From Cyanophyceae cyanobacterium (GTDB lineage Bacteria; Cyanobacteriota; Cyanobacteriia; Cyanobacteriales; JBHJGN01): a DNA stretch of 64,000 nucleotides. The notes under the pieces were generated by a model. That model was not told where the DNA came from, did no database searches, and was given only the letters and a program-made list of their open reading frames with translations. Each line of letters begins with the position of its first letter. Within the stretch, counting starts at the first letter, position 1. The stretch is taken from the NCBI GenBank assembly GCA_050331735.1, contig JBHJGN010000004.1, forward strand, positions 64,001 through 128,000, written 5' to 3'. Shown here piece after piece: positions 1 through 64,000 of this stretch. The translations under genes and the position numbers were made by a program.

Positions 1-233
1 TCAGCAACGCTTTCTTGATGCTCTAAGTCGGCGAGACGTTCGTTTGAACGGAGAAAGGCAAGCACTGAAGCAATTGCCTCACCAGATCCAGCGATGGTGC
101 CGTTGATGCCCTCGGTGGCAAGCAGAATTGTTCCTTTAATCTGCTGTTTGTGGCCATAGGCGATTAAGGCAGCTTGAAACTCAGTTAAGTCTGGTAGCCG
201 AACAAACTTATAGAACGTAGCAACAACGATCAT
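1..233 (-). CDS. trhO: Rhodanese-related tRNA hydroxylase TrhO/UPF0176, N-terminal part (runs off the window start)
   Basis: Manual translation from ATG at 233: MIVVATFYKFVRLPD...IKGTILLATEGINGTIAG, the typical TrhO N-terminus; absent from the ORF track. Confidence 0.85.
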   Translation of the reverse strand, partial: MIVVATFYKFVRLPDLTEFQAALIAYGHKQQIKGTILLATEGINGTIAGSGEAIASVLAFLRSNERLADLEHQESVA

Positions 234-310
234 GCAACTTTGCAACTTATAGCTGAGCGCGATTTCTTTCCCAACTTTATTGTAATCGGCTATAATAGCT
301 AAGTGCCTAT

Positions 311-384
311 GGGGGTATAGCTCAGTTGGTAGTAGCACCTGCTTTGCAAGCAGGATGTCAGCGGTTCGAGTCCGCTTACCTCCA
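311..384 (+). tRNA. tRNA-Ala(TGC), stand-alone, CCA not encoded
   Basis: Acceptor stem GGGGGTA/TACCTCC with G3:U70; anticodon arm CCTGC-TTTGCAA-GCAGG; T-loop TTCGAGT. Confidence 0.95.
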
Positions 385-516
385 CTCAATCTAACTCTTT
401 AATCAATGCTTAAGGTCTGCCTTTGAGCAGGCGAAGTTATCTCATCAGAAAGATGTCCCAAGGCGAAAGCTAACCGTACCTTTAAGAAGTTCTGATAGTG
501 AAGGTTAGCAACAAAC

Positions 517-711
517 ATGGCTAAAGCGAATCCGATTGAGATGCAAAAGTATTTAAAGGGAATGGACTACCCTGCCAGTCAGCAAGATTTGGTGGACCAC
601 GCCAAGAAAAATGGGGCTGACGACGATACAGTTTCCGTTCTTGAACAGTTGCCTGACAAGCACTATGAAACAGCCGCTGATGTTAGTAAAGCAGTCGGTC
701 AGGTCGAATAA
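517..711 (+). CDS. DUF2795 family small protein
   Basis: NPIEMQKYLKGMDYPASQQDLVDHAKKNGA...Y..AADV pattern. Confidence 0.85.
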   Translation: MAKANPIEMQKYLKGMDYPASQQDLVDHAKKNGADDDTVSVLEQLPDKHYETAADVSKAVGQVE

Positions 712-900
712 AAAAGTGGCAAAATACGATAGTGCAGGGGCCAGAAGACAACTCGGGGGAAGGGAGACAGGGACATTTCTTTTCAGGATTGGTTCTGCTT
801 ACTTTGCCTCATCTCACTTCTTTTGTGCTGAAAGCAAATCGTGAATTAATTTACCAGGCGGGATGTTTAGCTCTAAGAACAAGAGACTAACCATAAAAAC

Positions 901-1666
901 ATGGGAAAACAGCACTCTAGGGCCAAAAAAATCCGTCAATTGGTTTGCTCTCAGTTTGGCTATGAATCTCTCCGCCCGGGGCAAGAGGAAGCCCTGAATG
1001 CTCTACTGGATAGACGTGATACGTTAGTGGTCATGCCAACGGGGTCAGGTAAATCAGCCATTTATCAAATGGCGGCGCTGTTATACCATTTACCGAAAGT
1101 AGTCAGATAGTTCCCAAACTAACCAACAACTGGAGGTTCAAGGGCAAAGAGCTGCTGTGCTTCCCTTTCCCCTTTACCCTTTCCCCCAACTCATCAAGTC
1201 TCCTATTACTTTTTCTAATTGGTATTAATTCCTGGTGTGACGGTCGTGATTTCGCCGCTGATTGCCCTCCAGCAAGATCAGGTTGAGTCTATCAATGAGG
1301 AGTTGACGAGCGAGGCGGCAATTGTGAATTCAACAATTACCAAAAGCGATCGCCTGTCTATTCTATTGCCCCGACGACCTCAACATCCGTCGCTTTTTAG
1401 CCAGTAGCGGACAGATTGACGTTGAGCAAGTGGAAGCGGTAGCGGGAACCGTTGAAGAACACAATCAACCACCGGGTCGCGTGGTAGAAGATACAGACAA
1501 GTCCTTCTGGGGACAAACAAAGATTCTCCGGTACGAAGGCAACAAAGTTGTCGTGCTATTTAACGAGGTTGGTTACAAAACCCTCAGCGTTAAGCTAGCG
1601 GTACAAAGAAAGTTACTCAAGCGCCTCAGCGATCGCACAAGACAAGAAAAGCCTATTCAAGCTTAG
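901..1666 (+). pseudogene. recQ: RecQ-family helicase pseudogene (MITE insertion plus internal deletions)
   Basis: FGYESLRPGQ, MPTGSGKS (Walker A) and VVISPLIALQQDQV, then a jump to the post-motif-VI sequence AIACLFYCPDDL and a C-terminal WG...RYEGNKVVVLFNEVGYKTLS; no DEAH or motifs III-VI. Confidence 0.9.
1084..1224. mobile_element. MITE copy 1 (141 bp), TTA target-site duplication, inside recQ
   Basis: Imperfect terminal inverted repeats (TACCATTTACCGAAAGTAGT vs reverse-complemented right end TACCAATTAGAAAAAGTAAT, 15/20); TTA at 1081-1083 and 1225-1227; near-identical copy at 63094-63242. Confidence 0.9.
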
Positions 1667-1715
1667 CTCTTAATCCCTTTCCCTTTTCCCAACTCAACCA
1701 ATTTCTCTAACAAGA

Positions 1716-2750
1716 TCAACTAGAATCATCCTGAGTATATTGCTTGAGCCAAGTCAGGGCCGGTCTTTCTGTACCGTCTTTCCGTAATAAATAGGCATCT
1801 TTTTGCCAAATTTCTCCTTCTCGATAGCCCCACAGCGTAATGCCCTTAACGTGGGGATTCTCCCAAAAAAGCGGAAAGATGGCCTGATAGCTTTCTAATT
1901 GAGCTTGTTCTGAAGGGCCACGAATATCTAACTCTGTGATGTAAACGTCTAAGCCTATGTCGGTAATTCTGTCTAAATTCGTGCTGACTCTCTCGCGGTC
2001 GTTTTTTGTCAAAAAATGGCCCTGCACTCCCACCCCGTCAACTAATCCTCTCTCTTTCAACAGTTCGATCAGGGCAATATATTTTGTGGTTCGCTGGTTG
2101 CTCTTTAACACATTAATCTCGTTGATCAGTAGCTGGGCGTGAGGAGCCTGTTTTCTGGCAATCCGAAACGCTTCGATCACCCAATCAAATCCAGTTTCTC
2201 CCGACCCTCCTAAAGCCTCTGCGTAAAAGGGCGGTTCTACTAAAGCTTCATTGACAACCTCGATAATCGCTGTATCGGGATAGCGCGTCATAAAAGCTTG
2301 AATCCACTCTTCAAATTCTGCCTTCTGTTCCGACGGCGGCAAATCTTTCAGCCACTTAGGGGGATTGTGCCACCAGATTGGCGTATGCCACTTGAAAATG
2401 ACATTATTGCTCAACGAGAACTCATAGAAGATATCGAGCTTCGTCCAGTCCATGCGATCACGTTCTGGCTCGACCAATTGCCACTTGCCGTTGTTCTCGG
2501 GTGTTAACTGATTCCAATACTGAGTAAATTCCTCTGGAACCGTATCTCGAATCCCAACGACATTACCCAGAAATTTTTCGTTCGTCCGGGAAACAGAGCG
2601 TTCCGACCGCGGCTCGGCCCGATAGCTATTGCTCAAGCTCATGCTGCCAATTGCTAGCATACTGATGACGACAATCTTTTTGAGGCTGGGCACAATTAGT
2701 CTCTTGAACAACGACTTGGAGCGGCCAATAGCACAGAGTATCCGCGCCAA
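1716..2750 (-). CDS. GH10 glycoside hydrolase (endo-1,4-beta-xylanase-like), probably exported; start uncertain
   Basis: TPENNGKW, KWHTPIWW, VVNE (acid/base), GVGVQGH and ITELDI (nucleophile); hydrophobic N-terminal segment. Confidence 0.85.
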   Translation of the reverse strand: MARILCAIGRSKSLFKRLIVPSLKKIVVISMLAIGSMSLSNSYRAEPRSERSVSRTNEKFLGNVVGIRDTVPEEFTQYWNQLTPENNGKWQLVEPERDRMDWTKLDIFYEFSLSNNVIFKWHTPIWWHNPPKWLKDLPPSEQKAEFEEWIQAFMTRYPDTAIIEVVNEALVEPPFYAEALGGSGETGFDWVIEAFRIARKQAPHAQLLINEINVLKSNQRTTKYIALIELLKERGLVDGVGVQGHFLTKNDRERVSTNLDRITDIGLDVYITELDIRGPSEQAQLESYQAIFPLFWENPHVKGITLWGYREGEIWQKDAYLLRKDGTERPALTWLKQYTQDDSS

Positions 2751-2908
2751 CTAGCTGTCATTATGGTAGCTGCTTCCCCCAAATCGGAGGCAACAAGATC
2801 GGGCGGTGGATAAACGCGGAAATAGTCCTTCTCCGCTCTTGATGGTTGATAGACCCCAATCAACTATCAACAATGGACCGACCTCCGTTATCTCTGCCCG
2901 GAACGAGT

Positions 2909-3640
2909 TCAACGAATATCTTCGTAAAACTGCTTGAGATAGGTAGCAGAGACCCCCACGCCCCAGAGAAACCCAATGGAGAGGTAAATAGCATGAGCCT
3001 TCAGCGCTCCCCATTTTGCCACCCGACGGTCGGATGTTTGGACAATCCGATTAACTTGGCAAATCCGTCCAGATTTAAACAGCCTGCGACATAAATCCGC
3101 ATCTTCCATAATCGGTAAAGTGCCATCGAAACCGCCACACTGCCAGAAGTCGGCACGACGACAGAATATCACCTGATCGCCGAACAGAATACGTAACCCT
3201 CTAAAAAACAGATGCGGACGAAACAGCAAAGGAGCATAATAGGTTTTTAAAAAATGATGCAGCACCACCCCCCAGCGAGTGGTTTGCGGTCCTGCCATCA
3301 CTGAAACAAAACCGCCACAGGCTACAGTGCGATCGCTTAAAGTGTTCGCGATCACTTTTACCAAATCGTCAGGAACAATCGTATCCGCATGCAGAAAACA
3401 CAGTGTCTCACCCGAGGCTACCTTTGCTCCGTCATTCATTTGAACAGCACGTCCTCGTTGCTCAGAGAAGACCACGGTCACTCCAGCCGCTTTAGCAATT
3501 TCAACGGTGTCATCTCGACTACCGCCATCGACTACGATTACTTCCCACGGAGCCGGAGACAAAACCTGGAGATGACACAAAGTTTGGCCAAGAGAGGCAG
3601 ATTCATTTAAAGTCGGAATAATAATCGAAACGCGAGACAT
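2909..3640 (-). CDS. GT2 glycosyltransferase, TIGR04283-like
   Basis: SIIIPTLNE, VVDGGSRD, GRAVQMNDGA, FLHADT, FGDQVIF, PIMED, TSDRR. Confidence 0.85.
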   Translation of the reverse strand: MSRVSIIIPTLNESASLGQTLCHLQVLSPAPWEVIVVDGGSRDDTVEIAKAAGVTVVFSEQRGRAVQMNDGAKVASGETLCFLHADTIVPDDLVKVIANTLSDRTVACGGFVSVMAGPQTTRWGVVLHHFLKTYYAPLLFRPHLFFRGLRILFGDQVIFCRRADFWQCGGFDGTLPIMEDADLCRRLFKSGRICQVNRIVQTSDRRVAKWGALKAHAIYLSIGFLWGVGVSATYLKQFYEDIR

Positions 3641-3851
3641 ACAGAAGTCGTCAGCAGTGAGGAGTAATATTACATCTGGGCGAAAAGTGAGATAATTAGA
3701 ACCTAAGTGTTTTCAAGTTAGTGGTTAGTCGTTACAGATCAGGCTTTTCTGCTACTAACTACTCCCCAAATCCCACTCCACCTTTTAGTATTGCGATCGC
3801 CACACCCGAGAACAACGACTCAAAGGATGAGATGCTAGCAACCGACTGCTC

Positions 3852-4826
3852 TCAAAGCGGCAGGTCGTCGAGGAGATTTTGGGTTGAGTTAAGTAAAGAA
3901 CGCTGCGCCGATTGTTGCTGCTGAACGCTGGCAAAAGATTTAATCAATGGTTCTAAACAGCGCTGAGCGTCTTCGTAACCCCGCTGTCTCAGTAAGTTGA
4001 TGCGTACGGTGCTAAAGTCGAAAAAAGCCTTAGCTAAACCGACTGCTGGAGTAGCCGACTCCTGAATTGGGAGTTCTGGTCTAATTTCAATGACGATTTG
4101 GCCCGGAAAGTTGTGACGATTCCAGGTAGCTCCGTTGCCCAAATGAATCACGATCGCATGAGTACAGCCGCGAGCCGCAAGTGCGCCGAGAGGAACGTTA
4201 TCAGCCAGACCGCCATCTGCATAGCATTGACCGTTAATTTCCCGGCTCGGAAAGGCGAGGGGAATGGCTGCACTCGCGAGCAGTACCTCAAACATCTGAT
4301 CGTCGGCAAAATCTCGAACGCAGAGCCAGTGAGCTTTCGTTCCGGTACGGGCGCGAACAATCTCGACTAGCCAATCGGATGCTCCCAGGTTCAGAGACGG
4401 GAAAACCGCTACCCAAAATTCAGTTCCCCTTCTCAACCTGTTGGGTTTTATCGCTGCTCTCAGCACCTGTTCAATTGGTTTCGGGTCAAAAATGGCTGAC
4501 TGCAAGTGCTCTTGTCTAGAGGTGAGCTGCTGACCCCCCTTGAAGTAAGTAGCAGGCTGATTCCGACGAATAATGCCAATGCTGCCAAGTCGATCCCAAA
4601 CTTCATTGACTCTCTGAACTCCATTTTCAAAGGAACCATTAGCGGCTAGAACCCCGCCATTAAGAGCGCCAATGCTCGTGCCAGCAATAATTTGTGGCTG
4701 GATGCCGAGTTCTGCTAAGTAGGTCAGTGCTCCAACCTGATAAGCCCCTTTTGCCCCGCCACCAGCAAGGACTAAACCAAAATGAGGAGTTGCTTTCTGA
4801 TTCACCTGATTACTGAGTAGATTCAA
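3852..4826 (-). CDS. Patatin-like phospholipase (start may be GTG at 4805)
   Basis: GGGAKG glycine loop, GTSIG nucleophile Ser and DGG motif are all intact. Confidence 0.9.
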   Translation of the reverse strand: MNLLSNQVNQKATPHFGLVLAGGGAKGAYQVGALTYLAELGIQPQIIAGTSIGALNGGVLAANGSFENGVQRVNEVWDRLGSIGIIRRNQPATYFKGGQQLTSRQEHLQSAIFDPKPIEQVLRAAIKPNRLRRGTEFWVAVFPSLNLGASDWLVEIVRARTGTKAHWLCVRDFADDQMFEVLLASAAIPLAFPSREINGQCYADGGLADNVPLGALAARGCTHAIVIHLGNGATWNRHNFPGQIVIEIRPELPIQESATPAVGLAKAFFDFSTVRINLLRQRGYEDAQRCLEPLIKSFASVQQQQSAQRSLLNSTQNLLDDLPL

Positions 4827-5010
4827 TAGCGTTAAACACCTGTTTAATAATTTTGGGGTGTAAGATTTTGCCAGCGTGAAAAGGAATGATTACTCTGACT
4901 TAATTCTTGAGGTAGATACGATGACTACCCTTGCTTCTAATGAGTTCAAAGCCATCATTTACCAGCAATTTCTCTGCTTCGGAAGCTGTCAGTCTGGATA
5001 GTTTAGGCAA
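4810..5010 (-). pseudogene. hicA: HicA toxin with an in-frame premature stop
   Basis: MPKLSRLTASEAEKLLVNDGFELIRSKGSHRIYLKN*VRVIIPFHAGKILHPKIIKQVFNAIESTQ; KGSH motif; TAA at 4900-4902; TTG start overlaps the hicB end. Confidence 0.85.
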
Positions 5011-5227
5011 CCTGCACCTCTAATGTCGTAATCATCACTTCTTTGGTTAAAAGAGCCAATTTTTCTTCTTTTGATAAAGTTTCCAGGTAGAGTTCGACGG
5101 CTTCTGTAATGTTGACTTTGACCTCTTCTAAAGAATCTCCTTGACTTTGACAGCCTGCTAATTCAGGACAGTAAGCATAATACCCCTGTTCATCTTTCTC
5201 AATGACGATGTGAAGTTTGTCAGACAT
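5003..5227 (-). CDS. hicB: HicB-family antitoxin (short form)
   Basis: IVIEKDEQGYYAYCPELAGCQSQGDSLEEVKVNITEAVELYLE. Confidence 0.9.
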   Translation of the reverse strand: MSDKLHIVIEKDEQGYYAYCPELAGCQSQGDSLEEVKVNITEAVELYLETLSKEEKLALLTKEVMITTLEVQVA

Positions 5228-5240
5228 CTTCAGTTTGCTC

Positions 5241-6275
5241 CTAGTGCCACCGCAGCAGGTTTAAGCAATCGTTGGCGGTTTCCTCAACAATAGCAGTCAC
5301 AAATTCGCGGGCATCGGTGGTGCGGCAGATTGAATCGACCTGAGTCCGACACAGAGCGATCGCACTCTGACCCGGTTTTGAGGGTCTGGAGGATTCGGGA
5401 AGCGTTGCCAGCTCTAGCGTGGTCCCAATTGTAAACAGCATCGGAGCGTTGAGGAGTCGCTGTGGGGGCAGGGAGCGAATTTCGAGGAGGGCAGCCGTCA
5501 GAGCGCGATCGCTCTTTGACATGGCTGACCAAGCATGGTCTAGTAAATCGGCTAGGCTAAAAAAGCTCTGGGGAAGCTGTTGGCTCATCGAGAGCAGCTT
5601 GTTAATCAGCAGCGATCGAAACCGGTGAGTATCGCCGGTTTCCAGCTCATAAACAGCCACCGCACTGCTAAACACCTCTCTCGCCAGCAGCACCACCTGA
5701 ACGGCCCACGGCAGGTTAGTATAGCTTTGTCCGGCAGTCCATGCCGTCACAATCTGAGCCAAATCTTCGTTGGCCGCCACGCGCACTTCCAACTGTCTCA
5801 CTCGCGCTTCTAGCTGATTGAGGCGATCGCCCACCTGCTGCGCGAGACAATTGAGCTGTTGAGCGAGCAAACTAACGGCCTCCTGGTGGTCTTGAGAGAG
5901 CTGCCGATACCGCCGGATGGCGTTGCGCGCTTCGAGCAAGGATTGTTGCGTCACTTCTAGCGCCACTTGGCTAATGCGCAGTGAATCGCTCAGTTCTAAA
6001 ACCCATTGTCTGAGGGCTTCTTGACCAGCAATTAAATTCCCGTTGAGCAGCAGTTGGCGAGAGCGATCGCTTCCGTCTAGGCTGGACATCAATTGACCAA
6101 AATAGCCCAAACTTTTCCGATAGCGAATCACGTCGTTGCTGACCTGAATGCCGTTGACAATATTGACCAGTGCCCGATCGCCAACAATCGGAATCCGCTG
6201 CTGTAATTCTGCTAAATATCCCGTCGAATGGCTAACAACGTTGATCGGACTGCTGTGACTGAATTCTAAATTCAT
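5241..6275 (-). CDS. YjcZ/RdcB-like coiled-coil protein
   Basis: Starts 3 bp after the dynamin stop; IPIVGDRALVNIVNGIQV...GQEALRQWVLELSDSL and coiled coil resemble the YjcZ family, which partners YjdA/CrfC. Confidence 0.65.
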   Translation of the reverse strand: MNLEFSHSSPINVVSHSTGYLAELQQRIPIVGDRALVNIVNGIQVSNDVIRYRKSLGYFGQLMSSLDGSDRSRQLLLNGNLIAGQEALRQWVLELSDSLRISQVALEVTQQSLLEARNAIRRYRQLSQDHQEAVSLLAQQLNCLAQQVGDRLNQLEARVRQLEVRVAANEDLAQIVTAWTAGQSYTNLPWAVQVVLLAREVFSSAVAVYELETGDTHRFRSLLINKLLSMSQQLPQSFFSLADLLDHAWSAMSKSDRALTAALLEIRSLPPQRLLNAPMLFTIGTTLELATLPESSRPSKPGQSAIALCRTQVDSICRTTDAREFVTAIVEETANDCLNLLRWH

Positions 6276-6278
6276 GGC

Positions 6279-8624
6279 TTAGCGAGCATTTAGTAGAGCG
6301 TTAGTACGCTCAAGATAGATTTCTGATTTTTTGAGCTTTGCTGCTGTCTCCGAAACGAGAGATTTGAAGGTTCCCGCTAATTGACTCTCGGCGGCCAGGG
6401 ATTGCTGTTTGGCCTGCTGAGCTTGCCTGAGGCTGTCCTGGTAACAGTACAGGTAGTGATTGAGTTCGCCAAAGTAAGCCTCAACGTGCTGCTGCCATTC
6501 TTCCTGGACGTACTGAGCAATCTGTTGATTAAGCTGAGCGATGCTGTCGGTGATCGCCTGATTAATCTGCTTAGCTAATTCTTCTAAAGAAACAGTATAG
6601 TAAGTCTTTATTTTGGTAATGGGAATCTTCTGCTCTACCTTAAGCAAAAACAAAAAATAGAAAGGTCTTTTGACTTTAATTTCGACATTTTTGATCGGTT
6701 TGTCGATCTGCTCGACAACGGTTTGCCGACAGTTAAGCTGACGACTAGCAAGGGCAGGCCGCGAGAAAGTTAGCTCTCGCTTAAAATTTTGGGGGAGACA
6801 AGACTGAGCTTCTTCGAGCGCGGCTAATTCTTGAGTAAGCACTAATTGTAGCTGAGCTTGTGCTCTCTCAATTTGTTGTTCTATAGCGTTACCAACGTTT
6901 TCTAGCAGCTTGTTGGCGGCTTGTTGAATCCAAGTCACCGCTTGCTCAGCAAAGTTTCGCGCTTCTTGCTCAGTGGTAAACTCGAAGATGCCAAAGGATT
7001 TGTATTGAAAGCTCAAGTCTGAGTGTTTGAGCCAGGTGGAGAAAGTTTCGGTCTCATCTAGGGAGCTAACACTCTGTCCAGGGCTGAGCTGCTGTAGAAG
7101 CTGATGCCAGTCGTTGCTATCCTCGATCAAAAAATCCTCAACGCGAACCTGGAGCTTCTGATGAAGCAACTTAATGATATTATCTAGGCTCTGCTTCAGA
7201 TGGTGACTGACGGGCTCGACTGCTTGCAGGCGATCGCGGCATTGCTCAACGCCAAGTAGTTCCGCTGCTAACGCCTCCACCTCTAATCGCCATGTCTCTT
7301 CCTCTTGTTTCCACGCATTCTGGCGCAGATTGAGGTCGTTTTTGAGTTCCAGCAACAGATTGCGACCCAACTGGAGCGCCGACACCATACAGCGGGGAGC
7401 GGCACTTTCTAGCAGGGCTTGAATGGCTCCTCCTAAGAAGGGTTGCATTCCAGAGTCTTCCCACAAATACAGGGCCTCCTCCTGGAGTTCGGCTACCCTC
7501 GAGCGGGCCAGTTTGCTCGCCCATCGCGGACCTAATGCTTCTTGCGCTAAGGCTGATGCAGACTCTAGATCGGCTAAATTCGCGTCTGGATACTGCTGTC
7601 GCTCCCGGAGAAATTTGGCCGCCGAGAACGCCCGAATCGCTGAGACTTCAAATATCCGCTTGCTGTAGCGATGGTCAAATGACAAATCGGCACAGACGAA
7701 TTCCCGAACTTCTTGAGGAGACAAATCGCCTTGTCGTCGCTGGTCTATTTTGTTCACGAGAATGTAAAGATTTTCTGGCCCCAGTAATTCAATCACTGGC
7801 TGGACGTGTTGTTTCACTTCCGCAGCAGCCTGAGTGTTGAGCTGAGTAAAGTCTAGAACCAACAAGACGAGGGAGCTGCGACGCAGTTGTTCTTCCACCA
7901 CCGACATTAATTTCAGACTGTCCTCCGCTTCGTTCGGTCCTGGGGTATCCACAATCACCAAATTGCCAAGTTCCGGGGGCTGAGTTGGCGAGTGCCAAAA
8001 CGGAGTTTCGAGATGCGGTAACTCCATCAGGTGAGCCAGCGGATCTTGGGCAGGATTGACGATGCTGCAAAGGCGGATCACATCATTGAGAGTCGTGAGG
8101 GTATTCTCGATCTCCTCGCGTCCGCAGGCTTTTGCTAGCAGGGGGACTTCGGCGGGAATTGCCTCGAGTAGCTCCATCAAGTGAGGATACTGACCCACCT
8201 TTGTACGCATCTGTTCGATGCCTAATGCCTTAGTTTGCCACCGCAGTACCGTCAGAGCCGCCTGAAACACCGAGAGAATTTTGGGGCTGAGGGTGAGCAC
8301 TGGCTCTGCAATGGCCCCGTTGAACACAATTTCGGTGGGCAGCATCGTCATCGCGGTGTTGCGACTAGGCAGCAGCTCCTGTCCGACAATCGAGTTGACA
8401 ATAGTGGATTTTCCGGCCTTCATCGGGGCAACGACGGCCATTCTCAGCTCTAAATCTGCGACATTCCGCGCTGCTTGAGCAATTTCTTGTCGATAAAGGA
8501 CGTATGGGGGAGAGTGTTCGGTACTGAGCGCCGCAGCACGCTCCATAAGTTCGCCAATTTGCTTGAGTAGTTCAAGAACGTCTTGCTGTAGTTCCTGGAC
8601 GTTAGGCTTGAGAGTCATAATCAT
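6279..8624 (-). CDS. Bacterial dynamin-like GTPase (YjdA/CrfC-like)
   Basis: G1 APMKAGKST, LLPSRNTAMT, G3 DTPG, G4 NKID; long helical C-terminus with a hydrophobic patch FYFLFLL. Confidence 0.85.
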   Translation of the reverse strand: MIMTLKPNVQELQQDVLELLKQIGELMERAAALSTEHSPPYVLYRQEIAQAARNVADLELRMAVVAPMKAGKSTIVNSIVGQELLPSRNTAMTMLPTEIVFNGAIAEPVLTLSPKILSVFQAALTVLRWQTKALGIEQMRTKVGQYPHLMELLEAIPAEVPLLAKACGREEIENTLTTLNDVIRLCSIVNPAQDPLAHLMELPHLETPFWHSPTQPPELGNLVIVDTPGPNEAEDSLKLMSVVEEQLRRSSLVLLVLDFTQLNTQAAAEVKQHVQPVIELLGPENLYILVNKIDQRRQGDLSPQEVREFVCADLSFDHRYSKRIFEVSAIRAFSAAKFLRERQQYPDANLADLESASALAQEALGPRWASKLARSRVAELQEEALYLWEDSGMQPFLGGAIQALLESAAPRCMVSALQLGRNLLLELKNDLNLRQNAWKQEEETWRLEVEALAAELLGVEQCRDRLQAVEPVSHHLKQSLDNIIKLLHQKLQVRVEDFLIEDSNDWHQLLQQLSPGQSVSSLDETETFSTWLKHSDLSFQYKSFGIFEFTTEQEARNFAEQAVTWIQQAANKLLENVGNAIEQQIERAQAQLQLVLTQELAALEEAQSCLPQNFKRELTFSRPALASRQLNCRQTVVEQIDKPIKNVEIKVKRPFYFLFLLKVEQKIPITKIKTYYTVSLEELAKQINQAITDSIAQLNQQIAQYVQEEWQQHVEAYFGELNHYLYCYQDSLRQAQQAKQQSLAAESQLAGTFKSLVSETAAKLKKSEIYLERTNALLNAR

Positions 8625-9076
8625 GACGCAGATCCCAAGTTGTCAGCTCCAGTGTGGCATTTCTCCGAGAACCGAGTCATCGGTGAAAACCGAGGAGGCG
8701 ATCTTTGAGCTTACTGAGTGAATGCCGGGAACTTTGGGAGATGGGCTGCGTCTTTCGAGGCAGCCCTTTCTCCAGCAGTAAGGTTTCTGTACTAACAACT
8801 ACTGCCTGAGTTGCTCGCCCAAATTTTTCAGTGCATTGTCTGAGGCCCAATACTGCACAGAAGCGCTAGGGTGTTGTCTACCTAGCTTGAGCAACAACGG
8901 TCAGAAATTCGGTCATAAATTCCTTAGAAACGACCAGAAGGTACTGACATTCGCCAAGGACCGTGCCAAGATTGCTGTTAGGTAAAGTAATATAAAGCTA
9001 ACTTTTTCGTCGTTCTCTAGAGCCTTAGCTCCGGGAACCTCGTCTCCAGCAGACAACCGGACCACTACTTCCCGAG

Positions 9077-10909
9077 ATGAAGATGACTCAAAGCCGCGAG
9101 CCGTTATCGGCAGACGTTCAATACTCTACCTTGGTAGAGCTGCTGCGTGGAAGGGCGCGGCACCAGAGCGAGCGTCATGCCTATACCTTTTTAATCGACG
9201 GTAAAAAAGCGAGCGCTCCGCTGACCTACGGAGAACTCGACCGTCAAGCCCGAGCGATCGCTGCTCACCTCCAGCAGCATCAAGCTCAAGGAGAACGGGC
9301 GCTGCTGCTGTATCCGCAAGGCTTAGAAATGGTGGCGGCGTTTTGTGGCTGTCTCTATACTGGAGCGATCGCCATTCCCGTTCCGCCCCCGGAGTCCGGC
9401 AGACTGAAGCGGACGCTCCCGCGGCTGCGCTCGATCGTCAAAGATGCCCAAGCCACCTTTGCGCTGACGACAGGGCGAATTCTCTCTCTCGTCGAGAATG
9501 TCCGCGACGAATTTCCCGAATTTGACCAGATGCGCTGGCTAGATACCGAGCAGCTCGACCTCACGCTAGCCGAGCAGTGGCAGGAGCCGCCCTTAGACAA
9601 AGACACGCTCGCTTACCTGCAATACACCTCTGGCTCCACCTCGACGCCGAAAGGAGTGATGCTCAGCCACTTCAATTTGATGCATCACGCGGCCTATCTC
9701 CAAAAAGCCTGTGGCTACGAACCAGAGAGCGTCACGACCTGCTGGATGCCCTACTTCCACGATTATGGACTGGTAGAAGGAATAATGGTGCCGCTCTACA
9801 ACGGGACTCCGTGCTATTTGATGTCTCCTTTCTCCTTTATCAAGCGTCCGGTACAGTGGCTCCGCAATATTACCCACTTTGGAGTCACCCACTCTCAAGC
9901 CCCCAACTTTGCCTACGACCAGTGCGTACGACGAGTTAAGCCCAAGCAGCTAGCCGAACTCAACCTGAGCGGCTGGCAAGCGGCGGGTAACGCGGCTGAG
10001 CCGATTAATCCGAAGGTGATGGAGCAATTTGTCGAAACCTTTGCTCCCTGCGGCTTTTCGTGGTCAGCCTTTGCTCCAGCCTATGGACTGGCTGAATTTA
10101 CTCTGCTGGTGTCCTCTAAGCCGAAAGGACAAACGCCAGTCCTGCTCAACGTTGATGCCGCCGCCATCGAACGCGACAAAATTGTTTCGGTGTCTGCCGA
10201 GGAGGGGCGCACGATTGCTGGCTGCGGTCATCTGGTGGGCAATACGCAAGTGGCAATTGTTCATCCTGACTCCCACCGACGCTGTGCTGAAGATGAAGTG
10301 GGAGAAATTTGGGTGTCAGACCCGAGCGTTACCCAGGGTTACTGGCAGCGCCCCGAAGAAACGGCCCGGACTTTCCAGGCCATGATTAAAGATACTGGGG
10401 AAGGACCGTTTCTGCGTACTGGCGACCTCGGATTTCTTAAAGATGGAGAACTGTTTATTACCGGACGCATCAAAGACCTGATTATTATTCGGGGAACGAA
10501 CCATTACCCCCAAGATATTGAGTGGACGGTTCAGAATCTCCATTCTGCCCTGCGTCCGGATTACGGAGCCGCCTTTTCTATTCAGGACCGCGGCGCAGAA
10601 CAGCTAGTTGTGGTCCAGGAAGTAGAGCGCCGCGCCGAAAACATTGAGGCCGATCAGCTCATTGCCGATATTCGCCAAGAAATTGCCGAACAGCACGAAC
10701 TCCAGGTATACGCCGTGGTGTTAGCTAAACCGGGCAATATCCTCAAAACGGCGAGCGGCAAAATTCAGCGTCGGGCCTGTCGTCACAATTTTCTCACCGG
10801 ACAGCTCACGGCGATCGCCGACTGGTGCGAAAATCCGCAGCTAAGCGCTAAATTTCGGACTCTACAAGGAGAAGTCGAGTCTTTGGCGCAACAAGTTATC
10901 GGCACATAG
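9077..10909 (+). CDS. Fatty acyl-AMP ligase (FAAL 1)
   Basis: YLQYTSGSTSTPKG, PYFHDYGL, YGLAE, FAAL-type insertion before GCG, FLRTGDLG, GRIKD, KTASGKIQR. Confidence 0.92.
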   Translation: MKMTQSREPLSADVQYSTLVELLRGRARHQSERHAYTFLIDGKKASAPLTYGELDRQARAIAAHLQQHQAQGERALLLYPQGLEMVAAFCGCLYTGAIAIPVPPPESGRLKRTLPRLRSIVKDAQATFALTTGRILSLVENVRDEFPEFDQMRWLDTEQLDLTLAEQWQEPPLDKDTLAYLQYTSGSTSTPKGVMLSHFNLMHHAAYLQKACGYEPESVTTCWMPYFHDYGLVEGIMVPLYNGTPCYLMSPFSFIKRPVQWLRNITHFGVTHSQAPNFAYDQCVRRVKPKQLAELNLSGWQAAGNAAEPINPKVMEQFVETFAPCGFSWSAFAPAYGLAEFTLLVSSKPKGQTPVLLNVDAAAIERDKIVSVSAEEGRTIAGCGHLVGNTQVAIVHPDSHRRCAEDEVGEIWVSDPSVTQGYWQRPEETARTFQAMIKDTGEGPFLRTGDLGFLKDGELFITGRIKDLIIIRGTNHYPQDIEWTVQNLHSALRPDYGAAFSIQDRGAEQLVVVQEVERRAENIEADQLIADIRQEIAEQHELQVYAVVLAKPGNILKTASGKIQRRACRHNFLTGQLTAIADWCENPQLSAKFRTLQGEVESLAQQVIGT

Positions 10910-11042
10910 GTGTCCGACGACGAGACTGCCGCTGACTCCTAGGAAAACTGCTAAGATAGTGGCTAATTTAAGGGAATTTTCTCCTTCCAAAATCTGCTTG
11001 CTCTAGGGGTCACTCATCCAGACGTTTGTTGAAGAAATCATT

Positions 11043-12836
11043 ATGCATAAACTGAAGCAATACTGGGTAGCCGAAACGCTCGAAAAAGATTTAGGCAGCC
11101 CCAACAATCCAGACAGCGTCATGTCTTTTAAAAGAGTCGTCGAACTCGACGAGCGCGAGGAGTTTCCCGAACAAGAAATCAACTGGCTCTACAACTGGAA
11201 ACTGCACCACTACTACATCCCGACCAACTGTGGTGGTGAGTTTACCTCGTTTGAGGAATTTGTGGCGTTTGTGCGCGTCCTCTGTCGCCGGGATCAAAAC
11301 ATTGGCATTGCCTTTACCACCATGTTTTGGTCGTTCTTAACCTGGATGGGAGGAACCGACGAACAGAAGCAGCAGCTTGCTCAGTATCTGAAGGACCACA
11401 ACGGGACTCTCTGCTTGGGGTATTCCGAAAGAGAACACGGCAGCGATTTAGTCGGAGGAAGCGTCACGGCCACTCCTGTTGCTGGCGGCTATCTGCTCAA
11501 CGGAGAAAAATGGCCCATCAACCGCGCTACCCTTTCTGGTGTTTCTTACGTCCTGGCTCGTACCGGCAATCTAGGAGAAGCAAAGAGCCTATCGCTTTTT
11601 GCTGTGGATAAAAGCAAGATTAATGCTTCCCAATACTATAATCTTCCCAAAATTAAGACTCACGGAATTCGCGGGGCCGATATGAGCGGCATCGGCTTCA
11701 AAAATTGTTTCGTCCCCGAATCGATGCGCCTGCAAAAAGAAGGAGACGGGTTAGAGCTAGCCCTCAAAGGATTCCAAATTACTCGCACTCTTTGCGCGGC
11801 GTTCTCCCTAGGGGCTGCCGATACCGCGCTCAGGACCACGCTCAACTTTGCCCGACACCGCATCGTCTACAACAAGACAGTATTTGAGCTACCGCAGCCT
11901 CGTCAAACTCTGGTAAACGCCTTTCTCGATATTCTCATTGGAGATTGTGAAACGATCGGGGCAGCGCGGGGATTTCATGTGGTTCCTGAACAGTTTAGCG
12001 TCTGGGCATCGGTTGTCAAATACCTGGTAACTACCCGATTAGAAACGGCCATCAACGACGTATACCCGGTGTTAGGCTCGCGTTTCTACATGCGGGAAGA
12101 ACATAACTGGGGAATTTTCCAAAAGGTCTTGCGCGATAACTCCATCATCAGTATGTTTGACGGCAGTACCGTGGTCAATCTACACGCTCTGATTCTACAG
12201 TTCCGCCAAATCACTAAGTACCGCTCCCGCCGCAAAGCCAACACCCTCGCTGAAATTGGTTCTCGCTTGGAGACCATCTTCTCGCTGGAGCAGTCAGTGC
12301 CCTCCTTTGCGCCTGAGAAGCTAGCGCTTTTCGGTCGCGGTGCTGACGATCCGCTTCAGGGACTAGAAATTGCCCTAGAACAGCTACAGGCTCTTGAATC
12401 CAAGGTTGATAGCGGAGTGTTAGAGAAGCTCCTGTCTCTGGGTAATCTAGTGCTGGAAGAATTGAACGCTCACGATGACCGAATTGCCAACTCCAAGTTT
12501 GAGTTTGGTCACGCTCAGTCTCCAGAATTGTTTGAAATTGCGAAGCAGTACTGTACGCTGCATGCAGCGGCCTGCTGTCTGCATATGTGGCTTTACAACC
12601 GCCACATCTTGGGAGACTTTTTTGCTCAAGGAGAATGGCTCGTCCTCAGTCTACACAGGCTGCTGCGCACCGTAAGACCTCTACCCTATGTGATCGCTCA
12701 AGCCTACGTAGAGAATGTCGCTCAAGAGCTACTCAAGCTGCACCGCGAGGAACGAGCGTTTTCGATTGTTCCTTTTCAACTGGCCTCGTCGTCAGCTCAG
12801 GAATCCCCCGTTTCAGAGCTACAGCTCCAAGCCTAA
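11043..12836 (+). CDS. Acyl-CoA/acyl-ACP dehydrogenase
   Basis: GYSEREHGSD, LNGEKWPIN, GIRGAD, LGAADTALR, MFDGST. Confidence 0.88.
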   Translation: MHKLKQYWVAETLEKDLGSPNNPDSVMSFKRVVELDEREEFPEQEINWLYNWKLHHYYIPTNCGGEFTSFEEFVAFVRVLCRRDQNIGIAFTTMFWSFLTWMGGTDEQKQQLAQYLKDHNGTLCLGYSEREHGSDLVGGSVTATPVAGGYLLNGEKWPINRATLSGVSYVLARTGNLGEAKSLSLFAVDKSKINASQYYNLPKIKTHGIRGADMSGIGFKNCFVPESMRLQKEGDGLELALKGFQITRTLCAAFSLGAADTALRTTLNFARHRIVYNKTVFELPQPRQTLVNAFLDILIGDCETIGAARGFHVVPEQFSVWASVVKYLVTTRLETAINDVYPVLGSRFYMREEHNWGIFQKVLRDNSIISMFDGSTVVNLHALILQFRQITKYRSRRKANTLAEIGSRLETIFSLEQSVPSFAPEKLALFGRGADDPLQGLEIALEQLQALESKVDSGVLEKLLSLGNLVLEELNAHDDRIANSKFEFGHAQSPELFEIAKQYCTLHAAACCLHMWLYNRHILGDFFAQGEWLVLSLHRLLRTVRPLPYVIAQAYVENVAQELLKLHREERAFSIVPFQLASSSAQESPVSELQLQA

Positions 12837-12864
12837 TTTGTTCACCCTACCAGACCAGCTTATA

Positions 12865-13209
12865 ATGACTCCTGTAGAAACTATTCAGAATTGGCTCGTC
12901 AATCAGCTTGCCGAGCAGCTTTCTTTGGACGCTAATGCGATTAGCACCACAGAGCCGCTGACTCGCTATGGACTCGACTCCATTGACGCTGTCACTATCG
13001 TCGGCGACTTAGAAGACTGGCTAGATATGGAGCTTCCCTCAACTTTATTTTGGGATCATCCAACGATTGCTCAATCCTCTCAGTTTCTAGCCGATAATTA
13101 CGATGTTGCCGGAGCACTAAACAGTGAGCCCCAAAGCGACGCAGCAGACCCCGAACCAGTGACCAGCGGCAAGGGTTGGGGTGGATTATTTGGTCGCTTC
13201 GGCTCTTAA
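12865..13209 (+). CDS. Acyl carrier protein with C-terminal extension
   Basis: YGLDSIDAV phosphopantetheine Ser motif and LPSTLFWDHPTI; ATG at 12865 (track ORF over-extended upstream). Confidence 0.9.
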   Translation: MTPVETIQNWLVNQLAEQLSLDANAISTTEPLTRYGLDSIDAVTIVGDLEDWLDMELPSTLFWDHPTIAQSSQFLADNYDVAGALNSEPQSDAADPEPVTSGKGWGGLFGRFGS

Positions 13210-13222
13210 AAAACAGCCAGTC

Positions 13223-13246
13223 GTTGGGGGAGAATCGCTCCCCAAC
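13223..13246 (+). terminator. Intergenic stem-loop after ACP (stabiliser or partial terminator)
   Basis: GTTGGGGGAG...CTCCCCAAC inverted repeat; no clear U-tract. Confidence 0.45.
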
Positions 13247-13275
13247 CAAACAGTACTCCCTCCTCAGTTCAGACC

Positions 13276-14736
13276 TTGAATTACTCGGACTTTTCTTTTT
13301 GGTGGATACTGCTCCTCTTTTGCGTTCCGTTCTTTACGGTACGCACCGTTGCTAGATCGGTTAATCTGTGGCCGGGGTTTTTCGATGCCTTGGGGCTGAT
13401 GGCTCTGTCGCTGCTCCTCTTCTTCAACGCCAGCCGTGCTAGCTTCGTTGTTTTTATTTTCGAGGTGGTTTTTAACTACGTAATGGTGGCGCTGATGCAG
13501 CGCACTCGCGGTTGGCAAGCCAAGCTGTTTGCGGGGGTCATCATTACGATTGACATTGCTATTCTGGCGTACTTTAAGTATCTAGCCTTCTTTGTTGAAG
13601 ATGTTTTTGGGATACTAGCGGGGGGGGTTGCCGACAACTGGGATCGCAGTTTGCCGATTCCGGTCTATAGCCATATTCCTCCAGGGGTGTCTTTCTACAC
13701 CTTTCAGATGGTGGCCTTTGTCGTTGATTCTCTCACAGCCCGCAAGAAACGCCCGATCGGCTTTGTTGACTATATCAACTTTGTCGCCTTCTTCCCCCAA
13801 ATTGTGGCCGGACCCATTGAGCGGCGCACGAACTTGTTTCCCCAAATTGAATCGTTTCGCTTCAAAGCCACTTTGGAAAATTTCGATGTTGGCCTGCGGT
13901 GGCTGTCTTTGGGGTTATTTATGAAGTTTGTGCTGGCCGACAATCTGTTTCCCTACATTGATTTAACCACTGTCGAAAATGCTTGGGGAGTCTGGTTCAA
14001 CGCGTTTATCTTTACTCTCAGAATTTATTTCGACTTTGCTGGCTATAGCTTTATTGCCCTGGGAATCGCTCGCTTTCTGGGTGTACGCCTGACAGTCAAC
14101 TTTTTAGCACCCTATACCAGCCCGAGCATTAACGAATTTTGGCGGCGATGGCACATTACCCTGAGCACCTGGTTTAGGGATTACGTGTTTCTCCCGCTGA
14201 TGGGATCTCGGAAAAAACTAGCGCCTTTCTTCCTCTTTATTACGTTCACGCTGTCGGGTTTTTGGCACGGAGCTGCCTGGAACTTTATCATCTGGGGAGC
14301 CTATCATGGCGCTCTGCTGCTCGTGCTGCGCTATCTAGGCAGACCCTTCCATAAAGTGGTGGGTCAACACATTGCCCGACCTCAGTTTATCTCTTGGGGA
14401 TTGACCTTTGGCTCTGTCGTACTCGGCTGCCTGTTCTTTATGGATACCGATATCGGTCGTTTACTCCTCAAGCTGAGAACGTTAGTGACTCCCTGGGCTT
14501 ATTCTCTGTCTAATTTAGGAGAATTTTTCGGCTCCTACAGCGTCAACGAAGGAGCGGCTCTGCTACTGATTTTGGCCCTCTCCGGTCTCGTGCTGCTGAT
14601 GGAACATATTGCCGTTTGGCAGCGGAAGTTTGAATACGAACTCTTGCTTTCCCCTTGGGTATCGCCCGTGCTGCTAGGGCTAACACTACTATTAGCGGCC
14701 AATACTCCTTCTGAATTTATCTACTTCGAGTTCTGA
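13276..14736 (+). CDS. MBOAT O-acyltransferase (AlgI/DltB-like) 1
   Basis: PPGVSFYTFQ, FFPQIVAGPIER, YFDFAGYS, FWRRWHITLS, catalytic GFWHGA; ends SEFIYFEF. Confidence 0.93.
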   Translation: MNYSDFSFWWILLLFCVPFFTVRTVARSVNLWPGFFDALGLMALSLLLFFNASRASFVVFIFEVVFNYVMVALMQRTRGWQAKLFAGVIITIDIAILAYFKYLAFFVEDVFGILAGGVADNWDRSLPIPVYSHIPPGVSFYTFQMVAFVVDSLTARKKRPIGFVDYINFVAFFPQIVAGPIERRTNLFPQIESFRFKATLENFDVGLRWLSLGLFMKFVLADNLFPYIDLTTVENAWGVWFNAFIFTLRIYFDFAGYSFIALGIARFLGVRLTVNFLAPYTSPSINEFWRRWHITLSTWFRDYVFLPLMGSRKKLAPFFLFITFTLSGFWHGAAWNFIIWGAYHGALLLVLRYLGRPFHKVVGQHIARPQFISWGLTFGSVVLGCLFFMDTDIGRLLLKLRTLVTPWAYSLSNLGEFFGSYSVNEGAALLLILALSGLVLLMEHIAVWQRKFEYELLLSPWVSPVLLGLTLLLAANTPSEFIYFEF

Positions 14737-15668
14737 TGAAATTTAAGTTAGTTCCTTGGTTTGTAGCGGCAGGGGTAGCCTGGTCGTTGGGCTACGCCTA
14801 TAACGTCTACTACGGCGGCGAACTGAGCTGGCTGCGGGCGATGTACGAGCAGAAACTGGCGATCGCCGCCGCCACCGAAGCTCCCCAACGACTGCTGATT
14901 ACTGGCGGTTCGGGAGCCCACTATACCCTCGACTCCGAACTGATTGAGCAGCAGTTGGGCATTCCCGTAATTAATTTGGGCATCGACGGTCCTGTGGGGC
15001 TGAACGTGATTCTGCCCAGCGTTCTCGACCAGGTGCGTCCGGGTGACGTGGTGCTGCTGATTCCGGAGTATTTAATTTTGCTGGATGAGGACGGTTTAGG
15101 CGATCGCTCTGGTCCCTTTAGCTTGGCCATTCATCGACCCGGCTTAGGGGGCGTTCCTCCGAAGCAGTTAGCCCAGGACATTATGCTGCTGGGAGTGCCG
15201 ACGCTGCGCTCTGTCGCAAAATCTGCCATGGATTTGGTTCGGGATGGTGAATTATCCGGGTACTATTCCGATCCCCTCACCGAACGAGGCGATCCGACGA
15301 CCGTCAATACTCGTACGGGAGAGTGGTGGCAATTGCAGATTAGTCAATCCATTTCCCCACACGCCGCGAACAGAATCGCTCAATTTCAGGAAGAAGTCGC
15401 GGCACGGGGCGGAACCCTGGTGCTGTCTTTGCCCTGGGTTTACGCTCAGGCCGACCAAGAAACCCTCACCAACGTACAGAAGACCGCCGAACAGCTAGAG
15501 GGAATTGCGCCCACCATCTACGATCCCTCCTCACTCAACATCAAGACAGACTCTAGCCTGTTTGCCGATACTCACTATCACCTCCTCCCAGAAGCTCGCC
15601 GAATTCGTGCTCGGGAATTAGCAGCTCAGCTACAGCCCGTCCTAAAAACAATTAACAATGACCAGTGA
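14736..15668 (+). CDS. Membrane-anchored SGNH-like (DltD/AlgJ-like) acyltransferase partner
   Basis: N-terminal TM, LLITGGSGAH (block I Ser), INLGIDG, FADTHYH; TGATG overlap with the MBOAT stop. Confidence 0.7.
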   Translation: MKFKLVPWFVAAGVAWSLGYAYNVYYGGELSWLRAMYEQKLAIAAATEAPQRLLITGGSGAHYTLDSELIEQQLGIPVINLGIDGPVGLNVILPSVLDQVRPGDVVLLIPEYLILLDEDGLGDRSGPFSLAIHRPGLGGVPPKQLAQDIMLLGVPTLRSVAKSAMDLVRDGELSGYYSDPLTERGDPTTVNTRTGEWWQLQISQSISPHAANRIAQFQEEVAARGGTLVLSLPWVYAQADQETLTNVQKTAEQLEGIAPTIYDPSSLNIKTDSSLFADTHYHLLPEARRIRARELAAQLQPVLKTINNDQ

Positions 15669-16815
15669 ACGATGTCATATCTGTGTTCTTGGTGGCGGCT
15701 TCGGTGGTCTCTACACGGCTCTCTATTTCAGCCACTTTTCTCGGGTAAAATCGGGAAAATGCCAAGTTACCCTGGTTGAAAAAAACGATCGCTTTCTGTT
15801 TACGCCTCTCCTGTATGAGCTGCTCACGCAAGAACTACAGCGCTGGGAAATTGCTCCTTCCTACTACAAGCTGCTGGCCCGGACCAAAATTAAGCTCTGT
15901 CAACAGACGATTGAGGACGTAGATCTCAAAGCTCGTCGGGTTCGACTAGCAGAGGGGCACCTAACTTACGACTATCTGGTTCTGGCCGTCGGCAACCAAA
16001 CTCAGTATGCTCAGATTCCCGGTGTCGTTGAACATACCCTGCCATTTCGGACTCTCGCGGATGCCGAACTTTTAGATCAGCGGCTTCAGCTTTTAGAAGC
16101 TACCCAACGACAGCGCCTGCGCGTTGCCATCGTTGGCGGTGGCCCCAGCGGAGTGGAACTGGCCTGCAAGCTCGCTGACCGTCTTCACAAACGGGGTCAA
16201 ATCTCTCTGCTCGACCGGGGGGAGCAGTTGCTCAAGCCCTATAACCAAGCCATTCGAGCAGCGGCAGAGCGATCGCTTCATCAGCGCCGGGTGCAGGTGA
16301 GTCTCAATACCACCGTCAAAACCATTACAGCAGAGCACATTACTCTTGTTCAAGATGAACAAATCCAAACCGTTCCGGTAGACCTGGTGCTGTGGACGGC
16401 AGGAACGAAGATTAGAGACTGGGTGCAGAAACTCGAGTGTCAGCACAACGAGCGCGGCCAGGTTCTAACGAGGCCAACTCTACAGCTAGTAGATTACCCG
16501 GAAGTGCTAGCGCTGGGAGATCTGGCCGAGTGCCAGAGCAAACAAGCACCGACGACGGCTCAAGTCGCGTATCAGCAGGCCAGCCGCGCTGCTAAAAACC
16601 TCAAAGCAATTGTGAAAGGGCAACGTTTGCGTACTTTTCACTATCTTCACTTAGGAGATATGTTAACTCTAGGCAAGGGGGCGGCCATTGTTTCTAGTTT
16701 TTCGATTAATATTACTGGCTCTTTCGGTGCTCTGCTCAGACGATTAATTTACGTTCAGCGCCTCCCGACGTGGCGACATCGATTACAGGTGTTGAAACGT
16801 TTGTTGGTCGGTTAA
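15658..16815 (+). CDS. Type II NAD(P)H:quinone oxidoreductase, NdbB/NDC1-like
   Basis: GGGFGGLYTAL, FLFTPLLYELL, GGGPSGVELA, ALGDLA, TAQVAYQQA, LGDMLTLG. Confidence 0.85.
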   Translation: MTSERCHICVLGGGFGGLYTALYFSHFSRVKSGKCQVTLVEKNDRFLFTPLLYELLTQELQRWEIAPSYYKLLARTKIKLCQQTIEDVDLKARRVRLAEGHLTYDYLVLAVGNQTQYAQIPGVVEHTLPFRTLADAELLDQRLQLLEATQRQRLRVAIVGGGPSGVELACKLADRLHKRGQISLLDRGEQLLKPYNQAIRAAAERSLHQRRVQVSLNTTVKTITAEHITLVQDEQIQTVPVDLVLWTAGTKIRDWVQKLECQHNERGQVLTRPTLQLVDYPEVLALGDLAECQSKQAPTTAQVAYQQASRAAKNLKAIVKGQRLRTFHYLHLGDMLTLGKGAAIVSSFSINITGSFGALLRRLIYVQRLPTWRHRLQVLKRLLVG

Positions 16816-16913
16816 CCGGACGCTGCGTTTCGACGGCAGGCTGGGTAAACTAGTTGGCAAGGCAGAATTGCCCAGGCTTCAGTAAAGAGCATAAAATTAA
16901 GGACCACAGAGCA

Positions 16914-18731
16914 ATGTTATTGAAGGAAAACAAGCTAGAGGAGGTTTTCGGCCTAGATTTACGGTCTTTGGGTCTATTTCGTATCGGTCTCGCCTTAGTG
17001 GTAATAGCAGATTTGAGTATCCGAGCTGGAGAGCTAACGGCTCACTATTCAGATGCAGGTGTGCTGCCTCGCGCCACGCTCATTAACGAAATTTTACCCT
17101 CTGGCTACTGGTCAATTAACTTAATTAGTGGCTCACCGCTGGTTCAGGCCCTGCTGTTTGGTATCGCGCTTTTGGTCGCGGTCGTGCTGCTGGTAGGCTA
17201 TCGGACTCGACTGGCGACGATCGCCACTTGGGCAATGCTTGTTTCGATTCACAACCGGAACCCGGCTCTCATTTTCGCTGCCGACGACGTGCTGCGAGCG
17301 ATGCTGTTTTGGTCGATGTTTTTGCCGTTAGGAGCGAGCTACTCGCTCGACAGTGCCCTCAACTCTTCTACCAAGCCGCTGCCTAAACGGGTGCTTTCCG
17401 TGGCGACGGTGGCTTTTATTGTCCAAATTTGCTACATTTACATATTTTCTGCCGCCTTTAAAACCCACAGCCCGCTGTGGTCTGGTGGAGAAGCAGTTTA
17501 CTATTCGTTTCAGTTTGACCAATACGGAACGCCTTTAGGGCAATTTCTGCTCAACTTTCCGGGGTTACTGAAGCTGTTTACATTCTTCGCTTTGTGGTTG
17601 GAATGGCTCGGCCCGCTGCTGCTGTTTATTCCCTTCCGCACGAGCCTTTGGCGCTGCGTGACAATTGTGTTGTTTGTCCTGCTTCACGTCAGCTTTGGAC
17701 TCTGCTTTCGATTAGGCATTTTCCCGTTTCTCAGCACTTTTAGCTGGCTCGCCTTGATTCCGAGTTCGGTCTGGGACGGGCTCAGAGCGCGAATTGCTGA
17801 CTCCCGCCGTAGCGGACTGAGAATTTACTACGATGCCGAGTGTGGCTTCTGTAAAAAGGTAGTTTATCTGATTCGGACGTTTCTAATCCTGCCCGGAACT
17901 CCGCTATTGCTGGCACAGAGCGAGCCGTCGATCTATGCCGATATGCAGGAGAAAAATTCCTGGGTCGTGGTGGACTGGCAAGAACACCGACACTATAAAT
18001 GGGAGGCGATCGCCTACGTGTGTAGTTTGTCTCCTCTCCTCTGGTTTCTCTCTCCGATCCTGCGGTGGAAACCACTAATGGCTATAGGCACCAAAATCTA
18101 TGAAACCATCGCCTCTAACCGCCGATTCATGGGCAAGTTTACCGCGCCGCTCAAGTGGAAACCGCTCGAAGTCCGTCCTCGCCTCTGGTTCAACCTCATT
18201 ACTTTCGCTCTGCTGCTCTACGTAACGATTTGGAACTTTAGAAGCCTAGCTCTTAGCATTCTCCCGCGCGACCATCTGGTGCATCAAACTTTCAGAAGAA
18301 GAACCTTTAATACCCTTAACTGGTTTGGGAAAGTGACTCGCCTCGATCAGTCCTGGAGTATTTTTGCGCCTAACCCTCCCCGAGATGATGGCTGGTATGT
18401 CGTGCGCGGTATCCTCGATAACGGTCGTGAAGTTGATATTCTCAGCGGGGAATCTCCTAACTACGATAAGCCAACCCTGCGCCAGCGTAACGCGCTCTAT
18501 CGCAACATGCAGTGGCGCACGTACTTCATTAACTTGAATCGAGCGATTGGGCAGAAACTATATGCTGACTATGGCGCTTACCTTTGCCGTCACTGGAACA
18601 GTCAGCATAGCGAACAGCTTAACACCATAGAAGTTTATTTTATGGATGAAACAACGGTACCGCCCGGTGAAACCCAAACGGTTACCAAACGAACAACCTG
18701 GGAGCAAACTTGCCCAAGTAGCGAGGAGTAG
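16914..18731 (+). CDS. HTTM-domain membrane protein with an inserted DCC1-like thiol-disulfide domain
   Basis: DLRSLGLFRIGL, HYSDAGVLPR, HNRNP, LPLGASYSLD, IYYDAECGFC (DxxCxxC), DQSWSIFAPNP. Confidence 0.8.
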   Translation: MLLKENKLEEVFGLDLRSLGLFRIGLALVVIADLSIRAGELTAHYSDAGVLPRATLINEILPSGYWSINLISGSPLVQALLFGIALLVAVVLLVGYRTRLATIATWAMLVSIHNRNPALIFAADDVLRAMLFWSMFLPLGASYSLDSALNSSTKPLPKRVLSVATVAFIVQICYIYIFSAAFKTHSPLWSGGEAVYYSFQFDQYGTPLGQFLLNFPGLLKLFTFFALWLEWLGPLLLFIPFRTSLWRCVTIVLFVLLHVSFGLCFRLGIFPFLSTFSWLALIPSSVWDGLRARIADSRRSGLRIYYDAECGFCKKVVYLIRTFLILPGTPLLLAQSEPSIYADMQEKNSWVVVDWQEHRHYKWEAIAYVCSLSPLLWFLSPILRWKPLMAIGTKIYETIASNRRFMGKFTAPLKWKPLEVRPRLWFNLITFALLLYVTIWNFRSLALSILPRDHLVHQTFRRRTFNTLNWFGKVTRLDQSWSIFAPNPPRDDGWYVVRGILDNGREVDILSGESPNYDKPTLRQRNALYRNMQWRTYFINLNRAIGQKLYADYGAYLCRHWNSQHSEQLNTIEVYFMDETTVPPGETQTVTKRTTWEQTCPSSEE

Positions 18732-18802
18732 AAGCCTGCGCGTCACCGTCATTTTCTGACCTTCATCAAGCCACAATAACGCTCGGCTGAACCGATATCA
18801 AA

Positions 18803-20494
18803 ATGAGCCGCCCCCCACTCGAGACCCCCCCCACTCGCCGTCATCAACGACTGATAGTTAAGGCGGCTTTCTGGCTAATAGCAATAGCCCTCGGGTTTCT
18901 ACAGGCTTGGAATAGCCGCTATAGCTTGTCCACAGGAGATGCCGTTTCTTACCTCGATCTTGGCAAAGCGTATCTTCAAGGAGATTGGGATGCGGCGGTG
19001 ACTTCCTATTTTGCTCCTCTGTACCCAATCTTTTTGGCTAGCTTTCAGGCGCTCCTCAGTCCTTCGAGCTTCTGGGAATTTTTTGTTGTCAAACTGACTA
19101 ACCTATTTATTTTGGCACTTAGTCTTGTTTGTTTTGATAGATTTCTCCACGAATTTATTATTTACTACAACAGTCACCGAACAACTGACAAAGAGCGTTG
19201 GCTCATTCCATCGTGGCTTTGGATAGTCGCTGGCTACATTTTATTTATTTGGTCAGCGACTCAATGGATAGGCGTTGATACCGATAGTCCCGATTTGTTG
19301 ATGTCGGCAACAATCTATCTAGCGATGGCCATTGTGCTCAGGATTAGCCGCTCTGAGCAGTGGACCAGTTTTATTTTGTTAGGGGTCGTGTTAGGACTTG
19401 GGTACTTAACTAAATCCTTTATGTTTCCAATGGCGTTTATTTTTTTGGGAGTTTCCTTCTTTTCAACTCAGAAAAATTTCCGGTCAGCGGCTAAAATTGC
19501 CGTGGCTTTTTTGGCTTTTGTCACGATCTCGTGCCCCTATATTTACGCCATTTCCTCTTTTGAAGGCGAGTTCACTTTTGGATCAAGTGGGCAGTTGAAC
19601 TACGCTTGGAACGTCAGTCCTGGAGGAATACACAATCATTATTGGCAAGGAGAACCGGCAGGAAGTGGGATACCAAAGCATCCAATTAGACAGGTTTTCG
19701 ATCAGCCGACGGTTTACGAATTTGGAGAACCGATTGGGGGAACGTATCCACCTTGGCACAATCCTGCTTACTGGAACGCTGGTTTGCAGACCACGTTTAA
19801 CTTGAGGAAGCAAATACACGTTCTCTGGGTCCACGCGCTAGAGTATTACCGCATCTTTTTTGGGGTTTTACTGTTTGGGTATTTGATTTTTGTGGCGGTA
19901 ACCGATAGTTGGAACGTTGCCGTCAAAAACTTGCTCAGAAACTGGATACTGCTTATTCCAGCTTGTGCTGGCTTAGGAAGCTTTATGTTAGTGCACGTCA
20001 GGGCAAGATACAGTGCTGCCCTCATTGTTATTTTGTTTGCGGCATTTTTTGGCAGCGTTTATCCTCCTAACGTCAAAGCCGTAAAACGCTTTACTGTTAC
20101 TGCTGTGCTGAGCATGACGCTACTGATTTGGCCTCAATTTGCTACCGCAGCAAAGAGTGCAGGAGAACCGCTTCAGTGGAAAATTGCCAACGGACTAAAT
20201 CAGCTAGGAATCGAGTCTGGAGAGCGAGTCGCTATTCTCGGTGGCTATAAGGTTGGCAGCAATTACTACTGGGCAAAACTAGCAGATCTCAAAATTGTGG
20301 CGGAAATTCCTAGCATCGAGGAGTTTTGGGAGGCGGATGACGCTACTCGCCAGAGAGTTTACGATACGTTAACAAGGACTGGAGCAAAAATTCTTGTTCA
20401 AGAACCCGGACAAGATTCCCCTCTCAAGTATTTGGAGACAGATGACTGGCAGAAAATTGACAATACGAAGTCCTATGTCCGTTTTTTACGGTGA
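18803..20494 (+). CDS. Polytopic membrane protein, probable GT-C (ArnT/PMT-like) glycosyltransferase
   Basis: Many TM segments; acidic first loop GDAVSYLDLG; PLYP, PDLL, LGLGYLTKS. Confidence 0.55.
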   Translation: MSRPPLETPPTRRHQRLIVKAAFWLIAIALGFLQAWNSRYSLSTGDAVSYLDLGKAYLQGDWDAAVTSYFAPLYPIFLASFQALLSPSSFWEFFVVKLTNLFILALSLVCFDRFLHEFIIYYNSHRTTDKERWLIPSWLWIVAGYILFIWSATQWIGVDTDSPDLLMSATIYLAMAIVLRISRSEQWTSFILLGVVLGLGYLTKSFMFPMAFIFLGVSFFSTQKNFRSAAKIAVAFLAFVTISCPYIYAISSFEGEFTFGSSGQLNYAWNVSPGGIHNHYWQGEPAGSGIPKHPIRQVFDQPTVYEFGEPIGGTYPPWHNPAYWNAGLQTTFNLRKQIHVLWVHALEYYRIFFGVLLFGYLIFVAVTDSWNVAVKNLLRNWILLIPACAGLGSFMLVHVRARYSAALIVILFAAFFGSVYPPNVKAVKRFTVTAVLSMTLLIWPQFATAAKSAGEPLQWKIANGLNQLGIESGERVAILGGYKVGSNYYWAKLADLKIVAEIPSIEEFWEADDATRQRVYDTLTRTGAKILVQEPGQDSPLKYLETDDWQKIDNTKSYVRFLR

Positions 20495-20704
20495 GCTGAA
20501 ATTGAGCTTGCTCAAAGCAGCCGCCGGAAGAGGTTACGGCGGAACTTTGAGCGACAAGACAAATTAAAAAAGTAACAAGTTGCAGGTGATTGCTTACTCC
20601 ACGGTCAACAATTATTCTCTACAGAATATATCAGGAAAACCACTTAAGACTAAATTGGCGCATACTTTACCTCAATTAGTTAAAGCTAGGAAATGGAAAC
20701 TTAG

Positions 20705-22186
20705 ATGCTATTTAACTCCTACATATTTATTTTCTGCTTTTTGCCAATTACGTTAACCATCTTTTTTTGTCTAGCTCGATTTCGCCAGCTTCAGGCTGCT
20801 AAAGTGTGGTTAACTATAAGTTCCTTATTCTTCTACGGCTATTGGAATATTAGCTATTTACCGCTGCTAGTAGGATCGATTATTTTTAATCATCAAATCG
20901 GTCACAGAATTGCTTTGACTAAACCAGAAAGTCGTCAAGCAAAAGCATTGCTGTGGATAGGAATTTGCGTTAATTTAGCCGCGATCGCCTACTACAAATA
21001 CGCTAACTTTTTTCTCACTTCCGTCAACGTCGTTGCGAACACTCGCCTAGCTTTACCAACAATTATTCTCCCGCTGGCAATTTCCTTCTACACCTTTACT
21101 CAAATTGCTTATTTGGTAGATGCCTATCGAGGCGAAACCAAAACGGCCAACTACGACCTCCTTACCTATAGCTTATTTGTGGTCTTTTTCCCTCAGCTAA
21201 TTGCGGGGCCGATTCTGCGCCATGACGAACTCATCCCGCAGTTTCGTCAACTACGAAATTTTATTTTTTCCCATAAAAATTTTGCTCTCGGACTCACTTT
21301 ATTTAGCTTGGGCCTAGCTAAAAAAGTACTGATCGCCGATATTCTATCGCCTTGGGTAGCTCTCGTTTTCGATCATGCAGAAGCCGTGACTTTTATTGAA
21401 GCCTGGGTAGGCGCTTTTAGCTATACTTTTCAGCTTTATTTTGACTTTTCTGGCTACTCAGACATGGCAATCGGCTTAGGGTTAATCTTTAATATTCATC
21501 TGCCGATCAATTTCGATTCTCCCTACAAAGCCAGCTCAATTATCGATTTTTGGCGACGCTGGCATATTACGCTCTCCAATTTTTTGCGAGATTACCTGTA
21601 CATTCCTCTTGGAGGAAGTCGCCAAGGAGAACTACGGCGCTACCTCAACCTCTTGACCACCATGCTACTAGGAGGACTTTGGCACGGTGCTGGCTGGACG
21701 TTTGTTATTTGGGGAGGACTGCATGGCGTTTATCTCTCGCTCAATCACTGGTGGCGCAAGCAAAAGATTCCGCTCCCGAACCTGCTCGGATGGGCGATTA
21801 CATTTGGGGCTGTTATGGTGAGCTGGGTATTATTTCGCGCGTACAGTCTGCAAGAGGGGGTAGCAATTTTACTGGCAATGTTTGGAGCGAAGGGAGTTGT
21901 GTTGCCTGGAGAACCTAGCGGGAAGCTTGCCTTTCTGACCCTATTTGGCGTTCGGCTTCAGCGATGGGCAGAACTAAACTATCTGCCCACGTTATATGAT
22001 AGTAAAGCTTTGGGTATGCTAGCCCTAGCCACGTTGACGGGGTGCGTAACGCTATTGCCCAATACTCAGCAAATTCTGCAAAAGCTGAAGCCAACATGGT
22101 GGTGGGCGTTAGGAATTGGAGCGATCGCTGGGTGTAGCTTACTCTCTCTCAACCGCGTGTCTGAGTTTCTCTATTTCCAGTTTTAA
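20705..22186 (+). CDS. MBOAT O-acyltransferase (AlgI-like) 2
   Basis: MLFNSYIFIFCFLP, LPLAISFYTFTQIAY, FPQLIAGPI, FWRRWHITLS, GLWHGAGW; ends SEFLYFQF. Confidence 0.95.
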   Translation: MLFNSYIFIFCFLPITLTIFFCLARFRQLQAAKVWLTISSLFFYGYWNISYLPLLVGSIIFNHQIGHRIALTKPESRQAKALLWIGICVNLAAIAYYKYANFFLTSVNVVANTRLALPTIILPLAISFYTFTQIAYLVDAYRGETKTANYDLLTYSLFVVFFPQLIAGPILRHDELIPQFRQLRNFIFSHKNFALGLTLFSLGLAKKVLIADILSPWVALVFDHAEAVTFIEAWVGAFSYTFQLYFDFSGYSDMAIGLGLIFNIHLPINFDSPYKASSIIDFWRRWHITLSNFLRDYLYIPLGGSRQGELRRYLNLLTTMLLGGLWHGAGWTFVIWGGLHGVYLSLNHWWRKQKIPLPNLLGWAITFGAVMVSWVLFRAYSLQEGVAILLAMFGAKGVVLPGEPSGKLAFLTLFGVRLQRWAELNYLPTLYDSKALGMLALATLTGCVTLLPNTQQILQKLKPTWWWALGIGAIAGCSLLSLNRVSEFLYFQF

Positions 22187-22348
22187 GCTCTTTGAAGTAG
22201 CCAGAGGATTTTTCCGGTCGTATCAAAAGGTTACTACCTGACGAGCAATTTTCCCTAGAATATATTTAGTAACTCACGTAAACAGCCTACAAACAGACTA
22301 AAAACTAATATTGGTTATCTTGTTCGCTCCCCAAACAGCAATCGCAAT

Positions 22349-22556
22349 GTAGAAGACGGCTATTTGACCACTTTCGATGGCAGCAAAACCTTGACTGTAA
22401 TTGCCCTAGCTACGAAGGCATCACGCAGTTGGCTAACATCCATTAAAGTCTGCCAAGGTTGAAGCTAACCTAGGGTGGACCTGGGCAGATGAAGCGAGCG
22501 CTTGCGGTCAGTAATTCTCTCTCAACCGCGCGTCTAATCTGTCCTTTTAGTTTTCA
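22349..22556 (+). pseudogene. Decayed copy of the 3' end of the MBOAT 2 gene
   Basis: Aligns by eye to 21968-22186, e.g. TCTCTCTCAACCGCGcGTCT vs TCTCTCTCAACCGCGtGTCT and GCCCTAGCtACG vs GCCCTAGCcACG; contains stops and indels. Confidence 0.75.
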
Positions 22557-22571
22557 ATCCTCTTAAGCAGC

Positions 22572-23744
22572 ATGAGTACATTCTCTAATTCGTTTCGTTC
22601 TCATCAAGCTCCCGTTACTAAAAGGCAGTACCAAAAATTTAATCTTTGGCTGCTGGGAGCTGTGTCTGCTCCCATCGTGTCTATCGGCTTTTTCAATTTT
22701 GTTGTCGATCCCTACGATATTTTTCCCACTCCTGAACTCGGTATTAATCACGCTAAGCCCAAAAAAGGCAACAACGACCGCGTTCATAAAGCCGTTGACG
22801 TTATCCGTCTGCGACCAACAGTTGTCTTCGTTGGCTCATCAAGAACTAAACTCGGCTTAGATCCGAGTCATGCTGTCTGGGAAAACGCTGAAGAAGTTTA
22901 CAATTTGGGACTCAATGGGCCTAATTTTTACGAACAGCTTCGCTACTTAGAGCATGCGATCGCTAATCAAGAGAACCTAGAAGCCGTTGTCGTTGGGCTA
23001 GATTTTTTTGCTTTTAACCAGCACTTAGACAATCAGCCCACTTTCTCCGAGCATCGGTTGGAGAAGCAGCATCTCACCATCCGAGACTTTGTTAACTTTA
23101 CCGCTTCCCTCGATGTCCTGTCTGCGAGCTATGCTACTCTTCAAGAGAGTTTAAAGACTCCTAAGCGAGACGACTACGGCCAGGACGGCTTTACTCCAGA
23201 CCGCTACGAAGGCGACCCGGGATGGAAATTTAGAGAAGGATTAAAGCTATATTTTCAACTGCATGGCAACTATGAGCTATCCGAGAAGTACATGGATAGC
23301 CTCAGAACCCTGGTAGCAATCTGTCAGCAAAAAGAAATTCCGCTCTACCTGTTTATTTCTCCGGCCCATGCAACGCAGTGGGAGGCCATTCGAGCGACCG
23401 GACGCTGGCAGACTTTTGAGCAGTGGAAACGAGAAGTGGCCGCCATTGCTCCGGTTTGGGATTTCTCTGGGTACAGTAGCGTCACGACGGAACCAGTCAA
23501 TAGCCAGAGCAAAAACTATACAGATAACTCCCACTATACGCCTCTTGTTGGAGATTTAGTGCTTAATCGAATGTTTTCGGTAAACGAGCAGTCAGTTCCC
23601 CAAGATTTTGGAGTGTTGCTAACTTCAGAAAATCTTGAGTCTCAGTTAGCACAAATCCGTCAAAACCGCCAAGAATGGGCCAAACAAAATCCTGAAGTCG
23701 TTGAACTCGTCCAGAAACTACAGCAGGAAATTAAACAAGAGTAG
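22572..23744 (+). CDS. Membrane-anchored SGNH-like protein, partner of MBOAT 2
   Basis: N-terminal TM, NFVVDPY, VFVGSSRT, YNLGLNG, WDFSGY, YTDNSHY (DxxH). Confidence 0.72.
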   Translation: MSTFSNSFRSHQAPVTKRQYQKFNLWLLGAVSAPIVSIGFFNFVVDPYDIFPTPELGINHAKPKKGNNDRVHKAVDVIRLRPTVVFVGSSRTKLGLDPSHAVWENAEEVYNLGLNGPNFYEQLRYLEHAIANQENLEAVVVGLDFFAFNQHLDNQPTFSEHRLEKQHLTIRDFVNFTASLDVLSASYATLQESLKTPKRDDYGQDGFTPDRYEGDPGWKFREGLKLYFQLHGNYELSEKYMDSLRTLVAICQQKEIPLYLFISPAHATQWEAIRATGRWQTFEQWKREVAAIAPVWDFSGYSSVTTEPVNSQSKNYTDNSHYTPLVGDLVLNRMFSVNEQSVPQDFGVLLTSENLESQLAQIRQNRQEWAKQNPEVVELVQKLQQEIKQE

Positions 23745-23937
23745 TGGTTGTGAACTCAATGAGGCGAAAAATAACATCCTAGATTTCTGTTGATTGTTGA
23801 TAGTTCATGGTTAAAGGCGTACCTGACGCTTTTTAAAAAAAACCATTCCTCTTGCCGCCTGGTTTCCCTCAATGTGATGAACGCTGGTTACTGCCCAAGA
23901 GACATATTATAGAAAAGAAAGAGCTTCCTCATTCAAC

Positions 23938-24816
23938 ATGGGAACTATTTGGGAACTAGATTTTTATTCGCGCCCGATTCTCGACGAGAATAACAAAAAA
24001 GTGTGGGAAGTCGCGATTTGTGAAAGTCCGCTAGAGATTGGGCGATCGCCCGATTCTTTGTTTCGGTACTCTCAATTTTGCTCCAATAAGACCGTCAATT
24101 CTCTCTGGCTGCGGGAGGCCCTAGAAAAGGCGATGGCGGAAGCTCCCACCCCACCGAAGAAAGTCCGCTTTTTCCGCCGCTCGATGAAGAATATGATTAC
24201 CAAAGCCTGTGAGGATGCTGGCATTGCCGCTGTCCCAAGCCGCCGGACCTATGCCCTGAACCAGTGGCTAGCCCAACGGCAGGAATTTTATGCTCAGCAG
24301 CCGGGATACGACCCGACCGCCGCCACTGCCGCTTCGGTGCAGTACCCCACCGCGAACGCCGTTCCCCTTCCCGATGCAATTCGCGGAGACAAACAAGATC
24401 AATGGGCCTTCGTCAGCTTAGAAGCGGCTGCCTTCTCGGAGATGCCTGAATGGAATATTGCCTTTGGCGAAGCCTTTCCGTTAGCAATGATGGGCGTAAC
24501 AAACGAAACCCGCATTCCCGGACTGATTATCTTTTCCGCGAGAGCTATTCCGCTGGCTGGCTGGATGTCGGGATTAGAAATGGGGTTTATGCGCTTAGAA
24601 GGCGGTTCTCGACCGCAAGTGATTCTAGAAACTGGAGATAGCGATAGCTGGATTTTAGCAAGCGTTACTAATGCTCAAACTCGGGCAGAAGCTGAAGGGT
24701 TTGAACGAGCCAAACGGGGACACGGCGTTCATTTTTTAGCCGTTCAGCAAAGCCCCAACTCCGAAGACTTCGCTGGATTCTGGCTGCTTAAGGGCGAGGG
24801 ACGCGATGAGTGCTGA
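23938..24816 (+). CDS. tab2: Tab2/Atab2 family RNA-binding protein
   Basis: WELDFYSRPILDENNKKVWE...VNSLWL...HFLAVQ...FAGFWLL. Confidence 0.92.
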   Translation: MGTIWELDFYSRPILDENNKKVWEVAICESPLEIGRSPDSLFRYSQFCSNKTVNSLWLREALEKAMAEAPTPPKKVRFFRRSMKNMITKACEDAGIAAVPSRRTYALNQWLAQRQEFYAQQPGYDPTAATAASVQYPTANAVPLPDAIRGDKQDQWAFVSLEAAAFSEMPEWNIAFGEAFPLAMMGVTNETRIPGLIIFSARAIPLAGWMSGLEMGFMRLEGGSRPQVILETGDSDSWILASVTNAQTRAEAEGFERAKRGHGVHFLAVQQSPNSEDFAGFWLLKGEGRDEC

Positions 24817-26092
24817 TTTAGAACAGTTGCTGGAACTGGCCTTCAAAGCCGGGGCAGAGTATGCCGAAGTGTATCAAGTGCGATCACACTCTCGTCCGGT
24901 CTTTTTTGAGTCTAATCGCCTCAAGCAGCTAGAGAGTTCTCGCTCAGAAGGGGTAGCACTGCGGGTGTGGCGCGAGGGCTGTCCTGGGCTAGCGGTGGCC
25001 TATGGGTTGGTAGAACCACGGGCGATCGTTGAAAAAGCGATCGCCCTTTCCGCCCTCAATGCCCCTGAAACCGTTGAGATTGACTCAGGGCGAACTGAAA
25101 TTTATCCAGATACGGGAGAGACAGTTCCCGTGGAAGAGCTGGTCGCTGTGGGCAGTAGTGCGATCGAGCAAATCCGCGATGTCTATCCAGAGAGCGTGTG
25201 TAGTGCCGAACTAGAGTGCGAACAAGAGACAACCATTTTGCTTAACTCTCAGGGACTGCACTGCCAATACACCACCACCTCTCTCAGCTACTTTATCGGG
25301 GCTGAGTGGATAAGAGGAGAGGATTTTCTGGGTGTCTATGATGGAGATTCCGTTCGCGGCCAGCCCGACCCGACTCCAGTGATTCAACATATTTTGCAAC
25401 GCCTCGACTGGGCCAACTCTCAGGCGACTCCTCCAGCAGGACACATTCCGGTGCTTTGGACGACAAATGCCGCTACCATGCTGTGGGAAACGGTTGCTGA
25501 AGCCTTAAGCGGCAAAAGGGTCGGCGAAGGCTCTTCTCCGTGGAGCAACAAACAGGGGCAATTGGTGCTGGATAGTTCTTTAACTCTCTCGCAGCAGCCT
25601 CAACAAGGTTTCGCTCCCTGTCCTTTCGATGATGAAGGCACCCCGACTCACTATTTGACGTTGATTAACCAGGGAAAGCTCGAGCAATTTTATACAGACC
25701 GAACGACAGCCAAGTTCCTCAACACTCACAGTACTGGGAATGGCTTTCGCTCCAGCTTGACGTGCTATCCTACCCCGGAGTTAGTGAATCTCCTCGTTGA
25801 ACCAGGGCAAGGAATGTTGTTGGAGCTAGTCGCCCAGCTCGATGAAGGATTAATTGTCGATCAAATTCTGGGCGGCGGGGCTGATATTTCCGGCAACTTT
25901 TCAGTGAACGTCGATCTTGGCTATCGAGTTCAAAACGGGGAAATTGTTGGCCGCGTTAAAGATACCATGGTGGATGGAAACGTGTACACCGCGCTGAAGC
26001 AGGTAGCACTCTTGGGGAGCGATCGCCGCTGGCAAGGTTCTACCTGCACTCCCTCTGTGCTGGTAGAGGGACTATCGGTAATCAGCGCTTAG
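24806..26092 (+). CDS. TldD/PmbA family protein
   Basis: PVFFESNRLKQLE, PFDDEGTP, STGNGFR, GNFSVNVDLGY; no HExxxH, so PmbA-like. Confidence 0.88.
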   Translation: MSADLEQLLELAFKAGAEYAEVYQVRSHSRPVFFESNRLKQLESSRSEGVALRVWREGCPGLAVAYGLVEPRAIVEKAIALSALNAPETVEIDSGRTEIYPDTGETVPVEELVAVGSSAIEQIRDVYPESVCSAELECEQETTILLNSQGLHCQYTTTSLSYFIGAEWIRGEDFLGVYDGDSVRGQPDPTPVIQHILQRLDWANSQATPPAGHIPVLWTTNAATMLWETVAEALSGKRVGEGSSPWSNKQGQLVLDSSLTLSQQPQQGFAPCPFDDEGTPTHYLTLINQGKLEQFYTDRTTAKFLNTHSTGNGFRSSLTCYPTPELVNLLVEPGQGMLLELVAQLDEGLIVDQILGGGADISGNFSVNVDLGYRVQNGEIVGRVKDTMVDGNVYTALKQVALLGSDRRWQGSTCTPSVLVEGLSVISA

Positions 26093-26300
26093 GCTAAAGT
26101 CATCTAGTGAATTGTCACCAGTAACTCCCCTGAAAGAAACAACCGCTGTTACAATCAGTAACAGAGCCGTTAATCTCAAGCTCAGCTTATCCTTGTTCAA
26201 ATGCTAGTGCTCGCGGAGCATAAGCTTTGTCAATGAGCGAGAAGGCAACAGTCTCTATCTACTTTACCTATTAGTTGAACTGAGGGGTGTAAATTAAAGC

Positions 26301-26663
26301 GTGTTTGTCCTCAGCGGTTATGAATATCTACTCGGCTTTTTACTGGTTACTAGCTTAGTCCCCATTCTAGCTTTGACCGCCTCTAAGCTACTGCGACCGA
26401 GCGGCGGAGGTCCAGAACGAAAAACAACCTATGAATCCGGCATGGAACCCGTTGGCGGTGCTTGGATTCAGTTCAACATCCGCTACTATATGTTCGCTTT
26501 GGTATTTGTGGTTTTTGATGTTGAAACCGTCTTTTTATATCCCTGGGCGGTGGCTTTTAATCAGCTAGGGCTTCTGGCTTTTGTAGAAGCCCTGATCTTC
26601 ATTGCCATTCTGGTCGTTGCCCTGGTATATGCATGGCGTAAGGGCGCTTTGGAATGGTCGTAG
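26301..26663 (+). CDS. ndhC: NDH-1 subunit 3
   Basis: [37 protein letters not shown]. Confidence 0.97.
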
Positions 26664-26774
26664 GTAGCCGGATCACGGCAACAAACCTTGCCCTGTAGGG
26701 CGTTAATAACAGCAACATTGCCCGGCCTATAGGCTGAACAATTAAGGAATCCTGAAACTGAAACTCTATTAAGT

Positions 26775-27521
26775 ATGAACACCAATACAGCCAATCCTGC
26801 TGACCTTGAGCAGCAAGAGAAAATTCTTAATCCCATCAGTCGGACCCAAGTTACTCAAGACTTATCAGAAAACGTTATTCTCACTACGGTTGACGATCTG
26901 TACAACTGGGCCAGGTTATCGAGTCTCTGGCCGATGCTGTACGGAACAGCCTGCTGCTTTATCGAATTTGCCGCCCTGATCGGTTCTCGCTTTGATTTCG
27001 ACCGCTTTGGGTTACTGCCTCGTTCTAGCCCCAGACAGGCTGATTTAATCATCACTGCCGGGACAATCACGATGAAGATGGCTCCAGCGCTGGTGCGGCT
27101 GTATGAAGAAATGCCCGAACCCAAGTACGCGATCGCTATGGGAGCCTGCACCATCACCGGAGGCATGTTCAGCACCGACTCCCCGACGGCAGTGCGAGGC
27201 GTGGATAAGCTTATTCCGGTAGATGTCTACATCCCCGGTTGCCCCCCGCGACCGGAAGCGATTATTGATGCCATTATCAAGCTGCGGAAGAAAATGGCCA
27301 ACGAATCCATTCAGGAACGCACAGCCACCAGACAGCAGACTCACCGCTATTACAGCACGACCCACAATATGAAAGCGGTTCCCGTCATCCACGATGGCAA
27401 GTACCTCCAGGCACAATCGCGGCAGCAGCCTCCCCAGGAACTCAGCGAAGCGATGGGAACACCGATTCCCCCCGCTCTCCAGTCGGCGCAGCAGGAAAAG
27501 GAGGCCGTAAACCGTGGCTGA
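26775..27521 (+). CDS. ndhK: NDH-1 subunit K
   Basis: [35 protein letters not shown]. Confidence 0.97.
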
Positions 27522-28050
27522 AGAAACCAAACCAGCATCGCAAGAAGAGCAAGAGCAGGCTTCTGAAATTGTCGAGGCTGGCCCCACTTCCCGCTGGCTG
27601 TCAGAAAATGGCTTTGAAAACGAAGCCATTGAGCCCGACCATCGACAGGTGGAAATGATCAAGGTGGAGCCAGAGTACCTGATTCCCATCGCTACGGCGC
27701 TTTATGCCTACGGCTTCAACTATCTTCAGTGTCAAGGAGCTTTCGATTTAGGACCGGGGAAAGAACTGGTTAGCTTTTATCACCTGACTAAGGTCAGTGA
27801 TGATGCCGACCGTCCTCAAGAAGTCCGGCTGAAGGTATTTTTGCCGCGAGACCATCCAAAAGTTCCGTCCGTATACTGGATTTGGAAATCGGCTGACTGG
27901 CAAGAGCGAGAAAGCTACGATATGTTCGGCATCGTTTACGAAGGTCATCCTAACCTCAAGCGGATTTTGATGCCGGAAGATTGGACGGGCTGGCCGCTGC
28001 GAAAAGATTATGTATCGCCAGACTTTTACGAGATTCAGGATGCTTACTAA
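27514..28050 (+). CDS. ndhJ: NDH-1 subunit J
   Basis: [30 protein letters not shown]. Confidence 0.97.
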
Positions 28051-28091
28051 ACGTTTGGCCAGCTAAATTAGGTTAAACACTGAAAGTCTGC

Positions 28092-28124
28092 ACCCGCTTG
28101 GTAACTGAGCGGGTCATTTTATTT
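28092..28124 (+). terminator. Intrinsic terminator after ndhCKJ
   Basis: ACCCGCT...AGCGGGT stem followed by a T-rich tract. Confidence 0.6.
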
Positions 28125-28209
28125 GTCCTCTTCCACGAGTAACGGTGCTTGTTGAAGACGCTTGAGGACGAAAGCTGAGGCTAATTCAAGAAAAGCGGGA
28201 GAAGAAGAC

Positions 28210-28683
28210 ATGGCATCAGAGCAGCGGATGCTAACTCATTTGGAATACCAGGAACAAATTCGGCAAAATATCGCCACCCTAGAAGAAGATTTGCCCACGT
28301 TGTTTGAAAAAGATATCTCGTATGAAATTTACACCCGAGATATCTACTTCAACGACCCGGTTAATACCTTCAAGGGTCAATTTAATTACCGCATTATCTT
28401 CTGGACGTTGAGATTTCACGCCGGGTTGTTTTTTACAGAAATCTATTTCGATCTGCATCGAGTGTATCAGTCCGCTCAGGACACGATTGAAGCTGAATGG
28501 ACGGTGCGCGGTACATTGCGAGTTCCTTGGAAAGCCAAAATCTACTTCGACGGTCACTCAACCTACAAGCTAAACAAAGAGGGGCTCATTTATCAGCATC
28601 TTGATGCGTGGGACCGCAAGCCGGCGGAAATTTTGCGGCAGTTTTTCCGCCCAGGTGCGAGAACAGGGAGCAGTGACCAGTAA
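28210..28683 (+). CDS. DUF2358 (NTF2-like) protein; start uncertain
   Basis: DLPTLFEKDISYEIY...F.DPVN.FKG..NYRIIFWTLRFH...HLDAWD. Confidence 0.85.
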   Translation: MASEQRMLTHLEYQEQIRQNIATLEEDLPTLFEKDISYEIYTRDIYFNDPVNTFKGQFNYRIIFWTLRFHAGLFFTEIYFDLHRVYQSAQDTIEAEWTVRGTLRVPWKAKIYFDGHSTYKLNKEGLIYQHLDAWDRKPAEILRQFFRPGARTGSSDQ

Positions 28684-28786
28684 TCAGTGAGCCAGCCAGG
28701 GAGATTCGTCGGTGATGCTTAGCACTCTATATTGATACGGCGAGCGGCAACTTATTAGAGATAGCTCTTGTCCTGACTAGCAATGA

Positions 28787-30586
28787 ATGGTTAAATTTTC
28801 AGTGACTAAGCGTGTGAGGAGCAAGGTGTTAAATCAGTATTCAACGATTGTCGAGCTGGTCCGCGATCGCGCGCGTTCTCAGCCAGGGCAAACAGTTTAC
28901 ACGTTTCTAGCAGACGGAGAAACGGAGTCCGGTACTCTTACCTATCAGGAGCTAGATCGCCAAGCCCAGGCGATCGCGGCTCGGCTTCAGACAGTGGTGC
29001 GTCCGGGCGATCGCGTTCTGGTGGTGTATCCCTACTCGGCGGGGTTAGAGTTTATCGCCGCCTTCTTTGGCTGTCTCTACGCGGGGGCGATCGCGGTGAC
29101 GAGTCATCCTCCCCGACACCAAAAAGCGGTGGCTGGACTACAGGAGCGGGCGATTTCTTCTGGAGCCGCTGCTGTCCTGACGACAACACCGCTCCTCAAC
29201 GGCATCCAAACGTCGCTAGCCTCAACCGCCTCCCCCTTAAGTCAATTGCCCTGGATTGCTACTGACGCGCCCAGTGCGAGCCCGGACTGGGTAGAACCAA
29301 CTCTAAGCAGCGATATCGCGTTCCTACAATACACTTCCGGCTCTACGGGAACGCCTAAAGGGGTAATGGTGACTCACAGCAACATTCTGCATAATTCGGC
29401 AGTGATCCAGCAGTGTTTTGAGCACACGCCGGAAAGCCACGTGTTAATGTGGCTGCCTCTGTTTCACGACATGGGGCTGATTGGCGGAGTGATCCAGCCT
29501 CTCTACGTCGGGTTCCCGATGGTGCTGATGTCTCCAATTGCTCTGACTCAAAAGCCCTGGCGCTGGGTGCAGGCCATTTCTCGCTACCGGATCACCACTA
29601 GCGGTGGACCGAATTTTGCCTACGATCTCTCCTGGCGCAGTTCAACTCCGGAACAGCGGGAGCAGCTTGACCTGAGCTGTTGGGAGCTGGCTTTTTCGGG
29701 AGCTGAGCCAGTCCGGGCTGAAACCTTGGAGCAGTTTGCCGCCACTTTTGCCCCCTGCGGCTTCCGCTCCCAAGCCCTGTATCCCTGTTACGGCATGGCT
29801 GAGTCTACCTTATTTATTACCGGAGGACGGAAACAAGCGGCTCCCGTGATTCGCCATCTAGACCGCAAAGCGTTAGAGCGCAATCAAATTATGATTGCCT
29901 CTCCTGGGCCTAAAGCGCGGGCAGTGGTAGGCTGCGGTCGAAGCTGGTTGGGGGATCGGGTTATCATCGTTGATCCCGACTCTGGCACTCGGTGCTCGTC
30001 CGATCGAGTTGGGGAAATCTGGGTATCCGGTCCTGGAGTCGGACAAGGGTACTGGAATCAGCCCCAGGAAACGGCCCACACTTTCTCTGCCTACACCGCT
30101 GATGGTGCTGGACCTTTCTTGCGGACAGGGGATCTCGGGTTTTTCGACGATGAAGAGCTATTTATCACCGGTCGGCTCAAAGAGGTGATGATCTTCTGGG
30201 GCAATATGCGGTATCCCCAGCATATTGAACTAACCGCGCAAGCATCTCATCCTGCTCTTCGTCCTAACCATGGGGCTGCTTTTTCGATCGAGGTAGCTGG
30301 AGAAGAGCGGTTAGTGATTGCTCAAGAAGTAGAGCGGACGTCGCTAAGGCAGCTCAACGTCGAGGAAGTTGTCGGCGCCATTCGTCAGGCCGTCGCCGAG
30401 GAACACACGGTTGATCCCTATGCCGTCCTGCTGCTCAAGCCAGGAAGCTTACCTAAAACCTCTAGTGGAAAAGTTCAGCGTCGAGCTTGTCGTGCCCAAT
30501 TTTTGGACGGAACTCTACCAGCCGTTGCTCACTGGCAGGAGCAGCAAGACCATTACGACAATATTTTAGAAATGTTCAGTCGCTAA
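28787..30586 (+). CDS. Fatty acyl-AMP ligase (FAAL 2)
   Basis: FLQYTSGSTGTPKG, WLPLFHDMGLIG, PCYGMAE, FLRTGDLG, KTSSGKVQR. Confidence 0.92.
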   Translation: MVKFSVTKRVRSKVLNQYSTIVELVRDRARSQPGQTVYTFLADGETESGTLTYQELDRQAQAIAARLQTVVRPGDRVLVVYPYSAGLEFIAAFFGCLYAGAIAVTSHPPRHQKAVAGLQERAISSGAAAVLTTTPLLNGIQTSLASTASPLSQLPWIATDAPSASPDWVEPTLSSDIAFLQYTSGSTGTPKGVMVTHSNILHNSAVIQQCFEHTPESHVLMWLPLFHDMGLIGGVIQPLYVGFPMVLMSPIALTQKPWRWVQAISRYRITTSGGPNFAYDLSWRSSTPEQREQLDLSCWELAFSGAEPVRAETLEQFAATFAPCGFRSQALYPCYGMAESTLFITGGRKQAAPVIRHLDRKALERNQIMIASPGPKARAVVGCGRSWLGDRVIIVDPDSGTRCSSDRVGEIWVSGPGVGQGYWNQPQETAHTFSAYTADGAGPFLRTGDLGFFDDEELFITGRLKEVMIFWGNMRYPQHIELTAQASHPALRPNHGAAFSIEVAGEERLVIAQEVERTSLRQLNVEEVVGAIRQAVAEEHTVDPYAVLLLKPGSLPKTSSGKVQRRACRAQFLDGTLPAVAHWQEQQDHYDNILEMFSR

Positions 30587-30657
30587 GGGCTTGACAATCG
30601 ATGAATGAGAGAGCAAAATCTTTCCCCTACGCCGCAGCGATAATTACTCGTCGAAAG

Positions 30658-30689
30658 AGCAACAGCAGTGCCTAAGCACTGCTGTTGCT
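30658..30689. terminator. Perfect 14-bp hairpin between FAAL 2 and FAAL 3
   Basis: AGCAACAGCAGTGC-CTAA-GCACTGCTGTTGCT. Confidence 0.55.
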
Positions 30690-30963
30690 AGGACATGGAG
30701 CGACGAGCGAGCAGGCAACACGAGGACTCCCTTCGTTAGCTAAATCAGCACGACCGGGTTCCCGCAAATTTTTTCAAGCAAACGCGGAACGGTTAGACCT
30801 AAAAATGACGTGCTATCAAAGCTGTTCAACCTGACTCATTTGGCAACCTACCAAGCACACGCTGAGTTTGGTGTGGCAGAGGTAGCGCGGGGAGATTATG
30901 ATTTACTCTGTCCCAAAAAATGGAAAATGATATAAATTTAATAAAAAATCACGCTATTAGTGA

Positions 30964-32745
30964 ATGATTGGTTTAAACACCTTTACAGCAACTACTTTAA
31001 TAGACCTGCTCCAGTTTAGAGCAGATTCTCAACCGGAGCAATCTGTCTATACTTTTCTAGTCGATGGAGAAACAGAAGCCGTCAGCCTTACTTATCGAGA
31101 ACTCGATCGTCAGGCCAAAAGAATCGCGGTTTATTTACGGTCTTACTGTCAGCCAGGAGAACGAGCGTTGTTGCTCTATCCGCCAGGATTAGAGTACATC
31201 GCTGCCTTTTATGGCTGTCTTTATGCTGGGATCGTGGCAGTTCCGGCCTACCCTCCGCGACCCAACCGTTCGCTGTTGCGCTTGCAGTCAATTATCAAAG
31301 ATGCTCAAGCGAAGGTGGCGCTGACGACAAGAGCTGAGTTTGACCGCTTAGAACGGCGTTTTGCCCAGGCTCCAGAACTGAGAAATTTGTACTGGCTGTC
31401 TACAGAGGTTGACTCCTGTTCAGCTAACCAGTGGCGCGCACCAGATATTGCTAGCGATACGCTCGCTTTTCTTCAATATACTTCTGGCTCAACGGCAGCT
31501 CCGAAAGGAGTCATGATTACTCACAGAAATCTGCTGCACAATTTAGAGGCCATTCGACAATATTTTGAATCGAGAACTAGCAGTAGAGGAGTCATTTGGC
31601 TGCCGCCCTATCACGATATGGGTCTTATTGGCGGAATTTTGCAGCCTTTATACAGTGGTAGTCCAGTGGTGCTGATGTCACCGCTGATGTTCCTGCAAAG
31701 TCCGATTCGCTGGCTCCAGGCCATCTCTCGCTACCGGGCATCAGTCAGTGGCGGTCCTAACTTTGCCTACGAACTGTGTATCCGGAAGGTAACTGACCAA
31801 CAGGTATTGACCCTTGACCTGAGCAGATGGGATGTTGCTTTTAATGGCGCAGAACCAATTAACTACAGCACCATAGAGCGCTTTGCCGAAAAATTTGCGC
31901 CCGGCGGCTTCCGACGAGAGGCATTCTATCCCTGCTACGGCATGGCTGAAGCCACTTTAATTGTTTCTGGCGGAACCAAAACAGCGCCCCCCGTTGCGCA
32001 GGTGGTGTGCAAAGAAGCCTTACAGATCAATCAGGTGGTTCCGGCGACCGTTAATCGCTTTGAGATAGACTCTTCTCGCGATCTGCACGTTCTAGTTGGC
32101 TGCGGTCGAAGCATTCCCGAACAGAAGATTGTCATTGCCCATCCGGAGAAGCTGATGCAGTGTGCTGAAGACCAAATTGGAGAAATCTGGATTTCTGGTC
32201 CTAGCATTGCTAGAGGGTACTGGAATCAACCAGAAACGACAGATCGAGCATTTAGTGCGTATCTAGTTGATACTGAAGAAGGTCCATTTTTACGTACCGG
32301 CGACCTCGGCTTTATCAGAAACGGAGAGCTGTTTGTTACTGGTCGCCTGAAGGATATGATTATCATCAACGGTCGGAATTACTATCCTCAAGATATTGAG
32401 CAAACGGTAGAACAAAACCATCCCCAACTACGCGCGAACTGTTGTGCTAGCTTTTCTGTCAGCGTTAGCGGAGAGGAAAAGCTGGCTATTGTCGCCGAGG
32501 TAGAGCGGACTTATCAGAGTCGTCGTCCAGACGACCGGGGCGCTAGCGAGTCATCAGTGCATCCCTATCTTCTCGTGGAGTCTATTGGCCGAGCTGTGGT
32601 TCAGGAGCACGATTTGCAAGTCCACAAAGTTCTATTACTTAAGCCAGGCAGCATCCCAAAAACTTCCAGTGGCAAAATTCAGCGCCATGAATGTCGGCTA
32701 GGCTTTCTTAACGGGACGTTAGAGGCGATCAATGGAACGAGATGA
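30964..32745 (+). CDS. Fatty acyl-AMP ligase (FAAL 3)
   Basis: VPAYPP, FLQYTSGSTAAPKG, WLPPYHDMGLIG, PCYGMAE, GRNYYPQDIE, KTSSGKIQR. Confidence 0.93.
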   Translation: MIGLNTFTATTLIDLLQFRADSQPEQSVYTFLVDGETEAVSLTYRELDRQAKRIAVYLRSYCQPGERALLLYPPGLEYIAAFYGCLYAGIVAVPAYPPRPNRSLLRLQSIIKDAQAKVALTTRAEFDRLERRFAQAPELRNLYWLSTEVDSCSANQWRAPDIASDTLAFLQYTSGSTAAPKGVMITHRNLLHNLEAIRQYFESRTSSRGVIWLPPYHDMGLIGGILQPLYSGSPVVLMSPLMFLQSPIRWLQAISRYRASVSGGPNFAYELCIRKVTDQQVLTLDLSRWDVAFNGAEPINYSTIERFAEKFAPGGFRREAFYPCYGMAEATLIVSGGTKTAPPVAQVVCKEALQINQVVPATVNRFEIDSSRDLHVLVGCGRSIPEQKIVIAHPEKLMQCAEDQIGEIWISGPSIARGYWNQPETTDRAFSAYLVDTEEGPFLRTGDLGFIRNGELFVTGRLKDMIIINGRNYYPQDIEQTVEQNHPQLRANCCASFSVSVSGEEKLAIVAEVERTYQSRRPDDRGASESSVHPYLLVESIGRAVVQEHDLQVHKVLLLKPGSIPKTSSGKIQRHECRLGFLNGTLEAINGTR

Positions 32746-33217
32746 GGATGGCTGTTATTCTCTAGCTCATGATTTGCCAAGCTACAGTCGAGGACGAGTC
32801 TGTGTGCTGCAAACAGCACAATACCACGCCACAGTTGGCAAAAAGTTTGTCAATCCTCCAAACTATGGTTCACTTAAACAAGTGTCTAATTCTAGACTGA
32901 TGGCGAGCGACATTTATATAGTATGAATAAACTGAAACAAACACCCCTAGAGAAAAACTTACCAATAATTGTGACCGCCAAAGCATTCTCTAGGTAGTTA
33001 ATAGGAGTATCTGAGCGATGTAAATGGTCTAAACAGATTGGTTAATTGGCAAGCGGGTGTTTTAAAATCAGGATTGCTAAAGCAGTGAGGGTGATTCATC
33101 CCAAAACTGATTCTTGCTTTTGCTGGTAAAACTGCTCAGCCAGCGTCTCAAGATTTTAGCGGTGACTAAAACTTGAGATTTTCAAGAGCGCTAATTAATG
33201 TGGTGGAGGAGTAAATA

Positions 33218-34867
33218 ATGGCACTGTTGAACTCATCCTGGAACGGAAAAGAGAACCAACAGCTTTATGCAGTTAAAAGAAACGCGCCTTATTCTTATCG
33301 GTCATCAGATTCGCTGACGGCAGAGGCGATTACTGTCTGGTTAATTTCTAGGTTAGCAGAAAGGCTAGAGCTTCAGCCGGATGAAATTGATATTCACAAA
33401 GATCTGACCGAGTATGGACTAGATTCTATTGAAGCCGTTAATCTTTCTGGAGAGCTTGAAAATTTCTTGGGCTACCGACTTTCTCCGACTTTACTGTGGG
33501 ATTATCCAACGGTAGCCACTCTCGCTCAGTATTTGGCCGAGAACCCTCAGAGATACCAAGTGTCGCCAGAAAGCGTTGATGAGTTACCGCTTACTCAAGG
33601 GGAACCCCAGCCTTTATCATCTCCGGAACAGGAATTGGATGAGGAAATTCCCCTAGAATACTACCGTTTTGAGCGATCGCCAGAATATCAGCAACTTCAG
33701 CGCCAAAAGCAAGACATTGATGCTCTCGGGATTGGTAATCCTCTGTTCACTCCTCAAGAACGGGTTGTTAACAATACGACGTTTATCGACGGACGAGAGT
33801 TAATTAACTACGCAACCTACAATTATTTGGGGCTGTCTGGCGATCCGACGGTCACCCAAGCGGCGATCGCCGCCATTAAGCAGTACGGAACATCTGTGTC
33901 AGCCAGCCGCCTTCATTCCGGCGAGAAGCCCCTGCACCGAGAATTAGAACGGGAAATTGCTGATTTTATTGGCACTGAAGACAGCATTGTTTACGTCGGT
34001 GGTCACGCCACTAACGTCACCACCATCAGCCACCTGTTTGGAAAACACGATCTGATTCTGTACGATTCCCTCAGCCACAACAGCATTCTGCGGGGCTGTC
34101 ATCTGTCGGGAGCCACGCTGCTGTCCTTTCCTCACAACGACTGGCAAACCCTTGAAGCGGTCCTCCGTGATCGCCGCCATCGCTATCGAAAGGTGCTAGT
34201 GGTGATCGAAGGCGTCTACAGCACCGACGGCGATATTGCGAAGCTGCCCGAGTTTATTGTCCTCAAAAAGCGCTACCGGACCTATTTAATGGTCGATGAA
34301 GCCCACTCGATGGGGGTACTGGGCGATCACGGTCGCGGAATTGGCGAATTATTCCAGGTTGACCCGGCAGATGTCGATCTGTGGATGGGAACCCTGAGCA
34401 AGTCCTTTGCGAGCTGTGGAGGCTATATCGCTGGTAGTAGCGCCCTCGTCGAGTACTTAAAGTATACGGCTCCGGGCTTTGTTTATAGCGTGGGCATCTC
34501 TCCCCCAGATGCCGCAGCGACGTTAGCAGCCATTCGTGTGCTGAGGGCTGAACCAGAGCGAGTTACGCGCCTACAGCAGCGCTCTCAATTATTTTTGGAG
34601 TTAGCGACTCAGCAGGGACTTGATACCGGGTTGAGCCATGGTTCTCCAGTGATTCCCATTATTGTTGGTGATGCTTTAAAATCAATTCAGCTTTCTCGCT
34701 GTCTGTTCGAGCGGGGCATCAACGTGCCGTTTATGTGCTATCCGATTGTGTCAAAAAATACGGCTCGCCTGCGCTTTTTTATTACCTGCGAACATACCGA
34801 AGAGCAAATTCACTATACGGTTAATACTCTAGCAGCCGCAGTCGCTCGGTTGAACGTTAAAGACTAG
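33218..34867 (+). CDS. ACP fused to a PLP-dependent alpha-oxoamine synthase (BioF/SPT/RkpG-WcbT-like)
   Basis: ACP YGLDSIEAV; AOS motifs YNYLGL, GGHATN, HNSI, EGVYSTDGD, DEAHS, GTLSKS (PLP Lys), ARLRFF; GGAG-type RBS upstream. Confidence 0.9.
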   Translation: MALLNSSWNGKENQQLYAVKRNAPYSYRSSDSLTAEAITVWLISRLAERLELQPDEIDIHKDLTEYGLDSIEAVNLSGELENFLGYRLSPTLLWDYPTVATLAQYLAENPQRYQVSPESVDELPLTQGEPQPLSSPEQELDEEIPLEYYRFERSPEYQQLQRQKQDIDALGIGNPLFTPQERVVNNTTFIDGRELINYATYNYLGLSGDPTVTQAAIAAIKQYGTSVSASRLHSGEKPLHRELEREIADFIGTEDSIVYVGGHATNVTTISHLFGKHDLILYDSLSHNSILRGCHLSGATLLSFPHNDWQTLEAVLRDRRHRYRKVLVVIEGVYSTDGDIAKLPEFIVLKKRYRTYLMVDEAHSMGVLGDHGRGIGELFQVDPADVDLWMGTLSKSFASCGGYIAGSSALVEYLKYTAPGFVYSVGISPPDAAATLAAIRVLRAEPERVTRLQQRSQLFLELATQQGLDTGLSHGSPVIPIIVGDALKSIQLSRCLFERGINVPFMCYPIVSKNTARLRFFITCEHTEEQIHYTVNTLAAAVARLNVKD

Positions 34868-34929
34868 AGGGAAATACAGGCCCATAGTCTGTTGTCTCGT
34901 GATTGCCTCGAGTAGGCACTAGGCACTCC

Positions 34930-34956
34930 AGCAGCCATGCCGAAGTCATGGCTGCT
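34930..34956. terminator. 10-bp hairpin downstream of the ACP-AOS gene
   Basis: AGCAGCCATG-N7-CATGGCTGCT. Confidence 0.5.
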
Positions 34957-34970
34957 ACTCAAGCAAAATC

Positions 34971-35087
34971 TCAAAGCGCGGACAACATATTTAAACTAGC
35001 CGTCGCAAAAGAAGCTGCCAGGGCAATGAATGCGGAACACACTAATATGACTGCCGAAAGCAGAATATATTCTTGAACGTTGCCCAT
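34971..35087 (-). CDS. Candidate 38-aa hydrophobic small protein
   Basis: MGNVQEYILLSAVILVCSAFIALAASFATASLNMLSAL*; single-TM-like, followed by a hairpin. Confidence 0.35.
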   Translation of the reverse strand: MGNVQEYILLSAVILVCSAFIALAASFATASLNMLSAL

Positions 35088-35412
35088 CTTGCTAGGTTTA
35101 TTTAATAGAACAACTCTCAAATTAATGTCCCCCAGCTTTTGAGGAGTTGGGGGTAGACTTGATGATTGGCCAGCCGTTTATCAGTGTCGGCCTTACTATT
35201 GGCTGGCCGTTGCCTATAACTGAGACCAGCAGCATTAATTGCTTACTATTGTAAACTTATATATCGAATTATTGCAAGAACCGGAAAAAATAATTAAACG
35301 CTTGCTGCCGATATCAGCCATGAGCCTCGACTCGTCTTGTTGCTCTGTTGCTGCCAGAGTAGAGGAAAATAGAAGACGAGTATCGCAGTCTAAATCGGAG
35401 GCAATTTAGCCA

Positions 35413-35994
35413 ATGGCCCTCACTCCTTCCACCATGTTGCCTTTAGCAACAAAAGCACCTCGCTTCGAGCTACCAGATGTCGTCTCGAACCAAACCGTTT
35501 CTTTAAAAGATTTTGCCGACCAGCAGGGCTTGCTAGTGATGTTTATTTGCCAGCACTGTCCCTTCGTCAAGCATATTAAGCCCGAACTGGCTCAACTCGG
35601 TCGAGACTACGCTGATTCGGGTTTGGGAATTGTCGCTATCAGTGCTAATAATGTAGACACCCATCCTGATGATTCTCCTGAAAAGTTAAGAGCAATGGCC
35701 CAGGAGCTCGATTTTCAGTTTCCAATGTGCTACGACGAAACTCAAGAAACAGCAAAAGCGTATACGGCTGCCTGTACGCCAGACTTTTTTCTCTTTGATG
35801 GGGAGCAAAAGCTGGTGTATCGAGGTCAGCTAGACGATAGCCGTCCGAGTAACAATCAACCCGTCACGGGAAAAGATTTACGAGCTGCCATTGATGCCGT
35901 GCTGGCAGGCCAAGCAGTTGACCCCGACCAAAAGCCGAGCGTTGGCTGCAACATTAAGTGGAAGCCGGGGAATGAACCAGATTACTTTGGTTAG
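35413..35994 (+). CDS. Thioredoxin-fold (AhpC/TSA-like) protein
   Basis: MFICQHCPFVKH, AYTAACTPDFFLFD, YRGQLDDSRP, PSVGCNIKW. Confidence 0.9.
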   Translation: MALTPSTMLPLATKAPRFELPDVVSNQTVSLKDFADQQGLLVMFICQHCPFVKHIKPELAQLGRDYADSGLGIVAISANNVDTHPDDSPEKLRAMAQELDFQFPMCYDETQETAKAYTAACTPDFFLFDGEQKLVYRGQLDDSRPSNNQPVTGKDLRAAIDAVLAGQAVDPDQKPSVGCNIKWKPGNEPDYFG

Positions 35995-36016
35995 GTTCTA
36001 AGATACAGCATGAAGC

Positions 36017-36040
36017 AGGGAGAATGGGGTCATTCTCCCT
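36017..36040. terminator. Hairpin between convergent genes
   Basis: AGGGAGAATG-GGGT-CATTCTCCCT. Confidence 0.6.
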
Positions 36041-36082
36041 AACGCTAACTGGCCAGCCAACCGCCAACCGCTGCTTGTTCAG

Positions 36083-36940
36083 TTAAGCTTCTTGCCACAT
36101 CGTGCGAATTTCATCGGGAAGGAACTCGGCAATTTCTGCGATCCGTTCTTGGGACAACTCATCTTTAGTTGCCGAAAAAACGCCCGTGACTGCTTGTTTA
36201 GGATCGGTATCCTTCTGTAGCCCCCCTTCTTGGCGGATCCGGAAGAGGAAAGTTTCTGAATCAAATTTGAGAGGCGGGCGAATCCGGCTGAGAAAATTAA
36301 CGATAGGATTCGTATCCTGCCACAGGTCAGAAATTTCGTCCCGCAGCGCCTTGTTGTCGGTGGGTTCGGCTAATTGGTGCAGTTCTCCCGCCACTCGCTC
36401 AGAGGCTTCTGTTGTCATGAGATCGCGCATGGTCCGAAAAACGACTTCAGCCACATCTCTGGCATCAAAAATATCTTCTAAGTTACTTTTGAGCATCACC
36501 TTTTCCAAGAAAGGCGTATTTTCTGTGGCAATGGGATTAGTTGGCCCTTCGCCAAGAATTTTATCTTTATTTTCCTCCATCTTCGAGAGCATTTGCTCTC
36601 CTTTTTCGGTGAGTCCTGCCCCTTCAAAATCAATCAGGTGTGGCAACGGACCGTCTTCGGCACCAAAGGTATTTGCCACTCGCAGATCTACTTCTTTGGC
36701 GTTAACCGCATCCGGGACATCTTCCTGGTTAGCATAGGCGTTACCGCTAAAATCAGCCTCGATAAACTGCTTTTGATTAAGGTAGTCTAAGTGACCCATT
36801 AAGTCGGCTTTAGAAATGGGAATGCCCGTAAAATCAGTATTTGAAAACGATACCTGATGTTTTCCTGCCTCGCCGCGATCGCTATCCTTAATTTTTTTGA
36901 GAACGATGTACATAATATCTTCTCTTAAACCAATTGGCAT
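36083..36940 (-). CDS. DUF2267-domain protein with an N-terminal extension
   Basis: FLEKVM...DARDVAEVVFRTMRDLM...VFSATKDELS..RIAEIAEFLPDEIR.MW. Confidence 0.75.
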   Translation of the reverse strand: MPIGLREDIMYIVLKKIKDSDRGEAGKHQVSFSNTDFTGIPISKADLMGHLDYLNQKQFIEADFSGNAYANQEDVPDAVNAKEVDLRVANTFGAEDGPLPHLIDFEGAGLTEKGEQMLSKMEENKDKILGEGPTNPIATENTPFLEKVMLKSNLEDIFDARDVAEVVFRTMRDLMTTEASERVAGELHQLAEPTDNKALRDEISDLWQDTNPIVNFLSRIRPPLKFDSETFLFRIRQEGGLQKDTDPKQAVTGVFSATKDELSQERIAEIAEFLPDEIRTMWQEA

Positions 36941-37245
36941 GACTCCTAGCCTCCTATCTTTTCCGGTTTTAGGATAAATTTATAAATGCTGGCGCAAAGC
37001 GTGACCGCGGCTTCTCAAGGCTAAATCGTGCTGCTACTGACATGGTGTTGAGCGGGGAAAATGTTCAAACCAGAGGCAGATAGTAGCAGAACGTCACTCC
37101 CTGCGTCAGCTTCATCTTTATCAGATTAGAATGAACCGATCGGCAAAGCATCTGTCACGGGAAACATTTCCCTATCTGGGTAGAGGTTAAGTTTTATAAA
37201 TTACTCCTACGACCAGCATGAGAGCAAGTGCTCTTGCGGTGATGC

Positions 37246-38670
37246 TCACGATTTTCTTCTCGCCTCGGCTCGAACGCCTGGACCGGAGTTGACAACCGGC
37301 AGGGTGACGGTAAACGTTGTTCCCTGCTGAAGGACGCTAGAGACCGTAATGTGTCCGCCATGATTTTCGACAATTGCCCGAGCGATCGCCAGCCCTAATC
37401 CCGATCCGGTTGAAATAGACTCCTGGGAGTGGCTGCGAGAAGGGTCGCCTCGGTAGAAACGATCGAAAATGGAGGGCAACTCCGCTTCAGGAATGCCCGT
37501 TCCCGTGTCGCGGACCGTCACCTGTAGCTGCCGAGAGCGATCGCGCTTAGCCCATTGGAGCTCAACTTCGACAAGAGCTTTTTGGTGCTCGGATAACAGC
37601 GACGGCATTTCTCCCTCGCTGGTCTCTGGCTGAACAGCCGTGTGTTCTAACGCATTACCGATCAAATTAGTAAACAGTCGGGCGAGCTGATCCCAATCTC
37701 CAGTTAGGGTAAACAACTCCTCTTCTGGGGGCGCCTCTGCCCTAGCCTCTGCTGAATCTGGCTCGAGGATTCGCAAGCACAGAAATATTCCTCTCTGTTC
37801 AGCCACAGTTCGCTGTTCTTCAATGACTTCTATCAGGAGCGCATCTAAAGGCACTTCCTGTTGATTCGTTTGAAGCATCCCGCTGTCTGAACGAGTTAAA
37901 AACAACAAATCGTTGACCAAGTGACCCAGGCGCTTTGTCAGCCGTTCTACGACCCGTAGCTGTCGTTGCTGATGCTGAGGTTCAGCATCCGGGTAGGCCA
38001 AAGCCATCTGAACATTTGTTTGAATAGTGGCAATCGGATTTCTCAGCTCATGGGAGGCATCGGCGGTAAACTGCTTGAGGCTTTGGTAGGAATCGCGGAC
38101 TGGCTTGATGGCAATTCCAGAAAGCAGCCAGCCAATCGCCGCTACGCCTAGCACCATCAGGCTTGTCCCCAGAGTCAAATCCAACACCAGTTGTCGAATC
38201 GGCTTGGTGACTTCAAACCAGGGATGGCTAGCCCGGAGATAACCAAGCACGTACCGCCCCATCTCTATCCTCTCCGTCACCTGTCGCAGTAGATGCTCTG
38301 GAGACTGAGAAACGGTTTCCCCGCTGCGGTTTGGATGCAGCGGAATGTTAGGGGGGTCAGAAAAGGTAGACCACAGTAGCTCTCCGGTTGGACTGAACCA
38401 CTCCAAATCAATATGGTCGTCTTCCACCGCCACAACCCGATTGCGAAAGCTCGCTTCTACATCCACGCGGTATCTTCCCTCAGTCGGTGGCATGGACTGA
38501 ATCACTAGAGAGCGGTCGACAACTTCGAGGACGTGCTTAAGGGTGTCGTCGATGCGCTCAATGAGCGTACTGCGGACGTACAAATACATTCCTGTCGCAA
38601 ATACCAGCAACAGAACAGCAGTGACGGCAGTATACCAGAGAGCCAGACGGCGGCGAGTCGCTTGAAACAT
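37246..38670 (-). CDS. Sensor histidine kinase, probably Mn-sensing ManS/Hik27-like
   Basis: Two TM segments; FTADASHELRNP H-box, NLIGNA, DTGTGI, FDRFYR, GSGLGL; N-terminus MFQATRRRLALWY recalled as ManS-like. Confidence 0.8.
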   Translation of the reverse strand: MFQATRRRLALWYTAVTAVLLLVFATGMYLYVRSTLIERIDDTLKHVLEVVDRSLVIQSMPPTEGRYRVDVEASFRNRVVAVEDDHIDLEWFSPTGELLWSTFSDPPNIPLHPNRSGETVSQSPEHLLRQVTERIEMGRYVLGYLRASHPWFEVTKPIRQLVLDLTLGTSLMVLGVAAIGWLLSGIAIKPVRDSYQSLKQFTADASHELRNPIATIQTNVQMALAYPDAEPQHQQRQLRVVERLTKRLGHLVNDLLFLTRSDSGMLQTNQQEVPLDALLIEVIEEQRTVAEQRGIFLCLRILEPDSAEARAEAPPEEELFTLTGDWDQLARLFTNLIGNALEHTAVQPETSEGEMPSLLSEHQKALVEVELQWAKRDRSRQLQVTVRDTGTGIPEAELPSIFDRFYRGDPSRSHSQESISTGSGLGLAIARAIVENHGGHITVSSVLQQGTTFTVTLPVVNSGPGVRAEARRKS

Positions 38671-39008
38671 CTGTTTTCCCTTTTTAGCTTAACGTTTTTT
38701 CCCCGTAGCTGAGCAGGAAGGCGCGATCGCCATCGAGGATGAAAATAGGCTGGCGCAGAAAGCTACAATTGATGGAAAGCGGATCAGGCTTCATGGGCAT
38801 CTCGCTCAGCGCTGACGCTAGATAAAAGCGTTAATCGCTCCTGCCAAGAGCGCTGCTGGTAATGGCGGTGATTGTCCTGTGCTCGACCTCGACTCAACAG
38901 TTCGTCCGAGCGGCAACACCTCTTAAAATAGGGCGGAAACCACCAAATTTTCTGCCATTTGAAGAACCGCTGACAAAATCCTCTTGCCAATATCGCTGTT
39001 AAATACCT

Positions 39009-40634
39009 ATGACCGCTGAATTTCAAGCAGAATTAGAACAGGCCGTTACTCATCGCCGTAACTTTGCGATTATTTCTCACCCGGACGCGGGCAAAACAAC
39101 CTTAACAGAAAAACTCTTGCTCTACGGAGGTGCTATTCACCAAGCGGGAGCCGTCAAAGCTCGGCGGGCGCAGCGGCAAGCGACCTCCGACTGGATGAAA
39201 ATGGAGCAGCAGCGGGGGATTTCGATTACGTCTACCGTCCTTCAGTTTGACTACGAAGATTTCCAGATCAACCTCCTGGATACGCCGGGACACCAAGATT
39301 TTAGTGAAGACACCTATCGCACTCTCGCCGCCGCCGACAATGCGGTGATGTTAATTGATGCCGCCAATGGCTTAGAAACCCAGACGCGCAAGCTGTTTGA
39401 AGTCTGTCGGCTGCGTGCTCTGCCGATTTTTACCTTTGTTAATAAGCTAGACCGACCGGGACGAGAACCGCTAGAGCTGCTCGACGAGATTGAACAGGAG
39501 TTAGGGCTACAAACCTACGCTGTCAACTGGCCAATTGGCATGGGTGATCGCTTTAAGGGCGTATTTGATAGACCCAATCAGCAGATCCACCTGTTTGAAC
39601 GACGCGCTCACGGAAGCCAGGAAGCTACCAATACGATTATTGACCTGGGCGATCCGAGAATTGAAGAATTTTTAGAACAAGACCTCTATTATCAACTGAA
39701 AGAGGACTTAGAAATTTTAGAAGAATTAGGAGCCGATCTGGATCTAGAGGAAGTCCACGCAGGTCGCATGACTCCGGTATTTTTCGGCAGTGCTATGACC
39801 AACTTTGGCGTAGAGCTATTCCTGACGCACTTCCTCAATTATGCCCTCAAACCAGAAGGCAGAAACTCTTCAATTGGTCAAGTGCCTCCCACCGCGATCG
39901 ATTTCAGCGGCTTTGTGTTCAAGCTTCAGGCTAATATGGACCCCAAGCACCGCGATCGCGTGGCGTTTATCCGCGTCTGTACCGGAAAATTTGAAAAAGA
40001 CATGACGGTGAGCCATGCCCGCACCGGGAAAACGGTCCGCCTCTCTCGACCGCAGAAGCTCTTTGCTCAAGGACGGGAATCTTTAGCTGTCGCCTATCCA
40101 GGAGATGTCATCGGCTTGAACAATCCGGGCGTGTTTGCCATTGGCGATACAATTTATAACGGCCAAAAACTTGAATACGAAGGCATTCCCTGCTTCTCGC
40201 CGGAACTGTTTGCTTACCTCAAAAATCCCAATCCTTCTAAATTTAAGCAGTTCCAAAAAGGCATCCAGGAGCTGCGCGAAGAGGGAGCCGTGCAGATTAT
40301 GTACTCTACCGACGAATTTAAGCGCGACCCAATTCTAGCAGCGGTGGGTCAGCTTCAGTTTGAGGTGGTGCAGTTTCGGATGCTCAACGAGTATAACGTT
40401 GAAACTCGCCTAGAACCCCTCCGTTACAGCGTGGCTCGCTGGGTCGAAGGCGGGTGGCAAGCCCTAGAAAAAGCCGGACGACTGTTCAACACCATTACAG
40501 TCAAAGATAACTGGGAGCGTCCCGTGCTGCTGTTTAGAAACGAATGGAACGTCCAGCAGATTGTGGGCGATCATCCAGAACTTAAGCTCAGTGCGATCGC
40601 CCCAGTGGGAGCGGGAATTGAGCCAGAAAAATAA
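39009..40634 (+). CDS. prfC: Peptide chain release factor 3
   Basis: [35 protein letters not shown]. Confidence 0.97.
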
Positions 40635-40713
40635 GCCAGTTGGCGATCGCTCATTTGTCCTTTTAATTTGTTGTCAACTAAAATTACGGCCCTATCTTTA
40701 CTGAGCAACCCTA

Positions 40714-41286
40714 ATGATTACCACTAAACGGCTGATGACCTTAGAGGAGTATCTCGACTACGACGATGGGACAGATACTCGTTACGAGCTAGTGAATGGG
40801 GAGTTAAGACAAGTGCCAACAGAGAGCGATATCAATGTTTTAATCGCGGTGGCATTGTTAGTTCAATTTTCGCGCTTTTTACCCCCGACACGGTTGCGCC
40901 ACAAAACAGAAATAGCTGTTAGTGGCTATCGAGTGACAACGCGGATTCCTGACCTAACGGTGCTGAGCGAAGAACTGGCACAAGCTTTAGCTCAAGCTAA
41001 GCGTAGCGTTGTGATGCCGGATATGCCACCTCCTGAATTAGTGGTAGAAGTTGTTTCGCCAGGAAGAGAAAATCAGGAGCGGGACTACCGCTATAAGCGC
41101 TCTGAGTACGCAGCCAGAGGAATTCAGGAATACTGGATTATCGATCCTCAGCAGGCTCGCGTGACGGTTTTAACTTTAGTCTCTGGCATGTACGAAGAAG
41201 CCGTTTTTGCCGGCGATCACGTGATCGCTTCTCTCGTCTTGCCAGAACTTGATTTAACGGCTACACAGGTTTTACAGCCTGAGTAA
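40714..41286 (+). CDS. Uma2 family putative endonuclease
   Basis: [40 protein letters not shown]. Confidence 0.9.
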
Positions 41287-41309
41287 CGGCAACCCACAAG
41301 GCGAACACC

Positions 41310-41798
41310 ATGAAAACGCTTGTAGGAGTGATGGGACCGGGAGACCAGGCTACGGCTGCGGACGTTGAAAACGCTTACCAGCTTGGAATTTTAGTAGCAC
41401 AGCAGGGATGGGTTCTGCTCACCGGAGGTCGCAACGTAGGTGTCATGGATGCAGCCAGTCGAGGCGCTAAGGCAGCGGGAGGGGTAACTGTCGGCATTTT
41501 GCCAACCTCCGCTCCAGAAATCGTCTCAGAAGCGGTAGATATTACCATCGTGACCGATATGGGCAATGCTCGCAACAATATTAATGTACTCTCCTGCCAG
41601 TTAATGATTGCCTGCGGGATGGGAGCCGGAACCGCTTCAGAAGTTGCTCTGGCAATTAAGAATCATAAGCCCGTTATTCTCCTCAGCGAACATCAGGAAA
41701 GCCAGCGATTTTTCACAGGATTAGCAAAAAAGTCTGTTTTTCTTGCTAATTGTCCTCACGAAGCGATCGCATTAGCAATCAGGCTTGTCGCCAATTAA
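41310..41798 (+). CDS. TIGR00725/LOG-family Rossmann protein
   Basis: LLTGGRNVGVMDAASRGAK, GNARNNINVLS, GTASEVALA. Confidence 0.85.
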   Translation: MKTLVGVMGPGDQATAADVENAYQLGILVAQQGWVLLTGGRNVGVMDAASRGAKAAGGVTVGILPTSAPEIVSEAVDITIVTDMGNARNNINVLSCQLMIACGMGAGTASEVALAIKNHKPVILLSEHQESQRFFTGLAKKSVFLANCPHEAIALAIRLVAN

Positions 41799-41811
41799 GT
41801 TCGATCGCTGG

Positions 41812-42165
41812 TCAAGGAAATCGGCACGTTACCCGACCTAAAACTTGTTTGCAGGATACAGCACCGAAGGAACGACTATCTGTACTTTCTAGAGAATTAT
41901 CGCCTTTGAGGTAGCAGCCATCTTCTAACACCGCAACAACGCGCTTGATGAGGCGTAGCTGCGGCTGCTGAGGATGCTGCGCAACAACAAGATCGTTGAT
42001 GGTAGGAGGTTGCTTTCTGTAGGCTTGTGGGTCGAGTAAAACTTCGTCTCCTGGCTTAAGCAGGGGAAACATCGACATTCCCGTAATCCGAAACCGCTGT
42101 CGTCGTCTCAGTAGCCAAAGCAACAAGTCCCAAGCACGACTGCTCCTAAGTTGGTCATGACTCAT
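41812..42165 (-). CDS. sodX: Nickel SOD maturation protease
   Basis: S26-type G.SM.P.L, LIKRV, GDN...STDSRSFG; adjacent to sodN. Confidence 0.9.
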   Translation of the reverse strand: MSHDQLRSSRAWDLLLWLLRRRQRFRITGMSMFPLLKPGDEVLLDPQAYRKQPPTINDLVVAQHPQQPQLRLIKRVVAVLEDGCYLKGDNSLESTDSRSFGAVSCKQVLGRVTCRFP

Positions 42166-42225
42166 CGGTGACTAATGACAGACATAACCCACTGATTCGT
42201 CTGCTCAATTGGTATTAAAGCACAA

Positions 42226-42262
42226 ACGAGCTTCTGTGCCCTCAAAGACTTTAGAAGCTCGT
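42226..42262. terminator. Stem-loop between sodN and sodX
   Basis: ACGAGCTTCT...AGAAGCTCGT. Confidence 0.45.
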
Positions 42263-42296
42263 CGTCCTACTTAATCATTCAGTCAGTTATTCAAAA

Positions 42297-42770
42297 CTAG
42301 CTAGCCTTGTACCATTCAACGTCACGATTCTTGGTAGCCCAGAACATTTGATGAATCTTGTGTACCGACTCCATCAGTTCATTGGCGTGGTCCATGTTAA
42401 CTTCTACTTTGCAAGCAGAACAAAGCTTCGCCGTTTTCCAGAAAGTATCGTGAAGGTCAGGATATTGTTCTAGGTGTTGAGGCTTAAAGTAGTCAGTCCA
42501 GAGGATCAGAATTTCATCTTTTGCCTTCTGTGCCTGTTCTTCTTTGATGGCGACGTATCGAGAGAAGGTATTGTTGTAGGCGATCGTGGCTTCTTTGTTG
42601 CTGGGATCGGGAATCTCTAGCTCAAGAAGCTTCTTCGTCATCGAAACAACAGCCTCAGCGTTAATTCTGGCAGCCGAAGGATCGTAAACACCGCAGGGAC
42701 CATCGCAGTGAGCGCTGACTTCCGGTGCTGGAAACCACTTTTGAATTTTGGCGATCGCTTTTTTGAGCAT
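42297..42770 (-). CDS. sodN: Nickel superoxide dismutase precursor
   Basis: Leader followed by the Ni-hook HCDGPCGVYDP; LWTDYFK. Confidence 0.97.
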   Translation of the reverse strand: MLKKAIAKIQKWFPAPEVSAHCDGPCGVYDPSAARINAEAVVSMTKKLLELEIPDPSNKEATIAYNNTFSRYVAIKEEQAQKAKDEILILWTDYFKPQHLEQYPDLHDTFWKTAKLCSACKVEVNMDHANELMESVHKIHQMFWATKNRDVEWYKAS

Positions 42771-42853
42771 AGTATTAATTAAATAATTGATGTAGGTTGA
42801 CGGATATTTAGAGTAAAATCACTCAGATTAGAACATGGTCAAAAGGGGATAAG

Positions 42854-42871
42854 TTTAACTTGCCTGTTAAA
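42854..42871. promoter_or_regulatory. Candidate SufR-type operator upstream of sodN
   Basis: Palindrome TTTAAC-TTGCCT-GTTAAA, resembling the cyanobacterial SufR box CAAC-N6-GTTG. Confidence 0.5.
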
Positions 42872-42947
42872 GTCGGCAATGTGTATCCTATCCCCCCCCA
42901 TACCATATAAATAGTAGTGTTATTGCAGTTTTCGTGCAACTAAGAAT

Positions 42948-43598
42948 CTATTGAACTGAAGAAATGAGATAAGCGCAACGGCGATCGCCTGCTAAGAGAT
43001 GCTCCACTCGCTCCACGCTCACCTCAGCTCCCAGCAACTTCTGAAAGACTTCCCATTCGGAACTGCAAAGCCGAGGGCATTTTTGCGCTGCTGTACAGAT
43101 TGAGCAATGGTTTTCAATCAGAAGCAGAGCGTGATCGGGTTGCTCAATGACTTCTGCCATATACCCCTCCTCAGAACGAATTTGGGCCAGTTCTGCTACA
43201 CGCTCCTGCCAACTCTTTTCCTCTGATAACCTTGCCGAATAAGCATCAACGATTGAACGAAAGCGCTGTGAGAGCACCGTTTCAAGACCATCCTCGCCAT
43301 AGACTTCTCTCACTCCTTCTAAAAGTTTGACGACTAGATCGGCATGCGCGTTTGGAAATAACTGATTCCCTTTTTGGGTGAGTTGCCAGAGTTTAACGGG
43401 ACGACCAACCGGTTGACGCTCTTGTTCGTAAGTAATCAACTGCTCTGACTTCAAAGCTTGCAAGTGTTGGCGAACTGCCATTGGCGATATCTGTAAATAT
43501 TCCGCCATCGCGGTTGCCGTTTGTGGTCCTTTTATTTTCAGTAAATGCAGGATTTGGTCTTTGATTTTGAGGTTGTCTGCCGTGGCAAACTTATTCAT
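42948..43598 (-). CDS. SufR-like HTH regulator with C-terminal Cys cluster
   Basis: ISPMAVRQHLQAL, GRP..LWQLT, EGYMAE, ENHCSICTAAQKCPRLC...RRCAY. Confidence 0.85.
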   Translation of the reverse strand: MNKFATADNLKIKDQILHLLKIKGPQTATAMAEYLQISPMAVRQHLQALKSEQLITYEQERQPVGRPVKLWQLTQKGNQLFPNAHADLVVKLLEGVREVYGEDGLETVLSQRFRSIVDAYSARLSEEKSWQERVAELAQIRSEEGYMAEVIEQPDHALLLIENHCSICTAAQKCPRLCSSEWEVFQKLLGAEVSVERVEHLLAGDRRCAYLISSVQ

Positions 43599-43804
43599 TG
43601 TTAACGCTGTTCTGAGTAAGCACCAGCTTGATTCACGCTCAGAGAAAGCTTGCCTGTCTACAACAGACGAGGAGGTTAAACATCTAAAGAAATTTCAGAT
43701 GTAGCCCCCGGGCTTTCACGAACTTCTTCAAGTCTGGCCTGTTTGCATCTTGTTTTACATTTAACAAGATCTTAATCTTCATCGCCAGTTTTGCTCCGAC
43801 GCTA

Positions 43805-43832
43805 AAGGACACGATCCCGAGATCGTGTCCTT
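43805..43832. terminator. 12-bp hairpin downstream of sodA
   Basis: AAGGACACGATC-CCGA-GATCGTGTCCTT. Confidence 0.55.
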
Positions 43833-43878
43833 GCATGAGGGGCATTTGCTCCGACAATAGCTGTTAACAATCAACCAA

Positions 43879-44490
43879 TTAGCTTACCTGTGCATAGCGC
43901 TCGTTCACAGCGTCCCAGTTTACGGTATTCCACCACTGCTTGAGATACTCAGCTCGCTTGTTCTGATACTTAAGGTAGTAAGCATGTTCCCAAACATCGT
44001 TACCCATGATGGGAAAGTGCCCATCTGTCCAGGGATTATCTTGATTGGGCGTACTGGTGACTGCGAGTTTGCCATCACTGGTACGTACTAACCAAACAAA
44101 GCCACTACCAAATTGACCAGCACCAGCATCATTAAACTGGGTCTTGAAATTCTCAAAAGTTCCAAACGTATCATTGATGGCTTCGGCGATCGCCCCGGTG
44201 GGTTCGCCCCCGCCATTAGATCCCATTAATGTCCAAAAAATTGAATGATTGAAGTGGCCGCCGCCATTATTGCGTACCGCAGTCTGAACCGACTCTGGCA
44301 GACTATTCAATTCCTTAATCAGTTCGTCAATACTTTTACTTTGCAGGTCTGAGTGAGATTCTAAAGCGTTATTAAGCTTGTTCACATACCCCCCATGATG
44401 CAGATCGTGGTGAATCTGCATCGTTTGCGCGTCGATGTAGGGTTCTAACGCATCGGGTGCATAGGGAAGATCGGGCAGTTGAAATGCCAT
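43879..44490 (-). CDS. sodA: Superoxide dismutase, Mn-type signature, soluble
   Basis: [37 protein letters not shown]; the GGG and NQD residues are Mn-type. Confidence 0.88.
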
Positions 44491-44999
44491 AAAGTTTATT
44501 TGAATTCTGCTTTCTATACATAATGCTATCAAAAGTTTTAATAGTTTCTTCTATCAAAAGTAAGATTGTGTTGTTGCCGGAGTCTCGGTTCGCGGTACTC
44601 TAAAGACAATATTTAGACAGCCGTATCGAAATGGGTGTGAGTTCGCGCGATGAACAGTCAGAAGCCCGCTATATCGAGATGACTGACGGGTTCTCTAAAC
44701 CGTGGCTCCTCGTTTAATGGCATCTTGCTAAGCTACAGGAGGAGCGATCGCAGCTAACCGCTGAAGAGTAGAGCCGTTAGCTAGCAGAAATTCACAGAGA
44801 CCTGGCAAACTTGGGTGAGTGGTGGCGCGGCTTGGAAAATGAGCTGTTTTAAAAAGTGGCCAAGTCAGCAGAACACCTCCGCCTCTCATCCCTTCTCTTA
44901 GTATTTTATTAACCGCCTTTTTACTGCCCCTTCGTTAAGAGCCATCTAAATAAAGAAGCGAGAAGAACAACATCTCCCAATCCTCTATAAGCTCTCACT

Positions 45000-47132
45000 A
45001 TGACTGAATCTAAAGTAGCGTCCCCAATAGATCTAAGCGACTCTCAGTACTACTTCAATCGCGAACTGAGCTGGCTAGAGTTTAATCATCGCGTTCTGCA
45101 CGAAGCCCTTGATGATCGGACTCCGCTGCTGGAACGGCTCAAATTTCTGTCCATCTTTAGCTCGAACTTAGACGAATTCTTTATGGTTCGGGTGGCTGGC
45201 TTGAAGCAACAGGTAGAAGCCGGGGTGACAAAATTAACGCCAGACGGTCGCTCTCCTTCCGCTCAGCTTCATGATATCAGTACTCTCCTGCGTCCGATGG
45301 TGGAAAAGCAGGACCAGCATTTTGAGTACGTGCTCAGGCCAAAACTGGCGCAGCAGGGAATTTATCTGATTAACTATGTAGACCTCAATCAAGAACAGCG
45401 CCAGTACCTGCACAATTACTTTGAAGACCACATTTTTCCCGTGCTCACTCCTTTAGCAGTCGATCCCAGCCATCCGTTTCCCTACATCTCTAATCTCAGC
45501 CTCAACCTTGCCGTTGTTGTCAAAGAACCAGAGACTAATAAAGAGCTGTTTGCTCGGCTTAAAGTTCCGAAGGTCTTGCCCCGGTTTGTCGTTTTACCGA
45601 CCGAAATAGCACAGCAGGAATCTACTTGGGTCGGCGTTCCCCTTGAACAGGTGATTACCCACAACCTCGAAGCCTTATTTCCAGGAATGAACATTCAGGA
45701 ATGTCATCCCTTTCGGATTACGCGCAACGCAGATCTAGCCGTAGAGGAAGATGAAGCAGACGATTTGCTGTTAGCTATCGAGCAAGGACTGCGTAAGCGG
45801 CGCGTTGGCGGTTCGGTCGTGCGCATGGAAATTCATACTTCGACTCCAGAAACTGTTCGCCAGACCCTTGTGCAGGAACTGAGCTTAACTGAAGATGACG
45901 TTTATGAAATTGAAGGACTCTTAGGACTCGGAGACCTGATGTCGTTTATGTCACTGCCGCTTCCAGATCTCAAAGATCCTCCTTGGACTCCGGTAGAGCC
46001 AACCTTTTTCGATCCGCCGACTGATTCTGATCTCAGCGATCGCGGGGGAGAGAGACAAACAGAAGACTTTTTCGCCCTCATGAAAAACTCCGATCGCCTC
46101 GTCCATCATCCTTATCATTCTTTTGCCGCGACCGTCCAGCAATTCATTACGCAAGCCGCTCACGATTCAGATGTGCTGGCCATTAAAATGACGCTTTACC
46201 GCACATCTGGAGATTCGCCGATTGTGAATGCCCTGATTGCCGCCGCCGAAAATGGCAAGCAAGTGGTGGCTTTAGTAGAACTCAAAGCTCGCTTTGATGA
46301 AGAAAACAACATCATTTGGGCAAGAAAGCTAGAACAATCGGGAGTCCATGTCGTTTACGGTCTGTCAGGACTCAAGACCCACACCAAAATTGCGCTGGTG
46401 GTGCGCCAAGAAGACAACCAGATTCGTCGCTATGTTCATATTGGCACCGGAAACTACAATCCAAAAACCGCGAAGCTATACACTGATTTGGGGATGTTCA
46501 GCGCTCAAGAAGAGTTAGGAGAAGATCTCACCGATTTGTTCAACTTCTTGACCGGGTATTCCCGACAGCGCTCCTACCGCCAACTCCTGGTAGCCCCCGT
46601 CAACTTGCGCGATCGCATGACAGCGATGATTTACCGAGAAATTGAACAGGTGCGTAACGGCGGTTCCGGTCGGATTGTGGCGAAAATGAACGCTCTGGTC
46701 GATCCTGATATTATTGCCGCACTGTACGAAGCATCTCAGGCAGGAGTCAAAATCGACCTCATCGTTCGTGGCATTTGCTGCCTGCGTCCCGGCGTAAAAA
46801 ACGTTAGCGAAACGATCCGCGTTGTTAGCATTATCGGGCGGTTTTTGGAACATTCTCGCATCTTTTATTTTTATAACGGCGGCAGCGAAGAAGTTTATAT
46901 TGGCAGTGCTGACTGGATGCCTCGCAATTTAGATCGGCGAGTAGAAGCCGTCACTCCGGTCATTAATTCGGGAATTATCAAAGATTTGCAGGAAATTCTT
47001 GGCATTATGCTCTCCGACAATCGGCAGGCCTGGGAGCTACAGGCTGACGGAACTTATATTCAAAGGAAACCGGAGGATGAGTTAGAACAGAGTACCCACA
47101 AGATTTTGATGGAGATGGCGCTGAAAGACTAG
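45000..47132 (+). CDS. ppk: Polyphosphate kinase 1
   Basis: NRELSWLEFN, LDEFFMVRVAGL, HHPY, ELKARFDEENNI, GTGNYN, RFLEHSR. Confidence 0.97.
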   Translation: MTESKVASPIDLSDSQYYFNRELSWLEFNHRVLHEALDDRTPLLERLKFLSIFSSNLDEFFMVRVAGLKQQVEAGVTKLTPDGRSPSAQLHDISTLLRPMVEKQDQHFEYVLRPKLAQQGIYLINYVDLNQEQRQYLHNYFEDHIFPVLTPLAVDPSHPFPYISNLSLNLAVVVKEPETNKELFARLKVPKVLPRFVVLPTEIAQQESTWVGVPLEQVITHNLEALFPGMNIQECHPFRITRNADLAVEEDEADDLLLAIEQGLRKRRVGGSVVRMEIHTSTPETVRQTLVQELSLTEDDVYEIEGLLGLGDLMSFMSLPLPDLKDPPWTPVEPTFFDPPTDSDLSDRGGERQTEDFFALMKNSDRLVHHPYHSFAATVQQFITQAAHDSDVLAIKMTLYRTSGDSPIVNALIAAAENGKQVVALVELKARFDEENNIIWARKLEQSGVHVVYGLSGLKTHTKIALVVRQEDNQIRRYVHIGTGNYNPKTAKLYTDLGMFSAQEELGEDLTDLFNFLTGYSRQRSYRQLLVAPVNLRDRMTAMIYREIEQVRNGGSGRIVAKMNALVDPDIIAALYEASQAGVKIDLIVRGICCLRPGVKNVSETIRVVSIIGRFLEHSRIFYFYNGGSEEVYIGSADWMPRNLDRRVEAVTPVINSGIIKDLQEILGIMLSDNRQAWELQADGTYIQRKPEDELEQSTHKILMEMALKD

Positions 47133-47240
47133 CTCGTTAGTCTTTGAGAAGAAACGCTTTCGAGGCGAGAACAGGAAAGAATTGCCGACCGGTTATCCTT
47201 TGCTCCGCTAAACGCCACTATCTAATTTATAGGCAGAAGC

Positions 47241-47732
47241 TTAAGGAATCTCAATTAGTTCTGAGTTTGTATACAGCTCAATGCCCCAGCGACCTTCAGT
47301 GCCGACTTCAAAAGCAATGGTAGAGCCATCGGCGCTCATGGTTGGGTTACGCACTTCTGCCTGAAGATTAGCGGTGAGGTTGCGCTTCTGCTGGGTTTCG
47401 CGATCGTATAAATAAATTCCCGTTTTGCCATCGACAATGGCGGCAAACACAATCCAGCGGCCATCTTCTGTAATCGCCGGATGGGAGGCGATCGCATCCA
47501 AGGAATTAAGTCCGGGGAGGTCGAGCAACCGCCGCTCTTGAGTATCAAATAGATAAATCTCCTGAGACCCCTTGCGTTCAGAGACAAACACGAGATATTG
47601 AGCCGCAATTTGAGGAGCCGATTCAGAGGCAGGACTGTTTAAGCCTCGTCCAGATTCAAGTGACAGGCTTGGATAGCTATGACAGCTACTGAGAACGATA
47701 GCTGTGAAAATCGCTACGATTAACCGCTTCAC
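47241..47732 (-). CDS. TolB-like (PD40 repeat) lipoprotein
   Basis: Lipobox LSSC; FVSERKGSQEIYL, HPAITEDGRWIVF, PTMSADG. Confidence 0.75.
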   Translation of the reverse strand: MKRLIVAIFTAIVLSSCHSYPSLSLESGRGLNSPASESAPQIAAQYLVFVSERKGSQEIYLFDTQERRLLDLPGLNSLDAIASHPAITEDGRWIVFAAIVDGKTGIYLYDRETQQKRNLTANLQAEVRNPTMSADGSTIAFEVGTEGRWGIELYTNSELIEIP

Positions 47733-48301
47733 GACTCAGGGTTCACGCTCAAGCTTCCGTCAGCAATATCTAATTCAATGTTGGGTCCACGGTCGATCAC
47801 GGCAATGTCCCACTGTCCCTGTCGAACTGTCTCGAACACAATGTAGCGTCCATCAGGACTAATGCGGGGATGCCTTACTACCCGACGCGAACCCGCAGTC
47901 AGCCTTTTTCCTCGCTCCGCAAGTCGGTCGTACAAAAAAATTTCTGGGCGGCCTTCAGGACTGGTAATGTACACTAGGTAGCGACCCGTGCGACTCAAGC
48001 TTGGACTTTCGATCGGTCCTTGCGGATGGAGTTGAGGCGCGATTAGCTGTCGATTTTTAACATCGTATAGGGTCAGGGAATTCCGGCGATCGCGATTAGA
48101 AATAAACGCCAGCAGTTGCCCATCTCCACTCAAGGCGGGCTGTTCATCGTGGTAGCGGTTTGCTATCTTCACGCTCGGCACAACGGTTGCTGAGCTACAG
48201 GCGGAGAGAAACACAATCACAGCGCCAATTCCCCATAGCCATCGATGGGAAGGTCGTGGAACGGTCATGACTGCTAAAATTTGCCACACACAAAATGCCA
48301 T
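47729..48301 (-). CDS. TolB-like (PD40 repeat) lipoprotein; start uncertain
   Basis: LSAC lipobox; PALSGDG, PSLSRTGRY, PRISPDGRYIVFE. Confidence 0.75.
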   Translation of the reverse strand: MAFCVWQILAVMTVPRPSHRWLWGIGAVIVFLSACSSATVVPSVKIANRYHDEQPALSGDGQLLAFISNRDRRNSLTLYDVKNRQLIAPQLHPQGPIESPSLSRTGRYLVYITSPEGRPEIFLYDRLAERGKRLTAGSRRVVRHPRISPDGRYIVFETVRQGQWDIAVIDRGPNIELDIADGSLSVNPES

Positions 48302-48375
48302 TTTCCCGAGCAGTTTTCACTAGCGGAGAAGCAAGCCCTCTTGGAGAAGATCGAGCTGGAGCGTTTCAGCGATTA

Positions 48376-49188
48376 TTAATAGTCGAAGTTAAGGGAGGAG
48401 CCCCTTTCGTCGCGACCTTTTCCGGGCCCTTCTGTCTGATTCCGGCTTGGGCGGGCTTCAGCATCGCTAATCGGCTGATAATCTACATAATCCGCTGCCG
48501 TTGCCTCAGTGTCGGTACGAGCTAGCTGTGAATCCGTGGGGCGGGGTCGCCGTCGTCTAGATGTCGAACGCTCAGCAGGACGAGAACGGGAAGCACGATT
48601 CCGGTCTCCCCACTCTGCTTCTCCCCAGGCTGTCTGTTCGCTTGCCGGGGGCATTTTCGAGCGAGGGCGGCGGGAACTTTTACTTCCAGTTCTGGTTGGA
48701 TAGCGCTCTGCACTGCCGCGGGGTTTGGGTCGAGGCGCTTCGCTGTCGTACGCTGTGCGCCGGGACGAACGGGATTCTGGATATCCTCTCAGACGACGAT
48801 TATCGTACTCTTCCTCGGTGTCGTAAGGTTCTAGCTGGTCTAGTTCAGCACGATAAACTCGCACTCTATCGCCCACTGGGCGCTCCTCATCCACAATTGG
48901 CGTATTGCGCCGCGCTTGTTCCGTTGCTACTCCTCTTAAACGAATGGTTTCCACAGCAAAAAATACCGCTGCGCCCGTGAGTAGAAACTGTCCAAACTGC
49001 AAAATCGGATCGAGTCGCCAGCCCTGAAACAATAGAATAAAGCCGCACAGTAGCCCAACAGCGGCAAAAAAGATATCGTGATCTCTCGATAGCTCTGGGC
49101 GCACAGAGCGCAGAAAATACAGCGCTGCTCCGGCAACCGCTAAAAAAATTCCCAAGAGGCTAGCCGAGTTTAGACCAAAGTTTACCAT
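48376..49188 (-). CDS. ycf66: Ycf66 family protein
   Basis: LYFLRSVRPELSRDHDIFFAAVGLLCG.IL.FQGWRLDPILQF with a disordered Arg-rich tail. Confidence 0.92.
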   Translation of the reverse strand: MVNFGLNSASLLGIFLAVAGAALYFLRSVRPELSRDHDIFFAAVGLLCGFILLFQGWRLDPILQFGQFLLTGAAVFFAVETIRLRGVATEQARRNTPIVDEERPVGDRVRVYRAELDQLEPYDTEEEYDNRRLRGYPESRSSRRTAYDSEAPRPKPRGSAERYPTRTGSKSSRRPRSKMPPASEQTAWGEAEWGDRNRASRSRPAERSTSRRRRPRPTDSQLARTDTEATAADYVDYQPISDAEARPSRNQTEGPGKGRDERGSSLNFDY

Positions 49189-49326
49189 TACTGCTCTCCG
49201 TTCTCAGAATCCGAATCAGGGCGGGACTCTATTATATCTGCCTTAGCTACTAAATAGCTAGCTTCGCGGCAACGACCGGGCAAAATTTGGGGGCGAAGTC
49301 TGCTTCTCCAGACGCGACTCAAGGCT

Positions 49327-49345
49327 CCCCCTTGTGACAAGGGGG
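49327..49345 (-). terminator. Hairpin after psbX
   Basis: CCCCCTTGT-G-ACAAGGGGG. Confidence 0.5.
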
Positions 49346-49353
49346 CTGAGTGT

Positions 49354-49473
49354 TTAGTCGCGCTGAACCTTGTCTCTCTGACTAAAGACGATTAGAGCAA
49401 CAGTAGCGGGAATAACGACAATTAAAGTTCCTGCTAGGAGACTGTAAAAGAAGTTAAGCAAAGAAGGAGTCAT
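49354..49473 (-). CDS. psbX: Photosystem II protein PsbX
   Basis: MTPSLLNFFYSLLAGTLIVVIPATVALIVFSQRDKVQRD; start at 49473. Confidence 0.95.
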   Translation of the reverse strand: MTPSLLNFFYSLLAGTLIVVIPATVALIVFSQRDKVQRD

Positions 49474-49736
49474 GATGAACTTACCTTTTCTAAAATGAGC
49501 AGTTTGATAAAATTCTTTAACTATTTTAAAAGTTTTCTTCTTAAAAATGAAGAGAGATGGATAAATTGCTGCTGGCTGACGACTGCTTGGTGAAGCTAGC
49601 TGTCTGTTCTCGGACACAAATAGAAAGTTCAGGAGAGCTCGCGCTCCCGTTACAATGGAACTAGGCTTATTAATGTGGCCAATCGTAAACTTGGGCGCTA
49701 CGGCCTATGGCTCCTTGAGCGTCTCTCCATAACACC

Positions 49737-50024
49737 ATGAACATTGTCAGCATTGTTTCTCTAACCCTAAGCTTAATCTTAGGGCTGATGACCTTTTTGT
49801 TTATTTTCCGGATCATTTTAACCTGGTATCCCCAGGCAGACCTCAATCGCTTTCCCTTGAGCTGGATCGTGAGACCCACTGAACCTTTTTTAGGGCCGAC
49901 TCGCAGCCTTGTTCCGCCGATTGGGGGAGTAGATATTAGTCCGATTATCTGGGTTGGAATCGTCACGCTGCTGCGGGAGATTCTTTTAGGACAGCAGGGA
50001 CTACTAACAATGGCGTTACGGTGA
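49737..50024 (+). CDS. YggT/Ycf19 membrane protein
   Basis: RIILTWYP, PTEPFL, PPIGGVDISP. Confidence 0.9.
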   Translation: MNIVSIVSLTLSLILGLMTFLFIFRIILTWYPQADLNRFPLSWIVRPTEPFLGPTRSLVPPIGGVDISPIIWVGIVTLLREILLGQQGLLTMALR

Positions 50025-50035
50025 AGGACGCTGGC

Positions 50036-51391
50036 TCAACGGTCGTTCGCTGCTCTCAGGTGTTGCTCGATAAAGTTTGTATAAACTTCTCCTTGCAAAA
50101 AAGCCGGGGTCTCCAGAATCTTTTGGTGAAAGCTAATTGTCGTCGGGACTCCAGTAATAGCGCACTCCCGCAAAGCTCGCTTCATTCTTTTAATTGCGGC
50201 TTCTCGATCAGCCCCCCAGACGATGAGCTTACCGATCAGCGAATCGTAGTAGGGAGGAATTTCGTAATCAGTGTACACGTGGGAATCCATGCGAACTCCT
50301 GGACCTCCGGGAGGAAGATAGCCGCTAATCACTCCCGGAGCAGGGCGAAAGTTGGCTTCTGGGTCTTCAGCGTTAATGCGACATTCAATCGCGTGACCGG
50401 AGAAGTTCACCTGTTCCTGGGTGAACTGTAGTTTTTCTCCTTGAGCGATGCGAATTTGCTCGCTGACTAAATCGAGTCCAGTAATCATCTCCGTCACGGG
50501 ATGCTCAACTTGAATGCGAGTATTCATCTCCATAAAGTAGAAGTCGCCAGTCTTGTCCAGCAAAAACTCTACAGTTCCCGCTCCCACATAGCCAATAGAT
50601 TGAGCAGCGCGCACGGCTGCCGTCCCCATTTTTTCCCGACGTTCAGGGGTAAGAGCAATGCTGGGAGCTTCTTCTAGGAGTTTTTGATGCCGTCGCTGAA
50701 TCGAGCAGTCTCTTTCTCCAAGATGCACAACATGACCATAACGATCAGCAAGAATTTGAAACTCGATATGGCGAGGACATTCTAGAAACTTTTCTAGATA
50801 GACCCCAGCATTTCCAAAAGCAGCTTCAGCTTCGCCTTTAGCAGCCCCAAATAGCTGCCGGAGTTCGCTGTCATTTCTGACGAGACGCATACCGCGTCCG
50901 CCACCTCCGGCCGTGGCCTTAATAATGACCGGATAGCCAATCTCTCTAGCAATCTTCCTCGCCTCGGCTTCCGTCTCCAACAGTCCCTCGCTGCCCGGTA
51001 CCGTCGGCACACCAGCTTGCTGCATGGTTTTCTTAGCCGTCGATTTGTCCCCCATGGCTAAAATCACGTCTGAAGTGGGACCAATGAAGGCAATTTGATG
51101 GTCAGCACAAATTTCAGCAAATTTGGCATTTTCTGCTAAGAAGCCATAGCCGGGATGAATGGCTGTCGCATTCCGGGTTAGCGCCGCAGCAATGATGTTG
51201 GGAATATTCAGATAGCTTTTACTATTAGCAGGACCGATACAAACACTTTCATCAGCAAGCTGTACGTGGAGGGCGTGGCGATCAACGGTTGAATGAACAG
51301 CAACGGTAGCAATCCCCATTTCTTCGCAGCTATGCAGAATTCGTAGCGCAATTTCCCCGCGATTGGCAATTAGAATTTTTGAAAACTGCAT
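50036..51391 (-). CDS. accC: Acetyl-CoA carboxylase, biotin carboxylase subunit
   Basis: [39 protein letters not shown]. Confidence 0.97.
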
Positions 51392-51457
51392 TTTGGGTGC
51401 ATTTGATTGGAGTCATTTAGTAGCATAATTTTTTCTGCGGCTTTTGTGATCGCAAAA

Positions 51458-51712
51458 TTAGAGAGAATCAGGAGGACTTGGCTGCACTGAGGAGGGGCGA
51501 TCGCTACTCCAAGCCCACCAGACCTGCTCGCATTCACACTGATAAAACTCCTGCCACTTCCGACGGTAGTTTTCTCCCATCACCGGAGCCCGGCGATTGA
51601 TCCAGACTTGTTCGGCGTGACCAGCAGAGGCTCGGCAGCGAGGACAGCAAAATTGAAGCGCATGAGTCGCTGTCTTGGTCCACGCAGGGGGAGTGGCGCT
51701 AAAAGCATTCAT
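51458..51712 (-). CDS. Small Cys-motif cyanobacterial hypothetical protein
   Basis: CPRC...VWINRRAPV...WQEFYQCEC...WWAWSSDRP. Confidence 0.7.
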   Translation of the reverse strand: MNAFSATPPAWTKTATHALQFCCPRCRASAGHAEQVWINRRAPVMGENYRRKWQEFYQCECEQVWWAWSSDRPSSVQPSPPDSL

Positions 51713-51982
51713 ATTAATAAGGTGTCTGAAGCAGCATCATTGCCTCGATTTTAGCGTGGAGACGTTCAGTCATGCTTGAAATAGCAAGGGGCGCGGGGCT
51801 CTCTTCTCGAAGAGGGATCAAAAAGTCCTCCCCAAAGACGGGCCTTGAGCGGGCTTGATCCGCGTTTAATTATTGATTGAGCTCATGATCGGCTCACTGG
51901 TTCCGATTCATTAAATTTCAAATTGATGCATCACCAGGGTCTCGGAAATGGGAAAATGAGAGTGGTACACCGGAGACAGCGC

Positions 51983-53296
51983 ATGAATACTCAACCTAAA
52001 ATTATTGTTCTTGATGACGATCCCACTGGCTCTCAAACTGTTCATGGTTGCCTCTTACTCATGCGCTGGGATGTAGAAACGCTACAGTTGGGACTGGCTG
52101 ACGATTCTCCCATCTTCTTTATTCTCACTAACACGAGGGCCCTGTCTCCAACTCAGGCTGCCGCCGTGACGCAAGCAGTCATTCACAACCTCAAAGCGGC
52201 GATCGCCGCTCAAGGAGTAGAGGATTTTTTGATTGTCAGTCGTTCTGACTCGACTCTCCGCGGTCATTATCCGATTGAAACCGATGTCATTGCTGAAGAA
52301 TTGGGGGAAGTCGATGCCCATTTTCTCGTGCCAGCCTTTTTTGAAGGGGGTCGCATGACGGTAGACAGTACACACTACCTGCTGGTTGACGGGGTGCCAA
52401 TCCCCGTTCATCAAACGGAATTTGCTCAAGATTCTGTCTTTGGCTATCACCATAGCTACCTGCCCGATTATGTAGCCGAAAAAACGCAGGGTCGCATTAC
52501 CGCTGATGCCGTAGAACGATTCGGGCTATCGGATGTGCGTGCTGGTACCCAAGAGCGGTTGATGAAGTTCACGGGAAACCAGTGCGTAGCTGTTGATGCC
52601 CAAACTCAGGACGATTTAGACCGCTTTGCCCAAGATGTGTTGGCCGCCGTTCGCTCCGGCAAACGCTTTCTATTTCGCAGTGCTGCTAGCCTGCTCACTT
52701 CCCTCGCCAGTCTTCCAGAACAGCCAACGAACCCCGAAGAGATGGCGAAATATCGCACCACCTCACAGCCAGGAGTCGTTTTGGTCGGCTCTCACGTTCA
52801 AAAAACGACTCAACAGCTCCAGCAGTTGCTGCGAGAGCCAGGAGTCACCCCGATTGAAGTCGATGTCGTGCGGCTGCGGCAATCGGAGCCAGAAGCTTTG
52901 CGTTCCGATATTCTTGCTCAGGTACAGCAAGCTTATCAGCAGCAACAAACTCCTGTCATTTACACATCCCGAGAGGAACTGACGTTTTCCAGCGTTCAGG
53001 AGCGCTTAGACTTCGGGGCTGTCGTTTCGTCTTTGCTGATGAGCATTGTCCGAGAGCTTCCTCGAGAAATCAGCTTTTTGGTGAGCAAGGGCGGGATTAC
53101 CTCTAACGACGTGCTGAGCACTGGCTTGAGCTTGAGGTCGGCCCGGCTCCTCGGTCAAATCTTACCCGGCTGTTCAATCGTGCGCACTCCTGCCGATCAT
53201 CCCCGTCCCCATCTGCCGGTTGTGCTGTTTCCTGGAAACGTGGGCGACACCCAAGCATTAGTCACCGTCTATCATCGTCTCCAGGGCGATCGCTAA
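51983..53296 (+). CDS. Four-carbon acid sugar kinase family (DUF1537)
   Basis: VLDDDPTGSQTV, RSDSTLRGH, KGGITS, FPGNVG; ATG at 51983. Confidence 0.88.
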   Translation: MNTQPKIIVLDDDPTGSQTVHGCLLLMRWDVETLQLGLADDSPIFFILTNTRALSPTQAAAVTQAVIHNLKAAIAAQGVEDFLIVSRSDSTLRGHYPIETDVIAEELGEVDAHFLVPAFFEGGRMTVDSTHYLLVDGVPIPVHQTEFAQDSVFGYHHSYLPDYVAEKTQGRITADAVERFGLSDVRAGTQERLMKFTGNQCVAVDAQTQDDLDRFAQDVLAAVRSGKRFLFRSAASLLTSLASLPEQPTNPEEMAKYRTTSQPGVVLVGSHVQKTTQQLQQLLREPGVTPIEVDVVRLRQSEPEALRSDILAQVQQAYQQQQTPVIYTSREELTFSSVQERLDFGAVVSSLLMSIVRELPREISFLVSKGGITSNDVLSTGLSLRSARLLGQILPGCSIVRTPADHPRPHLPVVLFPGNVGDTQALVTVYHRLQGDR

Positions 53297-53430
53297 ATCG
53301 TCAGCAGCTCCTCGTTGCCGAGTCCTGATCGAGATGTCCGGTGAGCGAATCCAAATTAACTATAATTCAGCCATCGTTTTGCGTTACGATGTCGTGTAGT
53401 CAATTCTTGTGAAGTCACTTTTTTTGGTGC

Positions 53431-54186
53431 ATGACTTCTGATTTTGTGCCGTTAGAGACGCCCTCGGCTCCAGTGGAATGTCAGTCTCAAATCCGCCTCA
53501 AGAATGAGGAAGGAAAACTGCTGATTATTTTACCAGTAGAAACGCCAAAACCGATAGACTGGGCGAGCGCTTGGCAAGATCTAAAATTCCGGTTTCAGGG
53601 AAATCGCTCTTGGCAATCGGCAACCGCCGTTCACCTGATAGCCCAGGATCAGCTCCTCGATGGTAGACAGCTCCAAACGCTGGCTCAGCTACTGCAAGAA
53701 GTTCATCTGCGGCTGGAGAGAATCTGCACTAGTCGGCGGCAAACGGCAGTGGCCGCCGCTATGGCGGGCTATTCTGTCGACCAAGAGCTACCGAACCTCG
53801 CCTCTGGGTTAAAGCCGCCGTCACTAGATAGCGAACCTCTATATTTGCAGGCAACAATTCGCTCTGGAATGGAAGTTCGCCATCCTGGTCCCATCGTCAT
53901 CGTCGGAGATGTCAATCCCGGGGGCAGTCTGATTGCCGCTGGCGACATTCTGGTGTGGGGGTGTTTGCGAGGCATTGCCCATGCTGGAGCTCAAGGCGAT
54001 CGCACCGCCAAAATTATGGCCCTGCGCATGGAGCCCACTCAGCTCAGAATCGCTAGCGTTGTTGCCAGAGCCCCAGAAGCTCCTCCTGGTCAGGTAGAGC
54101 CGGAAGTGGCCTACGTCAGCGCTGCGGGGATTCGCATTGCGAAGGCCCTTAACTTTGCTAAATCCTTGGTTTTTCAAAACGGCTAG
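53431..54186 (+). CDS. minC: Septum site-determining protein MinC
   Basis: TIRSG, GDVNPGG.LIAAGDILVWG.LRGIAHAGA. Confidence 0.93.
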   Translation: MTSDFVPLETPSAPVECQSQIRLKNEEGKLLIILPVETPKPIDWASAWQDLKFRFQGNRSWQSATAVHLIAQDQLLDGRQLQTLAQLLQEVHLRLERICTSRRQTAVAAAMAGYSVDQELPNLASGLKPPSLDSEPLYLQATIRSGMEVRHPGPIVIVGDVNPGGSLIAAGDILVWGCLRGIAHAGAQGDRTAKIMALRMEPTQLRIASVVARAPEAPPGQVEPEVAYVSAAGIRIAKALNFAKSLVFQNG

Positions 54187-54211
54187 CGAGCCATTCACTA
54201 TTCACTAAGAC

Positions 54212-55009
54212 ATGAGCCGCATTATCGTTGTTACCTCCGGGAAAGGAGGGGTCGGAAAAACGACCGTGACTGCTAATCTGGGAACCGCCATCGCTCGCTT
54301 GGGGCGAAAAGTGGTGTTGGTCGATGCAGATTTTGGCTTAAGAAATTTAGATTTGCTGTTGGGACTGGAAAATCGAGTGGTTTATACAGCGGTCGATGTC
54401 GTAGAGGGAGAATGCTCCCTGGAAAAAGCGTTAGTGAAAGACAAGCGCCAACCCGGTCTGGCTCTGCTCCCCGCCGCCCAAACCCGCAACAAAGAAGCGG
54501 TCACTCCAGAGCAGATGAAAAAGTTGGTGACCTCTTTGGCTCAAGATCATGATTATGTACTTGTCGATTGTCCGGCGGGAATTGAAATGGGGTTTCGCAA
54601 TGCCATTTCTGCTGCTCAAGAAGCCATTATTGTGACGACGCCAGAAGTGGCAGCAGTACGAGATGCCGACAGGGTCGTGGGGTTACTGGAAACCGAAAAT
54701 CTCAAAAGTATTCGCCTGATCGTCAATCGAGTCAGACCAGAAATGATTCAGCTCAACGAAATGCTGAGCATTGAAGATATGCTGGATCTGCTAGTCGTGC
54801 CGCTGCTAGGCATCATTCCTGACGACGAACGGGTGATTGTTTCAAGTAATCGAGGAGAACCGTTAGTGCTAGACAGCAAACCCTCTTTGCCAGCCGTAGC
54901 CTTCAACAACATTGCCCGCCGGCTGGAGGGACATGAGGTAGCCTATTTAGATCTAATGGCTGCCCACGATAACTTGCTGACTCGGATTCGCCGTTGGTTG
55001 CGAGGCTAG
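54212..55009 (+). CDS. minD: MinD ATPase
   Basis: SGKGGVGKTT, DFGLRNLDLLLGLE, DCPAGIE, C-terminal amphipathic helix. Confidence 0.97.
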   Translation: MSRIIVVTSGKGGVGKTTVTANLGTAIARLGRKVVLVDADFGLRNLDLLLGLENRVVYTAVDVVEGECSLEKALVKDKRQPGLALLPAAQTRNKEAVTPEQMKKLVTSLAQDHDYVLVDCPAGIEMGFRNAISAAQEAIIVTTPEVAAVRDADRVVGLLETENLKSIRLIVNRVRPEMIQLNEMLSIEDMLDLLVVPLLGIIPDDERVIVSSNRGEPLVLDSKPSLPAVAFNNIARRLEGHEVAYLDLMAAHDNLLTRIRRWLRG

Positions 55010-55035
55010 GGTATGAGGAGCACTAGTTCAAATCT

Positions 55036-55308
55036 ATGATTATCGAACTCCTAGAGCGGATTTTCCGATGGGGACCACCTCACAGTAGCCGGACAGAAGC
55101 TAAACGTCGGCTCAAACTTGTAATTGCTCATGACCGAGCGGGTCTCAGTCCAGAAATGATTGAGTCAATGCGGCGAGAAATTTTAGAGGTGGTGAGCCGT
55201 TATGTTGATATCGATCCCGACGCGATGGAATTTTCGATCGAGAGCAACCAGCGGGTGACCGCCCTGATTGCTAATTTGCCCATTCAGCGCGTTAAAAATG
55301 GCTCCTGA
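55036..55308 (+). CDS. minE: MinE
   Basis: [28 protein letters not shown]. Confidence 0.95.
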
Positions 55309-55404
55309 TCCCAAGCCGGCCATGATGAGCTGAGAATTCGGCAGCATAGCTGAGAAGCAAGAGATAATAGAGATCTGTCTAGCTATATAATCTGAAGCTA
55401 GCGA

Positions 55405-55632
55405 TTGATTTTATTGAGTTGTAGTGAGGAGGCCATTTTGAATCAATCTCATCAGCCGTCTCTAGCCGCTGACCTGGCGTTAAGTTTAGCGACCGGTCCT
55501 TTTTTACTGGGGCTAGTGGCGCTCGGGTCGGTTGCGGATCTGCTCCAGGAGCTAGGCCAAACCAGTGAAGAAATGTTTCGCGGCGATCGCTTGCCGATTC
55601 TTCCCGTTCCAGAAGCACCACCAAAGCACTAG
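55405..55632 (+). CDS. Small cyanobacterial hypothetical protein; start uncertain
   Basis: LSLATGPFLLG...LGQTSEEMFRGDRLPIL. Confidence 0.65.
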   Translation: MILLSCSEEAILNQSHQPSLAADLALSLATGPFLLGLVALGSVADLLQELGQTSEEMFRGDRLPILPVPEAPPKH

Positions 55633-55774
55633 GGATCTGGATTTCGAGCAGCAGCACCGGGAGAGATGCTCCTTCAAAACAAAAATTTAGTATTGATTAA
55701 AACGATACAAAAGTCGGTTTCCCTTTAAAATCAGGAAATTCCTTCTGAATAGTTATTGAGCAACGACAGGGATT

Positions 55775-58700
55775 ATGAGTTCGGTGATTCAATCATTTCC
55801 AGACAGCGTCTTTTCTCCATCGGACCTGTTTTTGCGCCATCGCCTTAAGTTGGTGGAAGATCTGTGGGAGTCGGTTTTACGGTCTGAGTGCGGTCAGGAT
55901 TTAGTAGACTTACTCAAGCAGTTGCGATCGCTTTCTCCTGACGGGCAAGCCCCCGAGCTGCCTCACTCTTGCCCTAACCTGATTGAAAAACTAGAGCTAG
56001 ATGCTGCCATTAGAACAGCGAGAGCCTTTGCTCTTTACTTTCAGCTGATTAATATTGTTGAACAGCATTACGACCAGCGCAACCAGCAGCTCCTGCGGCG
56101 CCGGATTGCTGGACAAACGAACGACAGCAACGGCAATCCTAGTTTTGCTTCACCTAGCCTCAAATCCCTCGAAAAGAGTCTCCCCGAAGAAAACCAACAG
56201 GCTGGCTTTCACTGGCTGTTTCCTGCCCTGAAGCAGTTGAATATGCCGCCGCAAATGATCCAGCGTCTGCTCGATCAGCTCGATGTGCGGCTGGTGCTCA
56301 CTGCCCATCCAACAGAGATTGTCCGTCCCACCATCCGTAAAAAACAACGGCGAATTTCTCATATTCTACAAAAGCTTGACCAAGCGGAGGAAGCTGTTCC
56401 AGAGATAGAGCTATCAACGTCTTGGGAAGCCGAAGCAGCCACAGAAGAGCTTACCGAAGAAATTCGGCTGTGGTGGCGTACCGACGAACTGCATCAATTT
56501 AAGCCTACCGTTCTTGATGAAGTGGACTACGCGCTCCATTACTTCGAGACGGTTCTCTTTGAAGCTGTTCCCCAGCTATCGGTGCGTCTGAAGCAGGCTC
56601 TTAAACAGTCGTTTCCCAGTCTGCGTCCTCCCCACAATCAGTTTTGTCAGTTCGGTTCCTGGGTGGGAGCAGACCGGGACGGCAATCCCTCGGTGACTCC
56701 ACAGGTTACCTGGAAAACCGCCTGCTATCAGCGTAACTTGGTGCTAGAGAAATATCTGTATTCGGTGCGTCAGCTAATTACGCTGCTGAGCTTATCTCTG
56801 CACTGGAGCGATGTCTTGCCGGAACTGCTCGACTCTCTGGAGCAAGACCGCCTACAGATGCCAGAGGTCTACGAAGAATTGGCCATTCGCTATCGCCAAG
56901 AACCCTATCGACTCAAGTTAGCGTACATTCAAAAGCGCCTGGAAAACACCCGCGCTCGCAACCACCGGCTGGCTGACTCTCCCGAGAGAAAACCTCCTGC
57001 CGAAACGGAGCTGAGCAACATCTACCGCTCTGGAAAAGAGTTTTTATCAGAACTACAGCTAATTCAACAGAACTTATCGCAGACGGGCTTAAGCTGTCGC
57101 GACTTAAATCAGCTCGTTTGTCAAGTAGAAATTTACGGTTTTACCCTCACTCAGCTAGATTTCCGCCAAGAATCAACTCGTCATGCTAGCGCCATCGAAG
57201 AAATTGCCCAGTACCTACAAATTCTGCCCTCTCCCTACGGTCAGCTTTCTGAAGCCGAAAAAACAGCGTGGCTCGTTGACGAACTCAGAACCCGGAGACC
57301 TCTGATTCCGGTAGAAATGCCTTTTTCCTCCCAAACCTGCGAAACAATCGAAACGCTGCGTGTTCTGCGGCAGCTGCAACATGAATTTGGACCGGAAATT
57401 TGCCAGACCTACATCATTAGCATGAGCCATCATGTCAGCGATATCCTTGAAGTCCTGCTCCTTGCTCAAGAGGCTGGGCTCTACGACCCCGCCACTAGTT
57501 CAGGAACGGTTCGCATTGTCCCGCTGTTTGAAACGGTCGATGACCTCAAGAGAGCTCCATCAATTATGCGCGAACTGTTTGAGCTTCCGCTATACCGTGC
57601 TTATTTGTCAGGAGGATACGAGCATTTAGAATCAAACACTTCTCCTCGCGCGCTCGGAGCCGATTTAGCTCAGGGACAGACGGGATCTAGTGCTCATACT
57701 GATGACGCCAACGCTCATCTCCCAGCACCGTTGTTACAGCCAGCAGACCTACAGGAGGTGATGCTTGGCTATTCAGACAGCAACAAAGATTCTGGTTTCT
57801 TGAGCAGTAATTGGGAAATTCATAAAGCGCAAAAAGCACTGCAAAAGCTATCTCAGGAGTATGGCGTTACCCTGCGCATCTTTCATGGACGCGGTGGCTC
57901 AGTCGGTCGCGGTGGCGGTCCAGCCTACGAGGCAATACTGGCTCAGCCGCCAGGGACAATTAACGGACGAATCAAAATTACCGAACAGGGAGAGGTGTTA
58001 GCGTCTAAGTATTCGCTGCCGGAACTCGCTCTTTATAATCTAGAAACTATTTCTACCGCCGTCCTCCAGGCGAGTTTATTGGGGAGTGGGTTTGACGACA
58101 TCGAACCCTGGAACAAAATTATGGAAGACCTCGCCTCTCGTTCTCGTGCTGCTTATCGCGCGTTGATCTACGAAGAGCCAGACTTCCTCGATTTCTTTCT
58201 ATCTGTTACTCCCATTCAAGAGATTAGCCAGCTGCAAATTAGCTCTCGTCCCGCAAGACGCAGCGGTGGTAAGAAAGACCTCAGCAGTCTACGGGCGATT
58301 CCTTGGGTGTTTAGCTGGACTCAAAGCCGCTTTCTGCTTCCAGCTTGGTACGGTGTAGGAACGGCCCTGCGGGAGTTTCTCGAGCAGGCCCCGACAGAAA
58401 ATTTGAAGCTGCTGCGCTACTTTTACTTCAAATGGCCGTTCTTTAAAATGGCGATTTCCAAGGTCGAGATGACCCTGTCGAAAGTCGATCTGCAAATGGC
58501 GTATCACTATGTCAGCGAGCTGTCGCTCTCCGAAGACCGAGAGCGCTTTGATAGACTGTTCAAACAGATTTCTAACGAGTACTACTCGACAAGTGACATC
58601 GTTTTGAGCATCAATGGTCAGAAAAAACTGCTAGACGGCGACCCGGATTTGCAGCGCTCGGTTCAGCTTCGCAGCGGCACGATTGTGCCCTTAGGGTTTC

Positions 58701-58846
58701 TACAGGTTTCTCTGCTCAAGCGCCTGCGCCAGTATACCAGTCAAGAATCGGGCTTAGTCCACTTCCGCCACAGCAAAGAAGAGTTGCTGCGCGGAGCCTT
58801 GTTAACCATCAACGGCATCGCCGCAGGAATGCGGAACACTGGTTAA
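55775..58846 (+). CDS. ppc: Phosphoenolpyruvate carboxylase
   Basis: [52 protein letters not shown]. Confidence 0.98.
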
Positions 58847-58853
58847 GAGCTGT

Positions 58854-59957
58854 TTAGGTTTCACAACGGTAAACAGGGAGGGTAAAGTGAAAACAGCTCC
58901 CCTGGTTCAGGGCACTGTCTACCCAAATCTGCCCGTAGTGAGCGTTAATGATTTGGCGACAGAGAGCTAGTCCCAGTCCGTAACCGTCTTGAGCTTCGTC
59001 CCGCTGCAGGCGAAAATGCCCCTCAAAAATACGCTCTTGTTCTGCTATCGGAATTCCCGGTCCAGTGTCACTAATGCTAATCTGGATTTTTTGGGTAGTG
59101 CGGTGCAGAGCAGATAGTTTAATGATCCCTGCTTCGGGGGTATATTTGACGGCATTTTCTAGTAAATTGATCAGCACCTGTCGCAAAAGTTCTTGGTCGG
59201 CATAGACGGTCGGTAAATCTTGAGGAATGTCTTGGTCAAACTGTTGCCGCTTGTCTTGAAACCGACTGGCAAACTGTGCCGCTATTTCCTGGCACAAAGT
59301 TTGTATAGATAGCTGACTGGGGTCAAGATTTAACCGAGCTCCCGTACTTTTTGAAGCCTGCAGCAGATCGGCAATCATCCGGTTCATCGCCCGAAATTGC
59401 TGGCGAATTTGCTGGTGAAGGTGCTGTTTAAGCGGCACCAAGTCTGCTTCATCTTGTCGACTTTGAGCTAATTCTAGGGTGTCTACAGCGATGGAAGCGG
59501 CTGTAAGAGGACTGCGCAGATCGTGAGCTAACATCGCCACGATTTGGTCTTTAAAGCGAAGCTGTTCTCGCAGCTTGTCCTGTTCTTGCCTGAGGCAAAA
59601 AATTTCGTCAGACAGTCGCATTACTTCAGCAGAGCAGGCGATCGCCTCATCTAAACTTCCAGGAGAGGTTGCGGCTTCTGCATCCCCGGCGGAGGCTTGC
59701 CACTGAAGCCAACACTTTCTCAGCTGAGTAATTAAGTTACTGCCCGCCAGCGTTTGCCGAGGTGATGGATAGATTTTGACTAAAGCTGGAGTAGCTACTA
59801 GTTTAAAATGTTCAACCAGATGAGGCTGCTCGCGGGTCTCTATCACCTGTAGATTAAAGGGGTAATGAGCCTCTGAGTGTAGGTAATCCCGGATTTGCTG
59901 AATATTTTCCCAACAATTTAAGCGGTCATCGACAAAAAGAAGGAGCTTCAGTAACAC
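58854..59957 (-). CDS. sasA: Circadian adaptive-response kinase SasA
   Basis: KaiB-like N-domain (QPHLVEHFKLVATPALVKIYP), AHDLRSPL H-box, HATPase motifs. Confidence 0.9.
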   Translation of the reverse strand: MLLKLLLFVDDRLNCWENIQQIRDYLHSEAHYPFNLQVIETREQPHLVEHFKLVATPALVKIYPSPRQTLAGSNLITQLRKCWLQWQASAGDAEAATSPGSLDEAIACSAEVMRLSDEIFCLRQEQDKLREQLRFKDQIVAMLAHDLRSPLTAASIAVDTLELAQSRQDEADLVPLKQHLHQQIRQQFRAMNRMIADLLQASKSTGARLNLDPSQLSIQTLCQEIAAQFASRFQDKRQQFDQDIPQDLPTVYADQELLRQVLINLLENAVKYTPEAGIIKLSALHRTTQKIQISISDTGPGIPIAEQERIFEGHFRLQRDEAQDGYGLGLALCRQIINAHYGQIWVDSALNQGSCFHFTLPVYRCET

Positions 59958-60297
59958 TGGAAAATGCGCGTTTCTGTTTTTATCTGCCTAAGCGCTTTTC
60001 CTGTTAATGATTCAACCTTGATGAGCACGTCAGTTAAGCAGCTTCGGCAGCAGTTGTTTGCATCTATCTTAATGCATAGCCGGGGACTTCAACAATCAAG
60101 CAGAGACGGGGGGAAGAGTTTCCTGATTGCTGATTCGGGCTTTTTTCTGGGCAGGCTAGGCAAAATTCGTGTAGCCCGAAATTGCTCCTGAAATTCTCGC
60201 CGTGACTCATGACGATGTTTATCTCCTAGGGATCTTAAGATAGTGTAAAATTTACACCATCTGTTCCAGCTCTTTAATCAAAAACTCCGCAACTGTT

Positions 60298-61887
60298 ATG
60301 GCTCTTGGCTACGTCGCCCTCGTTCTCCATGCTCACCTGCCTTTTGTTCGGCATCCGGAAAGCGATTACGTTTTAGAAGAAGAATGGCTCTTTGAAGCGA
60401 TTACGGAAACTTATGTTCCTCTCCTGCACGTTTTTGAGGGACTGAAGCGGGATGGCATCGATTTCAAAATGACAATGAGCATGACACCGCCTCTAATTTC
60501 CATGCTGCGAGACCCGCTGCTACAGGAACGCTATAGCGACCATCTCGGTAAGTTAGAAGAATTGGTTGCCAAAGAAGTTGAGCATAACGAGCATAACGGA
60601 CATATTCGCTATTTGGCCGAGCATTACGCCACCTCGTTTCGGGAAATTCGCAGTACGTGGGAACGCTACGACGGCGATTTGGTAATGGCTTTTAAGCAGT
60701 TTCTAGACAGCAATAACCTAGAAATTATTACCTGCGGTGCCACTCATGGCTATCTACCGCTGATGAAGATGTACCCCCAGGCAGTCTGGGCACAGATTGA
60801 GGTAGCCTGCGAACATTATCAAGAAAATTTTGGTCGTCCTCCAAAAGGCATTTGGTTGCCAGAATGTGCTTACTACGAAGGATTAGAGCGCATGCTGGCT
60901 GATGCCGATCTGCGCTATTTTCTCACCGACGGACACGGTATCCTCTATGCTCGCCCGCGTCCTCGTTTTGGCTCCTACGCTCCCATCTTTACTGAAACTG
61001 GTGTCGCTGCCTTCGGGCGAGACCATGAATCCTCGCAGCAGGTTTGGTCTTCTCAAGTAGGCTATCCTGGCGACCCAGACTATCGGGAATTTTACAAAGA
61101 TCTGGGCTGGGAAGCCGAATACGAATACATTAAGCCCTATATCATGCCTAATGGTCAGCGTAAGAACACTGGGATCAAATACCACAAAATTACCAGTCGC
61201 ACCGCTGGTCTGTCCGACAAAGCTTTATACGACCCCTACTGGGCCCGAGAAAAGGCAGCAGAACACGCCGGTAACTTTATGTACAATCGGGAACGACAAG
61301 TAGAGCATCTAGCGGGGGTGATGCAGCGACCGCCGATGATTGTGTCTCCCTATGATGCTGAACTGTTTGGCCACTGGTGGTATGAAGGACCTTGGTTTAT
61401 CGACTACCTGTTCCGGAAATCCTGGTACGATCAAAACACCTACGAGATGACGCACCTCGCCGACTATCTCCGCGACAATCCCACTCAGCAGGTATGTCGT
61501 CCTTCTCAGTCTAGTTGGGGGTACAAAGGTTTCCACGAATATTGGCTTAACGAAACTAACGCCTGGATTTATCCCCATCTGCACAAAGCAACGGAACGGA
61601 TGATTCATCTAGCCAATCGGGAACCGCTAGATGAGCTAGAGTGGAAAGCCCTCAACCAAGCAGCAAGAGAGCTACTGCTGGCGCAGTCCTCGGACTGGGC
61701 ATTTATTATGCGGACAGGAACGATGGTTCCTTACGCGGTGCGCAGAACGAGATCGCACCTTTTGCGCTTCAACAAACTCTACGAGGATATTCTGATCGGT
61801 AAGATCGACTCCGGTTGGCTCGAAAAGGTGGAAAAAATAGACAACATTTTCCCGAATATCAACTATCGGGTCTATCGACCGCTCTGA
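60298..61887 (+). CDS. GH57 (DUF1957) 1,4-alpha-glucan branching enzyme-like
   Basis: LHAHLPFVRH, WLPECAY, YDAELFGHWWYEG, LAQSSDW. Confidence 0.92.
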   Translation: MALGYVALVLHAHLPFVRHPESDYVLEEEWLFEAITETYVPLLHVFEGLKRDGIDFKMTMSMTPPLISMLRDPLLQERYSDHLGKLEELVAKEVEHNEHNGHIRYLAEHYATSFREIRSTWERYDGDLVMAFKQFLDSNNLEIITCGATHGYLPLMKMYPQAVWAQIEVACEHYQENFGRPPKGIWLPECAYYEGLERMLADADLRYFLTDGHGILYARPRPRFGSYAPIFTETGVAAFGRDHESSQQVWSSQVGYPGDPDYREFYKDLGWEAEYEYIKPYIMPNGQRKNTGIKYHKITSRTAGLSDKALYDPYWAREKAAEHAGNFMYNRERQVEHLAGVMQRPPMIVSPYDAELFGHWWYEGPWFIDYLFRKSWYDQNTYEMTHLADYLRDNPTQQVCRPSQSSWGYKGFHEYWLNETNAWIYPHLHKATERMIHLANREPLDELEWKALNQAARELLLAQSSDWAFIMRTGTMVPYAVRRTRSHLLRFNKLYEDILIGKIDSGWLEKVEKIDNIFPNINYRVYRPL

Positions 61888-61971
61888 GAGCATTAGCCAA
61901 TTTTGAAATCTTGCTCTCAGAATCCATTGTGAGCCGGTCGCTAATTGAAGATCGTCGCTCTCGGTCGCTCA

Positions 61972-62592
61972 TCAACTGCTGCTCGGAGCTCTCTTCATTG
62001 TCCAAACCCGCAGGTTGTTCCCCGACAGTTCAACAGTTCTCACGACCGCAAACCCGTGTTTTTGGTAAAAACGAACGCTGCTTTGGGTCGTTGCTTCTAA
62101 ATAACAACATAATCTCTCACGCTCTGCTTTTTCAAGGATTGGTTGGATCAGGAGTCCGCCAATTCCCTGATTTTGATACTCTTGTGCAACGCCTAGAAGC
62201 GCCAAATACCAATGCTGTTGAGCAACATCCTGTTTGTGATAGTCTTCTAGTTGGAGAAAGAATGAGATAAGCTGTTGAAGTTTACTCCAGCGTACCATCA
62301 AAGGCAGCGCGTACATCCCTGCTTGTAACAGTTGGAGAGGATGAAACGGAAATTGCCCTGGCGGTAGCCAAGCGGCTACGCCTTTTAAATCGTTGGTGGT
62401 ATAAACATAGCGATAGGGCTGAGTATACTGTACAAAAGTTTTACAGAGCTGCTTGAGGGAATTATGTGGTCTCCCATCTGTTTGAGCCAAAAAATAGCGA
62501 AAAATGGGGTCGCTATCAAAAGTATTGCTAAGAACTGCAACTGCCTGATGCAATTGCGATCGCTTCAACCGCACAATAGTGTGATTAGTCAT
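61972..62592 (-). CDS. GNAT acetyltransferase
   Basis: HWYLALLGV..EYQNQGIG, YLEAT, FYQKHGF. Confidence 0.88.
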   Translation of the reverse strand: MTNHTIVRLKRSQLHQAVAVLSNTFDSDPIFRYFLAQTDGRPHNSLKQLCKTFVQYTQPYRYVYTTNDLKGVAAWLPPGQFPFHPLQLLQAGMYALPLMVRWSKLQQLISFFLQLEDYHKQDVAQQHWYLALLGVAQEYQNQGIGGLLIQPILEKAERERLCCYLEATTQSSVRFYQKHGFAVVRTVELSGNNLRVWTMKRAPSSS

Positions 62593-62604
62593 GCTTGTAT
62601 TTCC

Positions 62605-63069
62605 TCAACGGATAGTATACTTCTGTCGATAACTGCTCCAGCTTTGGAGAGCACCGAGTTGAGTTATCACTTCTAGTTGATTCAGTTCATACCACCACTC
62701 CACAATCTTGCCCTGGGAAATCCGCAGCAGATTGATACCGTTGACATTTACCTGTTTACCCGTTGGGGGAATTCCCATGAACTCTCCTGTATGAGTACCC
62801 TTCAGAGTCGCGCGAAAGACAACCCGATTGCCTTCAGCAATAACGTCTTCTACAGTTTGCTGAATATCGGGAAATCCTTGAAATAGACTCGCGTTAAATT
62901 TCTTGTTCGCTTCGAGTTCCACGATTGGCTCAGACCAGCTACAAAAGTGCAGAACTATATCTTCGGCGACCAATTCATCCCAAACTTTTTCCCACCCGTC
63001 TACATTACCCCAGCCTTGCTCGGCAAAGCGGAGAGCAATAGACTTGTTTTGTTCGATTAAAGTATTCAT
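62605..63069 (-). CDS. SnoaL-like ester cyclase
   Basis: GFPDI..TVEDVIAEGNRV, GTHTGEFMGIPPTGK, GKIVEWW. Confidence 0.88.
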   Translation of the reverse strand: MNTLIEQNKSIALRFAEQGWGNVDGWEKVWDELVAEDIVLHFCSWSEPIVELEANKKFNASLFQGFPDIQQTVEDVIAEGNRVVFRATLKGTHTGEFMGIPPTGKQVNVNGINLLRISQGKIVEWWYELNQLEVITQLGALQSWSSYRQKYTIR

Positions 63070-63093
63070 GAGTATCTCCTGGTATCAAAGTAA

Positions 63094-63242
63094 TACCATT
63101 GACCGAAAGTAGTCAGATAGTTCCTTAAACTAACCAAGCATTGGAGGTTCAAGGGCAAAGAGCTGCTGTGCTTCCCTTTGCCCTTTCCCCCTTCCCCTTT
63201 CCCCCAACTCATCAAGTCTCCTATTACTTTTTCTAATTGGTG
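63094..63242. mobile_element. MITE copy 2 (149 bp), TAA target-site duplication
   Basis: Near-identical to 1084-1224 with one extra CCCTT-type heptamer; TAA at 63091-63093 and 63243-63245. Confidence 0.9.
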
Positions 63243-63358
63243 TAAGATAAATCCAGACTCGCAATGCTGGCTTGTCAGTTTGCTTGAGTCTATATAAGTG
63301 GCTGACGATTTTTTGTTGATATCTCCAGTATCAGGTGCGATCTAATTAGCTGTCTTCA

Positions 63359-63390
63359 AAGTTCTTGCTTTATCTTTCTAAGTTCTTGCT
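63359..63390. promoter_or_regulatory. Candidate AraC-family binding direct repeat
   Basis: AAGTTCTTGCT twice, 21 bp apart, immediately after the AraC gene and upstream of snoaL-GNAT. Confidence 0.5.
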
Positions 63391-64000
63391 ATTGGCGCAG
63401 AAACTTCTTTGGCGTTGTTCCAACAAAGCGCTTGAAGTGATAGTTCAAATGTCCCTGACTGGTGAAGCCTACAGTTTGGGCAACTTCAGCAATTTCTAAT
63501 CCCTTCAGAAGTAACTGCTTAGCACGCTCAACGCGGCACTGAACATGATAGCGATGGGGCGAAACTCCAGTAGATTTCTTAAAGAGATGAGCAAAATGCC
63601 AAGAACTCAGTTGAACAACAGCAGCCAGTTCAGCCAAGCTGAGATTTTTCTCTAGATGCTCGTGGATATAGTTAATGACCTGCTGTAAATCTTGTTTAGA
63701 TAGTCCTCCCGCATAGCACTGAATCGTCTGTTCTCTTGTAGAATATCGAGACAGCAGATGAACTGCTAAGGCGTTTGCCATCATATCGGCATAGAGACGA
63801 CTTCCTACATTCGTTTCTAGTGCAGATTTTAGTGCCAGAGCAATCTGTTGAATGAGCGGATCGAAAAATGCCAATTTTGGCGGCAGTTCACAATGAGCGC
63901 TCCCCCAAGTTCCCTCATCTACCAGTGCGAGGAGTGTTGGCTCAAAATCGAGGAGCAAAACTTTAGCTTCTCGATCCCACCCCACTGACTGATTCATATT
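63389..64000 (-). CDS. AraC-family regulator, 5' end beyond the window
   Basis: LSLAELAAVVQLSSWHFAHLFKKSTG.SPHRY, IAEVAQTVGFTSQGHL..HFKRFVGTTP. Confidence 0.92.
   Translation of the reverse strand, partial: NMNQSVGWDREAKVLLLDFEPTLLALVDEGTWGSAHCELPPKLAFFDPLIQQIALALKSALETNVGSRLYADMMANALAVHLLSRYSTREQTIQCYAGGLSKQDLQQVINYIHEHLEKNLSLAELAAVVQLSSWHFAHLFKKSTGVSPHRYHVQCRVERAKQLLLKGLEIAEVAQTVGFTSQGHLNYHFKRFVGTTPKKFLRQ

Follow-up and report, generated by a model that had tools for sequence, protein, structure and literature searches.

The window analyzed here is a stretch of cyanobacterial DNA of 64,000 nucleotides, and all positions are counted within it. Between positions 9077 and 15668 lie five genes, all on the + strand, whose open reading frames coincide exactly with those described in an earlier sequence-only reading of the locus. 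They encode a FAAL (9077-10909, 610 amino acids), a long acyl-CoA/ACP dehydrogenase that we call ACAD (11043-12836, 597 amino acids), a stand-alone carrier protein or ACP (12865-13209, 114 amino acids, with the first ATG past the ACAD stop taken as the start), an MBOAT with a TTG start termed MBOAT1 (13276-14736, 486 amino acids), and P310 (14736-15668, 310 amino acids), a protein of predicted SGNH fold with an N-terminal helix that is a candidate acyl-transfer partner. The TGATG coupling reported for the last two genes is present, with the MBOAT1 stop codon TGA (14734-14736) sharing one base with the P310 ATG (14736-14738). Two further + strand genes follow. One codes for an NDH-2-like flavoprotein (15658-16815; Pfam Pyr_redox_2, 2.5e-46) and overlaps P310 by 11 nucleotides; the other codes for an HTTM/LMF1-like multi-pass membrane protein of 625 amino acids with an inserted DCC1-like domain (Pfam, 3.9e-08) at 16854-18731. 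Nearby genes are glycan-related and include those for a GT-C-like protein, a second MBOAT pair, and a GT2. A pair composed of MBOAT2 and a DUF1574-like protein, without a carrier, is located 5 kb downstream.

The identities proposed earlier for the first four products are borne out by Pfam and NCBIfam matches. The 9077-10909 product carries a Pfam AMP-binding domain (5.3e-65) and a DIP2-like C-domain, and its NCBIfam matches to FAAL models range from 4e-137 to 1e-105, every one of them under its curated cut-off. In comparison, most CoA ligase models match at 1e-52 or weaker, with NF005850, which is named for a CoA ligase, reaching 4.8e-90; these scores are likewise all below cut-off. Solved FAALs match the protein at 2e-166 to 6e-70, and the closest solved chains are 7r7e (titled "Polyketide synthase," 2.1e-166), 3kxw, and FadD32, FadD23, and FadD28. 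These sequence matches place the product nearer the FAALs than the acyl-CoA synthetases.

The ACAD contains three Pfam acyl-CoA dehydrogenase domains, all within residues 32-380, followed by a C-terminal stretch of 195 amino acids that yielded no match to any family, including those of Pfam. Its Asp373 (at least 90% conserved) aligns with the Glu of the YEG motif in the best-matching solved ACAD. The ACP (PP-binding, 4.1e-15) carries Ser39 within a YGLDS motif whose residues Y35, G36, L37, D38, and S39 are all invariant in 17 aligned rows. It also has an acidic linker and a C-terminal tail of the KGWGGLFG type, which 13 of 16 cyanobacterial rows share but an NRPS-linked Aquimarina homolog lacks. 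The ACP gene directly follows the ACAD gene in 13 of 14 cyanobacterial loci retrieved with the ACAD query, the 14th (L007) stopping at the contig end, and does so again in four further full sets and in all six loci from genomes in which the set is split.

Outside the cyanobacteria, the gene immediately following the FAAL-ACAD-ACP trio encodes an NRPS module (L019) or a PKS (L020), and the ACADs of these sets are 45-48% identical to the ACAD studied here. A Pfam scan covering 9-24 kb around the cyanobacterial set revealed neither a PKS nor an NRPS, in agreement with the earlier reading, and no other acyl-ACP-consuming enzyme near the trio. Among the named cyanobacterial genomes, MBOAT1 comes after ACAD-ACP in 12 of the 13 loci having sequence past the ACP gene. 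Thus, the MBOAT holds the slot that is taken elsewhere by NRPS or PKS proteins, which are enzymes using acyl-carrier-protein substrates.

MBOAT1 (Pfam MBOAT, 5.6e-25) matches the DltB structures 6bug and 8jem at 3e-29. Its WRRWH293 and FWH331G segments align with the WNRWH and FWHG segments of DltB, and both His residues are invariant in 19 sequences. The match to the DltB model TIGR04091 is 7e-53, but its 180.2 bits fall short of the 375-bit cut-off, and on this basis we classify MBOAT1 as a homolog of DltB and not as an equivalog. As the sequence-only reading had pointed out, the protein ends in FIYFEF (codons 14716-14733), an acyl-shuttle-type motif in which all 19 orthologs share F481, I482, Y483, F484, and F486. 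The FXYXXF definition is taken from the excerpted text of PMC12148441, according to which the Tyr motif in PatA is auto-acylated and donates to an SGNH partner.

Gene context points to acyl-ACP as the probable donor for MBOAT1. A complex prediction, which the earlier reading had suggested as a check on ACP, MBOAT, and SGNH protein, came out positive for the ACP-MBOAT1 pair and lends this assignment weak support: the score is 0.59 and the best of three controls gives 0.00, with at least 51% of contacts common to the runs and a partner pLDDT of at least 70. Of 157 solved complexes, 116 attained the mark for a positive result, as did 2 of 215 mismatched pairs, and scores of 0.60 or lower comprise only 18 of the 157 solved complexes plus both passing mismatches. 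Moreover, the predictor may have reproduced a like complex that it had learned, since the structure of DltB-DltC has already been solved.

Neither Pfam nor NCBIfam contains a model that matches P310, so that its assignment as an SGNH protein, originally a guess, gains its support from the predicted fold and not from family models. The AlphaFold2 model (mean pLDDT 95.6, pTM 0.92) has Foldseek matches to SGNH esterases, DltD, and PatB. The top 50 rows from VIA-align span Z values of 13.6-11.3, and the family-titled PDB entries among them are SGNH/GDSL-type hydrolases; PatB is also in this set of rows. These comparisons support an SGNH fold for P310. Likeness to the DltD structure 6pfx_B (E 4.7e-4, TMq 0.47) is at the fold level only, and membership in the DltD family by sequence was ruled out, since the Pfam DltD model matched neither P310 nor any of 73 relatives. 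Among 73 sequences, S59 and H282 are invariant and D278, N80, and G88 are at least 90% conserved, with D278 and H282 in a D-x3-H spacing rather than the canonical SGNH DxxH. The N-terminal helix (residues 6-26) falls below the Kyte-Doolittle threshold of 1.6, which leaves export or anchoring of P310 putative.

The phyletic distribution of the gene set is patchy among cyanobacteria. Among 201 genomes sampled from the phylum, orthologs of FAAL, ACAD, MBOAT1, P310, and the 625-residue HTTM protein (HTTM625) are confined to the same 11 genomes (G000, G020, G026, G068, G080, G107, G150, G154, G170, G182, and G196), even where the genes are scattered. Orthologs were accepted at identities of at least 65% for FAAL, at least 66% for MBOAT1, and at least 54% for HTTM625, the latter at full length, with six candidates per genome scored for the FAAL profile. 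No orthologs at those floors were found in the remaining 190 genomes; lower-grade matches beyond the 11 consist of partial HTTM proteins in two genomes and a 54% FAAL in one. For MBOAT1, the orthogroup at 66% identity or higher is separated from a next-best match of 39% across the 201 genomes. The 11 genomes represent nine genera and five families, and because they are kin, the perfect profile overstates the independence of these occurrences.

The sequence-only reading had staked its proposal on co-conservation of the FAAL-ACAD-ACP and MBOAT-SGNH halves, and the 11 genomes out of 201 that contain one half do also contain the other. Its five-gene operon does not hold as the conserved unit. The genes are spread over several loci in six of the 11 genomes, and the NDH-2-like and HTTM/DCC1 genes also belong to the co-occurring set, which makes the conserved unit at least seven genes and not five. 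All seven are contiguous in five of the 11 genomes. Three others keep ACAD-ACP-MBOAT1 together with P310 on another contig, and the last three keep MBOAT1-P310-NDH2 together with ACAD-ACP, FAAL, and HTTM elsewhere. By this alternating linkage, MBOAT1 is tied to either half in turn. P310 adjoins MBOAT1 in eight of the 11 genomes, FAAL is unlinked in five, and in three Crocosphaera-type loci MBOAT1 is followed directly by NDH2 without P310. Because it recurs across genera, the gene arrangement is far beyond chance.

These data bear on the possibility that MBOAT1 and P310 form an ordinary polysaccharide O-acyltransferase using acyl-CoA (acetyl) while FAAL-ACAD-ACP makes a separate lipid, the two being mere neighbors in an envelope island. 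In its favor, acyl-CoA is the donor for every characterized MBOAT that has a fused motif in the excerpted account of PMC12148441, the two halves are physically apart in three of the 11 genomes, and the MBOAT2 pair downstream is carrier-less. However, the identical distribution of the MBOAT1 orthogroup, ACAD, FAAL, and P310 over 201 genomes, the contiguity of ACAD-ACP-MBOAT1 in eight of the 11, the lack of another nearby consumer for the trio's acyl-ACP, and the weakly supportive ACP-MBOAT1 prediction argue against mere proximity, and we consider this explanation quite improbable.

Instead, we favor a carrier-dependent fatty-acyl relay that runs from acyl-ACP to the MBOAT1 Tyr, then to P310, and finally to an extracytoplasmic acceptor, and we assign it a probability of roughly 0.55. 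In this relay, FAAL would adenylate a fatty acid and load it onto the dedicated ACP, and the chain carried by ACP would be oxidized by ACAD, in the simplest case giving a 2-enoyl thioester. The charged carrier would then dock at the cytoplasmic face of MBOAT1, much as D-alanyl-DltC docks on DltB, and MBOAT1 would pass the acyl group to its own Tyr483 in FIYFEF at the outer face. Ser59 of P310 would accept the group and transfer it to the acceptor, most likely an envelope glycan or glycolipid. The combination of fatty-acid activation on its own carrier with an MBOAT-SGNH pair suggests that the fatty acid is probably attached outside the cell membrane. Computation supports the assignment of each component, an SGNH fold in P310, the strict co-occurrence, and the alternating linkage. 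Counting against the relay are the kinship of the 11 genomes, the five genomes with an unlinked FAAL, the loci in which MBOAT1 lacks P310 beside it, the P310-HTTM pairs at MBOAT-free loci, the constant NDH-2 copy, the D-x3-H spacing in P310, the sub-threshold P310 helix, and Asp373 in ACAD. A literature search found no description of FAAL-ACAD-ACP combined with an MBOAT-SGNH pair.

MBOAT-SGNH pairs normally acetylate cell-surface polymers, and MBOAT1 and P310 display the catalytic His motifs, the FXYXXF motif, and the adjacent SGNH-fold partner of such pairs. In PatA/PatB, AlgI/AlgJ/AlgX, and WssH/WssI, as in the set described here, the fused motif sits on two additional helices at the MBOAT C terminus, and the SGNH partner is a distinct protein encoded next door, but in those systems the donor is acetyl-CoA and no carrier protein takes part (PMC12148441, as excerpted). 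In contrast to those acetyl-CoA pairs, the MBOAT studied here strictly co-occurs with a FAAL-ACAD-ACP supply line. The Dlt pathway of Firmicutes (DltA, DltC, DltB, DltX, and DltD), which carries out teichoic acid D-alanylation, likewise has an adenylating enzyme that loads a small carrier and an MBOAT that shares the His motifs, and, in the excerpted text of PMC12148441, an FXYXXF shuttle motif containing a Tyr, together with a transferase of SGNH fold. The two differ in that a FAAL (by best NCBIfam and PDB matches) replaces the D-Ala ligase DltA, a PKS-type ACP (NCBIfam) replaces DltC, and the motif is fused to the MBOAT1 C terminus rather than residing on the separate DltX microprotein. Furthermore, ACAD, NDH-2, and HTTM/DCC1 components are extra, and the host is a cyanobacterium of Gram-negative type.

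On the supply side, MbtM, MbtL, and MbtN of mycobactin biosynthesis constitute a lipo-initiation module of FAAL, ACP, and acyl-ACP dehydrogenase. The gene names and operon membership follow the excerpted text of PMC12003420. Modules of this type resemble the present set in placing a FAAL next to a stand-alone ACP and a member of the ACAD family, whereas here an MBOAT lies downstream in place of a condensation or ketosynthase enzyme, and the ACAD is approximately 200 amino acids longer than classical ACADs.

The NDH-2-like gene is an extra paralog: G000 has eight matches, with 45% identity for the nearest paralog. The best-matching copy adjoins P310 or MBOAT1 in all 11 genomes, a constancy that a Dlt-like relay does not account for. 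The HTTM protein matches the SdpB family (NCBIfam, 3.9e-05), and its closest Atlas clusters carry PF04134 and PF05090 (TM 0.77-0.82). The presence of both proteins in the same functional unit implies an added quinone- or redox-linked step. MBOAT1 (with P310) might esterify a lipid alcohol, the acceptor being a membrane lipid or quinol and not a surface polymer, with the NDH-2 copy giving reduced quinone either as that acceptor or as cofactor for the vitamin-K-carboxylase-like HTTM protein. In keeping with this, the 11 genomes that have the NDH-2 copy beside P310 or MBOAT1 are also those with the HTTM/LMF1-like-DCC1 protein, the vitamin K-dependent carboxylase adopts the HTTM fold, and the eukaryotic MBOATs DGAT1 and ACAT acylate lipids. 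However, the glycan-related surroundings speak for a polymer, as do the fused FXYXXF motif and SGNH partner, which are hallmarks of extracytoplasmic-polymer relays in the excerpted text of PMC12148441. We regard a lipid or quinol acceptor as unlikely.

The proposed relay would share transfer of a fatty-acyl group across the membrane with the eukaryotic enzymes HHAT, PORCN, and GOAT, which take acyl-CoA as donor and modify proteins directly, involving no Tyr shuttle, SGNH partner, or carrier. Such MBOATs lipidate Hedgehog, Wnt, and ghrelin in eukaryotes, and by analogy the relay could serve a secreted or periplasmic protein rather than a glycan. FAAL implies a long-chain donor, and automatic cluster names tie the HTTM/LMF1-like family to protein maturation, yet no candidate substrate protein is conserved among the compared loci and the SGNH partners covered in the excerpted text of PMC12148441 serve glycan and teichoic-acid acceptors. 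We therefore judge a protein acceptor very improbable. P310 is also tightly paired with an HTTM paralog at MBOAT-free loci, both in the same genome (L003) and elsewhere (L038), so that P310 may serve not MBOAT1 but the HTTM protein, or both. The HTTM protein encoded in the window may start at the ATG at residue 21.

All five genes lie on the forward strand, exactly where the sequence-only reading had placed them, with intergenic gaps of 133, 28, 66, and −1 nt. Four match Pfam and NCBIfam models: a fatty acyl-AMP ligase (FAAL, 9077–10909), a 597-aa acyl-CoA dehydrogenase family protein (ACAD, 11043–12836), a PP-binding carrier protein (ACP, 12865–13209) whose invariant YGLDS motif contains Ser39, and the acyltransferase MBOAT1 (13276–14736). 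No model from either collection matched the fifth protein, P310 (14736–15668). The TGATG coupling is present as described, one base being common to the MBOAT1 stop codon and the P310 start codon. On the same strand follow an NDH-2-like gene (15658–16815), which overlaps P310 by 11 nt, and a gene for a 625-aa HTTM/LMF1-like membrane protein with an inserted DCC1-like domain (HTTM/DCC1, 16854–18731). A 452-nt intergenic region parts FAAL from divergent, reverse-strand genes for a dynamin-family GTPase (781 aa) and a YjcZ-like protein (344 aa) at 5241–8624. Promoter-like sites (11 found, 13.1 expected from shuffles) and terminator-like sites (15 found, 17.5 expected) are not enriched in 8500–24200 and thus do not give the operon boundaries, and an Rfam scan of 8000–24500 returned nothing at E ≤ 0.1. 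An inverted repeat between ACP and MBOAT1 (about 13223–13246) was dropped because shuffled sequences fold just as well (z = −0.12).

The sequence-only reading had staked itself on co-conservation of the FAAL-ACAD-ACP and MBOAT1-P310 halves, and such co-conservation is indeed seen among 201 genomes spread evenly over the phylum. P310 (E ≤ 1e-10), ACAD (E ≤ 1e-60), MBOAT1-type matches (at least 66% identity), and FAAL (at least 65% identity) each occur in 11 of the 201. These are the identical 11 genomes, from 9 genera and 5 families, and because they are kin the phyletic profile is not a formal statistic. The next-best MBOAT1 match has 39% identity, and an MBOAT match of any kind at ≤1e-40 is found in 85 of the 201 genomes. 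For FAAL, with six candidates scored per genome, there is one additional match of 54% (genome G122).

All genes are contiguous in five of these 11 genomes. Three others (G170, G068, and G182) keep ACAD-ACP-MBOAT1 together and carry P310 on a different contig, whereas the remaining three (G150, G154, and G196) keep MBOAT1-P310-NDH2 together with ACAD-ACP and FAAL elsewhere; in G150, ACAD is 160 kb away on the same contig. The genes are thus scattered yet jointly kept, with MBOAT1 tied to each half in turn, which argues for one functional unit. G196 also carries two tandem MBOAT1 copies (locus L044, 10471–13598), and single TAA codons interrupt the P310 match in G182, in frame, and the HTTM matches in G150 and G154. 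These irregularities may reflect decay or sequencing errors.

Gene order was compared through an ACAD scan of named genomes, which gave 21 loci, 14 of them cyanobacterial. Of the 13 cyanobacterial loci with sequence beyond ACP, 12 have MBOAT1 after ACAD-ACP, L014 being the exception. Eleven loci reach past MBOAT1; in eight of them P310 comes next, and in the remaining three (L005, L006, and L008) the NDH-2-like gene comes directly after MBOAT1 with no P310 between. FAAL precedes ACAD in seven loci and is missing in five that have 6.6–10 kb of upstream sequence, two further loci having too little upstream sequence to judge.

Long ACAD homologues with 45–48% identity also occur within FAAL-ACAD-ACP sets of other bacteria. 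The set lies directly upstream of a C-A-T-TE NRPS module in Aquimarina (L019) and of a KS-AT-DH-KR PKS in a Blastocatellia MAG (L020), and in Streptomyces (L018) two tandem ACAD copies sit beside PUFA-synthase-like genes. Because NRPS, PKS, or PUFA-synthase-like genes adjoin these homologues, we read the trio as a portable module that would deliver an oxidised acyl chain, still bound to ACP, to whichever enzyme comes next, a place taken in the cyanobacterial clade by an MBOAT. The single NRPS module of Aquimarina is itself followed by a 145-aa ORF, an AT3 acyltransferase, an MMPL/RND-type exporter, and a LolA-like protein (L019 8117–21143), and the locus looks like a lipoamino-acid export cluster.

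MBOAT1 matches solved DltB at 3e-29, and its WRRWH and FWHG motifs align with the DltB histidine motifs. Its C-terminus is FIYFEF, as had been noticed, and F481, I482, Y483, F484, and F486 are invariant across 19 orthologues. In PatA, the tyrosine of this FXYXXF motif has been shown to be auto-acetylated by the enzyme itself, and the acyl-Tyr peptide is the donor to its SGNH partner PatB (PMC12148441). MBOAT1 thus shares the fused-motif architecture of the acetyl-CoA class, yet it stands beside a carrier protein. That architecture would suit an MBOAT pair that is independent and acetyl-type; with MBOAT1 retained alongside ACP, ACAD, and FAAL, we consider this quite unlikely.

Docking of ACP to MBOAT1 receives weak support from complex prediction, in which each protein was supplied as an alignment. 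The median score was 0.59 (runs of 0.62, 0.59, and 0.58), and the best of three controls scored 0.00. Of 157 solved complexes, 116 reach the mark applied, as do 2 of 215 mismatches; scores of 0.60 or lower come from both of these mismatches and from only 18 of the 157 solved complexes. The runs share at least 51% of their contacts, with a partner pLDDT of at least 70. Because the DltB-DltC complex has been solved, the pass may reflect likeness to that structure. ACP residues ~86–114 (13120–13209) form an acidic, Pro-rich linker and a conserved aromatic tail of the KGWGGLFG type, which is found in 13 of 16 cyanobacterial orthologues and is missing from the NRPS-linked Aquimarina homologue. This tail may be an element for docking to the membrane or to the MBOAT.

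P310 had been labeled SGNH by a guess from sequence, and the fold of its AlphaFold2 model bears this out. An exhaustive phmmer search gave 2208 relatives at E ≤ 0.001. Among 73 full-length relatives, G58, S59, G185, and H282 are invariant, and conservation is 90% or higher at D278, N80, and G88. The model built on this alignment (mean pLDDT 95.6, pTM 0.92) retrieves SGNH/GDSL esterases from the PDB with Foldseek, PatB too; the highest query TM-score among the matches listed, 0.47, belongs to DltD (6pfx_B, E = 4.7e-4). All 50 VIA-align matches shown have Z of 13.6–11.3 over 157–191 aligned residues, and every title that names a family points to an SGNH-type hydrolase, TesA and PatB included. 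By sequence, the 73-relative profile found nothing below E = 0.2 in the PDB, and Pfam models touch few relatives, each weakly (Lipase_GDSL_2 three, ALGX two). From the conserved residues, the model, and the structural matches, we conclude that P310 is an SGNH-fold protein, in which Ser59, His282, and Asp278 form a plausible candidate triad with a non-canonical D-x3-H spacing. Its N-terminal helix (residues 6–26) is only moderately hydrophobic, and we infer that P310 is sited outside the membrane. One 624-aa database representative, P0128, reads a partial P310 homologue and a Pyr_redox_2 domain as one protein, either a fusion or a gene-call artefact from overlapping genes.

From these observed identities, the modeled fold, and the co-occurrence, we infer the chemical steps of a relay, to which we assign a probability of roughly 55%. 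FAAL would give an acyl-ACP, and ACAD would oxidise the ACP-bound chain. The acyl group would then pass from ACP to Tyr483 of MBOAT1, from which Ser59 of P310 would take it and pass it to an extracytoplasmic acceptor. Because GT-C-like, MBOAT2/DUF1574-like, and GT2 genes surround the system, the favoured acceptor is a glycan or glycolipid. Protein lipidation appears highly improbable.

The five-gene set is real and co-conserved, but its proposed boundary was too narrow, in that the NDH-2-like and HTTM/DCC1 genes beyond it also co-occur. The NDH-2-like gene has eight matches in its own genome, the nearest at 45% identity. The best-matching copy adjoins P310 or MBOAT1 in 11 of 11 system genomes, whereas most other sampled cyanobacteria have a copy of 42–48% only, and three non-system genomes (G162, G134, and G047) have copies of 51–53%. 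This close association would suit an acceptor that is a lipid or a quinol, with the NDH-2 product being used; given the surrounding glycosyltransferase-type genes, we regard this as unlikely and retain the glycan or glycolipid.

Full-length HTTM/DCC1 orthologues occur in the same 11 genomes, and the N-terminal ~290 residues alone are matched in two others; HTTM/LMF1-like relatives are widespread in bacteria (the nearest cluster has 3796 members). In the genome under study (G000), contig C64 has another P310-HTTM pair (63% and 62% identity), and no MBOAT lies within 20 kb of it; the sole P310 of G170 adjoins the HTTM gene (L038). Besides its link to MBOAT1, P310 is thus tied to the HTTM protein by both arrangements. 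At C64 (L003, 9000–28900), the P310-like (327 aa) and HTTM-like (623 aa) genes lie beside a divergent P390-like gene (403 aa), and their neighbors encode a DegT aminotransferase, a GT2 protein, a small EamA/TMEM234-like protein, a 634-aa multi-pass protein, and a sulfotransferase. Maturation of P310 by the HTTM/DCC1 protein via disulfides was discarded, P310 having no cysteine.

A simple Dlt-like relay leaves both the NDH-2 copy and the HTTM protein unaccounted for. Their strict co-occurrence with the system points to a redox element and provides a testable handle on bacterial HTTM/LMF1-like function. We tentatively entertain a broader possibility: the first bacterial MBOAT relay to carry a long, probably unsaturated acyl group from a dedicated ACP via an MBOAT acyl-Tyr to an external SGNH transferase. 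All seven parts of this machine would be obligatory, among them a dedicated NDH-2-type quinone reductase and an HTTM/LMF1-like-DCC1 protein. If so, the lipidation of the surface would be coupled chemically to a redox step that depends on quinone, and cyanobacteria would have a new route to a hydrophobic envelope or sheath component.

To our knowledge, MBOAT-SGNH relays have only two known donor types: acetyl-CoA, for peptidoglycan, alginate, and cellulose, and D-alanyl-DltC, for teichoic acids. Although the system would work like Dlt, it falls outside that pathway by DltA, by the DltB cut-off, by the lack of a separate DltX, and by the DltD family. Structurally, it belongs with the fused-motif MBOAT-SGNH class, from which its implied donor differs. 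In literature drawn mostly from outside subscription journals, we found no description of this combination. The system is real, conserved, and uncharacterised. If it is fed by fatty acyl-ACP, the acyl-tyrosine shuttle mechanism would extend to lipids, a carrier-protein donor would be compatible with the fused-motif AlgI/PatA-type architecture, and a lipidated envelope component would be expected in several cyanobacterial genera, with Crocosphaera, Hyella, Coleofasciculus, Chroococcus, and Xenococcaceae among the carriers.

Further acyl-transfer genes lie in the same window. At 20705–23744, MBOAT2 (493 aa, ending in FLYFQF and 40% identical to MBOAT1) is followed after a 385-nt gap by P390 (390 aa), which has no Pfam hit, although some relatives bear PF07611 (DUF1574). 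The P310 family aligns with P390 at 77% probability (hhalign, E = 2e-5), and the two genes are probably a carrier-less MBOAT plus SGNH-like pair. Locus L009 has HTTM-MBOAT2-P390 in the same order. At 28787–34867, two further FAAL genes (599 and 593 aa) precede a 549-aa PP-binding and class I/II aminotransferase fusion that is alpha-oxoamine-synthase-like, and these genes look like a means of making a long-chain amino-lipid without a PKS.
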